Made by a program: the position numbers and the translations under genes
Assembly (NCBI GenBank): GCA_964187785.1
Contig: OZ076410.1
Span: forward strand, 51,274,001-51,338,000
Length of the DNA stretch: 64,000 bases
Reading direction: 5' to 3'
Source of the DNA: Amphiscolops sp. MND2022
Taxonomy: Eukaryota
The notes under the pieces: generated by a model
What the model was told of the DNA's origin: nothing
The model's database searches: none
What the model saw: only the letters and a program-made list of their open reading frames with translations
Part shown: positions 1-64,000 of the stretch, piece after piece
How the letters are laid out: each line of letters begins with the position of its first letter
Numbering within the stretch: the stretch's first letter is position 1

Positions 1-90
1 AAAAAATCTAGGCCATGAAAATATGACCATGAAAAGACATGTAAAGTATTATTCATGAAAACCTAATGGATCGAGGATTGTCAGACTTAC

Positions 91-223
91 CAATAGCAGG
101 TTAGAGTTTCAACGCATCAGCTTCTCTTTCCCGTACATCTGCTTCTGAGAAAACATACTGAGTCTCATTACCACTTTGTGCCCCCAAATCAAGCACACGA
201 GACGGATCAGGATCAGAGTCCAT
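91..223 (-). pseudogene. First coding exon of the antisense accessory gene, family 1 (one internal stop)
   Basis: MDSDPDPSRVLDLGAQSGNETQYVFSEADVREREADALKL*PAI followed by a phase-1 G|GTAAGT donor at 90. Homologous to the exon at 15250-15385. Confidence 0.75.
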
Positions 224-678
224 CAAAAATAAAAGCAAATCTGAAAACAAATTTCGATGATGAAAACAACAATCGAATTTGACGTCATCAAAACGATGAC
301 AAAATTTAAAGTTGGCCAATCACCAACGAAACTGACGTCGGCATAACGTCAACAAAAAGGTTATCAGCGTTAAATCATTAATCCTATAACCTAAAATGAC
401 GTCACTATAACAGTGACAAACGAATTAGAAGCTAGTTATGTGCTAACGAAACTGACGTCAGCATAACGTTGACAAGGTTGGCCAAGTGAATTATTCATTT
501 CGCTGCCGATAAAAACGTGACGTTGGCATAACGTCAACACTCAGGAATAAAGAAAAAATTAAAACGATTGACAAACGAATCAGAATGGAGGGATTTATCC
601 TAACATTCTCCCTAATCCTAATTTTTCCTAAAATCAATTGTCAAACAATCAGGTTACAAGCGACAGCTGAACAACAAA

Positions 679-1431
679 TTGAGCAACATCAGAGACGTTT
701 ATGAACTCGTGGACATCTCCTCTGCCGAAGAAGTGGAAAACATGGAAGTTTTGAAAGAAAGGGAAAGGACTTCTACCCATGTCCCAAGGAACTATCTAGA
801 AAACTACAGCATTGTACTGGAAATATCCCATTCCACAACGGGAGCTTTAGCTGATAAAGAGGAATTTTTTGATATCTCTGCTGATTCGTTGGAATCCAAC
901 TGCAAACGAATGAGGATTCGAGTCTTGAATTATTAAACCCAGAAGATTACCACAACTCGTCTGTTAAATCCACTCACAGCGCAATGATAGAAAGCCCAGA
1001 AAGCCCAGATTTACTAGAAGACAGTGGCGAACGTGATGCTGACGACAATTCAGGGATATTCATAGTAGGAAGCCATAGACCTGCCAGCACAGAATCCGTT
1101 ACGAGTGCAGTCATAGCACTTTTTCCGGATCAAGTAAAGGAAGACTCCCATTTTGTCACTGCCCCTGGACCGCTGAAGAAAGAGAATGTATAAAAACAGT
1201 AAGTCCTCTAAACGATCGGAGGAAGAGAGACTACAAGGACGCTGCTACTCCGATACTCGTCTTTCAATTGCGAAACCCGGCAGAGCCAACTTCCCGACAA
1301 CAGCGGCCCTGTCACAGCCCGCTCCCGGCGTGTGGTTGCCGATGACTGAGAATTGGAAGAGAACACGGAGGTTATTTGAGCTTTCCAAAGTAGTATTTCA
1401 ACTGGTTAACTTAAAACTAACTTATAAATAA
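679..1431 (+). pseudogene. Sense accessory ORF (acidic, unknown function), frameshifted, family 1
   Basis: ORF pieces 679-936, 984-1193 and 1186-1431. FDISADSLESNCKRMRI, SGIFIVG and TAALSQPAP match segments at 15625-16402. Confidence 0.55.
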
Positions 1432-1545
1432 ATTGTGACTAGAAGTACAAAACACACAACTATCCTACACAAATCCCAAATGAAATTGAAAATAGGAAAC
1501 GAATTCGGCCAGAAAAATTTCCACGCATTTCCGGCAAGACGTTTT

Positions 1546-3490
1546 TGTTACGTCAGGAAAGGAACATTCGGTACCTGAAATTGGAACCAAAACTACGTCT
1601 CAGGATCGAAATCATAGTTTAATCTAAATAAAAAACAGATGCGGAATTATCTCTAAAAGGAGCGCATATCCAAATTCTAAAATGAAAACCACTTTGAAAT
1701 ACAGGTTAAGAAATTATGCCGTGTCAAAATAAGGCTAGTTAATTGCGTTTGAACAGCATTTAGTGTGTTTTAGAACGGCGATGCTGCGTTAAGTAAATAA
1801 AGGCGGTTGTGAGAACAAACATAAATTTGACGTCACAACTTCGTCTAGGCATACCAAGAAATCATTCCAATTATCCACCATGGCTACGCCACTGCCTCTG
1901 GTGGTCAAACTTTAGGTAGAAATTTTACGTCCACGCTACGTCCACTATATTCGTGGACCTAATCCAAATAAGAGTTTACGTCCGTTTTACGTCCAAAACC
2001 CATCGAAATAGTTGTTTTAACCCATCTAAAGCCCCGAAATTGATAATAGTTAAATTAATCTGGGATAAGGGAGGGATATGTTTAGAATACTTGTGATTTG
2101 AATAAAGAATTGATAAAGACCTGAGAAATTAACGTCAGCACTTCGTCGTAAAGAATAATACTAACCTAAAATCGCTCTAGGAGTTAACATAAGCGAAATT
2201 TCCTCAAGATATACGAGCAAAAGTCACAGTTTATAGTTACAAACAAAATGTACCTGTTGGATATTGTTTTGGAGATGTGTTTTTCGTATGTTTGTATTCA
2301 TATATCCAATTCCTTAGCCATGTGTTTCGTGAAGTTGATCATAATTCTACTCTACAGGGGTTTGTCGCAGACGATCCCAAAACTTGCTTACCAAACTGTT
2401 GCTTTTATAACAAGGCAGTTTTTACTAATTCACAAACTTGTCGTGATCATTGCGTCAGGTTAAAAGCTGCTAAACGTATATTGATTTGTGTCTTAATTGT
2501 TGCAAATTTTGTTTTTGTTATTTTTCTAATTGTTCACTTTTCCAGTTCTTTCAAACTATTTTCCTAGCATCACTCAAATAATCATAACTCAAGTATTAGT
2601 CATAGCATTCGCTCAAGTTAAAATTCAATCAGGTATTAGTTGTTCACGTCAGCGTCATCTCAGCGTCGAACCAACGCAGTAAAACAGGGAATCATATCCG
2701 GTTTGACAGACTGAAGTAATATTTACTTCCTGCTTGGGAGGAAACAAAAGGACGCCGGGATGAAATGATATGATCAAGTTTGATGACTAATACTAGGTTA
2801 GAAGTGTCGTGTCTTAAACTTTGACGAAGCATCGACGTAAAATTGGGAACAAAATGATTTTTTCTTCGAAGATACAGGAAATGACTAATTACTTGGGGAA
2901 ATTTGGAGATTTGATGGTGATCAAAGGTGCTTGGAGGGTACAAATACCATGTGCGATGATGATTAAGGGACTCAATCTTTTCTCACTTAGGAAATTGAGC
3001 TGTTTTTATCTCGCTCGTCTCTAATCTTTATTCTCAACTTTGATAAAAATATCAGTGATCAAGAAAACTTGAAGCTGAGTGTTTTTCAAAGATGTCTACA
3101 ACAAGAAGCCAGAAAAGCAAGAACAATCAACAGGAGAGCTCTGGGAGCGTTAGTGAGTATTTAGTTTCACCGTTTGTAACAGAAAACAATCATTCCTTTG
3201 ATCAGGACGTCAGTTTTCCGGGACCTTCGAGGGCAAAATCCCCAAGGGTCGAAAGTAGCATCTTGGAAACTTTGAGGACCACTTTGAAGGATGAGATAAC
3301 GTCTGAACTCGAGAACTTTTTAGCAGATTCCCAAAAGGAGATATCGAGATTGCTTAAAGCTAAAACAAACACCAATGTTAGAGAGGAGCCCGATGAAGAT
3401 ACCGGAAACGAACCTAGAAGTTTCTATACACCTACTGAGTCAGTTAGAATAAATTCTAGTCAAAACAACGACCCTTGTGGTAGTCGTAAC
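1546..3490 (+). repeat. LTR, family 1 (about 1.95 kb)
   Basis: Inverted termini TGTTACG...CGTAAC. It ends with ...NDPCGSRN, the same way the family 2 LTRs end with ...LEPGCSRN. Confidence 0.7.
3092..3490 (+). pseudogene. gag: gag N-terminus encoded inside the LTR (truncated at the LTR end)
   Basis: MSTTRSQK...LRTTLKDEITSEL...TPTESVRINS...SRN parallels MSIRSQK...TLRKEITEEL...TPVRIRS...SRN of family 2. Confidence 0.65.
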
Positions 3491-4678
3491 GTTGAAGAAG
3501 TACAAGTTCAAACTGATAGTGACAAAGGGTGAAATCCGAGATGGTTTTACGCTGACATACAGCTGGGCGCCTAACCGCTTAGCGCAAGAGTTGGTTTTTA
3601 AACTTCAATCGACATAATGAGTTTCGCGACACTTTGGCTAAACTGTTAGAAGAAGTTTGTTTCCATGTTGAGATTGATCCAAATCTTCAGCCTCTTCACG
3701 GAGAAAGTTTTTTTCAAAAAAAACAACGAGTACTGAAGATGAAGCAAGATTAGATTTCAGGGCAAAAGGACTCTGGAAGTCGAGATTCAGTTGCATCATT
3801 TTTGACGTAGAACTTGTCCCCTCCACTTACCAGAGGCGGCGGGAAAAAAACATTCCCTTCATTAAACAAGTTTCGATTTTGTAAAAACTTTAATTGAAGT
3901 ATCTTGAAAAGAAACTGAGTGATTTTGTACTAAGCTGCTGAATCCAACAGGTTAATTTGTTTGCGTATTATGTTCGACTATTGTGACATTGTTAGCTTTT
4001 GAACTTCAATGTTTTATATGTGTTACCAAGAATGTTCAACGATGTATTTGATGCATTTTGATAGTCAAAAATATAATGTGTTTTGCTGTCCAATGAAATT
4101 ATCTCTTGGGCGATGTATGATTTTCAATACCGATTTTCTTCACGAGTTTTTGGATTTGACAAAGCCATAAACGTTGTCATCATCTTTGTGTCAAGTAGAG
4201 GACATGACAAACCCAACCGTTGTCTAAAAACAAAGATATACAGCTGCTCCAGTACCAGGAAGCATAGGTTCCAGTAACAAGAATACTAGTTGGCAACCAA
4301 ATGAACTCACAGTATACATCATAGGAATAGCTAAACGTTTCGAAGGTGTTCAGTTCATTTGTTTCTTAGTGTAACTAATTACAATCCTTTGTTTCAATCT
4401 TGACTCAATTTTATTCAACTCTGTGTCACTGTCTGCTCCAGGACTGGCATGTTTCTGCCGGAGAGTACAGTTTGGGAGAGGACAAAGTTGTCTAATGTCA
4501 GATAAGTGCTGCTGGAATTAAAACGATTTTGAATTAATAACAGTAGAATAGACTGTGACCAAAGAAAAACACATTCATAGGGAGAAAACTAAGCGGCATA
4601 CTAAAAAAATATAATTCTAACATACTGATAAAATGGCAATTTTCAACAGCTAGGACTAACGCACGTCGCAAACTTTAC

Positions 4679-6505
4679 TGTTGAGAAATGAAACTCAAAG
4701 AACTACTAAAATTGCCTAAGCGAGTTTTTCGATGAACGGAATTTAATCCCAGTGGGATTTCTTCTCAATCAGCACTTTGAGAATAGATATGCGATTTGAA
4801 GTTTCAGTGGCTTTGTTAACAAAAAAACGCGCTTATGATGAAAACTACCCGCAAATACCACACTAAGTGAACAAGTAGTCCAATCAGCTAACAGTACTGA
4901 TCAATGAATAACGTCGCGTTTACGTCACTCACTCAATAAGAATGAAAGAATAACCAACGTCGCTTTTACGTCACGCTCGTGATGCTCACTTAATAATAAC
5001 GGAACAATAGTCTGCGTCACAACTACGTCACTGTTGTACTAGTCCGAATAAAACATGCCACGTCAACGCTGCGTCAAATGTAAATGTTTTTATTAACAGG
5101 TCTCATCAAAGGATGCGCTCATGTAATTTCGTATAGGTAACTAGCCATTTCCTAAGACATTTCGAATTGCTCTAATGTAATTCCGAAAGATTTGATATAT
5201 GATACTCGTATAATGCTCAAGGTTACAGTTAATTGATAACTAATACTAGAAAACTCAATACCCGCCATATTCTAATGATTCAGAAACCTAATCGTCGCTT
5301 TGAAGTTTAATTGATGTTGAATTAATGTTGTGTTGAATTGGTTAATCGTTGCATTGAACTTATTTTCTGAGAAAGTGACCCGATACGGGAAAACGTCTCA
5401 TTAACGTTGCTATGTCAGTGAAGCAGTTTAAGTTAAACCGCACGTCATGCGTGCGTCAGCAAAGTGTTGTTTTCCTGTGATTTCTATAACTTTAATCATC
5501 GATAAGTGTATCAAAGTGTAAATCTCCTTGTCGAAAACGAAACCTTCATTTTCTCCTAGTTTCAAACCAAAGACAATTAGCCGATAAAAAAATCCTCCAT
5601 CAATTTTATGAATACTTTTCTTCCACTAATATTGAATATTCTGTTCACGCAACTTCAGCGGTTCTGAATCTCTCCCGCCATTTCACGATCAAATTGGGTT
5701 GCTTCGGTGATAATGAAAAATCAAAATGAATCACATATCCGGTTTAGCTACTTTTCCCGCGAAATCTTATCCCTTCTAAGGAACTTCCCGCATCCGTTAC
5801 AGGCAAGTTGTTGCGATCATGATGCTACTTGTGAAATGGTTTGAGATCGTTCTTACTTTTCCCGGATAAGACGAATGTTGGGCGTTTCATCGGGGACGCC
5901 TGCATGAACGAATGACGCTAGGAGGGTATATAAACGTAGGAAAGTTAGGAGATTTCACTTAATTTTCATTCTCAAATGTTTTTAGAAAGTTTGTTCTAGC
6001 CTTTGTATTACTGTAAATTGGACTTCTTGAAGATTGTGATTGCAATTCTCAAAACAATCTGCTGGTTGATTATTTCTTGTTCAACAAAATTTCTCGAAAC
6101 CTGAGGATTTATGTCGATCAGAAGCCAGAAAAAGAGAGCTACAAGCCAAGAAGTAGAGGAACCGGAGCGTACGGATCGAGTTTCCCCAAAAGTTTTCAGT
6201 ACTGAGTTTAGGAAAATTGTTGATAACGTCCCTTCCACGTCAACTGATGAAATTGTAACCCAAAACTTCAGTGATAACCCAAAAACTAAAATCTACCCTA
6301 AGAAAAGAGATTACCAAGGAAATAAAAGCTATGTTCGCTCAGTCCTAAAAAGCAATCATACAAGCACTTAGACCGGCAAATAGAGACGATACTGAAATGA
6401 TCAATTTAGACCAAGAGATCACTCCAGTTAGAATACGCTCTTCACCCAACAAGACCGTACGCTTTAACAACGTCGAAAATCTTGAACCCGGTTGTTCTCG
6501 TAACA
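4679..6505 (+). repeat. 5' LTR, family 2
   Basis: Starts TGTTGAGA, ends CTCGTAACA. Colinear with 16563-18440 and followed directly by a TGG-starting PBS. Confidence 0.82.
5927..5934 (+). promoter_or_regulatory. Putative TATA box of the LTR promoter
   Basis: GGG-TATATAAA about 180 bp upstream of the gag ATG. The 3' LTR has GGGTATTTATA near 17860 at the equivalent site. Confidence 0.5.
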
Positions 6506-7276
6506 TGGTGACAGGAGTCCCTAACGACCCTACTCACCCCAACAAAAAAAAACAAAAACCGCACACAAAGCCAATCTCCAGCCGAGGAACGTCCAAACAT
6601 CACCAAAACACTATTCAGCACATCAAGCCAAATGAACACCAACAATGCATTCCCATTGCCCAAGGCCCTCACAATTTCACTACCAACTTTCGACGGTAAG
6701 TGCTAAAAATTCGAATTATCCGAAGATTTTTTCCGAAACAACCTCAAAATGTATCCCCACCTCACTGAAACACAGAAGATAAACTATTTCCACTCCCTCC
6801 TACGGGGCGAGTCATTACAAGCTTTTCGCAACCTTGACGACACTAAAAAAGATAGTTTAGAAGACATAAAAACGACCTTTAAACGTCGATTTGGAGACTA
6901 CTTATCAATGGCCAAAGATTGGTGCGAATGGTACACACTTAAAGTTGACCCATCCACTCAAAAACTACTTGAATTCCTCGACTCACTACAAAAAACAGCG
7001 AAAGAAGCGTTTGGAGCTCAAGCCCAACAATTTATCGACAAGGCAATGCCTAACCACGTGAAAAAGATACTCAACCGCGCATATCTAGAGGACAAACTTT
7101 ACAACGACATTGTTCTCCACCTCGAAAGAGAAATGAGACACAACGGTCTAGGTGCTCCTGACGACGTCATTTTAGTCCCACTGAATCACATTGAAATAAC
7201 AACGGCATCAACCACGAAAGACGAGCCAAAACGACGTTTCTGTTGCTACTGCTACAAATATGGACATTATAATTGA
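6111..7276 (+). pseudogene. gag: gag (frameshifted; starts in the LTR and reads through the PBS)
   Basis: ORF pieces 6111-6371, 6397-6699 and 6749-7276. Capsid-like QKINYFHSLLRGESLQ...KRRFG and a truncated zinc knuckle CCYCYKYGH. Confidence 0.85.
6506..6520 (+). promoter_or_regulatory. Primer binding site
   Basis: TGGTGACAGGAG immediately after the LTR end ...TAACA and absent after the 3' LTR. The first 7 nt match the canonical tRNA-Trp PBS (TGGTGAC). Confidence 0.7.
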
Positions 7277-8130
7277 CGACCAAGTAGACTCAGGTGCATA
7301 CATCCACGCCATATCATGGTCAGACTATATCATGATCAAAACCAACACTGAAAATGGCATCATAAAAGAGTACCTCCAACCTCCTTTCCGAATTGAGTGT
7401 GCAAATGCCCAAATAGAACAACCGATCGTTACAGCAGACGTACAATTCAACATTGGAACGTACTTTTTTACTGATACATTCGTTGTATTGTCACGCACAT
7501 CATTTCCTATAATCGGACTCAATTTCGTGAGAAATCACCAAGCCCTGCTCGACACAGCAAACGGCACCATAACGTTCCCACGTGTAGAAATGACGCTAGC
7601 CATGAAGGACGAAATGAAAAAATGCAATCCTCACCCCATCCAAATAAGGACCAACGGAACACAGACGGTACCAGCACAACAAACTCTAACCGTCAATGCC
7701 GTAGCTATAACCAATATTGAACGCCCTATCACAGGCACAATACAACCACAACCTCAATTCGACGCAGATGCCCAAATCACAGTGGCTCCCGCTCTAGCCA
7801 CTCCTGATAACAAAAAAATCAAAATGAGTGTCGTGAACATCACGGACACCCCCTACACAATACCCACCGAGACAAAAAATAGCTGAACTACAGATACTCA
7901 AACCAGGTGACACAAAAAACATACGCCCAAGTAACGTCGCAGCACTCAAACTACTAGAAGACCCCAACAGTCACGTATGTGAACGAAGTAATGAAAACTG
8001 TTTCTGACCCTTCTGAAACAGACGGATTCTGGTTCCTGACCCCAGAGAACCCTGGGAACGAAGCCGAACTTACGCCCATCCAATAACGCATCCTCAAAGA
8101 AATCAGAGAATTAGAACAAAAAGAAAATTA
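7260..8130 (+). pseudogene. pol: pol: aspartic protease plus beta-rich linker
   Basis: VDSGA active-site motif and IIGLNFV (the G-x-x-F flap-distal motif). Confidence 0.85.
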
Positions 8131-8172
8131 AATCGCACCAAGGTCAGCGAGGCACGCGAACTCTTCCTCAAA

Positions 8173-9128
8173 ATGTTCCAATGGGAAGACTCCCTCATAC
8201 AGGGAGAAGAAAAACAACAACTTGAGGATGTAATAATAGAATACAACGACATTTTTGCACGTCACCGCCTCGACACAGGCATCAACAATGATTTCAAAAT
8301 AAAATTAACACCAAAGAATGAGAACCCAGTATACACACAAACTCTACCCGTGCCGATCAACCTCAAAGAAGACCTCACAGTTGAGCTAGCCTCAATGCAT
8401 AGATGTGGGATCATAACGACACTGCCATTCCCAAAGAATGCACGTCCCATCTTTGCACAACGCATGCCTAACGGCAAACTGCGACTACTGGTAGGTCTGA
8501 GGAAAACGAACGCATTGATGTCAGACGACTACATAAACAATAACCATCTCTTAAGCACACTCACAGACGCAACCCAGCACCTAGCAGGGAAAAAACTATT
8601 CGGCAAACGTGATTGCTCTCAAGCGTACCATTGCCTCCAGATGGCCGACCACGATCAGTCGAACTCTTGGCGTTCAACTTCGCCACTAGATATTTCGCCT
8701 CTGAGAGACTATCGCAAGGACTCAGCAGAGCCCTTTCAGCATTCTCCAGTTTCATGAGAGAATACCTGGATAATGTAATAAAAGCAGACCAATGTGCTCA
8801 ATATGTTGATGTTATTGGCATCGCAGCCAACACGGTCGCCCATTTAATACACAACATCCGAGCAGTCTTTGAGTGCCTACGCAATGCAGGCCTGAAACTA
8901 ACAATAGAAAAATGCCACTTTGGAGTAATCAAAGTAGAATTCCTTGGGAGAACAATAACTCCCCTTGGAACAGCCCCTCAAGACCACAAAATCAAGAAAT
9001 TCCTTGCCAACGTTCCCGAAGACACGAAAACAAGTCCAACGATACATTGGATTCATCAACTGTTATTGAAACTATATACCGAGACTATCAGAGAAACTGA
9101 GGCGATTCTACAAACTTCCCAAACTTGA
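8173..9128 (+). pseudogene. pol: pol: reverse transcriptase
   Basis: PIFAQRMPNGKLRLLVGLRK, DCSQAYH, RLSQGLS, and QYVDVIG (a decayed YxDD), KCHFG...VEFLG. Confidence 0.93.
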
Positions 9129-9129
9129 A

Positions 9130-9699
9130 ACACAGCAAACAGTCGCAGAGGAATTGCTAAACGACTCCAAGGTTATCAACACAGCACTAGCAGACGCCTG
9201 TGGACTAGCACTTAAACAGCCTATTACAGGTCGCCAATACGTCATCATGGCAAATGCCAGCTTTAAAACATCGGCATAAACACTAATGATAGAAGAACAA
9301 GATGAGAAAAAACTTACTTCCAATAAGAAAACATTCGCCCCAGTAGCGTTTGGTTCAAAAGTGTTCTCGCCAGCACAACTCAAAATTTCTATATACTGCA
9401 AAGAATTCCTAGCAAGTTATCATGCATTCCTCGAGTATAGCCATATACTATGGGAAACCACACTACCCACATTAGTCATGACGGATAACAGATCTGTAAC
9501 CAGATTCTTCCAAACAATAGCAAAACCACCAACTTTATGGAACGCCTGCGATTACGTCCTCCAATTCAACTTTAGAATCACACACGTAGCAGAAATGCTC
9601 AACACGGCAGCAGATTTTCTATCTCGGTTGGAACCTAAATCAAAAGAAAAATCCAACTCACCATCCGGGAAGACATACAAAACCTCCCCATACAAATAA
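9130..9699 (+). pseudogene. pol: pol: RNase H (Ty3-type)
   Basis: ANASF (DAS motif), SIYCKEFLA, MTDNRSV, NTAADFLSR. Confidence 0.88.
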
Positions 9700-9899
9700 A
9701 AACGCAATCAACCAATGTAGCAGAAGAAGAACAACTGTTCTTCTTACCCGACGAAACAATAGAGACTGACGAAGAAACGCTAACTAGAAAACAACGTGCC
9801 AAAGAACGAGACCAATCTGAGGCCCACACCTAAACCACAGCAACAATCCAAGAAGCCAACATCATACCCATCAACAAAACGTCATTCACACTAGGAGCT

Positions 9900-10860
9900 A
9901 TCAAAGAGGACGCACGAATCAGAAGCGAACAGGACGCAGACATCATCCTGAAAACAATCAAGGCCAAACTAGCAAACGAAGAACATGACGAACACTTACT
10001 CAAAACTAACCCAACAGCACAGAAACTACTCAAACACGAAAACCGAATAATCATCAAAGACGGAATACTAATGCGCAAATATTACGGAGAAAGTTGCCAA
10101 ACCACTCACCACCAAACAATACTACCAACACAAATCAATCCCGAACTACTAAAAACCTTAAAAGGAGCGACAGCGAAACACCCAGGAATTACAAAGATGA
10201 TACAAGAGTGCCCAGCAAATGTTACCACCCAGGGTTGGCCAGACACATTAAAAAATGGGTAACAACCTGTCAGGAAGGCATCAAATACAAACGAATCAGT
10301 AAACGACAAATACGCCCCAAAAAAATCAACCCCACTGATTTTTCAATGGGACCAGAAGACATCCTCGATAATGATATACTGCCCAACTTACCGTGCTCGG
10401 CAGGATACCAACACAACATCACGATATTCTCACGTTATTTCTTCGCATACCCAACGCAAAACATGACAGCACAAACTGTGGGAAAATGTATCACTGACGT
10501 CATGACGAGACATGTTTATCTCCCCACCACAATAATTTCAGACAAGGGATCGCAATTCACAGCAGAGATGGTACAAGAAATAACCAAGATTCTAAACATA
10601 GAAATCAGACACGCAACCACAAAACATGCACAAACAATTGGCATTCTCGAAAGGACTCATGCCTCAATCAAAATTACACTAAAAATCTCATCCAAGGAAA
10701 TCAATGTGGCACAAATAAGTACAAATCGCAGTCATGAATCACAATACAACATATCACGAAATCATAGGTTGCGAACCATTAACTGTCTTCCATGGTCGCT
10801 TTCCCTACAATGCACTAGACCTTAAACTAGGGATTAAACCCCAATGACAACAACAACGTA
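9900..10860 (+). pseudogene. pol: pol: integrase (HHCC plus DDE core; C-terminus largely deleted)
   Basis: KHPGITK...TCQEGIK, DILPNLP, ISDKGSQF, IGILERTH. Confidence 0.9.
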
Positions 10861-11412
10861 AAGGGGAATTAGTCTACCCGAACCAGAAGTACTAGTACAA
10901 CACAATGACTGGTACGCCAAAGCTTGGGAATCCAATTTTGAAGACCAAAACAAGAACACAACGCCTACGGAACAAATAACCAATAGCACACCACATATTC
11001 AAGAAATCAACCTAACTGACATTAACGACGAATTAGACGAGGACACAACGTCAACTCCGGATTTTTCCATCTTAACAACCGACGAAGGTGATAACCCTTT
11101 CATTACTAACCCCCCACCCATAGAAGACTTAGACTACCAAAACGAATCATCTCCTATTTCAATAGGATATAATCCAAGAAAAGTGCCTGACTTTCGATCA
11201 CTAGACGCTATTGACATAACTCAAAACATAAAACAAATATCAGAGTCCAGACTGAACCAGCCCGACGATGTTCAATTATAACTAACTCAAATCAGAATCA
11301 GTTTATCATAAAAATTCCATTCGAACTTCAGAACAAACTAACCTTAATCATAATAAATATACAACGCAACAGTCAAAAATGATCATAAAAGTCAATCAAC
11401 CGGCAAGAGAGA

Positions 11413-14400
11413 TTACTTTGACAAATTAGAGCCACTTTGGGACTTGGATACACTCCTCGGGCCAACACGTCCTCTACCACGCTGACCAGAAGTGACAACA
11501 CGTCCCGAAGAAGAACCACCAGCTCCAAAAATTGGTGTCACAAATGCTCCTCCATCATCTTTCACAGCTTGAGGTTTAGTACCGGACTTGGCAGACACAA
11601 CGGATGACGTAGCAACAGATGATTAGGTTGTCCCAAATTTAACAATTTGGGGAGCGACGAAAACCTGACGATTTGTGGTATAAGCTGCTTTATAATGTGA
11701 CTCAGCACTCTCCACCTGATCCTGCAAATAAGAAGTGTATGCAGCATCCAATCGACGAAACAAACCAGCGAAATCTGCAGTGTACACACCATCCCAAAGA
11801 TTAAAATCTATGAAAATCTTTCTCTATGAAAGCATCAGCACCGCCCAATGACTGTCGAACCATATCAATAGTCGTCGAAGCGAAAAACGACGACTGGTCG
11901 TAGCTAGCAGAACTAACAAAAGACTGCACACTTCTCAAACATGATATCAGCAACCCAGGACGAATGACACACTCGCTAAAGTCGAAATCAATAGAGGCTG
12001 GGACGACATCTTGGTTTTCAACAAATAAACAGCACAACTGAAACACCCGCATAAGGCAATGGCGAGACTGAAAAGCAAATTGACGCATCAGATACGTCAC
12101 TACATTTTTGACATCACTGGAAACAGTCCCTCCAGACACATGCCACTGCCGAGCTTCCTCCACATAAAGCAAGAACTCAGACTTGCTCTCAGCAACTTTC
12201 CTTGACGATAACAATCCGCAGCGACCAAGACAGCCCACAAGTTTCGCAAATAAATCAAATACGACGACGTCATCTCCGTCAAGTAATAATTCTGGGCAAA
12301 AGCAATATAAGCCCTGAGAAACTGGTGACGAACAAAAAACAGTTTGATGAACCTTGTCCACGAGACGTTCCAGAAAACGACGACACTCCAGACGGAACTC
12401 TCGTCACCACTCATTTTGGCTGTCAATAGAACCTCCCAAAAGGCTGATTAACTAAGAACAGGTCGTCAGCAAAAGGGCTCATCTTCTTCACTGGTTCTGC
12501 TGTCGTATACCCTTCCCACTGATGGATATTAAGTAAACAACCAAGGGCCCGAGTCTTTACCAGCAGACAAAAAACAAAGTGACACAGCTCACTCAACAAT
12601 GAAACCCACAGTCGTCACGTCGCTGTGCCATTTTCTTGAAATTCAGGTGAACAAAAACACAACAGCTTCAACCAAACATACCAAACCACAAACCACAAGA
12701 GCAGAAAGAACAACAGAGAAGAGGACAATTGGAATCAGTCCACATAAGAACGCAGGAAGTTGCCAAACACAAATAAGCAGAAACAGCCACAATTACAATC
12801 ATGAAGAGACACACATACTTACATAACTCTAGGACCACCTGTCGGAGTCCAAGTCTAAGAGGAATTAGCTTATCGGCAAAGATCAGCCAACCAGTTCCTC
12901 TTGTCTAAAGCAGACATACATAATAAATGCAACGCAGAACAAGATGTCACAAACGGGTATAACAAAAAACGAACGTCAAAATTACGTCAACACAATACTC
13001 ACATCGTCCTTTTTGACCTTAATATGCGCCGGACCGGTATAACGAACAAAATGCTGAATGGGCTGCCACAGAGACACGAGATCTTCAACCACAGCAGGTA
13101 TATCCTCAAAGTGCATACGTCCCCGCGGACACAGCGGGGAGAATAACATGACCAAAAAGCCATTCCTCGTGGAGAGCAGTACGCAAACGTGACATCAGAT
13201 AATCAACCACTGTCACAATGTCTATCATACCAAAGATGTCCTGGTGAGCCTGTTGAATACACTTCATCAAAACAACAGGTGAAAAAAAGGGTCGGTAGGG
13301 CACAATCGTCATCCCATCGTCTCGAACAGCATTCAAACAATGACGAAGTGCTACCGACAACCGCCACTGGGAATTTCGAATCACCCACACTACTGGCGAT
13401 GCGACACAAGCATGACAGCTCAGCACGCGGCTGTCGGGCTTGAAGGTCCTTCCCCAAGAACACACACTCGCTTCAGGCGCAACTCATTCCACGTCCGCAC
13501 ATAGCAATAAACAACATCGCCCTGCTCTTTGAACTCCACACCATAATGCTTCAAGCACCCAACTGCAGAAAACACAGAACGAAGAACGCGCGGATACATT
13601 GCGTCACAGATGAGAGCCTACGAATACCAACACACCCAACAAAATACGCGTAAACTACCAGTCTTTCACAAAAAAAAGGAGAAACGGGATTCCTATCCCA
13701 CATAAAGGAAGACTTACCAAAGTATCAGGCTTGCTCCAAACGATGTGGTAAACAGGGTCGGACTCAGATAAAGCAGCTCGGAAGAAACCCACAAACGACG
13801 CAACATTGTATAGCTGCCTCCTCCTCGTAGAACTTCCGTCAAGCAACTAACCATAGTCAGAAGCGGCACCTTTGACGTAACCTGGCTTTGCTTCGACAAC
13901 TTATTTCCGGAAAATAGATAGCCGGCCGTTTTTTCTTTAGAAGGACGACTTCGGTAATCAGCCAATTGAGCATCAGTGAGAGTACTAGCTTGACGAAACT
14001 GATTGTAAACTGGCAACGTTTGTGGACGCGATAGGTTATGTCACGCTCCCAATGACGATCCGAAGCAAAATGACGGTTAATCTCTCACGACCCACGGCTC
14101 TCTATGGAAACATCTCGTTCACACATGGTACAAAAGAAGCTAGTCGACTTTCGGTTCTTGGACCCAGAGACAAACTCAGACAAAATGTCGTTGCCAGCAA
14201 CCATGTCCTTGCGAAGATGGCTACGAGAATTATACTTCCTTTTCTTCTTGGGCGTAGCAACCAAATACTCCAGTGAGTCACCAATTTCAGCAGCAACATC
14301 AGCAAGTCCTGAAAAACAAACCTCTGTCCGAACCCCTTCCCCAAATAGCCTTACGTTCAACAAATACACTACACAACTTTACCCTTTCTACAAAATGGAC

Positions 14401-15385
14401 ATACAACATAGAAACCAACCTGAAACTAACGGATCCACGGCAGTTGATTCAACCTCCGAGGCAATATGGCGACACAAACTCATCACTTGTGCGAACGTCA
14501 TCTCCACGGGCGTCCCACCAAGGAAATCACAGCGGTCAGCACACATAAAACACATAAAACAAAAAAAAACAATGAAGCTGACGGGACTGACTTCCCAACT
14601 TACCATCAAAACGCTTCCGAATGGCCTCATCTGTCAATGAAGTCGACAGCGACGACACGCGAGAACGTCCTGGGGGAGTTTCCAAAAAAACAACGCAACG
14701 TCATTGTCATCGTCATCGATTTCAGTACCACTAGACTGACAAGAGGCAAGTACGGTTGACAAACCCATAAACACTCTTAGTACTAAAACCCGGAAAAACG
14801 TCAACAAAAGAAAAATCAAAAACGAAAACCAAAACGAGCCTAATTTCAAACCAAAAAAATTTACTACGTCTAGTCTTGCGTGTTTTGACAGTAGCGGTAG
14901 AGAATTTCAATTTGTCCTGGATAGTAACTTCCACGGAACCCTCCTTTGTGTCCAGCAAGTTTCTCTCCTTCCTCTTCCTCAGTTGCCTCTGGCGGAAGTC
15001 TGAATCTCCTGGGTGGGATAACTCCTCGCGGGACCGAGTAAATTCTTTCATTCCAGGTCTAGCGGAGTAGCGTCGAGGGAGTTGCGTGGGGAGGAGCAAG
15101 AGGTTGGCGCAGAGACCACAGCAGGGACTGGAAAGAAAGAATTGAAAAGTCAAAATCGACTACCTAGTCAACAGGTATGAGTATTTGACCTGATCAATCA
15201 AGCAAAATACGATGTTAGGGCTAGATGGAATTCTCAAAATAGAACTAACCAGGGCGAAAAGGCAAATCGGTTTTTCCCCCCTCACTAAGGAAAATATCGC
15301 CGTCAGAGGAACGGTATTGAGTTTCTTCTCCACTAGCCACATCGTGCTGCACGGGCATAAAAGAAGCAGACTGCTCCTCAGACAT
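11413..15385 (-). pseudogene. Antisense multi-exon accessory gene: BED/C2H2 finger plus hAT-transposase-like protein
   Basis: ATG at 15385. Frame-consistent introns: 15128-15249 (GTTAGT..CAG), 14309-14419 (GTTGGT..CAG), 13618-13717 (GTAAGT..TAG), 12905-13002 (GTGAGT..TAG). Further GTAAGT donors at 14603 and 12822. Finger CTMC-x16-H-x5-H at about 14050-14135. hAT-like blocks. Stop codon at 11413. Confidence 0.75.
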
Positions 15386-15624
15386 TCGGACAGAACGAAA
15401 ACTCTGAAAAGAAATCAACAGATACTAAACAGTATGAAAAGCAAGCCAACGTCAAGCTCACGTCAAACAAACTGGAAATTATCAATAAAACAAAAAGAAG
15501 GAAAATGCAAAGAAACAGCCAATCAAATTCGAGGATTAGCCCTGAAGAAACGGAGACAGTTACACTTTTCAATATGCGACCAAACAAATCCTGGTACAGC
15601 ACCTACTCTTAACACTAAATAACA

Positions 15625-16402
15625 ATGGAAAATATAGAACTAATTAACCTGATTTCCCCATGCAAATCTGAATCCAACATTTAGAACTAATTAGTTCTAT
15701 GGAACCCAAATTATAGAACTAATTAATCTGATTTCCTCATGCAAATCTGAATCCAACATACAAACTACAGCTATTCCCGTGCCTAAAACAAAAGGAACAA
15801 GAAGGAAGCAAACAATAAACCTATCTTCTACCTCCCTCGACGTGGAAATCAGCGATGATGACGAGCTTGACTCGTCAATAGAAACAGTACAAGAAACCTA
15901 CAAGAGAATGAAACTAGAAAGCGATTAGAACAGCTTCATATCCCTACTGTCAGAAGAAGGCTACCCCCCATCAAATATTGAAAGTCCCTCTACTCAATCA
16001 GGATTCATAGTAGAAGGACAGGAATTAATTCATCGGATTACTACGAAGAGGGAAGCGTAAAAGACACTGGCCTGACAGCGGCAGAAGACTCCAACAAAGA
16101 GCCACTCACCTTATTTCATCACTCCACCGGGGCCACTGAAACAAGTAGATGTAAAAAAAACCAACTCACTAAACGACCTGATTAGCCCACAAGTGTCATT
16201 ATCGTCACGACGATCAGAGAGAGAGGCAGTTTACCAAGTGTACAAGCAGACGTCACCCGCTCGTCAGCCATTTATGAGACAGTTTCAACCCATGACAGTG
16301 GCCCTGTCACAGTCAGTTCCAGAACTGGCATATTCTTGCCGAAGAATACAGTTTGGGAGAGGACATGGTTGTCTAATGTTAGCTAAGTACTGTTGGTATT
16401 AA
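15625..16402 (+). pseudogene. Sense accessory ORF (acidic, unknown function), family 2
   Basis: MENIELINL...DDDELDSSIETVQETYKRMKL...SGFIVEG...TVALSQSVP. Homologous to 679-1431. Confidence 0.55.
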
Positions 16403-16562
16403 AACGATATTAACTTAATAGCAATAGAATAGACTGTGACCAAAGAAAAACACATTCATGGGGAGAAAACTAAACGGCTTACTAAAGGAAACTATTATTC
16501 TACCATACTGATAAAATGGCCCTTTTCAACAGCTACGGACTACCGCACGTCGCAAAATTTTT

Positions 16563-18440
16563 TGTTAAGAAATGAAACCCAAAGAACAATACTAAAATTG
16601 CCTTAGCGAGTTTTTGCATAAATGGAATTTAATCCCAGTGGACTTTCTATTCAATCATCTCTTTGAGAATAGATATGCGACTTGAAGTTTCAGTGGCTTT
16701 GTTAACAATAAAACACTTATTGAATATCGTCAAATAAACTACAAAGATGCCGTAATTCATTAAGACGTTTTCACCAACGCGCTTATCCTGCAAATTACCC
16801 GCAATTAACACACTAAGTGAATAAGTAGTCCAATCAACTTACAGTACTGATCAATGAAAAACGTCGCGTTTACGTCACTCACTCAATAAGAATGAAAGAA
16901 TAGCTAACGTCACGCTCGTGATGCTCACTTAATAAGAATGGAATAACAGCCTACGTCACAACTACGTCACTATTGTACTAGTCAGAATACAACATGCCAC
17001 GTCAACGCTACTTACTTCAAATGTAATCGTATTTCTTAACAGGTCTCATCAAGGATGCGCTCATGTAATTTCTTATAGGTAACTAGCCATTTCCTAAGAC
17101 ATTTCGAAATGCTCTAATGTAATTCCGAAAGATTTGATATATGATACTCGTATAATGCTCAAGGTTACAGTTATTTGATAATTAATACTAGATAACTCAA
17201 AACCCGCCATATTCTAATGATTCAGAAACCTAATCGTCGCTTTGAAGTTTAATTGATGTTGAATTTATGTTGTGTTGGATTTGTTAATCGTTCCATTGAA
17301 CTTATTTTTTGAGAAAGTGACCCGATACGGTAAAACGTCTCATTAACGTTGCTATGTCAGTGAAGCAGTTTAAATTAAACCGCACGTTATGCATGCGTCA
17401 GCAAAGTGTTGTTTTCCTGTAATTTCCATAACCTTGATCATCGATCAGTGTATCAAAGTGAAAATCGCCTTGTCGAAAACGAAACCTTCATTTTCTCCTA
17501 GTTTCAAACCAAGGGCAATTAGACGATAAAAAATCCTCCATCAATTTTATGAATACTTTTTTTCCACTAAATTTGACTATTTTGTTCACGCAACTTCAGC
17601 GGTTCTGAATCTCCCTACATTTCACGGTTAAGTTGGGTTGTTTCGGTGATAATGAAAAATCAAAATGAATCACATTTCCGGTTTAGCTACTTTTCCGCGA
17701 AATATTATCACTTTTAAGGAACTTCCCGCATCCATGACTAGAAATTTGTCGCGATCATGATGCTACTTGTGAAATGGTTTGAGATTGTTCTTACTTTTCC
17801 CGGAAATGACGAATGTTGGGCGTTCCATCGGAACGCCTGCATGAACGAATGACGCAAGGGTATTTATACGTAAGAAAACGAGGAGAATTTCTCGTAATTT
17901 TCATTATCAAATCTTGTTTAAAGTTTGTTCTAGCCTTTGTATTCCTGTAAACTGGATTTCTTGAAGATTGTAATTGCAATTCTCAAAAGAATCATTTTGT
18001 TATTTAATTCTTGTTCAACAAAATTTCTCGAAAGTTCTCGAGAACTTGTGTCTACCAGAAGCCAGAAAGGAAAGCTGTAAGTCAAGAAGAAGAGGAACCG
18101 GAGTGTACGGATCAAAATCCCCCGAAAGTTTTCAGTACTGAGTTTAGGACATTTGTTGATAACGTCCCTTCCACGTCAACTGATGAAAATGTAACCCAAA
18201 ACTTCAGTGAGTTTGAGAATCTAAAATCCACCCTAAGAAAAGAGATTACTGAGGAACTAAAAGCTCTGTTCGCTCAGTCTTGGAAAGCAACCATACGAGC
18301 AATTAGACAGGCAAATAGAAACGATACTGAAATGATCAACTTAGACCCAGAGATCACTCCAGTTAGAATACGCTCTTCACTCAACAAGACCATACGCTCT
18401 AACAACGTCGAAAATCTTGAACCCGGTTGTCCTCGTAACA
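16563..18440 (+). repeat. 3' LTR, family 2 (contains a gag N-terminal ORF at about 18050-18440)
   Basis: Starts TGTTAAGA, ends CTCGTAACA. Colinear with 4679-6505 but with many substitutions and indels. Confidence 0.85.
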
Positions 18441-19589
18441 ATCTGAATTACCCTAACTTTTGTTTACATTCGATTCTTCCGTGTGTTGGCAAGGAGGGCT
18501 CAAAACGTCGTCTGCCGACACAAATTGCAAGTCTCAGGTGTTACCTGCTTGCTATAGCTGTGGTCATCAGCTACACTTGTCGAAAAAACTCTATCATTTT
18601 TGAGTGATTTGTTAAATATTCTTGCTTCAAGAAGACTTCCATTGCCGAATTTGATGTTCTGGATGTCTCTTCTATCTGCCACCAGCGCATCCCAGCACAT
18701 ACAGCAATCGTCTCAGTCCTGTTCCCAGCTACGCAGTTTTGTTTGTTGTAACATGGAGGTTAGGCCCGTCACGAATTTTCATGATTGCTGAAACTGTAAG
18801 CTCTGCTTCACACTTCAGAGTCTGTGTTTCTCAAAACATGAGACTCTGTGCTTTTCAAGACATCCGCGTCTAGTAATAGCTGGACATCAGCGAACTTTTT
18901 TGTACCCTCGAAAAACTGCCAAACGCGTTTTTTTAGTACAGACGTTGTTGAGACGTCCAAAGTTGCATTTTTTTCATAAATTTTTTCAAGTTTTGGAGCT
19001 TTTTGAGCAGCTTGTTTTTGAATTTGTTGTTGGGTGCTAATTTTTTGAAGTTTTTTTTCTTTTGACCTGGGTGAAAGGGCGATAAATCGAAGTTCGATTT
19101 CCCGCTACTTGTTTGATATTCTGCCTCATAAGAATACTGATGCAAAGAGAATGTAGCTTCTTTTGAGACAATTTGAGAAAAAACGGATTGAGAGAAATTG
19201 CAAAAACGTAGTTTTTTGCAGAACACATTGCAAAACACAGAGTTTTTAACCAGGAGAACAAAAATTCAATGTAGTAGGGGTTGAACAAATTCAATTCGGT
19301 TATCATTACGCAATTCAAAGATATTTGTGAAATTTCAAGAATATCATCCTGTTTAGTGCATGCAATGTGTTGGAAATCTTGTAGATTTTTTTCTGAGAAC
19401 GCTTTTTACATGTAGACACACAGCGTCGAAATTCACAGCCTCGAAAATAAGTTTTTGGTCCCACAGGGTCGAAAGCAAATTTCTGGCTGAATAACCAGTC
19501 AAAACTTTTTGCATTGAGCTAATCACATTACAAAAAAATGATAACAGCACAACCGGCGAAATAATTACGATATTGTAATCAGCCATGCT

Positions 19590-19810
19590 CACATACCCCT
19601 AGTTTCCTGAAAGCAGGAGCGAAGCGACCTGTCATATGGCTATGCCTCAATGTTGCTACTTGGCGAAGGAAGCAAAGCGACCGAGCCATACAACAAATAG
19701 GCTACATTATTTATTGTGTTAAACAATTTATATTCGACGCTGTTGAACAAAATATTTAATTTCGACGCTGTGTGAACGATTCTTCATTTTCGACGCTGTT
19801 GATACGAACA
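19590..19810. mobile_element. End of a non-autonomous repeat (possibly Helentron/HINE-like)
   Basis: CCCCTAGT..CCTG-AAAG-CAGG-AGCGAAGCGAC plus AATGTTGCTACTTGG...GAGCCATACAACA and repeated TTCGACGC. Related copies near 41740, 43050 (minus), 43865 and 44690. Confidence 0.45.
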
Positions 19811-22669
19811 TTTGGTAATTCTAGTCTCTGAAATTTCGCGCTTTTGTTTCCCAGAAAGATATTCGGTTACGGATATCAAAACGCGCCTATCCCTTCCCGA
19901 GTTTTGTAAAGCCGTACTTTTAGCCTACTCTAATGACCACACTTGTACATAAGTATCATGATGATTACCATATGAGATGTCCTGACCTGTTCTTTCCAAT
20001 ACTCTCAAATTTGTTGTCATTTTCAGCCCCAATATAAGCCAAGCGCTCACAGCGAATCTGGTTATCCAAGTGCCAGTGGCAAAGCATTTCTCCAGGAACA
20101 CTGCAACGTTTTGACTAATAAAGATGCGCCGACCGTCTGCCAGAGTTAGTTTTTTTATATTGTAGTATGATTTAAAAAAATCTTATTTTGGTTTATGATT
20201 TGATTAAGTTTTGAGTAATGCTTACAGTTCATCAACCATTATCTGAACATATGACTAATAGGGAGAAAATCCGAATGTATTTTATTTGACTACGTTGATA
20301 CAGGAGACGCGGAAGTTGAGACCGATGATGAAGAAAGTATTCTTCAGAAACACAATTTGACCAAAAGGGATCAAACAAGCCTTCTTAACGATCCGACTGT
20401 CTGCCCAATTAGTTCTTTCAAATGATTACGTGAGAAGTTTCATGGATATCCAAGTTTTTGATATCCCATACAAAATTGACAAAAAAAACAAAATCCGATT
20501 GTACTTTTTGACTACATTACTGTGACTAATGTTCCAACCAGGAAATTGTTTCAAAACTGAATAATTAAAAACCAAGTTCGAGTTTAGCAATGGTTTCACT
20601 TGGTGTTTCCGCCAAGAATTCGATTGGCTTCGGCGTCCATGTAATCAAACATCATCAGCTCTATGGCAGTTTTTCCAAGTTTGTACACATTAGCTCGACC
20701 AGTTTCATGATGCAAGTTGGGTTGGTCTTTCCACCATCGAAGGCAATTGAGTAATTTTCCAATCGTGGAAGGCATGCACCTTATGTCATCGTTGTGGATT
20801 GGGCATATTTATGAGGTTGCATCAAAAGTTCCTCTTATACATTTGCGTGGTAGTCAAAAACAACGTCATCCTTGTTAAATGTTTTGGTCGCAATTATTTC
20901 TTGACACATGGTAGGATAGACAACATGGGACACCCCGGGGACAGAATTGGTTTTCGCATCTATGTTTTATTTCACCTTGGAAGTGAGGGGTATTGCAAAG
21001 TCTAACTTTGTCGAGATTTTGATACCTCAGACATTTTAGAAGAAGCATCAATGTCCCTTTTACATCGGTGATGTGTGGCCAGTTGAGCAAGTTAGCAAAA
21101 TCGACTATCCTGTATACTTCTTTCGCAGGGTCAGTTAATGTTGTAGGGTAGTGGTTCTTGAATTCGGCCGCCCTAATGTCTGCTCTTTGATGCCTAAGTG
21201 CTCGAACTCTATTTCTGACTACTTTCATGACCGTTCTGTCATCGTAGTCCGCTGGGCTTCAAATGTTTTCGAGTTCCATCATCATGTAAAGTTCAGATCA
21301 ATTTTGTTTCTTCTACTGAACATTTTCAAAGTGTCATGAGTTCGACAATTCTTTCCAATCTGTCCTGTTCACATTCGGCTGGGTTTTTTGTCAAGTCAGA
21401 AAACTAGAATACGCAGATAAATAATGAAATAAGCCAAAACTGCGAATACATGCGGTAAATTTTTTTAGTATTTCAACTTGTGACCATTGTTTATGGTCAG
21501 GCGTCCGCAAAAAATAAAAGGAAGTAATTTTTACATTTTCCAACTGCTAAATGAATTATACCAATTATGTGAAACATAAAGTCCATTATTCAAACATTGC
21601 AATTAATTCATTTCAAAAATAAAAAATGTTTTATTTACTAGGGGGCAATTTCTAGTAGTTTGTTCTTGATAAAAAGAGATAAACTGTAGTTTCGATGCAG
21701 CTCTGAGCCATAGCCACGCCATTACGTAACGTTTCGTTACTGAAAATGATTAATAATATCCTAGAAAATTGCTTTAAATTTGAATGAAAAGATATGATTT
21801 TGACTAAAATAAACAAATATAAAAATGGTTTTCAACGGCATCATTAGAAATTCAATAATGGATTTTTTAGACATTAAACAACCACTACTGGAAACCCATC
21901 AGTGGACTTTAATTTCCCTAACATTTCGAGGTTTCCTGCTTATGGTTACTGTCGACCTTATCGAAGTAAGTCAAGTTTTTAAGTTTTTATCAAACATTGT
22001 TTGTTTAGTACATGTTCCATTCGATTTCTCACTTACCGCACTTTGAATTGTTTTCGCCGCTGTTGACAAAGAATGGCTCCGTTATGACGTTGTATGGTGG
22101 TATCCTTTTACTAGTGACTGCATAAATTTTTTTATCTGGTCGATGCTTTCAGGTTTTATAAAGTACGGTCGTAGAGCTTCAAAACATACTAACATTGTTT
22201 CTCCAACAATGCGAGGAATTCTTAAGCTGACCGAGTACCCAACTTCATTGTCAATTTGCAAAACTAACAAGTCACTTGCGTTAGACTTTCTGTTGCGGTG
22301 AATTTGAGGGATCATTTAGAAAACGGCATGCGTTGTGTTGCTCAGACTTCTTTGCGATCTTTACACTTCGTATTAGAAAATTCCAGCAAATAAGCAATGA
22401 GGTCTCAAACAAAATGGTTTTAACAACGCTGGTTAGAGATTTTGCGAAGTTGAATTGCTTCCTTCATTATCTCACACAGATCTGACAGAAGACGCGCTTC
22501 AACAATTTTGCATAATGTTAGGTGCACTGAAGTTATTTCGCGCAAATTTTCAAATAATTCTTGGGAGCACATCGTTGACTTTTTGGGCCATCGTTTTTTA
22601 TTAGGTTTCCACTTTTTCGCTATCTCTTACTGACGCCATTTATGGTTGTCACAATCTCACTGTACGAAC

Positions 22670-22849
22670 GGCTCAGTTGGCTTGCCAAGATGTCATTAGA
22701 ACAGCGGCTCAGTTGACTTGCCACGATATCACTGGAAGTACGACTATGTTGACTTGCGACGATGCCACAGGAAGTACGGGTCAGTTAAGTTGCCGTACTG
22801 TCAATCTAAGTGTGGCTCAGTTGATTTGCAGTGTTCATTAACAGCGGGG
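22670..22849. repeat. Degenerate 36-bp tandem repeat, 5 units
   Basis: Units of the form GGCTCAGTTGACTTGCCACGAT... at 36-bp spacing. On the minus strand they read as 12-aa repeats (SQLSRCSNDILA). Confidence 0.75.
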
Positions 22850-23736
22850 TTATTTGATTTGCAGCAAGGTGAGCTTGTACCAGAATCGAGAAGTCTGAAG
22901 GGTTTTCTGCATAATTCACGTCCTCTATAATGGAGATATGTGAAACTATCCTTTGTTCAACTTGAGTGTAACTTGGCCAACTTATAGACGACACACTGGG
23001 TGATCCAAATAACTGTTGTGCGGACCTAGACTGATCCAAGGGAGTACCAGGGGTCTTTTCCAAGGGAGTATTTATGTATTATGCGAAGTTGCTTCCATTT
23101 GAAACTAAACGGAGTCAAAATTTTTTCAACCTTTCGTTTAGAGCAACTGAGTTTCTGACAGACAGCTTTTTGTCAATTTGAGAAGAAATCACCGTTATGT
23201 CAAATGAGACTGTTTTCTAGCCAATGTTTGGATTGAAGGGTGAAAGTTCAATCCGCGCCATGATCGATCAAACTTCGAACCAATTTAAAGACGCTTTATC
23301 AATCGACTGTGGTGTTTTATTATTAATAATAAAGTGTAATCTTCAAAATTTAATGAACATACATTGTTATTATTTATTTCCGATAATGTTTTAAAGAATA
23401 ATGTAGTTATTGAAAAAGTAGTGCATAACAATGTTCATAGATTTGCGGATGTGCTACTTAGATTTGAATACAGATGAACTCATTTAAGTACGGTTTTCAA
23501 ATCAACTGTGAAATTAATTTCTTACTGACGTGCAAATCTTCGTTTTTTGGTTCAAAATAAAGGATCAATCTGAAGTATGAAATAGTTTAAGCTATTTGGC
23601 ATAACAGGAATTGAAGTGTTGCCCATCTTAAACCGAGTTTGCAAAGAATGACCAATGTGTTTCAAAGTTTGAAAACGCCCATGCGTTTCCGAAATGGCGT
23701 TAACTTGATGATCTGTCCAGATACATGAAATGGAAA

Positions 23737-26700
23737 AAGAAGTTTGAATTTTTTTAAACATGATTATCACCAATAATCATCAAAATATCCCCTTCGAGAG
23801 GAAGTTGAAGAAGACGCGCAAGAGAGGGTGCAGCAGAAGAATACCAAGTTCCACAAGGTACGATAAAATCCTGTTGTTTTACTTTTATTGATTTTACTAA
23901 AAACCATTTTCACTGCCTGCCGAACGTCTCCACTGATACTTTTCGAAATTATTCAAAAAACGTCCACAAATCATTTCAATAATACCTTTATCATGATACT
24001 GACTAATTTTGTTTCAAACGCCGAAAGCAATAAGCATCCCTCCAGCGAGAGGAAAGTGAAGAAGGCTCGCAAGAAGGGGCAGCAGAAGAATACCAAGAAA
24101 AAGTTCCACAAGGTACGATCCAATCCTGTTGTTTACTGATATCGATTTTACTGAAAACCAAGTAAACTACTTGCCAAAAGATTCCGTTGATTCCTATCGA
24201 AAACATTCGAGAAACATCAACATTCCTTTCAATGAAAACCTAATCATGATTGGAAAAGAAATTTGATTTTTATAAACATGATTATCACCAATAATCATCA
24301 AAATATCCCCTTCGAGAGGAAGTTGAAGAAGACGCGCAAGAGAAGGTGCAGCAGAAGAATACCAAGTTCAACAAGGTGCGATAAAATCCTGTTGTTTTAC
24401 TTTTATTAATTTACTAAAAACCATTTTCACTGCCTGCCGAACGTCTCCACTGATACTTTTCGAAATTATTCGAAAACCGTCCACAAATCATTTCAATAAT
24501 AACTTTATCATGATACTGACTAATTTTGTTTCAAACGCCGAAAGCATTAAGAATCCCTCCAGCGAGAGGAAAGTGAAGAAGACTCGCAAGAAGGTGCGGT
24601 AGAAGATTACCAAGAAGAAGTTTCACAAGGTACGATCCAATCCTGTTGTTTTACTGATATCGATTTTACTGAAAACCAAGTAAACTACTTGCCAAAAGAT
24701 TCCGTTGATTCATATCGAAAACATTCGAGAAACATCAACATTCCTTTCAATGAAAACCTAATCATGATTGAAAAAGAAATTTGATTTTTTTAAACATGAT
24801 TATCACCAATAATCATCAAAATATCCCCAGCAGGAAGTTAAAGAAGACGCGCAAGAGAAGGTGCAGCAGAAGAATACCAAGTTCCACAAGGTACAATCCA
24901 ATCCTGTTGTTTTACTGATATCGATTCTTCTGAAAACCAAGTGAACTACTTGCCAAAAGATTCCGTTGATTCATATCGAAAACATTCGAGAAACATCAAC
25001 ATTCCTTTCAATGAAAACCTAATCATGATTGAAAAAGAAATTTGATTTTTTAAAACATGATTATCACCAATAATCATCAAAATATCCCCAGCAGGAAGTT
25101 GAAGAAGACGCGCAAGAGAAAGTGCAGCAGAAGAATACCAAGTTCCACAAGGTACGATAAAATCCTGTTGTTTTATTTTTATTGATTTTACTAAAAACCA
25201 TTTTCACTGCCTGCCAAGCGTCTCTACTGATACTTTTCGAAATTATTCGAAAAACGTCCACAAATCATTTCAATAATAACGTTATCATGATACTGACTAA
25301 TTTTGTTTCAAACGCCGAAAGCAATAAGAATCCCTCCAGCGAGAGGAAAGTGAAGAAGACTCGCAAGAAGGTGCGGTATAAGATTACCAAGAAGAAGTTT
25401 CACAAGGTACGATCCAATCCTGTTGTTTTACTAATATCGATTTTACTGAAAACCAAGTAAACTACTTGCCAAAAGATTCCGTTGATTCATATCGAAAACA
25501 TTCGAGAAACATCAACATTCCTTTCAATGAAAACCTAATCATGATTGAAAAAGAAATTTGATTTTTTTAAACATGATTATCACCAATAATCATCAAAATA
25601 TCCCCAGCAGGAAGTTGAAGAAGACGCGCAAGAGAAAGTGCAGCAGAAGAATACCAAGTTCCACAAGGTACGATAAAATCCTGTTGTTTTATTTTTATTG
25701 ATTTTACTAAAAACCATTTTCACTGCCTGCCAAACGTCTCTACTGATACTTTTCGAAGTTATTCGAAAAACGTCCACAAATCATTTCAATAATAACGTTA
25801 TCATGATACTGACTAATTTTGTTTCAAACGCCGAAAGCAATAAGAATCCCTCCAGCGAGAGGAAAGTGAAGAAGACTCGCAAGAAGGTGCGGTATAAGAT
25901 TACCAAGAAGAAGTTTCACAAGGTACGATCCAATCCTGTTGTTTTACTAATATCGATTTTACTGAAAACCAAGTAAACTACTTGCCAAAAGATTCCGTTG
26001 ATTCATATCGAAAACATTCGAGAAACATCAACATTCCTTTCAATGAAAACCTAATCATGATTGAAAAAGAAATTTAATTTTTTAAAACAAGATTATCACC
26101 AATAATCATCAAAATATCCCCAGGAAGTTGAAGAAGACGCGCAAGAGAAAGTGCAGCAGAAGAATACCAAGTTCCACAAGGTACGATAAAATCCTGTTGT
26201 TTTATTTTTATTGATTTTACTAAAAACCATTTTCACTGCCTGCCAAACGTCTCTACTGATACTTTTCGAAATTATTCGAAAAACGTCCTAAAATCATTTC
26301 AATAATAACGTTATCATGATACTGACTAATTTTGTTTCAAACGCCGAAAGCAATAAGAATCCCTCCAGCGAGAGGAAAGTGAAGAAGACTCGCAAGAAGG
26401 TGCGGTATAAGATTACCAAGAAGAAGTTTCACAAGGTACGATCCAATCCTGTTGTTTTACTAATATCGATTTTACTGAAAACCAAGTAAACTACTTGCCA
26501 AAAGATTCCGTTGATTCATATAAAAAAACATTCGAGAAACATCAACATTCCTTTCAATGAAAACCTAATCATGATTGAAAAAGAAATTTAATTTTTTTGA
26601 ACAAGATTATCACCAATAATCATCAAAATATCCCCAGGAAGTTGAAGAAGACGCGCAAGAGAAGGTGCAGCAGAAGAATACCAAGTTCCACAAGGTACGA

Positions 26701-29676
26701 TCCAATCCTGTTGTTTTACTGATATCGATTCTTCTGAAAACAGAGTAAACTACTTGCCAAAAGATTTCGTTGATTCCCATCGAAAACATTCGAGAAACAT
26801 CAACATTCTTTTCAATGACCCCTAATCATGATTGAAAAAGAAATTTGATTTTTTAAAAGATGATCATCACCAATACTCATCAAAATATCCCCTTCGAGAG
26901 GAAGTTGAAGAAGACGCGCAAGAGAAGGTGCAGCAGAAGAATACCAAGTTCAACAAGGTGCGATAAAACACTGTTGTTTTACTTTTATCGATATTACTAA
27001 AAACCATTTTCACTGCTTGCCAAACGTCTCCACTGATACTTTTCAAAATTATTCGAAAAACGTCCACCAATCATTCCAATAATAAGTTTATCATGATACT
27101 GACTCATTTTGTTTCAAACGCAGGAAGCAATAAGAATCCCTCAAGCGAGAGGAAAGTGAAGACGACTCGCAAGAAGGTGCAGCAGAAGAATACCAAGAAA
27201 AAATTCCTCGAGGTATGATCAAATCTTGTTGTTTTACTGATATCGATTTTACTGAAAACCAAGTAAACTTCTTGCCAAAAGATTCCGTTGATTCATATCG
27301 AAAACATTCGAGAAACATCAACATTCCTTTCAATGAAAGCCTAATCATGATTGAAAAAGAAATTTGATTTTTTTAAACAAGATTATCACCAATAATCATC
27401 AAAATATCCCCAGGAAGTTGAAGAAGACGCGCAAGAGAAGGTGCAGCAGAAGAATACCACGTTCCACAACGTACGATCCAATCCTGTTGTTTTACTGATA
27501 TCGAATCTTCTGAAAACCAAGTAAACTACTTGCCAAAAGATTTCGTTGATTCCCATCGAAAACATTCGAGAAACATCAACATTCCATTCAATGACCCCTA
27601 ATCATGATTGAAAAAAAATTTGATTTTTTTAAACATGATCATCACCAATACTCATCAAAATATCCCCTTCGAGAGGAAGTTGAAGAAGACGCGCAAGAGA
27701 AGGTGCAGCAGAAGAATACCAAGTTCAACAAGGTGCGATAAAACACTGTTGTTTTACTTTTATCGATATTACTAAAAACCATTTTCACTGCCTGCCGAAC
27801 GTCTCCACTGATACTTTTCGAAATTATTCGAAAAACGTCCACCAATCATTCCAATAAGAAGTTTATCATGATACTGACTAATTTTGTTTCAAACGGCGGA
27901 AGCAATAAGAATCCCTCCAGCGAGAGAAAAGTGAAGACGACTCGCAAGAAGGTGCAGCAGAAGATTACCAAGAAAAAATTCCTCGAGGTACGATCAAATC
28001 TTGTTGTTTTACTGATATCGATTTTACTGAAAACCAAGTAAATTTCTTGCCAAAAGATTCCGTTGATTCCTATCGAAAACATTCGAGAAACATCAACATT
28101 CCTTTCAATGAAAACCTAATCATGATTGGAAAAGAAATTTGATTTTTATAAACATGATTATCACCAATAATCATCAAAATATCCCCTTCGAGAGGAAGTT
28201 GAAGAAGACGCGCAAGAGAAGGTGCAGCAGAAGAATACCAAGTTCAACAAAGTGCGATAAAATCCTGTTGTTTTACTTTTATCAATTTACTAAAAACCAT
28301 TTTCACTGCCTGCCGAACGTCTCCACTGATACTTTTCGAAATTATTCGAAAAACAGCCACAAATCATATCAATAATAATTTTATCATGACACTGACTACT
28401 TTTGTTTCAAACGCCGGAAGCAAAAAGAATCCCTCCAGCGAGAGGAAAGTGAAGAAGACTCGCAAGAAGGTGCGGTAGAAGATTACCAAGAAGAGGTTTC
28501 ACAAGGTACGATCCAATCCTGTTGTTTTACTGATATCGATTTTACTGAAAACCAAGTAAACTACTTGCCAAAAGATTCCGTTGATTCCTATCGAAAACAT
28601 TCGAGAAACACCAACATTCCTCTCAATGAAAACCTAATCATGATTGAAAAAAAAATTGATTTTTTTAAACATGATTATCGCCAATAATCATCAAAATATC
28701 CCCAAGAAGTTGAAGAAGACGCGCAAGAGAAGGTGCAGCAGAAGAATACCAAGTTCCACAAGGTACAATAAAATCCTGTTGTTTTACTTTTATCAATTTA
28801 CTAAAAACCATTTTCACTGCCTGCCGAACGTCTCCACTGATACTTTTCGAAATTATTCGAAAAACGTCCACAAATCATTTCAATAATAATTTTATCATGA
28901 TACTGACTACTTTTGTTTCAAACACCGAAAGCAAAAAAGATCCTTCCAGCAAGAGGAAAATGAAGAAGACTCGCAAGAAGGTGCGGTAGAAGATTACCAA
29001 GAAGAGGTTTCACAAGGTACGATCCAATCCTGTTGTTTTTTCTGATATCGATTTTACTGAAAACCAAGTAAACTACTTGCCAAAAGATTCCGTTGATTCC
29101 TATCGGAAACATTCGAGAAACATCAACATTCCTTTCAATGAAAACCTAATCCTGATTGGAAAAGAAATTTGATTTTTATAAACATGATTATCACCAATAA
29201 TCATCAAAATAACCCCTTCGAGAGGAAGTTGAAGAAGACGCGCAAGAGAAGGTGCAGCAGAAGAATACCAAGTTCAACAAGGTGCGATAAAATACTGTTG
29301 TTTTACTTTTATCGATATTACTAAAAGCCATTTTCACTGCCTGCCAAACGTCTCCACTGATACTTTTCGTAAATATTGGAAAAACGTCCACCAATCATTC
29401 CAATAATAAGTTTATCATGATATTGACTAATTTTGTTTCAAACACCGGAAGCAATAAGAATCCCGCCAGCGAGAGGAAAGTGAAGACGACTCGCAAGAAG
29501 GTGCAGCAGAAGATTACCAAGAAAAAATTCCTCGAGGTACGATCAAATCCTGTTGTTTTACTGATATCGATTTTACTGAAAACCAAGTAAACTTCTTGCC
29601 AAAAGATTCCGTTGATTCCTATCGAAAACATTCGAGAAACATCAACATTCCTTTCAATGAAAACCTAATCATGATT
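23737..29676. repeat. Higher-order satellite: about 258-bp monomers arranged as about 516-bp dimers plus some single units
   Basis: The marker ATGATTATCACCAATAATCATCAAAATATCCCC recurs 13 times, at about 516-bp or 258-bp spacing. The ORF track repeats at +516 (25182 and 25698). Confidence 0.95.
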
Positions 29677-29909
29677 TTAGCAAGTTCTGTTTCAAATTCC
29701 GACAGCAACGAACAAGTTTCAGAAGCAGATGAAGAAGCATATCTGGTTGTTTTTGTGGGTTAAGCAGAGCATCATGAGTTCTTGGATGTAAGTGGAGATG
29801 TTTCCGCCTCGCAGATACGAGTGTCCTGCACCACTGTTAGCAGCAGCGAAATAGAGTAGGAGCCGCGGCGGAAAACAGTAAATCTAGGCCAAGGGCAATT
29901 GGATGGCAT

Positions 29910-30175
29910 AAACTTACCCCAACATTGAATTTGGAGCTCCGAGAAACATCTCCGAAGATTGTTCGAAACCAAGACATTCTCGAGAAGTGGTGCAAAAACG
30001 ATAATGTATTCCTATTAAGTGAACCCCACGTCCAAGGTCAAGTATTTAAAGTGACGATAACAGGCGGCGAGTCATTAATCATGCCAACAGGCATGATACA
30101 TATGGTCAGAACCCGCGAGGACAGCATGGACGTGGGATTCAATTTTTTGACCATGTGTGAACAGAGTAATTATAC
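29910..30175 (+). pseudogene. JmjC domain C-terminal fragment (KDM2/KDM7-like 2OG oxygenase)
   Basis: PTLNLEL...VFKVTITGGESLIMPTGMIHMVRTREDSMDVGFNFL matches the pattern GxTLxIPxGWIHAVxTPxDSLxFGGNFL. Confidence 0.65.
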
Positions 30176-33100
30176 TTAATTCACTGAGTACCTGTCATAA
30201 TACAGCGTGAGAAAACTTGTTTCACAGTTGTTGTCATTCTCTGTTGATTCGCTAAAATAACTACCGCTGCAATTTTCGTACACTCTGCTAGTTTGAGATA
30301 GAACATCAACAAACGTTCAAAAAAAACAAAAAGTTTCACTAACGGTTGTGCATAATTATAGACACCACATTAGATAATCGCATAAATTCACAGCGGATTC
30401 AAATGTGAATTTTTTCCTTTGACTTTTTTAAGTTAACATTTTTTGGTCTCTTAGGTGATTAGATCGTTTAGGTTGAATACCATTTTCGAGATGAAATTAG
30501 TTTTTTATTCAAATTTTTTTGTATTTATTATACTATTATACTTTGTTTCTTTCCCATATTTTATTATTACTTTTCGAGACTTGTTTCCGACGAAAAATTT
30601 CGGCACTTGTTAAGAGTTGACATTTTTTCGCAGTACCCAGGGAGTGAAATTAGGCTATGTTTACTGTAGTTTTCTAGAATTTGGAATTTCAGTTCTCAGT
30701 CTTTGGAAAAATTATTTTTGTTTTGCCTATTCTATATTCATTTCTTTTGCGCTGCTATGTTTTGCTACGTTTATATTTTGACTTGTTATAGAAGAATTCG
30801 AATGATTCGATTAAAATGTCACCATACAAACAGGTAAAAATTGCAATATTTGTTGAATCAAAGTTTTCACGATTTATCAGTTATGATTATCAAAGTAGTC
30901 TCAGTCTGATGAGTCTGAGGATGACTCGTCGTGTTGTTTTGATTGTCAATTATTTCCCTTTGTTCACGCTTCTTCAGCAATTCTTGTCGTTTGCGAAGTA
31001 CCGAAGCTATGGCTGAAGTTGCGCTTTGTAGTTTGGGATTACTTTGAAGAAAGCAATTTTTGCGATGATCACGAAGAGCAGTTGATGTTATGCCTGGCAC
31101 TGAACGCAAAAGACACCACATCCAAAATTGTTGATGTATCGTTATTTTTCAAGATAAAGTCAATGGGTAAAAACGTGAGTCCACGACTGGCCAATCGTCG
31201 TAAAATGTAACTGGTTTGACATGGTTCTTTCAGTTTTCCTTTTTTCTGCCTTTTCCTTTGGGCAACACTTCTGTCAGTTGTGGCAAGGTTTCACCAGAAG
31301 TCGTTTGACTAATGAGATCTGTGTCATTTTGGAAAAGCACACAAATGTGTCGCTACTTGGATTGTCCGGTGAAGAGAGTATTCAATCCAGCTCGTTCTAG
31401 AACTTTCCCTCCCGCTTTTTTGATAATTTTTTGTGACACTCAACGGGTTCGAGATTTTTTTCATCTTTGTTTTCCTGTTGAATTCGTTGCTGTTTTTTGA
31501 ATTTGCCATACAAAAAAGATCTCGATTCTGAAGCAAACGGAAGGTTTCTAACTTCTGTGGAAACGATTGGTTATATACAGAATTTCGATTTTGTAATAAA
31601 AAGTTTCTAAGGTGGTCGTTCCATTTGCTGAACGTGCATATTTTTTAGACGATTTTGCATGTATTCAGTTTCATTTGCTCCAATCATTATGAAAAGATAC
31701 GTAATAGTTACATCATTCAAAGCTCACTGTCAAGCGGCGTGACCAATCAAATTAGAGAAATTTTTACATACTGATAAATCATCTCACAATAAGCACGAAA
31801 CTGGGAAATTTCTCAGAAAGACTAATCGCAACAAGTAGTTGATAACATAAAAGCGAATAGATTGGATTGGATGTCTTTTTTCGCCAGAGAGATTTCCAAT
31901 CTCAATCTACTTAATAATTGCCACAGTTGTTGAATGCGCGGTAGTCACCGGCAATCGATATTTTTGCGGCAACATATACCACACACAAAACGAGCACATG
32001 GACACCGAAGGCTGCACCAACATCGAATCAGAGAAGCGAACCTCGATGTCAAGAGAAAACCCAACTATGTGGAAACTTAATTTATAGTCCTCAGGTTTCA
32101 AAACCAAAGGCTGGACGTGTTCTTATTGGTAGGAAAAGATTCTTACACTTGGAAAAGCGGGCTTTCTCGCGAGCTTTTCCGACCGGAATGAAAGCTTTCT
32201 CGATTGGTCCCAGGAAGTCCAAAAAAGAAAGGTTCACTTTTATGGCTTCTTTAAAAAGCCGCTGAAAGCAAACGGAGAGCTGTTCGTCGATGGTGCCTTC
32301 CAAAGTCGAAACCCGAAGACTAAAACAGACAGTGAAAAACATTTCTAGAAACATCGGTTACGCGTGTCAAATTGTCCATCCTCCTCGCATGGTCTTTTGC
32401 TTGAAGTCTCTTAATTCACTGAGTACCTGTCATAATACAGCGTGAGAAAACTTGTTTCACAGTTGTTGTCATTCTCTGTTGATTCGCTAAAATAACTACC
32501 GCTGCAATTTTCGTACACTCTGCTAGTTTGAGATAGAACATCAACAAACGTTCAAAAAAAAACAAAAAGTTTCACTAATGGTTGTGCATAATTATAGACA
32601 CCACATTAGATAATCGCATAAATTCACAGCGGATTCAAATGTGAATTTTTTCCTTTGACTTTTTTAAGTTAACATTTTTTGGTCTCTTAGGTGATTAGAT
32701 CGTTTAGGTTGAATACCATTTTCGAGATGAAATTAGTTTTTTATTCAAATTTTTTTTGTATTTATTATACTATTATACTTTGTCTCTTTCCCATATTTTA
32801 TTATTACTTTTCGAGACTTGTTTCCGACAAAAAAATTCGGCACTTGTTAAGAGTTGACATTTTTTCGCAGTACCCAGGGAGTGAAATTAGGCTATGTTTA
32901 CTGTAGTTTTCTAGAATTTGGAATTTCAGTTCTCAGTCTTTGGAAAAATTATTTTTGTTTTGCCTATTCTATATTCATTTCTTTTGCGCTGCTATGTTTT
33001 GCTACGTTTATATTTTGAATTGTTATAGAAAAATTCGAATGATTCGATTAAAATGTCACCATACAAACAGGTAAAAATTGCAATATTTGTTGAATCAAAG

Positions 33101-34649
33101 TTTTCACGATTTATCAGTTATGATTATCAAAGTAGTCTCAGTCTGATGAGTCTGAGGATGACTCGTCGTGTTGTTTTGATTGTCAATTATTTCCCTTTGT
33201 TCACGCTTCTTCAGCAATTCTTGTCGTTTGCGAAGTACCGAAGCTATGGCTGAAGTTGCGCTTTGTAGTTTGGGATTACTTTGAAGAAAGCAATTTTTGC
33301 GATGATCACGAAGAGCAGTTGATGTTATGCCTGGCACTGAACGCAAAAGACACCACATCCAAAATTGTTGATGTTTCGTTATTTTTCAAGATAAAGTCAA
33401 TGGGTAAAAACGTGAGTCCACGACTGGCCAATCGTCGTAAAATGTAACTGGTTTGACATGGTTCTTTCAGTTTTCCTTTTTTCTGCCTTTTCCTTTGGGC
33501 AACACTTCTGTCAGTTGTGGCAAGGTTTCACCAGAAGTCGTTTGACTAATGAGATCTGTGTCATTTTGGAAAAGCACACAAATGTGTCGCTACTTGGATT
33601 GTCCGGTGAAGAGAGTATTCAATCCAGCTATTTCTAGAACTTTCCCTCCCGCTTTTTTGATAATTTTTTGTGACACTCAACGGGTTCGAGATTTTTTTCA
33701 TCTTTGTTTTCCTGTTTAATTCGTTGCTGTTTTTTGAATTTGCCATACAAAAAAGATCTCGACTCTGAAGCAAACGGAAGGTTTCTAACTTCTGTGGAAA
33801 CGATTGGTTATATACAGAACTTCGATTTTGTAATAAAAAGTTTCTAAGGTGGTCGTTCCATTTGCTGAACGTGCATATTTTTTAGACGATTTTGCATGTA
33901 TTCAGTTTCATTTGCTCCAATCATTATGAAAAGATACGTAATAGTTACATCATTCAAAGCTCACTGTCAAGCGGCGTGACCAATCAAATTAGAGAAATTT
34001 TTACATACTGATAAATCATCTCACAATAAGCACGAAACTGGGAAATTTCTCAGAAAGACTAATCGCAACAAGTAGTTGATAGCATAAAAGCGAATAGATT
34101 GGATTGGATGTCTTTTTTCGCCAGAGAGATTTCCAATCTCAATCTACTTACTAATTGCCACAGTTGTTGAATGCGCGGTAGTCACCGGCAATCGATATTT
34201 TTGCGGCAACATATACCACACCCAAAACGAGCACATGGACACCGAAGGCTGCACCAACATCGAATCAGAGAAGCGAACCTCGATGTCAAGAGAAAACCCA
34301 ACTATGTGGAAACTTAATTTATAGTCCTCAGGTTTCAAAACCAAAGGCTGGACGTGTTCTAATTGGTAGGAAAAGATTCTTACACTTGGAAAAGCGGGCT
34401 TTCTCGCGAGCTTTTCCGACCGGAATGAAAGCTTTCTCGATTGGTCCCAGGAAGTCCAAAAAAGAAAGGTTCACTTTTATGGCTTCTTTAAAAAGCCGCT
34501 GAAAGCAAACGGAGAGCTGTTCGTCGATGGTGACTTCCAAAGTCGAAACCCGAAGACTAAAACAGACAGTGAAAAACATTTCTAGAAACATCGGTTACGC
34601 GTGTCAAATTGTCCATCCTCCTCGCATGGTCTTTTGCTTGAAGTCTCTT
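30175..34649. repeat. Head-to-tail tandem duplication, 2 units of about 2237 bp
   Basis: Near-identical ORFs offset by 2237 (30816/33053, 32091/34328). CTT at all three breakpoints. Confidence 0.96.
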
Positions 34650-34997
34650 CGCACAGGTGGAAGAACGTTGATTCAATCTAGCTTTTTTCTGACAGCCAGT
34701 GAATGAGGCACATTTTTAGTTTGTACAGTGTCAAACCTAGTTACACATCGAACAGTACAATCGAAATGTGATAGTTGATTTTTGACCATTTTTCATAGTC
34801 GGAAATGCCCTTTCTTTCGAATTTCTTCCTCGTCCTAATCAGTACGGTCAGCTGATTTAATGACTTACTCCTGAGTTTGCATCAAACGTTTCATTTGACA
34901 TGGGTTTTTGACATTTCAAAAAGAATCAGGATGAAGAATTTTCAACACATTCATGCTTGCACTTTTCTTGTTCTCGGTAAAAACTCCCTCAAACAGT

Positions 34998-36074
34998 TCA
35001 AGATGAATCATGCTGAATACCGGCCGAAGCATGTTTGTCCAAATCAGCAATGCCATTGATTGCTTCTCTGCCTCCAAAGGAAATGAGAGCACAGTTTTTG
35101 CTGCGCTTGTCGAAGTCAAATTCGAAGCCGGGGTCTTTCCAACAACTCTCGGTCAAATTGCGCTGGAAATTGTCCCTAATGAAATCAACAGTAGCTGGGT
35201 TATCTTCGGATTGGAGCATTTTCAACTCCACGGAATTTTTAATGTATCCCTCAACACACCTTGTTTTTGCATGAGTGCCGTCGGGACAAACACACAAGAT
35301 GTCTGGCAAAAACGTCAAACTTTCAGGTGCAATGGCGGCTCGAAATGGTCGGCGAACGTCACCTCGGTAGTCATTTTGTCCGTGCACGTTTTCTGGTTCA
35401 ACTGAATTGTCATTCCCAAGATACATCTGCAGTTTAGATTGATTTTCTTCACTCTCCATTTGATCAACCGAGGTACCGATGAGAAGGCAATTTCAGAATG
35501 GCTGACCAATGTTTGTCAAACGGACTTCGACTTCATGGAGTGTTTTGGCTGCTGGTAAAGCCAAAAGGAATGTTACTCATCTAACTGCAGGTAGCCGACG
35601 TTTTGCTCTAGCAACCAACGACCGTCGTGACCTGTAAATACGTCTCGTTCAAAATGCAAAGTTACCGTAGAGCTAAATTAGAGGTGTAAAGCTTATTTAT
35701 GTGTTTGGGATTCAGCAGGGCATGTTGTCAAAATAGCAGAACATATTTTGGAAAACAGCAAAAGAGAAGAGTGCATCTGATGACTGATTGCTGATAGATG
35801 TTCCTTCGAGAAAACGGAAGGCCATTCGAAATTGAATCTTCTTTCGAATTTGAACACCTTCTCCCCAAATATCAATATTCACACCTTGCAAATCAGTTCT
35901 CTTTTTGAGCAGAGTAAGTGTCACGACTCTGATAGCACGTACAAGATCAATTTTGAATCCCCAGAAAGAGTACTTTGGTCTGAATTGGGACATTAACTTT
36001 GAAATCATTAGTTTCGACATTTCTTTGATCGCTGTAAAACCTAGAATTAGTTGTTTTTTGCCCAGTCTATTCAT
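34998..36074 (-). pseudogene. Unidentified decayed ORFs, possibly a DNA-transposase relic
   Basis: Protein-like ORFs of 120 aa and 153 aa. NIDIWGEGVQI loosely resembles RNase-H-fold xxxDG motifs. Confidence 0.25.
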
Positions 36075-38029
36075 ATGGGCGTGATAAGATTTTAGGCGTG
36101 TTAACCATATTTATCCAACTACTAGTTTTATTACAGACAAATATTTCTAACTTCAGGTTTGAATTGTTTGAAAAAACCCCGTTCGAGAGAGCCTTAGCTT
36201 TGTATTGATAAAGAGTTCTTCCGTGCTTTGGCATGAAGCCGTTCCTGTTCTGTAGCTGCTAAAATTGCGAAAACTTTATGTATTGTTTACTGAAACCTGA
36301 TTCAGGTTGAGAAAATTGCTTCACTGGGATTGAAAGTGGATTGACGAACGATTGTGAGTCGAGAATTTGAGAACAACTAGGACACGTATTTTTTTGTAAT
36401 TGTGTCCATAAAAACCCACTTTGTACACCACGAATAATTTTTACTTGCATTATTCTAACGGCAACGAAGCAAGTTTTTGTTTTTTTATTGCACACTTTTC
36501 GAGTTTTCATTCAGTTCCTCCAAGTAATATATCTATCGCGTTTTTCAGTTTTCAAAATTTCACCTTTTACCATTCCCCGCAAAAACATCCAAAATTTTGG
36601 CACCTACATAACTCTTTCCTTCAATTGTTTTAGTAAAGTCGTGCAAAAATTTCTCGAGGTGTATTGTCATGCTCATTGCAATACGTCAGAATTTATATTT
36701 GAAATTAATTAAGTTTTTGTAGTTTTAGCCTGTTCACACCCACGTGGATTTTAAATGCGTCTGGTTGTCCAAAAAGCGTTTGACAAAGAATTATAAATTT
36801 ATCTAATTACGTTGTTTGTCTATCGTGCAAAAGTTTCTGAGGTCTTTCAAAACGCGTCTGACTTTAATTAAAACGCGTCTGACAATTGAAATGCATCTGT
36901 ATGAAACGATTTGGTTCGATCTAACTCACTTGATAAATGTTAGTGCCGATAACAATTTAAATTGCTCAAACATGCTTGTCAAACATTAGTGGCAGTTGCA
37001 AAACTGAAAACACTCGATAAAGAAAAACTTCTTGATAAACTAAACCCTACTTTATCAATTGAGATTTACTTTTTAAGTGCTTTTGATATAAAATAGAGCG
37101 AGTTAAGTTTTGGATCCTGCTTGCATCATTGAATTTGAAGGATCATTTGGAAACCGAATAAAAAACCTCAACTGACCTGATAAACTTGTGAAGCAATTCG
37201 GTTCAGACAGAATTGAAGTGTCTTCCATACACCCCAAAATTGCTGGCCTGTTAGAAAATGTATAGTACTATAGGATGTCCGTAGTCCCCGGAAATCCAAG
37301 AAGCCAGCAGAACCCGTTTTCGACATCCCAGACCGAAAAAGGCGCCAAATAGTGGACAGAACCTATTTCGCTGAGACGTCCCGGAAATCCCAGCAGACAT
37401 CTCTAGTTTAGAATAAGTTAGAAAGGATGCCAAGGAATCGAAGCTGCGGAAGTCGGTTTACGTTGTCATGAATGACCCTTCCAGCAAAATATGGCTGATT
37501 CCTTCGCCGGGGATACGAAGGACATTGAGTTCATCGACTGTGAACAATTTTGTTCGAAAAACTGGACTCATCCAGATACAAGACAGCCTTCAGAGTAGAG
37601 TCTGATTCAGAGTCCGAAGATGTTCAGCCATCGCTGCAAAAAAAGCGGTAGTTGAAACAGTGCAGCTCCAGAAGCCACCATGATTTCTCCCAGACCGAAC
37701 ATTGACATTGCCGCAAACATTGTGATTGTTGCCGAGAAAAACAATCTTCTGGAAAGTGTACACTGCGAGAATGGTATCGCTTCAACGGGTATGCGAGTTT
37801 GGTTGACACTGTCTAACACCTACTCTACTAGGAAAACAAAAACAACCGAAAAGAAGTTGTTATTTGCCACAAGCTTCCTCTTGGAAAAGCTACATGTGTA
37901 TAGGAAATTTGCCTCAAAAATCTCTCTCAAAGCATCATAATTATGGACTTATTTTATAATTTCATTTTTGAAAACGACAATTCAATAACTTATTATTACT
38001 AAAAGATATTAAGTAATCTTATTCTGTTA

Positions 38030-38420
38030 TTGGAAGACCACATTACTATTGATATCAGGGGTACGGTCTTCACATTGAAATTGGAGAAGATATGGTTTGA
38101 CGTGGTGATGAAGAAGGCCATGGCGGAACTGATCGATGAAGAAGATTCAATACTTACCCAGCTGTAAAGCTAGTGTTGACAGGAGCAAACTATATGAAAC
38201 AGAAAGCTCTGGACTGTCCGCAGCTTGCTCAGCTGTTAATAGAGCTTTCCATTACGTATCAGCGCTGAAACATTTGGTCGAGATATTCTAATCCAAACGC
38301 ACAATGACGAATCAAGAAAATTGTTTGGCTGACGAAATTTCCAATTATATGTTTTTGATGGTCCCTGGAAACGAACTCAATTTCCTAATATATCGTGACT
38401 CAGAAACGTTCCGAGACAGA
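38030..38420 (+). pseudogene. Possible T1/KCTD-type BTB domain relic
   Basis: ITIDIRGTVFTL (cf. VxLNVGGxxF) and FLIYRDSETFR (cf. YFIDRDxxxFR), but spaced further apart than usual. Confidence 0.3.
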
Positions 38421-39262
38421 GCACAATGGGACAGTACCCTAGGCCAACAAAGGTATATGCTTCCACCAATTTTCCCTGAAACTTTCTGCCACCTCATCAA
38501 AAGCCTAAAATTTTCAATTAACAACGACCGTCGGCTTTAAACTGTGCGAGTATCTATCAATTGTTTCGAACACAATTTAAACCGCGTCAACGAATATTGT
38601 CGTTCCGCTGCGATTAATTGCAGACTTCAGTTTAGTTTTTAATTTGATTCTTTTTTTGTATTAATTGCAATTTTAACTGTGATGTAATGGTTTTAAATAG
38701 ATGAGTCAAACAATAAATAATGAGACCTTTACTTTTAAATTGTTTGAAACGACTAGACAGAAAGATCTTATGATGTTGGGCTATGAACATTTGCAATATT
38801 TGAGTTGAAAATTGTTTATTCATGGCAATAAAAATTCTTTGAACATTGTACAGTTTCTACGAAAAAACCTTCATTTGTTAATGAGATTTTTGCTAATCAA
38901 AGGATATTGATTAGACAACAACTTTATTACCTAAAATTTAACCATTCATCTTACCACCCAAGAAAAAATATCACTGGATATAAGGCTTATTGATGAAAAA
39001 AAGGAAAGTATGATACTATCTGTTCAAAATGGTTTCTGGATGAAAAGTAACTGTGAATGGTTTGTTAAATTTCTGATATTCGGCAAACACTTGTCTCTAG
39101 TTGCATAGGCGTTACTCGGACATTTTATGATATTTATTCAAGATTTTTTATCAAATTTGTAGGTCACATATTTGTGAGGAACGAATGGACAGATTATGTT
39201 CAACGAATAGTTGATTTCGCTCATGCGTTCCTGAGATTTTCAGTTATTGACCCCAAAACTCT

Positions 39263-40171
39263 TCAATGAATTCCCGGGGTTTTGCCCGCATTTTTCCGAG
39301 TTTTGAAAGGCCTTGCCGGTACTCCCACTGTATTGCTGACAATTAGATTGTCACGGGTTGGGCCTGAACTTCTCAAAACAGCGGCTGTCCCGAGTTTGTC
39401 TTTAGATGCCGGTTGCAAGACGGCGGCGGTCGATCTACATATAGAAGCCCAGTATACTGCTTTGAAGCTGTGACAAGTGTCCTTCTTGGCTGGGCACTCT
39501 ACGTGTGGGTGCTGTTTTAGACAGCAGAGCTGAAAACACGGACGAGGCTTGTTCAAGACCTGTTGAGGAGCGGAGGTGCCACGTTGATCAGGCTGCCACC
39601 GGGTTGGTTGTCCGGGAAACTACTTGATTGCGGCTACACTAGAAAATTCAGCGCTTTGGAAAGACTTCGAAAAGTCATAGGACAGTTCGATAGCACATGC
39701 AAGCGATATGCAGCTATCGATGTTGGCCTTGGAGTCTTCCAGACCCAATATATTTGACCGAATGTCGTCAGACTTGAGCCCCGATATTGAGGAGTCCCCC
39801 AGTAGACAGTGTTTGTGTACTTAGACTGTCAACCTCGTGCATTCGGAGTCTTCAACAAGTCGTTTCAGGCTTCCAGAGAACTGTACAATGGATTCCTCTT
39901 CCTTTTGACTGGCACTGAGCATTTGATGACGGGCAAAGATTACTCTCATGGTCTCCAAAAATGTAGTTTGCGTCAATCTCAAAGGTCCTGCAAAGGTGGC
40001 AGAATTTACGAGAAGAGTGAAATAGTCGGAACCGACAAATGTACGAAGAAAAACTCTTTTGTCCGCATCTTCGGTTGTTCCATGGACGCGTGAACCGTTC
40101 TCAAATTTGTTCCGCCATTTCCACTTCTCGGTAGAAGGATTTGATGGAAAGTCTGGTAGTTTGAACTTCAT
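39263..40171 (-). pseudogene. gag: gag relic of another LTR retrotransposon (Gypsy-type)
   Basis: WKWRNKFE...FLRTFVG...IFARHQML...QKEEESIVQFSGSLKRL, and a zinc knuckle CLKQHPHVECPAKKDTCHS...WASIC. Confidence 0.75.
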
Positions 40172-40439
40172 AAGAGACCGGAGAAGGAAAACAACGCATT
40201 GAAAATTGCTACGAGGGATTTAAGATTGTAACATAGTAGCAGAAAAGACAATGGCTACGAGGAATTAAAGAAAATACTGTAGTAGCAGAATAGTCGATTG
40301 GAACTTAAGGAACTACCGGAGTGGCCTAAACAGGGAAGTCGCTTACCTGGAGAAAGCTTACGCGACTTAGCGTGGGTGACCTCGTTTGTCAATCAGGGGC
40401 AGAAGGCTCTACGAAGCTCTCGATTCTTCAAGTTGGAGC

Positions 40440-40890
40440 GAGTTCCAGGGATAGTCATTGGCTCTAGTGAAGGTCGTCTGTGGTAGTGTGCTATTCGACG
40501 CTGTAGATGCTTCACGGTTTGCCTCAGTAAAGCCACCGGCGGTCGGTTGTGCCTTCTAGGAGTCAATTTAATTCCCTGGCGTTGTCAGGGATGTATAGCC
40601 GGGGACGGACCGCGATAACGAAGACCTTTAGTGCAACTTCCGACCCTGCTACGGCAAGGTCGAGGATGGTCCTGGCAACAGTCTGAGTGTTGCCGGTTAG
40701 TAAGTTGTTGCCTCCGATGAAGAGCACAATCAGATCGTGCCGACATTTCACTGGGCGGAAGGCTCACGTCTCCTACATGTGCACTTGATTGTACGGGATT
40801 ACTGAAGTTAGGGAACGTCAGGTTCTTTTTTTGTGAAGCAGTGGTAAGTAGTGTACGGGTGGATGAGGTCTTGAAGAGGTGATAACTCAT
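40440..40890 (-). pseudogene. SGNH/GDSL hydrolase-like ORF, frameshifted
   Basis: Block I-like LLTTASQ, block III DLIVLFIGGNNL, and an in-frame block V DDLH at 40467-40478. Confidence 0.65.
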
Positions 40891-42057
40891 GAGGAATTAT
40901 TAAATAGAAGTGTGGTTAGGGAAAACACTACTTGCAGGAAATTTCTATTTGATAAGCATTCGTCTGAACCAATAATACAACAATTAGTTTAACATAATTA
41001 ACAAATAGTCTAACATACGAGTAATAACAACTACATAGACATATTACATTCAAAACAGTCGAATAATTTTTTGAGACATCTCAATGAAGCCAACTGCTGA
41101 ATTACACTTTGAGGTTGATTGTTGTACCTTCGGTGGGGTGTGATAGTATTGCCAATCAGATGGTGCCACAGGATTGTTCTTCGGTCTTTCTTCAAATCAT
41201 CAGACTTGAGATAGCTGTAAACGCCTTTGACATGTTAACGGCGTCTGGATTGAGGCTCTACCGACCGGCGTGGACGAGTTCTCGTAGTGGTCTACGAAAA
41301 TTGAATTGAACATCATCAAAAAAATTGTACAGTGAACTGGCCGCTTTATTCTTGAGCTAATGGACTTTCTGAAGTCGTCTGATCTGCACAGCAATTGCCG
41401 TATTTCCTGCGGACCAAAACACTGTTCAACTAAAGCTAGTGTTCGTTAGAAGGGACGTAGCAAAAGGACATCATCTAAAAAAGGCAATATATTAAGACAA
41501 GACATATAAAGTAATTGTAAACATCACAATATGTTTTGTCATGTTAACCACGAAACAATTGAAGCATTCGTGCAGCAGATCGAAGATATTTGGTGGTATT
41601 CCGTTGCGGTTCAAACCTTAAGCGTCGGAAATTAAGTGCATCGAAAATTTGCAAGCTAATTGTTGTGCTGAAAATTAATTAATGAACGCTTCTGATTGGT
41701 TGAAAAATAAAAAAAAAGAATTGAATATAGCTATCCTTGAATGTTGCTAATTGGTGGAGGGAGCGAAGCGACAGAGCCATTCAACAAAAATAGTAAACAT
41801 TGCGTGAGATTTTTTTGTTGTTGTTTCTTGAACTTTTCGGCAAAACTTCAATTCAGCTTCGGTCTTGAAGAGGTTGTTTTTAGCCATTGCTTAAGTTAGA
41901 GACAAGTAACGCAAAACTTTTGGGCCAAATTAGACCGAATGACTTGAAGCCACGTGACTTGTGAACTACAAAAACTATAATTTCGACGCACTGAATGCAA
42001 TTGTTTAACTTCGACGCAATGAATCGCCTCATTCCGTTCCGTTGACAAAAAAGACTA

Positions 42058-42257
42058 NNNNNNNNNNNNNNNNNNNNNNNNNNNNNNNNNNNNNNNNNNN
42101 NNNNNNNNNNNNNNNNNNNNNNNNNNNNNNNNNNNNNNNNNNNNNNNNNNNNNNNNNNNNNNNNNNNNNNNNNNNNNNNNNNNNNNNNNNNNNNNNNNNN
42201 NNNNNNNNNNNNNNNNNNNNNNNNNNNNNNNNNNNNNNNNNNNNNNNNNNNNNNNNN
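42058..42257. other. Assembly gap (200 N)
   Basis: Run of N. Confidence 1.
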
Positions 42258-43045
42258 TCTTCACCTATAGCACCGTTAGTGCTAAAAAAGAGTGGGGTGA
42301 AACTAGCGTTTTCAATTTCACGAACACGTTCCTTATATTGGGTCTTTTAAATTGTTTCGTTTTGTTTCAGGATTGTTTTCTGGGGTTTGTTCACGTGACT
42401 GGGACAGTTTGGATGCGTTACTCTGACGTCGAAGAAAGATTTCTGAAGGGGCCGCCAGAAACTTCGCCAGGATACGCTAAGTTTCGCATTTTCCTCTGTA
42501 TTAGCTGCATGAGAAAGAATATCTCCTGAGTTTAAGGGAATCAGAGCCGGTTCAATTTCAACGTCTTTGCATACGTTCGATAGAAGCTCCGCCTCAAGAT
42601 CACGTAACGCGTTTAGTCTCAGGATGACAAATCCGCCAAACTGACAAATCAATGCGTGATCGTTGCTATTCTCCTTTCCGCATTCGCAGAGGCGTGGTAG
42701 ATCGTTAATAACCCAGACATATCTCAGATGTTTTGCATCTTTGAACTCTTCTCTGTTGAAGTACATTCCTTGTTGTTTTGACGGTAATGATGCTAGCCAT
42801 GTTGAGGTTCCTTTTGCTTGCAGTAGTTCCAAGTGTCTCTTCGTTTTCTTATCAGCTTTTCCCAGCCCTTCCTCGTAAGACAGTTTGTGAATGACTGCAG
42901 TATGTTTTTTTTTACTTTCAATTTTGTGTCATGGTCAAATTGATAGGCGTCTCCAGTTATGATCGCTCCTTGTAATTTTTCAGTTAGGTAATCGGAAGAA
43001 TTACAAACACGAATAACAAACATTGGGTGACTGTAAATAGGTCCG
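42258..43045 (-). mobile_element. CRE-clade non-LTR retrotransposon, C-terminal fragment (zinc knuckle plus restriction-like endonuclease)
   Basis: GTSTWLASLP...FNREEFKDA..LRY, CECG....DHALIC..GG, LRDLEAELL, EPAL, AKLSV...FW...FFDVRVTHPN. Confidence 0.85.
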
Positions 43046-43328
43046 CTTCGCTTCGCTCCTGCATTCAGGGCACTAGGGGTTTGTGAACATATCTGACTAC
43101 AATATAAAATTTTCGATCCGAGTTGTTTCGATCCCATTCAAAAATTCGGTATGTCGACCTGAGGACTAACTCTGATTTCCGATCCCGTTCCTTCGACCTA
43201 TTTCCGCCCACCCACAAACATTTACAAGAACATCAACAAAAAACAAATACTCGAAATATATATTATATTCTATATATAATGATAGCCTTATTGTTAACTT
43301 AATAAATAGAAACATGCTTTCTACTAGA

Positions 43329-43660
43329 ATGGCAGCATCCAGTCAAGATGAGGATGAGGGCTCGTCACACCTGATTGAATGTACAGGAAAAGGGCGGAAC
43401 GGAAAGGGCTGTCTGGCGTGGATCTCTACCTGGCTCCCAAAAAAACCCGAAGGATTCATGCACTGTCCATTTTTGTGTGGCTTCTGAGGTTTCAGAGCTT
43501 CGTGAGAAGCAGCCCCAAGACACCGAGCAATCCCCAATTACTGGTGAACTTTCCAGTATATTCAATGCTAATTTTAGCCAGCAGTATGGAAGGCGAGATT
43601 ATGCCAGAATATTTGGAGTGAAAGGAGCCGACAAGGATGTCTACCAAAAAGGGAGTCGTT
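43329..43660 (+). pseudogene. ORF1 fragment of a CR1/L2-like LINE (degenerate PHD finger plus start of an RRM)
   Basis: IECTGK...CLAW...PEGFMHCPFLC, followed by QQYGRRDYARIFGV (cf. EQYSRRNxLRIxGV). Confidence 0.55.
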
Positions 43661-44585
43661 CCATTATTCGAAGCATCAGTATTCCGAAAACAAATTTACG
43701 GTTCCATTATCCCGAAAACAAAATTTTGAGTTCCAAAGTTCCGAAAAACTTTACACGCAGTAAATACTGCGCGTCGTAGTCCTATGATTTCATTCGATGA
43801 AACAATCACATTCCAATAAAAAGAAAACAGCGCGATAATGTAATCAGCTATGCCCACCTACCCCTACCCCTAGTGCACAAATGCAGGAGCGAAGAAACAT
43901 CAAAAGAGGTTAAGGGAATTCAGTATCAGAGAGGTAGAATTACAAATTTTTGGGGTTACGGTTTAATAGGAGTGGTTTTCGGAGTGATTGTATGAATTAT
44001 AGTAGTAGTAATTGAAGAGGGGATGATAGGGATTGGATTTAAAGGAGGACAATGTAAGATTAAAGAAGAGGTTTGAGATTAGTTGATAGTATCAGTAGAA
44101 ACTGAAGAGGAAACAGACCATTTATTAGAGTCTGCAGAACTGGAGGATGAAGGAACAGGATCCAGGATGGAAACACAACCAATTTTGAAAAATATTAGGT
44201 GGTTATAAAAAAGTATATTAGTATAGTTAAAAAGTATTGTGTCAATGGATAGCGGTTGTGTTAATAGATAGTAAATTTCACAAAAGAAAACAGAGATTTA
44301 CAAGTCTTATTGTTTAATCGACTGTTCAGTCAGAGATTGTGAATAAAAGGAACAGAGGGTATTCATGGAGATGGCTAATTAGATTGTGAACGTCAAATGT
44401 CACGCAAAATTATGTCTTGAGACAAAGGACAATTCAGCGAGAGTCTGACGGTAACTGTAATTAGGGATTGAATATGAAATTAAGGGGGGAAGCTAATAGT
44501 GGGTTTTGAGTTATGGTAACCTTGCGGTCGGAGGGGAAGAAAATTATATGGAGAATGAGGAGCTCGAAAATGAGTGGGTCAGGCT

Positions 44586-44918
44586 GGGGCAGAGACATTT
44601 CGTCACCAGCCATTTGGGCGACAAATATTTCTGCCCATTTCGGAGATAATAATGTCGCCCAAATGTCCCGTCAATTATGTTCACACACCCCTAGTGCCCT
44701 AAATGAAGGAGCGAAGCGACGTGCCATATCGCCATGCCTCAATGTTGCTACTTGGCGAAGGGAGCGAAGCGACCGAGCCATACAACAATTATCCTAACTT
44801 CTTTAAATATATCAGTTATATGATCAATTTCATCAACCCATTTGGTCGACACTTTTGTCGCCCATGTGACCGACGCCATATGTCACCCAAATGGCTGGTG
44901 ACGAATTGTCCCTGACCC
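44586..44918. mobile_element. MITE with about 37-bp terminal inverted repeats
   Basis: Left GGGGCAGAGACATTTCGTCACCAGCCATTTGGGCGAC; right GTCACCCAAATGGCTGGTGACGAATTGTCCCTGACCC. It interrupts a sequence that is contiguous in the copies near 58940 and 60270. Confidence 0.88.
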
Positions 44919-45559
44919 GGTAAATCTTGAGAGTCTGGTAAAGATTCAAACGAAAAACTTGGGGAATCAGCAACACGTGGATAAAAATGAGGAAAAGAGG
45001 TCGAATGAAAAATGGGGTTTTGGTTCATTTCAAAATCAGATTCTGTGGAGTTGAAAGTTTCATGTAAATTATCATTTAGAGGAGTGGAAGGAGATAAGTT
45101 TTGATAGATAGAAGGAGAATGTAAATTTGCTTGGGGCTGTGCAATGGTTTTATTAGAGGTGTATAGATTAAAAGATTCGAAAGGGGTGTCCGATTCATGT
45201 TGAGGTGAGTAAGAAGGATTATCGTGATAAAAGTCAGGATCATGATTGTTAAAAACTGAGGGAGTAGAATGGTTTTGACGGCGATATGGTAAAATATTGG
45301 GTTCTTTGGGATAATTTGGCAAAATTTGCTTGCGATGAGGGTGAAAAGTAGAGCCATCTTGGGCCATAAGTTCTTAAGTAACATCGGAGAGATGTTGAAT
45401 AATTTTGTACGGGCCAAGTTGGAGGGGTTTGAGTTTGTTGGAGAATTTAACAGCATTAAAATTGGTGTTTATAACAAAATAGTTAGGAAGAAAGTGTTTT
45501 TGAAATGAGTGGTTTCAAGTGTGGAATTTTGTGAATTCACTTTCATGGTTACTTGACGA

Positions 45560-48500
45560 TGAACAGTAGAATATATTTCCAACATTTCATGTACAGCTGT
45601 TAAAAGTTTAAGGAAATATGTTAATAGAGGAGTGAGAGGAAATAGGGATTGAGATCTTGGTCACTAAAATGTGTATGAGGTGGAAGTGAATTAAAGTATG
45701 TTGCAATACAGTTTTAAAAACCGTCACTTAATAATCTAAGAGAAAACGTTAATGGAGTACGAGGGTGTGCATGGACAACAATTTGATATGGGGAGAGTTT
45801 CAGTTGAGAAGATGGAGTAGTTTCGTTACCAACAGCATAAATTTGAGTTTGAAATGACCAATTAGAAGTAGAATTTTGTAGAAAAAAAGGAGGTGATTTC
45901 CAAGATTGCAATTTTAAACTTCGACTAAACCATTTGTGCGAAGGGAGTACTGAGTACGTGGAGAGTGAACAATATTGAAGAGAGCAAAAATGGGCCATTT
46001 CTTGATTCATATAATCAGTAGTTCGATCAGGGACTATATATTGCGATGGGCGAAATTTAAAACTCCAATGATGGAGGAGTGATTGCATAGGATATTTGGA
46101 AGACATAAGAGAGGCAGGGTTGACGACAACCAATTGAGTAAAAGCGTCAATGATTAGAAAAATGTAGGAGGTTCCTTGCGAAGAAGGAGAAATAGGTCCT
46201 TTAGCGTCCTTGGAGATTCGATACTCAAAGTGATTTGCAAAGTCAAAAAATGGTAAAGGAGAAGAAATAAATTTGGTTTATTAGGAAATTGTTTGTTCGT
46301 TTGGCATTCAATACAAACATGAATGAAAATAGAGAACCATAAATGTAAATGGGGACTATAGAAAAATTGATTGAAAGTTTTAATAAAGAGTTTTTCACCG
46401 GAAAGACCATGTCAAAAGGTTTCACTGAAAGCAGTATAAAAAAACTTAAATGACGAACAAAAGCGACATTGGTTATAAGAGGGTTTAGTTTTGCAAAAAA
46501 TTTCTTCAAAAATTCTCGAGTTGGGTGTATCATATTAGATAAGATGTGAGTTTGGGTGAAAATATAAATGTTGGGAGTGCTTGTAATATGTATAGAGAAA
46601 AGAAGAATTAGTTTTAATAATAATTGGAGTCAAAGTGTGAGGTCTTTGTTTCTGTGTCAGCTACGTATAAATGATGGAGAGAACAGGAACGTCTTTTTGG
46701 GCTTGAAGAAGAATGGGTTTTGTTAAAAAAGTATTAGATAAAAGAAAAAAGTATTCAAAAGCTTTACAATGAGCAAAAATGCAGAAATTGAAAAATGACA
46801 TTGACTGGGTGGAGGTAGGTATAATAGGAGTTTGTTTTATATCATAGCGTTAGAATGAGCAGAATCAAAACGAGGAAAAGAGGTGGAATGATAAATTAGG
46901 TTTTTGAGTTTTTCAAAATAGAAGTCTGTGGAATTAAATCTATCACCTAAATTATCATTTAGAGGAGTGGAAGGATATAAATTTTGATAGGTAGGAGAAC
47001 GTAAATTCGCTTCATGCTGTGCAATGGTTTTATTAGAGGTGTGTGGATCGAAATATTCGAAAGGGGTGTCAGATTCATGTTGAGGTGAGTTAGAACGAAT
47101 ATCTTGATACGAGTTAGTGTCAAGACTTGTTAAAATGTGAGGGAGTAGAATGGTTTTGACGTCGAAATGGTACAATAATAGGTTCCTTGGGATAATTTTT
47201 GCAAAATTTGTTTTCGATGAGTGTGAAATGTAGAGCCACCTTGGGTCATAAGTTCATGAGTAACATCGGAGAGATGTTGAATAAGTTTTGTACAGGCCAA
47301 GTCGGAAGGGTTTAAGTTTGTTGGAGAGTTTAATAGGTTTAAAAACGGCGTAGATAACAAAATTGTTAGGAAGAAAGTGTTTTTGAAATGTGTGGTTTCA
47401 AATGTGGATTTTTGTGAATTCAATTTCATGCTTAAATGACAATGAACAGTAAAATTTAATTCCAACATTTCATGTTCAGCTGTTGAAAGTCATAAGGAAA
47501 TATGTTTATAGAGTAGTGAAAGGAAAAAGGGATTGAGATCTTGGTTACTAAAATGTGTATGAGGTGGAAGTGAACTAAAGTATGTTGCAATACAGTTTTA
47601 AAAAGCGTCACTTAATAATCTAAGAGAAAATGGTAATGGAGTACGAGGGTGTGCATGGAAAACAATTTGATATGAGGAGAGTTGCAGTTGAGAAAAAGGA
47701 GTAGTTTTGTTACCATCAGCATAAGTTTGACTTTGAAATGACCAATTAGAAGAAGAAGTTTGTAAAAAAACGGAGGTCAGTTCCAAGATAACAATTTTAG
47801 ACTTCGACTAAACCATTTGTGCAAGGGAAGTAATGAGTGCGTGGAGAGTGAATAATATTGAAGAGAGCAAACATGGGCCATATCTTGATTCATATATTCA
47901 GTACCTCGATCAGAGACTATATATTGCGGTGGGCCAAATTCAAAACTCCAATGATGGAGGAGTGACTGCATAGCCTATTTGGAAGAAATATGAGAGGCAG
48001 GGTTGACGACAACCAATTGACTAACAGCGTCAATGATTAGAAAAATGTAGGAGGTTCCTTGCGAAGAAGGAGAATAAGCTCCTTTAGTGTCCTTGAAGAT
48101 TCGATACTCAAAATGATTTGCAAAGTCAAAAAATGGTAAAGGAGAAGAAATTTAACTGGTTTAGTAGGAAACTGTTTGTTCGTTTGGCATTCAATACAAA
48201 CATGAATGAAAATAGAGAACCATAAATGTAAATGAGGAATATAATAAAATTGATTGAAAGTTTTAATAGAGAGTTTTTCACCGGAAAGACCATGTGAAAA
48301 GGTTTCACTGAAAGTAGTATAAAAAACTTAAATGACAAACAAAAGCGAAATTGGTTAATAGAGGGTTTAGTTTTATAAAAATTTCTCCACAAATTCTGGA
48401 GTTGGGTGTATCATATTAGATATGATGTGAGTTTGGGTAAAAATATAAATGTAGGAAGTGCTTGTAATATGTATAGAAACAGAATCAGTTTTAATAATTG

Positions 48501-51500
48501 GAGTCAAAGTGTGAGGTCTTTGTTTCTGTGTCAGCTATGTATAAATGGTGGAGAGAACAGGAACGTCTTTTTGGGCTTGAAGAAGAATAGGTTTTGGTAA
48601 AAAAGTATTAGAAGGAAGAAAAAAGTTTTCAAAAGCTTTACAATGAGCAAAAATGCAGAAATCAAAAAATGGCAATGACTGGGTGGAGGTAGGTACAATA
48701 GGAGTTTGTATTATAGCATAGCGTTAGAATGAGCAGAATCAAAGAAACGAGGAAAAGAGGTGGAATGATAAAGTCATAAAAGTCATAAGGAAATATGTTT
48801 ATAGAGGAGTGAAAGGAAAAAGGGATTGAGATCTTGGTTACTAAAATGTGCATGAGGTGGAAGTGAATTAAAGTATGTTGCAAAACAGTTTTAAAAAGCG
48901 TCACTTAATAATCTAAGAGAAAAAGTTAATGGAGTACGAGGGTGTGTATGGAAAACCCTTTGATATGAGGAGAGTTGCAGTTGAGAAAAAGGAGTAGTTT
49001 TGTTACCATCAGCATAAATTTGACTTTGAAATGACCATTTAGAAGAAGAAGTTTGTAAAAAAACGGAGGTCAGTTCCAAGATAACAATTTTAGACTTCGA
49101 CTAAACCATTTGTGCAAGGGAAGTAATGAGTGCGTGGAGAGTGAATAATATTGAAGAGAGCAAACATGGGCCATATCTTGATTCATATATTCAGTACCTC
49201 GATCAGAGACTATATATTGCGGTGGGCCAAATTCAAAACTCCAATGATGGAGGAGTGACTGCATAGCCTATTTGGAAGAAATATGAGAGGCAGGGTTGAC
49301 GACAACCAATTGACTAACAGCGTCAATGATTAGAAAAATGTAGGAGGTTCCTTTCGAAGAAGGAGAATAAGCTCCTTTAGTGTCCTTGAAGATTCGATAC
49401 TCAAAATGATTTGCAAAGTCAAAAAATGGTAAAGGAGAAGAAATTTAACTGGTTTAGTAGGAAACTGTTTGTTCGTTTGGCATTCAATACAAACATGAAT
49501 GAAAATAGAGAACCATAAATGTAAATGAGGAATATAATAAAATTGATTGAAAGTTTTAATAGAGAGTTTTTCACCGGAAAGACCATGTGAAAAGGTTTCA
49601 CTGAAAGTAGTATAAAAAACTTAAATGACAAACAAAAGCGAAATTGGTTAATAGAGGGTTTAGTTTTATAAAAATTTCTCCACAAATTCTGGAGTTGGGT
49701 GTATCATATTAGATATGATGTGAGTTTGGGTAAAAATATAAATGTAGGAAGTGCTTGTAATATGTATAGAAACAGAATCAGTTTTAATAATTGGAGTCAA
49801 AGTGTGAGGTCTTTGTTTCTGTGTCAGCTATGTATAAATGGTGGAGAGAACAGGAACGTCTTTTTGGGCTTGAAGAAGAATAGGTTTTGGTAAAAAAGTA
49901 TTAGAAGGAAGAAAAAAGTTTTCAAAAGCTTTACAATGAGCAAAAATGCAGAAATCAAAAAATGGCAATGACTGGGTGGAGGTAGGTACAATAGGAGTTT
50001 GTATTATAGCATAGCGTTAGAATGAGCAGAATCAAAGAAACGAGGAAAAGAGGTGGAATGATAAAGTCATAAAAGTCATAAGGAAATATGTTTATAGAGG
50101 AGTGAAAGGAAAAAGGGATTGAGATCTTGGTTACTAAAATGTGCATGAGGTGGAAGTGAATTAAAGTATGTTGCAAAACAGTTTTAAAAAGCGTCACTTA
50201 ATAATCTAAGAGAAAAAGTTAATGGAGTACGAGGGTGTGTATGGAAAACCCTTTGATATGAGGAGAGTTGCAGTTGAGAAAAAGGAGTAGTTTTGTTACC
50301 ATCAGCATAAATTTGACTTTGAAATGACCATTTAGAAGAAGAAGTTTGTAAAAAAACGGAGGTGAGTTCCAAGATTACAGTTTTAGACTTCGACTGAACC
50401 ATTTGTGCAAGGGAAGTATTGAGTACGTGGAGGGTGAATAATATTGAAGAGAGCAAAAATGGGCCTTTTCTTGATTCATATTTTCAGTAGTTCGATCAGG
50501 GACTATATATTGCGATGGGCCAAATTTAAAACTCCAATGATGAAGTAGTGATTGCATAGCATATTTGGAAGAAATATGTGAGGCAGGGTTGACGACAACC
50601 AATTGACTAAAAGCGTCAATGATTTGAAAAAGGTTGGAGGTTCCTTGCGAAGAAGGAGAAATAGGTCCTTTAGTGTCCTTGGATATTCGATACTCAAAAT
50701 GATTTGCAAAGTCAAAAAATGGTAAAAGAGAAGAAATTTATTTGGTTTAATAGGAAATTGTTTGTTCGTTTGGCATTCAATACAAACATGAATGAAAATA
50801 GAGAACCTTAAATATAAATGGGGATTATAATAAAATTGATTGAAAGTTTAAAAAAATAGTTTTTCACCGGAAAGACTATGTGAAAAGGTTTTACTGAAAG
50901 CAGTATAAAAAATTTGAATGACAAACAAAAGCGAAATTGGTTATAAGAGGGTTTAGTCTTATAAAAATTTCTTCACAAAGTCTGGAATTGGGTGTATCAT
51001 ATTAGATAAGATGTGAGTTTGGGTAAAAATATAAATGTAGGAAGTGCTTGTAATATGTATAGAAACAGAATTAGTTTTAATAATTGGAGTCAAAGTGTGA
51101 GGTCTTTGTTTCTGTGTCAGCTATGTATAAATGGTGGAGAGAACAGGAACGTCTTTTTGGGCTTGAAGAAGAATAGGTTTTGGTAAAAAAGTATTAGAAG
51201 GAAGAAAAAAGTTTTCAAAAGCTTTACAATGAGCAAAAATGCAGAAATCAAAAAATGGCAATGACTGGGTGGAGGTAGGTACAATAGGAGTTTGTATTAT
51301 AGCATAGCGTTAGAATGAGCAGAATCAAAGAAACGAGGAAAAGAGGTGGAATGATAAAGTCATAAAAGTCATAAGGAAATATGTTTATAGAGGAGTGAAA
51401 GGAAAAAGGGATTGAGATCTTGGTTACTAAAATGTGTATGAGGTGGAAGTGAATTAAAATATGTTGCAAAACAGTTTTAAAAAGCGTCACTTAATAATCT

Positions 51501-64000: not shown

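Follow-up and report, generated by a model that had tools for sequence, protein, structure and literature searches.

Fixed-spacing dimer motifs as candidate targets of an antisense hAT-like finger protein in Ty3/Gypsy retrotransposons

The VANC proteins of the Mutator-like VANDAL elements of Arabidopsis are element-encoded accessory proteins with a family-specific short motif, which is dense in non-coding regions and introns, and both motif and protein differ between related families (PMC5735166). VANDAL elements are plant DNA transposons from which VANC removes DNA methylation and whose motifs spread by tandem repeats (PMC5735166), whereas the elements considered here are animal Gypsy retrotransposons. 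Their protein is hAT-like and its binding putative, their two-part sites are dispersed and rigidly spaced, and signs of CpG methylation were not seen. TnpA of Spm/CACTA is a regulator of transposase descent with lost catalytic residues and with family-specific clustered motifs that co-diversify with the lineages (bioRxiv 10.64898/2026.08.24.746577). As described there, TnpA stays in its own DNA-transposon class, whereas the present gene is spliced, lies in antisense orientation and belongs to a retrotransposon; a term search of the main text of that preprint returned neither 'retrotransposon' nor 'LTR' nor 'Gypsy'. As in these two systems, the motif studied here is family-specific, enriched in the non-coding regions of the elements and rare elsewhere. 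Each finger clade has its own motif, but both follow the RT tree, so that a joint diversification of motif and protein is only a candidate parallel. Homology to the VANC or TnpA families was rejected, as a Gypsy element encodes the product and its likeness is to hAT proteins, and no Pfam match to VANC domains or the TnpA tandem HTH was obtained in 26 members.

In foamy viruses, the DNA-binding protein Tas/Bel1 acts through response elements that lie in the LTR and in the promoter of the tas gene itself, forming a positive feedback, and some Tas proteins dimerise (PMC3798896; PMC517496). Tas is encoded by a retroviral sense-strand gene, whereas the gene described here is antisense and hAT-like, with sites also in pol. 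To our knowledge, Tas has no transposase ancestry. The hAT transposase Hermes binds paired 4-bp repeats cooperatively and with exact phasing through two BED domains (PMC10368747), and the likeness to our case extends to the predicted overall fold, the Cys-to-His spacing and the proposed placing of two fingers on two 4-bp repeats with exact phasing. Unlike Hermes, the present elements have no terminal inverted repeats, the core Asp is not conserved, the sites lie in LTRs, and the finger ends in H-x5-H instead of H-x-C. A regulatory role for the extra antisense genes of Gypsy elements is a long-standing proposal, but their targets have not been known. In the plant Retand/Grande elements, antisense ORFs between pol and the 3' LTR (TRP28, PF04195) encode a predicted DNA-binding protein and proposed regulator, but this protein belongs to a different family, and a cognate DNA motif is not named in the sections consulted of that account (PMC11963269). 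A description of a comparable system was not found in the full-text literature searched, a body of main texts with few subscription journals.

The window, i.e. the whole stretch of 64,000 nt that was analysed and whose positions are used below, contains two Ty3/Gypsy LTR retrotransposons, A and B, each with an antisense spliced gene. The class is borne out by paired LTRs, a primer-binding site and the order protease, RT, RNase H and integrase. Exon 1 of the antisense gene of element B (101..223, minus strand) has its ATG at 223, and the rest of the gene runs left beyond the window. A cluster of five dimer sites (281, 335, 455, 520 and 563; 281..578, unstranded, several sites matching the motif on both strands) lies 58-355 bp upstream of this ATG, and clusters of this type are also present in the relatives L070, L076, L078 and L156 and in the non-coding derivatives L079 and L088. 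The 3' LTR of element B (1310..3490, plus strand) carries sites at 1539, 1830, 1927, 1978, 2132, 2652 and 2823 (minus strand) and matches the B 5' LTR, located left of the window, at 88%.

Element A begins with a 5' LTR (4424..6505, plus strand) with sites at 4911, 4957, 5014, 5060, 5393, 5442 and 6226, those from 4911 to 5442 being upstream of a TATA-like word at 5927. The adjoining primer-binding site (6506..6517, plus strand) is common to the whole element group, and LTR end plus primer-binding site have 7,449 exact matches in the genome. A broken gag-pol in Ty3/Gypsy order (protease, RT, RNase H, integrase; 6518..11400, plus strand) contains two minus-strand dimer sites at 6871 and 11036. 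It is followed by the antisense gene (11490..15385, minus strand), which is broken, has introns and carries sites at 11656, 12973 (in an intron) and 13306; its CxxC-x16-H-x5-H zinc finger (14052..14138, minus strand) holds one internal stop codon. A further dimer site (15449..15464, plus strand) is located 64 bp upstream of the antisense ATG at 15385, with a second one at 16250, and the 3' LTR (16305..18440, plus strand), which is 87-89% identical to the 5' LTR, has sites at 16861, 16953, 17335, 17384 and 18162. The flanks CTCTG and ATCTG suggest a 5-bp target duplication. The antisense first exons of B, A and the young relative L070 are homologous.

All 13 motif positions that the preliminary description had listed for 335-5457, together with 12973, 15449, 16861 and 16953, match [AGT]CGT[CT]-N6-[AGT]CGT[CT]. 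Sites at 1539, 5393, 6226, 13306, 16250, 17335, 17384 and 18162 and the minus-strand sites were absent from it. Its claim of a fixed spacer length held, with 27 N6 sites on the plus strand, whereas none of the remaining spacers between 0 and 15 has more than 5 (range 0-5), and exact ACGTC pairs in 1-18440 occur 11 times at period 11 and not once at any other period from 4 to 25. In 1-16775, an interval that leaves out most of the second A LTR, 20 sites were observed, while block-wise shuffles keeping 5-mers reached a mean of 0.87 and a maximum of 4 (0/300 reached 20). With both strands combined, 32 sites fall in 1-18440 versus 3 in the remaining 45.6 kb. The spacers are indeed unlike each other, as 18 of 20 differ and the mean identity of flank plus spacer is 0.29; thus, the sites do not form one tandem array, and the trio at 335, 455 and 520 is partly related (0.47-0.58). 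Copies just upstream of the antisense ATG were found in both families as proposed (nearest sites at 58 bp in B and 64 bp in A). The motif had also been described as repeated in the LTRs, which applies to the sites in the A and B LTRs but not to 335-535, which is internal sequence.

Genome-wide, exact ACGTC-N-ACGTC was counted at N6, with N5 and N7 as controls, and 8,534, 1,788 and 1,558 matches were obtained, respectively; a reversed-pattern control (3,381) was set aside as its half-site frequencies differ. The suspected enrichment in these families was confirmed in the first 100 N6 matches, a sample from the first 16.7 Mb of contig 1, of which 60 lie in AB-clade sequence, i.e. that of the window's elements, and 16 adjoin it. 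The others comprise 7 in clades C/D and 17 unassigned, the latter being close to the 20 expected from the N5 and N7 rates. In the 100 matches checked, the N6 excess is confined to the ACGTC clade's own elements, and a genome-wide host motif was rejected for this part of contig 1. Among 19 diverged LTR relatives, identity to the window copy was 0.93 for half-sites, 0.81 for spacers, 0.76 for the rest and 0.77 for other CpGs. The retention of CpG in otherwise decayed sequence, which had seemed notable, is unremarkable because CpG is not decaying in these elements: CpG observed/expected is 0.70-1.29 across window segments, and C>T/G>A changes in 37 LTR pairs number 51/8,636 at CpG versus 235/40,440 elsewhere. 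DNA demethylation is therefore an unlikely route. The methylation angle of the preliminary description is supported neither by this absence of CpG hypermutability nor by the clade dimers described below, five of the nine having no CpG in the core. The C5 methylases found, as a lower bound, appear to be of DNMT2 type, judged by size and sequence reading, with one more on a small contig.

Of 100 primer-site matches listed, 60 were newly fetched, 40 of them with downstream DNA, and a finger was present in 36 of these 40 elements. The relatives sharing the primer site form nine clades (AB, C, D, E, G, H, I, J, K), each characterised by a private finger variant and a private dimer of fixed spacing, such as CATC-N7-CATC or GGAC-N5-GTCC; L094, L114, L098, L128, L089 and L103 were left out, having no usable LTR pair or no finger. 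Across 37 LTRs, the motif-by-clade table is near-diagonal, with 1.8-15.5 sites per LTR in the own clade and 0-1.0 in other clades, while spacer shifts of 1-3 leave 0-2 sites. Out of sample, 35 of 37 elements have more internal copies of the dimer defined from their LTR than of pairs at adjacent spacings, and inside pol this dimer exceeded synonymous-codon shuffles (0/300) in 7 of 23 ORFs. Clustering is densest in the 5' portion of the LTR and immediately upstream of the antisense ATG, and sites recur in non-homologous regions and in gaps between genes. Clades D, E, H and K, with 0-3 sites upstream of the antisense gene, show little or no enrichment there, and for C, D, E, H and I the signal of a single LTR was close to the noise of the shuffles or inside it. 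In clade J LTRs, the sites are spaced by about 60 bp and are partly tandem.

Local duplication spread by element copying, which would make the dimers neutral by-products, could account for clusters that are partly tandem (335/455/520 and the 60-bp spacing of clade J). This origin is highly improbable, and largely refuted as a tandem-repeat artefact as well, given the unrelated spacers and flanks, half-sites more conserved than spacers, and recurrence in non-homologous regions and, above codon shuffles, in coding sequence.

For twelve gene-less relatives in three groups, the best dimer reached a median log10 p between -2.8 and -3.4, versus -4.1 to -53 in the nine gene-bearing clades, i.e. these 12 carry no dimer comparable to that of the gene-bearing clades. 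However, they represent one lineage, placed as sister to clades K+J (99/100); its LTRs are short (365-417 bp) and its root is a long branch. For one of the twelve (L270/L271), an incorrect repeat pair was used as the boundary, and flank is included. L098 and L128 kept GGAC-N5-GTCC sites with no finger detected, which counts mildly against a strict link between gene and motif, although both may be copies with a deletion or an interruption. At clade level, the finger tree matches the RT tree, so covariation of finger and motif is inseparable from descent, and swaps of the antisense gene between clades were looked for in 37 elements, with none seen.

The antisense gene is conserved, with a dN/dS of 0.05-0.10 where dS is measurable and 0.01 in one finger comparison. 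A search of RNA runs listed none for L070:1400-8200, which has no bearing on expression. The folded model was taken from clade E and is tied to the window gene, of clade AB, by profile homology (profile A2, E down to 6.6e-25). It aligned with Hermes over 393 residues (Z 14.0, rmsd 4.9), the next other protein reached 6.7, and the ten best Foldseek rows were all Hermes (E-values of 1.2e-3 to 1.9e-2). The product is thus predicted to be derived from a hAT transposase, with a Hermes-like fold over most of its length. A conserved Asp of the DDE triad was not found in the two core strands examined (26-row columns), which were matched to the Hermes catalytic strands by topology instead of residue-level alignment, and the protein is predicted to be a catalytically dead transposase. 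Protein searches returned unnamed relatives only. Pfam had no family for the window fragments or young copies, PDB sequence searches gave nothing useful, and the ESM Atlas yielded hAT/ZBED5-like leads under 0.9 for the whole protein and nothing for the last exon.

The four finger ligands are invariant in 35 rows, and the Cys-to-His spacing of 16 residues equals that of the Hermes BED domain; PF02892 (BED) matched 3 of 35 members (best E 0.0021). The finger model had no match at E<=0.001 in Foldseek and none at Z>=5, and its best matches, all weak, were RNA-binding matrin/U1-type fingers (Z 3.4-4.2), which scored above the BED fingers ZBED2 (Z 2.4) and ZBED1 (Z 2.0); BED is thus a tentative label. 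The residues that occupy the Hermes contact positions differ in C, J and K and in two of three E copies. A simple residue-to-base code was looked for and not found: E(-4)/R(-1) is common to five clades (AB, D, G, H, I) that have five different sites, and the finger loop varies within clade AB with the motif unchanged.

As RNA-binding C2H2 fingers are the closest matches to the finger model, the motif might act on RNA, with a matrin/U1-like finger binding the transcript for export or packaging. The strand bias of direct-repeat sites in clades AB, C and D and the inverted dimers of G, H and K, which could form small hairpins, would fit. Nevertheless, we consider this very unlikely: with a maximum of Z 4.2 the fold scores are weak, the remainder of the protein resembles a transposase, direct repeats are unable to pair, and the dimer periods of 9-13 nt across clades fit one turn of duplex DNA. 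Clade J sites occur on both strands (17-27 sense, 16-32 antisense), as expected for double-stranded DNA.

LTRs often use host factors, and dimeric ones (bZIP CREB/ATF or GMEB-type SAND in the ACGTC clade, others in the other clades) might be recruited while the antisense protein does something else. Most A sites are upstream of the TATA-like word, and four of five perfect TGACGTCA words in 1-18440 are in or beside B sites (280, 397, 453, 1828). GMEB1/2 and DEAF1 SAND sites likewise consist of two CpG-containing half-sites, ACGT for GMEB, and the 9 nt between CpGs here are inside the GMEB1/2 range of 4-11 nt (PMC4274154). However, this range reflects a flexible spacing, whereas ACGTC spacing is rigid, so that a GMEB-type site was rejected, and it would cover no more than one of the nine clades. 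Only one SAND gene was detected, again a lower bound; it is SAND+MYND of DEAF1 type, not GMEB-like. Only 2 of 50 half-sites are perfect CREs (TGACGTCA), which speaks against a palindromic bZIP site and is compatible with half-CRE binding; a tandem CRE at N5 is present but common to LTR elements unrelated to this group. With nine different host dimers needed, each private to one clade, and the N6 excess confined to clade elements in the matches checked, host recruitment appears unlikely. Of the two binders that the preliminary description had offered, the element's own finger protein thus gains strong but indirect support from clade-private dimers, gene-less relatives and the clade-confined excess, and the dimeric host factor is weakened.

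On this sequence evidence, ACGTC-N6-ACGTC is probably bound by the element's own protein. The explanation we favour overall, with reasonable though limited confidence, is a clade-specific signature bound by the own antisense hAT-like finger protein, which would keep cognate copies transcribed, i.e. a self-encoded regulator whose sites co-evolve with it, comparable to VANC/TnpA of plants or Tas of foamy viruses. The protein would bind as a dimer upstream of its own gene, in the LTR and at sites inside the element, with each of two fingers reading a half-site of 4-5 bp and roughly one helical turn between the two, and might act in trans on non-coding derivatives. A wider reading, for and against which we are evenly divided, is that in thousands of Gypsy copies a captured, disarmed transposase became a private transcription factor, and that the pairs were re-specified at least nine times into insulated positive-feedback circuits. 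Site sequence, spacing and direct or inverted geometry would have changed, and the circuit of each lineage would reach even the synonymous codons of pol and be used by non-coding parasites, giving a natural series of orthogonal protein-DNA pairs and, by analogy, an animal, methylation-independent counterpart of VANC/TnpA. If true, an animal retrotransposon uses a captured DNA transposase as a sequence-specific self-regulator, transposase-derived control reaches beyond DNA transposons, and a natural set of diverged finger-site pairs is at hand for studying the evolution of DNA-binding specificity and of spacing. Candidate targets are readable from sequence for nine lineages, so the regulator idea can be tested by a protein-by-site cross.

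An activating role on top of binding by the own protein is only slightly favoured; the protein would then activate the copies or help them to escape chromatin silencing, and would not repress them. It could instead repress the element to control copy number, or have a structural function in cDNA coating, LTR pairing or integration tethering, for which sites throughout the element, including pol and intergenic gaps, may be cited, as may the holding together of DNA ends by hAT transposases (PMC10368747). We regard these roles as improbable, since the densest clusters occupy the 5' part of the LTR and the region just upstream of the antisense ATG, and plant transposase-derived factors activate cognate copies (bioRxiv 10.64898/2026.08.24.746577). 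A non-coding derivative bears on both sides: it keeps the upstream cluster although the gene is gone, in line with these roles, and has gained sites, unexpected for a repressor site, with 6.8 per kb of LTR versus 2.3-2.4.

The window contains two Ty3/Gypsy retrotransposons of the same clade (AB). Element A is decayed, with LTRs at 4424-6505 and 16305-18440, a primer site at 6506 and a broken gag-pol, and element B is represented by its 3' end, with an LTR at 1310-3490. In both, an antisense spliced gene sits between pol and the 3' LTR, and its homologous first exons start at 15385 (A) and 223 (B). The gag frame opens several hundred bases within the LTR and continues across the primer site (window 3059-3532, 6105-6699 and 18008-18440; L069:4943-6484, another locus of the genome). 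Immediately 5' of the 3' LTR, several clades carry an acidic serine-rich sense frame of 100-270 codons (window 885-1193; L070:6057-6797; L074:4885-5703), for which a Pfam search gave no match.

The preliminary description reported a dimer motif, [AGT]CGT[CT]-N6-[AGT]CGT[CT], and pattern matching recovered every reported occurrence. Its fixed spacer length was confirmed by 27 N6 sites on the plus strand vs 0-5 for each other spacer in the range of 0-15. Within 1-16775, 20 sites were counted vs a mean of 0.87 and a maximum of 4 in shuffles preserving all 5-mers (0/300 reached 20), and all 11 exact ACGTC pairs with periods of 4 to 25 within 1-18440 have period 11. The spacers differ as claimed, since 18 of 20 are distinct and most are unrelated in sequence. 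Across 19 diverged LTR relatives, identity to the window copy was 0.93 for half-sites, 0.81 for spacers and 0.76 for the remainder; neutral duplication as the origin of the pattern is scarcely credible. Altogether 32 sites fall within 1-18440 and 3 within the remaining 45.6 kb. LTR sites lie mostly 5' of a TATA-like word (5927 in element A), a few occur within the genes, and the nearest sites upstream of the antisense ATGs are 58-64 bp away in A and B, in agreement with their described position.

In the genome searched (G000, 1.07 Gb), the exact ACGTC pair occurs 8,534 times at N6 vs 1,788 times at N5 and 1,558 times at N7. The first 100 N6 matches listed, on contig 1 up to 16.7 Mb, reflect the proposed enrichment in these families, with 60 aligning to window-clade elements; the other 40 comprise 16 adjoining window-clade sequence, 7 within sister clades and 17 unassigned, close to the 20 expected at N5/N7 rates. 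Because matches concentrate there and the unassigned ones are about as many as expected, the N6 excess is a property of window-clade elements and not of the whole genome. The motif is a real, selected, lineage-specific cis-element.

The LTR end with the primer site gave 7,449 exact genome matches. Among 100 primer-site matches listed, 60 copies were fetched and downstream DNA was obtained for 40, of which 36 carry an antisense CxxC-x16-H-x5-H finger. The 34 finger copies with usable LTR pairs and three further copies form nine RT clades, and a de novo LTR search returned a separate dimer for each: CGTC-N7-CGTC (AB), CGYA-N6-CGYA (C), AACG-N7-AACG (D), CAGG-N8-CAGG (E), TGAC-N5-GTCA (G), GGAC-N5-GTCC (H), GGCC-N6-GGCC (I), CATC-N7-CATC (J) and GACT-N9-AGTC (K). 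Sites per LTR amounted to 1.8-15.5 in the own clade vs 0-1.0 in other clades, and shifting the spacer by 1-3 left 0-2 sites per clade. As the motifs were discovered in LTRs, the test was moved to the non-LTR interior, where 35 of 37 elements had more sites at the own spacing than on average at six neighbouring spacings, same-clade copies being non-independent. One J copy holds 52 distinct sites vs 1.4 expected, clustered in the LTR, the intergenic gaps and the stretch 5' of the finger exon. In pol ORFs, sites exceeded synonymous-codon shuffles at 0/300 in 7 of 23 (J, G, H), and three C copies, B1, K and one H copy showed no excess. Directly 5' of the antisense gene, enrichment stood out in C, J, G, I and B-type copies, with little or none in D, E, H and K.

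In clade E, most of the antisense gene, from finger to C-terminus, is a single 792-codon frame (L154:7384-9759; L181-L210), whereas it is intron-split in other clades. The clade E profile matches the window's antisense gene (E down to 6.6e-25) and its counterparts in seven other clades, with the J match confined to the finger, and dN/dS is 0.05-0.10 where dS is measurable. For the clade E structure model (mean pLDDT 78.5), Hermes, a hAT transposase, filled all ten top Foldseek rows (E 1.2e-3 to 1.9e-2), with a Z of 14.0 and an rmsd of 4.9 over 393 residues; the next protein reached Z 6.7. No conserved Asp was found on the core strands. The four finger ligands are invariant and the Cys-to-His spacing is that of Hermes, PF02892 (BED) matched 3 of 35 finger members, and fold matches were all weak, the best being RNA-binding matrin-type fingers. 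The finger's shape and the strand bias of sites in AB, C and D would suit a motif acting at the RNA level, but clade J sites lie on both strands, and we consider such a role very improbable. According to the accessible part of PMC10368747, the cooperative binding of two Hermes BED domains to paired 4-bp repeats is exactly phased and involves the loop and the helix preceding the first His. At these contact positions, AB, D, G, H and I have E(-4)/R(-1), and other residues are found in C, J, K and two E copies. Judged from sequence, these differences may fit the clade sites in part; no residue code is shown, since the five clades that share E(-4)/R(-1) each have a site of their own.

A loop run by a self-encoded regulator is most likely how the system works, as we infer with the finger-motif link confounded with descent. 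The antisense gene would encode a disarmed transposase retaining its finger and self-association, and two fingers would read two half-sites separated by about one turn of the helix. By binding within the LTR and close to the start of its own gene, the protein could close a feedback loop keeping cognate copies active, and protein and sites would drift together, insulating lineages. Binding of the own protein as a repressor or structural factor is unlikely; activation is preferred over repression because promoter-side clusters are densest, derivatives gained sites, and plant transposase-derived factors activate cognate copies, as stated in the accessible part of bioRxiv 10.64898/2026.08.24.746577. 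DNA demethylation is an unlikely route for this activation, as there was no excess of CpG transitions between the 37 LTR pairs (51/8,636; elsewhere 235/40,440), five clade dimers have a core without CpG, and no DNMT1/3-like gene was found among the genome-search matches, which are a lower bound. The same matches, equally a lower bound for GMEB, contained none of the latter. The methylase and SAND genes found (L249, L250/L252, L251, L253) comprise at least two DNMT2-like genes, at least one further methylase, located on a small contig, and at least one SAND+MYND gene, the single one among these matches.

A lineage with the same primer site but without the hAT-like gene exists (L089+L141, L103+L142, L254-L273; LTRs of 365-417 bp). 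Its best median log10 p was -2.8 to -3.4 (12 copies, three groups) vs -4.1 to -53 in all nine gene-bearing clades. That gene absence tracks dimer absence here is suggestive; the LTRs are also short, and the control is unreplicated because the lineage, sister to K+J (99/100, in a tree whose root branch is very long), probably represents one loss event. In the two copies of this lineage that were examined, another conserved antisense gene is present, divided into several pieces, together with a sense env-like frame. In L098 and L128, the finger was undetected, yet G/H-type sites are kept. Two non-coding LTR elements (L079:322-5388 and L088, a tandem chain), with 1.63-kb LTRs 99.7% identical and no frame of 150 aa, retain the primer site and the antisense-upstream cluster with denser dimers, the short non-coding derivative having 6.8 sites per kb LTR vs 2.3-2.4. 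Such a kept cluster and dense sites would be expected if the factor were supplied in trans.

The LTRs of a Gypsy family that carries env contain a tandem perfect CRE (TGACGTCA-TA-TGACGTCA). This word, exactly or nearly so, recurs next to a BEL/Pao-like frame and within a further LTR pair (L240-L245, L246, L247-L248). This tandem CRE, common to unrelated LTR elements, shows the picture of a host site in this genome.

With regard to known systems, VANC (PMC5735166, accessible part), TnpA and foamy-virus Tas (PMC3798896, accessible part) resemble it in the proposed mode of working but not in family membership, and the plant Retand TRP28 frames have a similar antisense position, as far as the accessible part of PMC11963269 describes them. 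The accessible part of PMC13547354 describes no comparable retrotransposon system, and a full-text literature search listed no paper describing a hAT-derived regulator that is carried by a Gypsy element and has cognate sites.

Further repeats in the window include a tandem array of approximately 258/516-bp units (23600-29900) and arrays of 1,293- and 1,330-bp units (45300-64000), the latter with a strong G-over-C skew of 0.25-0.56. A short dispersed repeat occurs in both orientations (19570-19713, 41725-41788, 43048-43105 and 44586-44918), one copy having MITE-like 41-nt inverted arms.

Follow-up and report, generated by a model that had tools for sequence, protein, structure and literature searches.

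Our analysis points to a lineage of Ty3/gypsy retrotransposons that carries a selected antisense gene with a hAT fold, whose product would be catalytically dead and would serve the element as a DNA-binding accessory. We give this reading a probability of roughly 80%. Beyond gag and pol, members of the lineage carry an extra gene on the opposite strand, which lies tail to tail with pol in the interval from integrase to the 3' LTR. The copy that led to this finding lies in the window, by which we mean the whole 64,000-nucleotide stretch of Amphiscolops sp. MND2022 DNA that was analysed. That copy has long been a pseudogene, and work on the intact gene is better directed at other copies.

The window element, a Ty3/gypsy-type LTR retrotransposon, is an old and broken copy from a very abundant lineage. 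On the plus strand, gag (DUF1759), reverse transcriptase (RT), RNase H and integrase follow one another between two long direct repeats at 4424-6505 and 16305-18440, which are 90.8% identical (JC distance 0.099) and both start with TGTCAC. The TG start of these repeats and the order of gag followed by protease, RT, RNase H and integrase are the Ty3/gypsy features found in the window. The upstream repeat (plus strand) spans the 5' LTR, the 5' leader and the start of gag. The broken gag (6280-7276, plus strand) was recognized by its DUF1759 match and by 36-63% amino acid identity to the intact gag of a related element from another assembly, L058; the gag-like tblastn match begins at 6280, inside the upstream repeat. 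The pol region (protease, RT, RNase H and integrase; 7266-11209, plus strand) is split over several frames, with Pfam matches to RVT_1, RT_RNaseH, rve and Integrase_H2C2, and is collinear with the intact 1714-aa pol of L058 at 47-79% amino acid identity. The downstream repeat (plus strand) holds the 3' LTR and then continues into a second, truncated leader and gag start, a tandem arrangement that obscures the 3' end of the element. Between the antisense gene and the 3' LTR lies a spacer (15386-16304), the presumed location of the antisense promoter, in which two 52-nt direct repeats bear the TAGAACTAATTAGTTCTA palindrome. Upstream of exon 1, the palindromic motif TAGAACTAATTA was sought in other subfamilies as well; it was not found to be conserved there and is therefore not put forward as a binding site.

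The antisense gene was mapped by projecting the exon map of a near-intact copy, L023, onto the minus strand of the window, which gave introns of 122, 111, 100 and 98 nt plus three further introns. An earlier note on this DNA had described four of these introns and quoted two of the junctions, and both were correct (13717-13618, 100 nt, and 14419-14309, 111 nt, each GT..AG). Exon 1 (15250-15385) begins with an ATG at 15385-15383 and ends at the donor GTTAGT. It is followed by a low-complexity acidic region in exon 2 (14865-15127), which is frameshifted in the window copy, and by an acidic, Ser-rich N-terminal region in exons 3 and 4 (14799-14604 and 14555-14420), where the junction between the two is uncertain since some copies read open straight across it. 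Exon 5 (13718-14308) contains an NLS-like KKKRK, a zinc finger and a helical domain preceding the catalytic core, and has acquired one stop and two frameshifts. Exon 6 (13003-13617), with at least three frameshifts, covers the RNase-H-like core (beta1-beta5) and the start of an all-alpha insertion domain, while the 27 codons of exon 7 (12823-12904) retain an intact AG..GTAAGT. Exon 8 with its TAA stop (11413-12651, coding 12651-11416) shows 53% amino acid identity to exon 8 of L023; it encodes the C-terminal half of the insertion domain, the last RNase-H-like helices and a basic, Ser-rich tail, and several frameshifts interrupt it.

The earlier claim that this strand splices into one open reading frame did not hold for the window copy. 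An in-frame TGA (14087-14085) falls within the finger, exons 5, 6 and 8 each change frame several times, and the acceptors of exons 4 and 8 are no longer AG. These lesion counts come from nucleotide alignment to L023 and are minimum counts, since at 66% identity that alignment yields compensating indels. The window copy is thus a non-functional pseudogene. The proposed finger C-x2-C-x16-H-x5-H is indeed present (14052-14132, minus strand, in exon 5), but its x16 spacer is broken by the TGA. The piece LFFTCCFDE, which the note took as the counterpart of the hAT CxxH motif with its His missing, lies out of frame; by homology to L023 and to the database homologue P0112 the coding frame there reads VPYRPFFSPVVLMKCIQQ. 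No RNA run was found to contain the stretch; the four runs that match it proved to be DNA contigs of one sample, and the predicted splice joints were absent from these DNA contigs.

The protein predicted from about eight exons would have approximately 900-1000 residues. It comprises four parts, namely an acidic, Ser-rich N-terminus, a conserved Cys2His2 BED-like finger, an RNase-H-like core with a large helical insertion and a basic tail. The structure model is that of P0112, a full-length homologue only 31-32% identical to exons 5 and 6 of the window family, and was obtained at a pLDDT of 88.4 and a pTM of 0.79. Using Foldseek with this model against the PDB, the best 12 matches were all Hermes. 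Among the Swiss-Prot models the best 30 matches were all hAT-derived, and the best match among the AlphaFold DB clusters was ZBED8 (E 2e-11). The model has the layout of hAT proteins, with an RNase-H-like core split by an all-alpha insertion and a helical DNA-binding or dimerisation domain before it. A feature search of the ESM-Atlas gave a weak lead (0.87) from exon 8 to Dimer_Tnp_hAT/FAM200. Two Trp residues, W310 and W342, are conserved in the family and may correspond to the hAT RW motif. AlphaFold on exon 6 as a single sequence reached a pLDDT of 38 and was unusable. A weak ESM-Atlas lead (0.86) from exon 6 to an Mrr/PD-(D/E)XK nuclease was dropped, since the core in the confident model is RNase-H-like.

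Sequence comparison gave no such signal. No Pfam match was obtained for ten window pieces, the L023 exons, ten database homologues or 70 alignment members, and neither PF05699, DUF4371 nor zf-BED was found in the 70 family members at E <= 1. Searches of the PDB by sequence or profile returned no match for the antisense protein, and DUF4371 (PF14291) had no match in the source genome. With five genuine hAT transposases from the source genome, HHalign yielded only a 26-column match at a probability of 0.04%. The homology to hAT transposases claimed in the earlier note is therefore borne out by structure (Foldseek, AlphaFold DB) and not by sequence (Pfam, PDB search, HHalign). This gap in the sequence evidence, together with TM-scores of only 0.3-0.55 for the structural matches, is what speaks for a real and selected RNase-H-like protein not of hAT descent, its likeness to Hermes being convergent or reflecting another DDE superfamily. 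We consider that origin improbable. The best AlphaFold DB matches of the model are all hAT-derived, and the proposed origin of the gene from a class II transposase, within a class I element, draws its support from the fold rather than from sequence.

An alignment of the family was used to read the active site and the finger. The finger ligands C14, C17, H34 and H40 (model numbering) are invariant in 27/27 members. The exon 6 Lys at 13530-13528 occupies the beta1 position, which is the first catalytic Asp in hAT transposases, as the first reading of the window had proposed. Across the family this site is occupied by Q in 12 sequences, R in 9, K in 6, H in 3 and L in 1, and the site after beta4 by G in 23, D in 4, N in 3, S in 2 and T in 1. 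The DDE triad was read at these two positions only, and the candidates for the third (Glu), E539/E544, E580 and Q625, conflict between aligned ranges and motif spacing. The alignment thus indicates that the two canonical active-site Asp positions are non-acidic across the family, with the Asp after beta4 kept in few members, and it favours the non-catalytic role suggested for the protein.

The protein could still be an enzyme, a nuclease or strand-transferase that uses non-canonical residues in cDNA end processing or integration. In its favour, conservation reaches 85% or more in several acidic or polar columns (E210, E220, D290, E337, D344, E544 and Q625), the candidates for the third catalytic position conflict, and an Asp after beta4 is retained by 4 of 34 sequences. 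However, the 31-34 sequences that cover these sites share no acidic residue, either on beta1 or after beta4, of the kind that the DDE triad of hAT transposases would have, and the element possesses an integrase of its own; we judge continued enzymatic activity to be a poor prospect. A protein that has lost transposase chemistry remains our preferred reading.

The coding potential of the gene was assessed on other copies of the family, a comparison that the earlier note had recommended. Between subfamilies, dN/dS was 0.07-0.19 when the predicted frame was read and 1 or higher in both other frames, and substitutions fell mainly at third codon positions (44/23/101 in exon 5). Other copies keep these exons open; together with the excess of third-position substitutions, this takes the exon pattern beyond chance. 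In L023, exons 5-8 provide 842 open codons with AG..GT at all boundaries, and the intronless 890-aa P0112 aligns straight over the exon 5/6 junction. The antisense gene has thus been subject to strong purifying selection during the diversification of the elements.

The introns also follow the lineage. The intron sites of L058 are those of the predicted gene, and dispersed copies retain the same sites, which agrees with the suggestion that introns pass through retrotransposition. They are kept between lineages approximately 37-40% identical in protein and are absent from a sister clade, so that intron-bearing and intron-free clades occur side by side in one genome.

LTR elements sometimes transduce host sequence (PMC11963269), and the gene might accordingly be a fragment of a host gene, a passenger of no service to the element. 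Such genes, however, occur in one or few copies (PMC11963269), whereas this one adjoins an intact gag-pol, is present at thousands of candidate loci and shows the low dN/dS given above across deeply diverged lineages, which makes a passenger very unlikely.

The selected gene is instead an integral part of its lineage. Four diverged copies in the genome are collinear in the order LTR, antisense gene, pol, gag, LTR, with 64-66% nucleotide identity to the window in the gene and 70-73% in pol. In elements from other assemblies (L039, L040 and L058) the gene is again antisense and in the same position beside PR-RT-RH-INT; L058 combines its intact pol (RVT_1, RT_RNaseH_2, RT_RNaseH, Integrase_H2C2 and rve) with a 469-aa gag. 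The gene was internal to the LTR element in all copies examined, and first-look counts of candidate loci in the source genome were 7218 and 11116, many with open frames. These data agree with the initial description of a Gypsy LTR element carrying an antisense, intron-containing gene, in that gag-pol domains lie between the repeats and the gene is collinear in related elements. A hAT DNA transposon nested by chance in this one Gypsy copy, conceivable in a genome with many genuine hAT transposons that have open transposase frames of 597-697 aa, is already contradicted and retains practically no weight, because four subfamilies and elements of other assemblies carry the gene at this position and in this orientation, no inverted repeat pair (TIRs) or 8-bp TSD was found around it in the window, sequence comparison detected no likeness between it and the genome's own hATs, and two of its catalytic Asp positions are non-acidic.

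To account for these observations we propose that a promoter within or close to the 3' LTR would drive antisense transcription and that the resulting mRNA would be spliced. The introns would escape removal because the genomic RNA that serves as template for reverse transcription carries them in antisense orientation. The protein, devoid of transposase chemistry, would be a nuclear, probably multimeric, DNA-binding accessory factor of the element, and its tasks might include control of the element's own transcription or silencing, or element targeting. This accessory function is suggested by analogy with domesticated hAT proteins, and the gene would then be a counterpart of the spliced antisense HBZ gene of HTLV-1. 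A more ambitious reading, which we hold only tentatively and consider somewhat doubtful, is that a large Ty3/gypsy clade recruited a DNA-transposase scaffold as a trans-acting accessory protein with inherited, antisense-protected introns, and that this protein binds element or target DNA for transcription, anti-silencing or integration steering.

LTR retrotransposons have few accessory genes, and these are poorly understood; the antisense ones come mainly from plants and are of unknown function (PMC7264820, PMC11963269). Full-text literature searches turned up no account of a hAT-fold gene borne by a retroelement. If our reading is correct, a class II transposase scaffold is maintained by strong selection within a class I lineage, at thousands of candidate loci, and transposase 'domestication' would have been carried out by another transposon and not by the host alone. 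The gene would offer a natural system for the retention, gain and loss of introns under reverse transcription of the opposite strand, as well as a specific candidate protein through which a retrotransposon might regulate itself or direct its targeting by binding DNA.

Several known systems resemble parts of this arrangement. Hermes and other hAT transposases have a similar fold, but the antisense protein differs in its non-acidic Asp sites, in its sequence, and in a C-terminal extension of approximately 70 residues plus the basic tail, and its gene has no TIRs or 8-bp TSD; it rides a retrotransposon and moves through RNA. HBZ of HTLV-1 is transcribed from the 3' LTR and spliced, and acts as a factor on viral transcription. 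This retroviral protein is short, of the bZIP type, and has no homology to the antisense gene, whose transcription is predicted. HBZ is likewise encoded antisense, to gag-pol-env, and its protein is nuclear (PMC11963269). Another parallel is aORF-3R of the plant Tat/Retand, Grande and RIRE2 Ty3/gypsy elements, which lies antisense between pol and the 3' LTR, is conserved by lineage and is suspected of a DNA-binding or regulatory role (PMC11963269, PMC7264820). The gene described here shares with aORF-3R its place between pol and the 3' LTR in most copies of the lineage and in different species. However, aORF-3R proteins are mostly Transposase_28 (PF04195) and described from flowering plants, whereas the present protein has a hAT fold, and the introns of its gene are conserved in one clade and lacking in the sister clade. 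The best AlphaFold DB neighbours are the domesticated hATs (ZBED5/8, FAM200, EPM2AIP1, ZNF862, P52rIPK, GTF2IRD2 and RICESLEEPER/DAYSLEEPER), which also keep a zinc finger and the hAT scaffold without transposition, and some of which have been described as transcription factors (PMC3424704). Those are host genes, whereas the antisense gene is multi-copy and evolves with a mobile element.

The window's Ty3/gypsy-type LTR element has, in the interval from integrase to the 3' LTR, a minus-strand gene that is a decayed example of a real phenomenon, an antisense gene of a retroelement. The host element occupies approximately 4.4-18.4 kb on the plus strand, bounded by a pair of long direct repeats at 4424-6505 and 16305-18440 (both plus strand), which start with TGTCAC and are 90.8% identical (JC distance 0.099). 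Since the LTRs have diverged by about 10%, the insertion is old. The gag (DUF1759), RT, RNase H and integrase regions, which sit between the repeats, are all split over several frames. The downstream repeat extends into a second leader and gag start (tblastn matches 6280-6537 and 18164-18454) before it breaks off; the locus is therefore not a simple single element but an LTR, internal region, LTR and truncated internal region, and looks like a tandem or recombinant arrangement. Upstream of the 5' LTR, a gag-like fragment (3098-3355, plus strand) with 37% amino acid identity to gag residues 2-77 of L058, an element from another assembly, is probably a remnant of a further related element. The interval separating exon 1 of the antisense gene from the 3' LTR contains two 52-nt direct repeats (15629-15759) with a perfect palindrome, TAGAACTAATTAGTTCTA (four motif matches against 0.66 expected), and the palindrome was not found in the other subfamilies fetched. 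Farther downstream, 44000-64000 has a GC skew of +0.35 to +0.55 over 20 kb at approximately 33% GC, a strand asymmetry, with no tandem repeats and no ORFs longer than 224 aa.

The 4-kb antisense-gene stretch recurs at dozens of sites in the 1.07-Gb genome with 64-88% identity. In four diverged copies, read from 10 kb fetched on either side, LTR edge, antisense gene, pol, gag and LTR edge follow one another in the same order, and nucleotide identity to the window is 64-66% in the gene and 70-73% in pol. Relatives in other assemblies (P0208 and P0204) are likewise antisense, tail to tail with the adjoining PR-RT-RH-INT. In L058, gag (469 aa) and pol (1714 aa) are both intact, the pol is 47-79% identical to that of the window, and the gene is present in its split form. 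A nested hAT insertion in one Gypsy copy is excluded by this constancy of position and orientation among the four copies and in other assemblies, and by the lack of inverted repeats, none of which were found flanking the gene. These were among the points on which the earlier note had staked its proposal: other family copies do carry the gene, and flanking TIRs were not found. Its suggested selection test also came out in favor of a real gene: in the predicted frame dN/dS was 0.07-0.19, against at least 1 in both other frames (L023, a near-intact copy elsewhere in the genome, versus the window or a further copy, L002). Mismatches per codon position in exon 5 were 44/23/101.

The exon map was built on L023 (G000:C9:62934361-62939869), which belongs to a different subfamily and is far better preserved than the window copy. 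It has eight exons, with AG before each but the first and GTTAGT or GTAAGT after, and its exons 5-8 form 842 codons without interruption and a stop at the end. Projected onto the minus strand of the window, the exons are E1 (15385-15250), E2 (15127-14865), E3 (14799-14604), E4 (14555-14420), E5 (14308-13718), E6 (13617-13003), E7 (12904-12823) and E8 (12651-11416, followed by TAA). The boundary of E3 with E4 is uncertain, since in some copies the reading continues across it. All four introns proposed earlier (122, 111, 100 and 98 nt) are included in this seven-intron model, and the two junctions quoted for them are exact (13717-13618, 100 nt; 14419-14309, 111 nt; both GT..AG). The single open frame claimed to result from splicing is not present in the window copy, which has a TGA within the zinc-finger spacer (14087-14085), multiple frame switches in each of E5, E6 and E8, and lost acceptors at E4 and E8. 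As a whole, the initial observation is thus partly confirmed. L022 and L023, the best-preserved pair of their subfamily, share a frameshift in low-complexity exon 2 (L023 876-1144), and in L023 Gln replaces the first His of the finger, so even these copies are not fully intact. Donors in L023 are GTTAGT, not GTAAGT, at 5 of 7 sites, as is the exon 5 donor of L058; this may mirror the donor consensus of the host, or else be peculiar to the element. Intron sites in L058 are as in L023, with donors GTTAGT/GTGAGT.

An exon 8 search of 1.84 billion representative proteins gave 452 clusters at E <= 1e-3, all nameless ENA entries. The full-length homologue P0112 is a single 890-aa ORF without introns, 31-32% identical to exons 5 and 6, and its alignment crosses the exon 5/6 junction unbroken (TWSKTETF/VVLTHTLYPRIL versus TWSKPETL/PLICDALYPRVL), which lends independent support to the predicted splice site.

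Sequence searches turned up nothing: Pfam did not match the exons or 70 family members, PDB was not matched by sequence or by profile, and, compared by HHalign with five aligned hAT transposases of this genome that are genuine and carry the motifs, the family gave a probability of 0.04%. The predicted structure points clearly to the hAT fold. AlphaFold2 modeled residues 95-800 of P0112 from a 70-row family alignment with pLDDT 88.4 and pTM 0.79. In Foldseek, the best 12 PDB matches were Hermes hAT transposase throughout (E 7e-5 to 3e-3), the best 30 Swiss-Prot model matches were all hAT-derived (including ZNF862, P52rIPK, ZBED5, EPM2AIP1, FAM200, ZBED6, SCAND3, RICESLEEPER, Ac and GTF2IRD2), and the top match among AlphaFold DB clusters was ZBED8 (E 2e-11, TM 0.51). 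The structural check proposed in the earlier note thus recovered the hAT fold, using the homologue's model. The modeled topology fits the hAT plan, with an N-terminal finger and helical domain, beta1-beta2-beta3-alpha-beta4-alpha-beta5 at residues 179-264, a helical insertion at approximately 268-593, and, C-terminal to it, a last strand and helix rejoining the core. All four ligands of the finger, C-x2-C-x16-H-x5-H, are invariant in the family alignment. The beta1 site, where hAT has its first Asp, is Q/R/K/H in the family and Lys in the window (13530-13528), and at the post-beta4 site 23 of 34 sequences have Gly and 4 have Asp. The suggestion of a non-catalytic protein is supported by these two sites; another ground offered for it, a missing CxxH His, came from a piece read out of frame (LFFTCCFDE), where the homologous frame reads ...VPYRPFFSPVVLMKCIQQ... 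Together, these data show a protein under selection, with a predicted hAT fold and a zinc finger and without the two Asp, encoded antisense inside a retroelement.

In six-frame genome searches, exon 8 gave 7218 first-look candidates, the majority of the scored ones just 39-43% identical to L023 with frames open for 400-450 aa, and P0112 gave 11116, with many unbroken frames of 872-918 aa. Split and single-ORF forms therefore coexist in large numbers, many of them intact. In a maximum-likelihood tree of the C-terminal half, single-ORF forms make up one clade (100/98), and a second (98/94) contains split forms, among them the window's family and L058; more distant rows, apparently split too, fall outside both. 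Split status was checked by inspection in L023, L058 and L059 only. Under a midpoint root, itself not established, the tree suggests an ancestral origin of the introns, followed by a single loss. Divergence is faster in the gene than in pol: compared with L058, the gene is 35-43% and pol 47-79% amino acid-identical. The genome's genuine hAT transposons share no sequence relationship with the retroelement gene. They are abundant (2215 first-look candidates for PF05699), with open 597-697-aa transposases bearing canonical D, D, CxxH, RW and E motifs, for example G000:C7:12941800-12944700 (L053), C1:77180900-77183700 (L054) and C3:11859800-11862600 (L055).

Transcription of the gene would start in the spacer (15386-16304) or the 3' LTR, and the mRNA would be spliced. 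Four sequencing runs that contain this stretch are DNA contigs and show no splice joints. As the genomic RNA is the opposite strand, the introns would outlast retrotransposition; dispersed copies share the same introns, consistent with such retention. The protein may serve the element as a DNA-binding accessory factor, whether a regulator, an anti-silencing or a targeting factor, by analogy with those domesticated hAT proteins that have been called transcription factors (PMC3424704), and with HBZ and other antisense genes of retroviruses (PMC11963269).

Membership of the active hAT transposases is ruled out, since the triad, sequence motifs and TIRs all fail. Full-text literature searches turned up no description of a hAT-fold gene carried by a retroelement, and the additional ORFs catalogued in bdelloid rotifer elements do not include hAT or transposase. 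The gene belongs with the antisense accessory genes of LTR retrotransposons. Plant Tat/Retand, Grande and RIRE2 elements are known to carry antisense accessory ORFs, mainly with a Transposase_28 domain and of unknown function, and there, as here, the antisense gene lies between pol and the 3' LTR.
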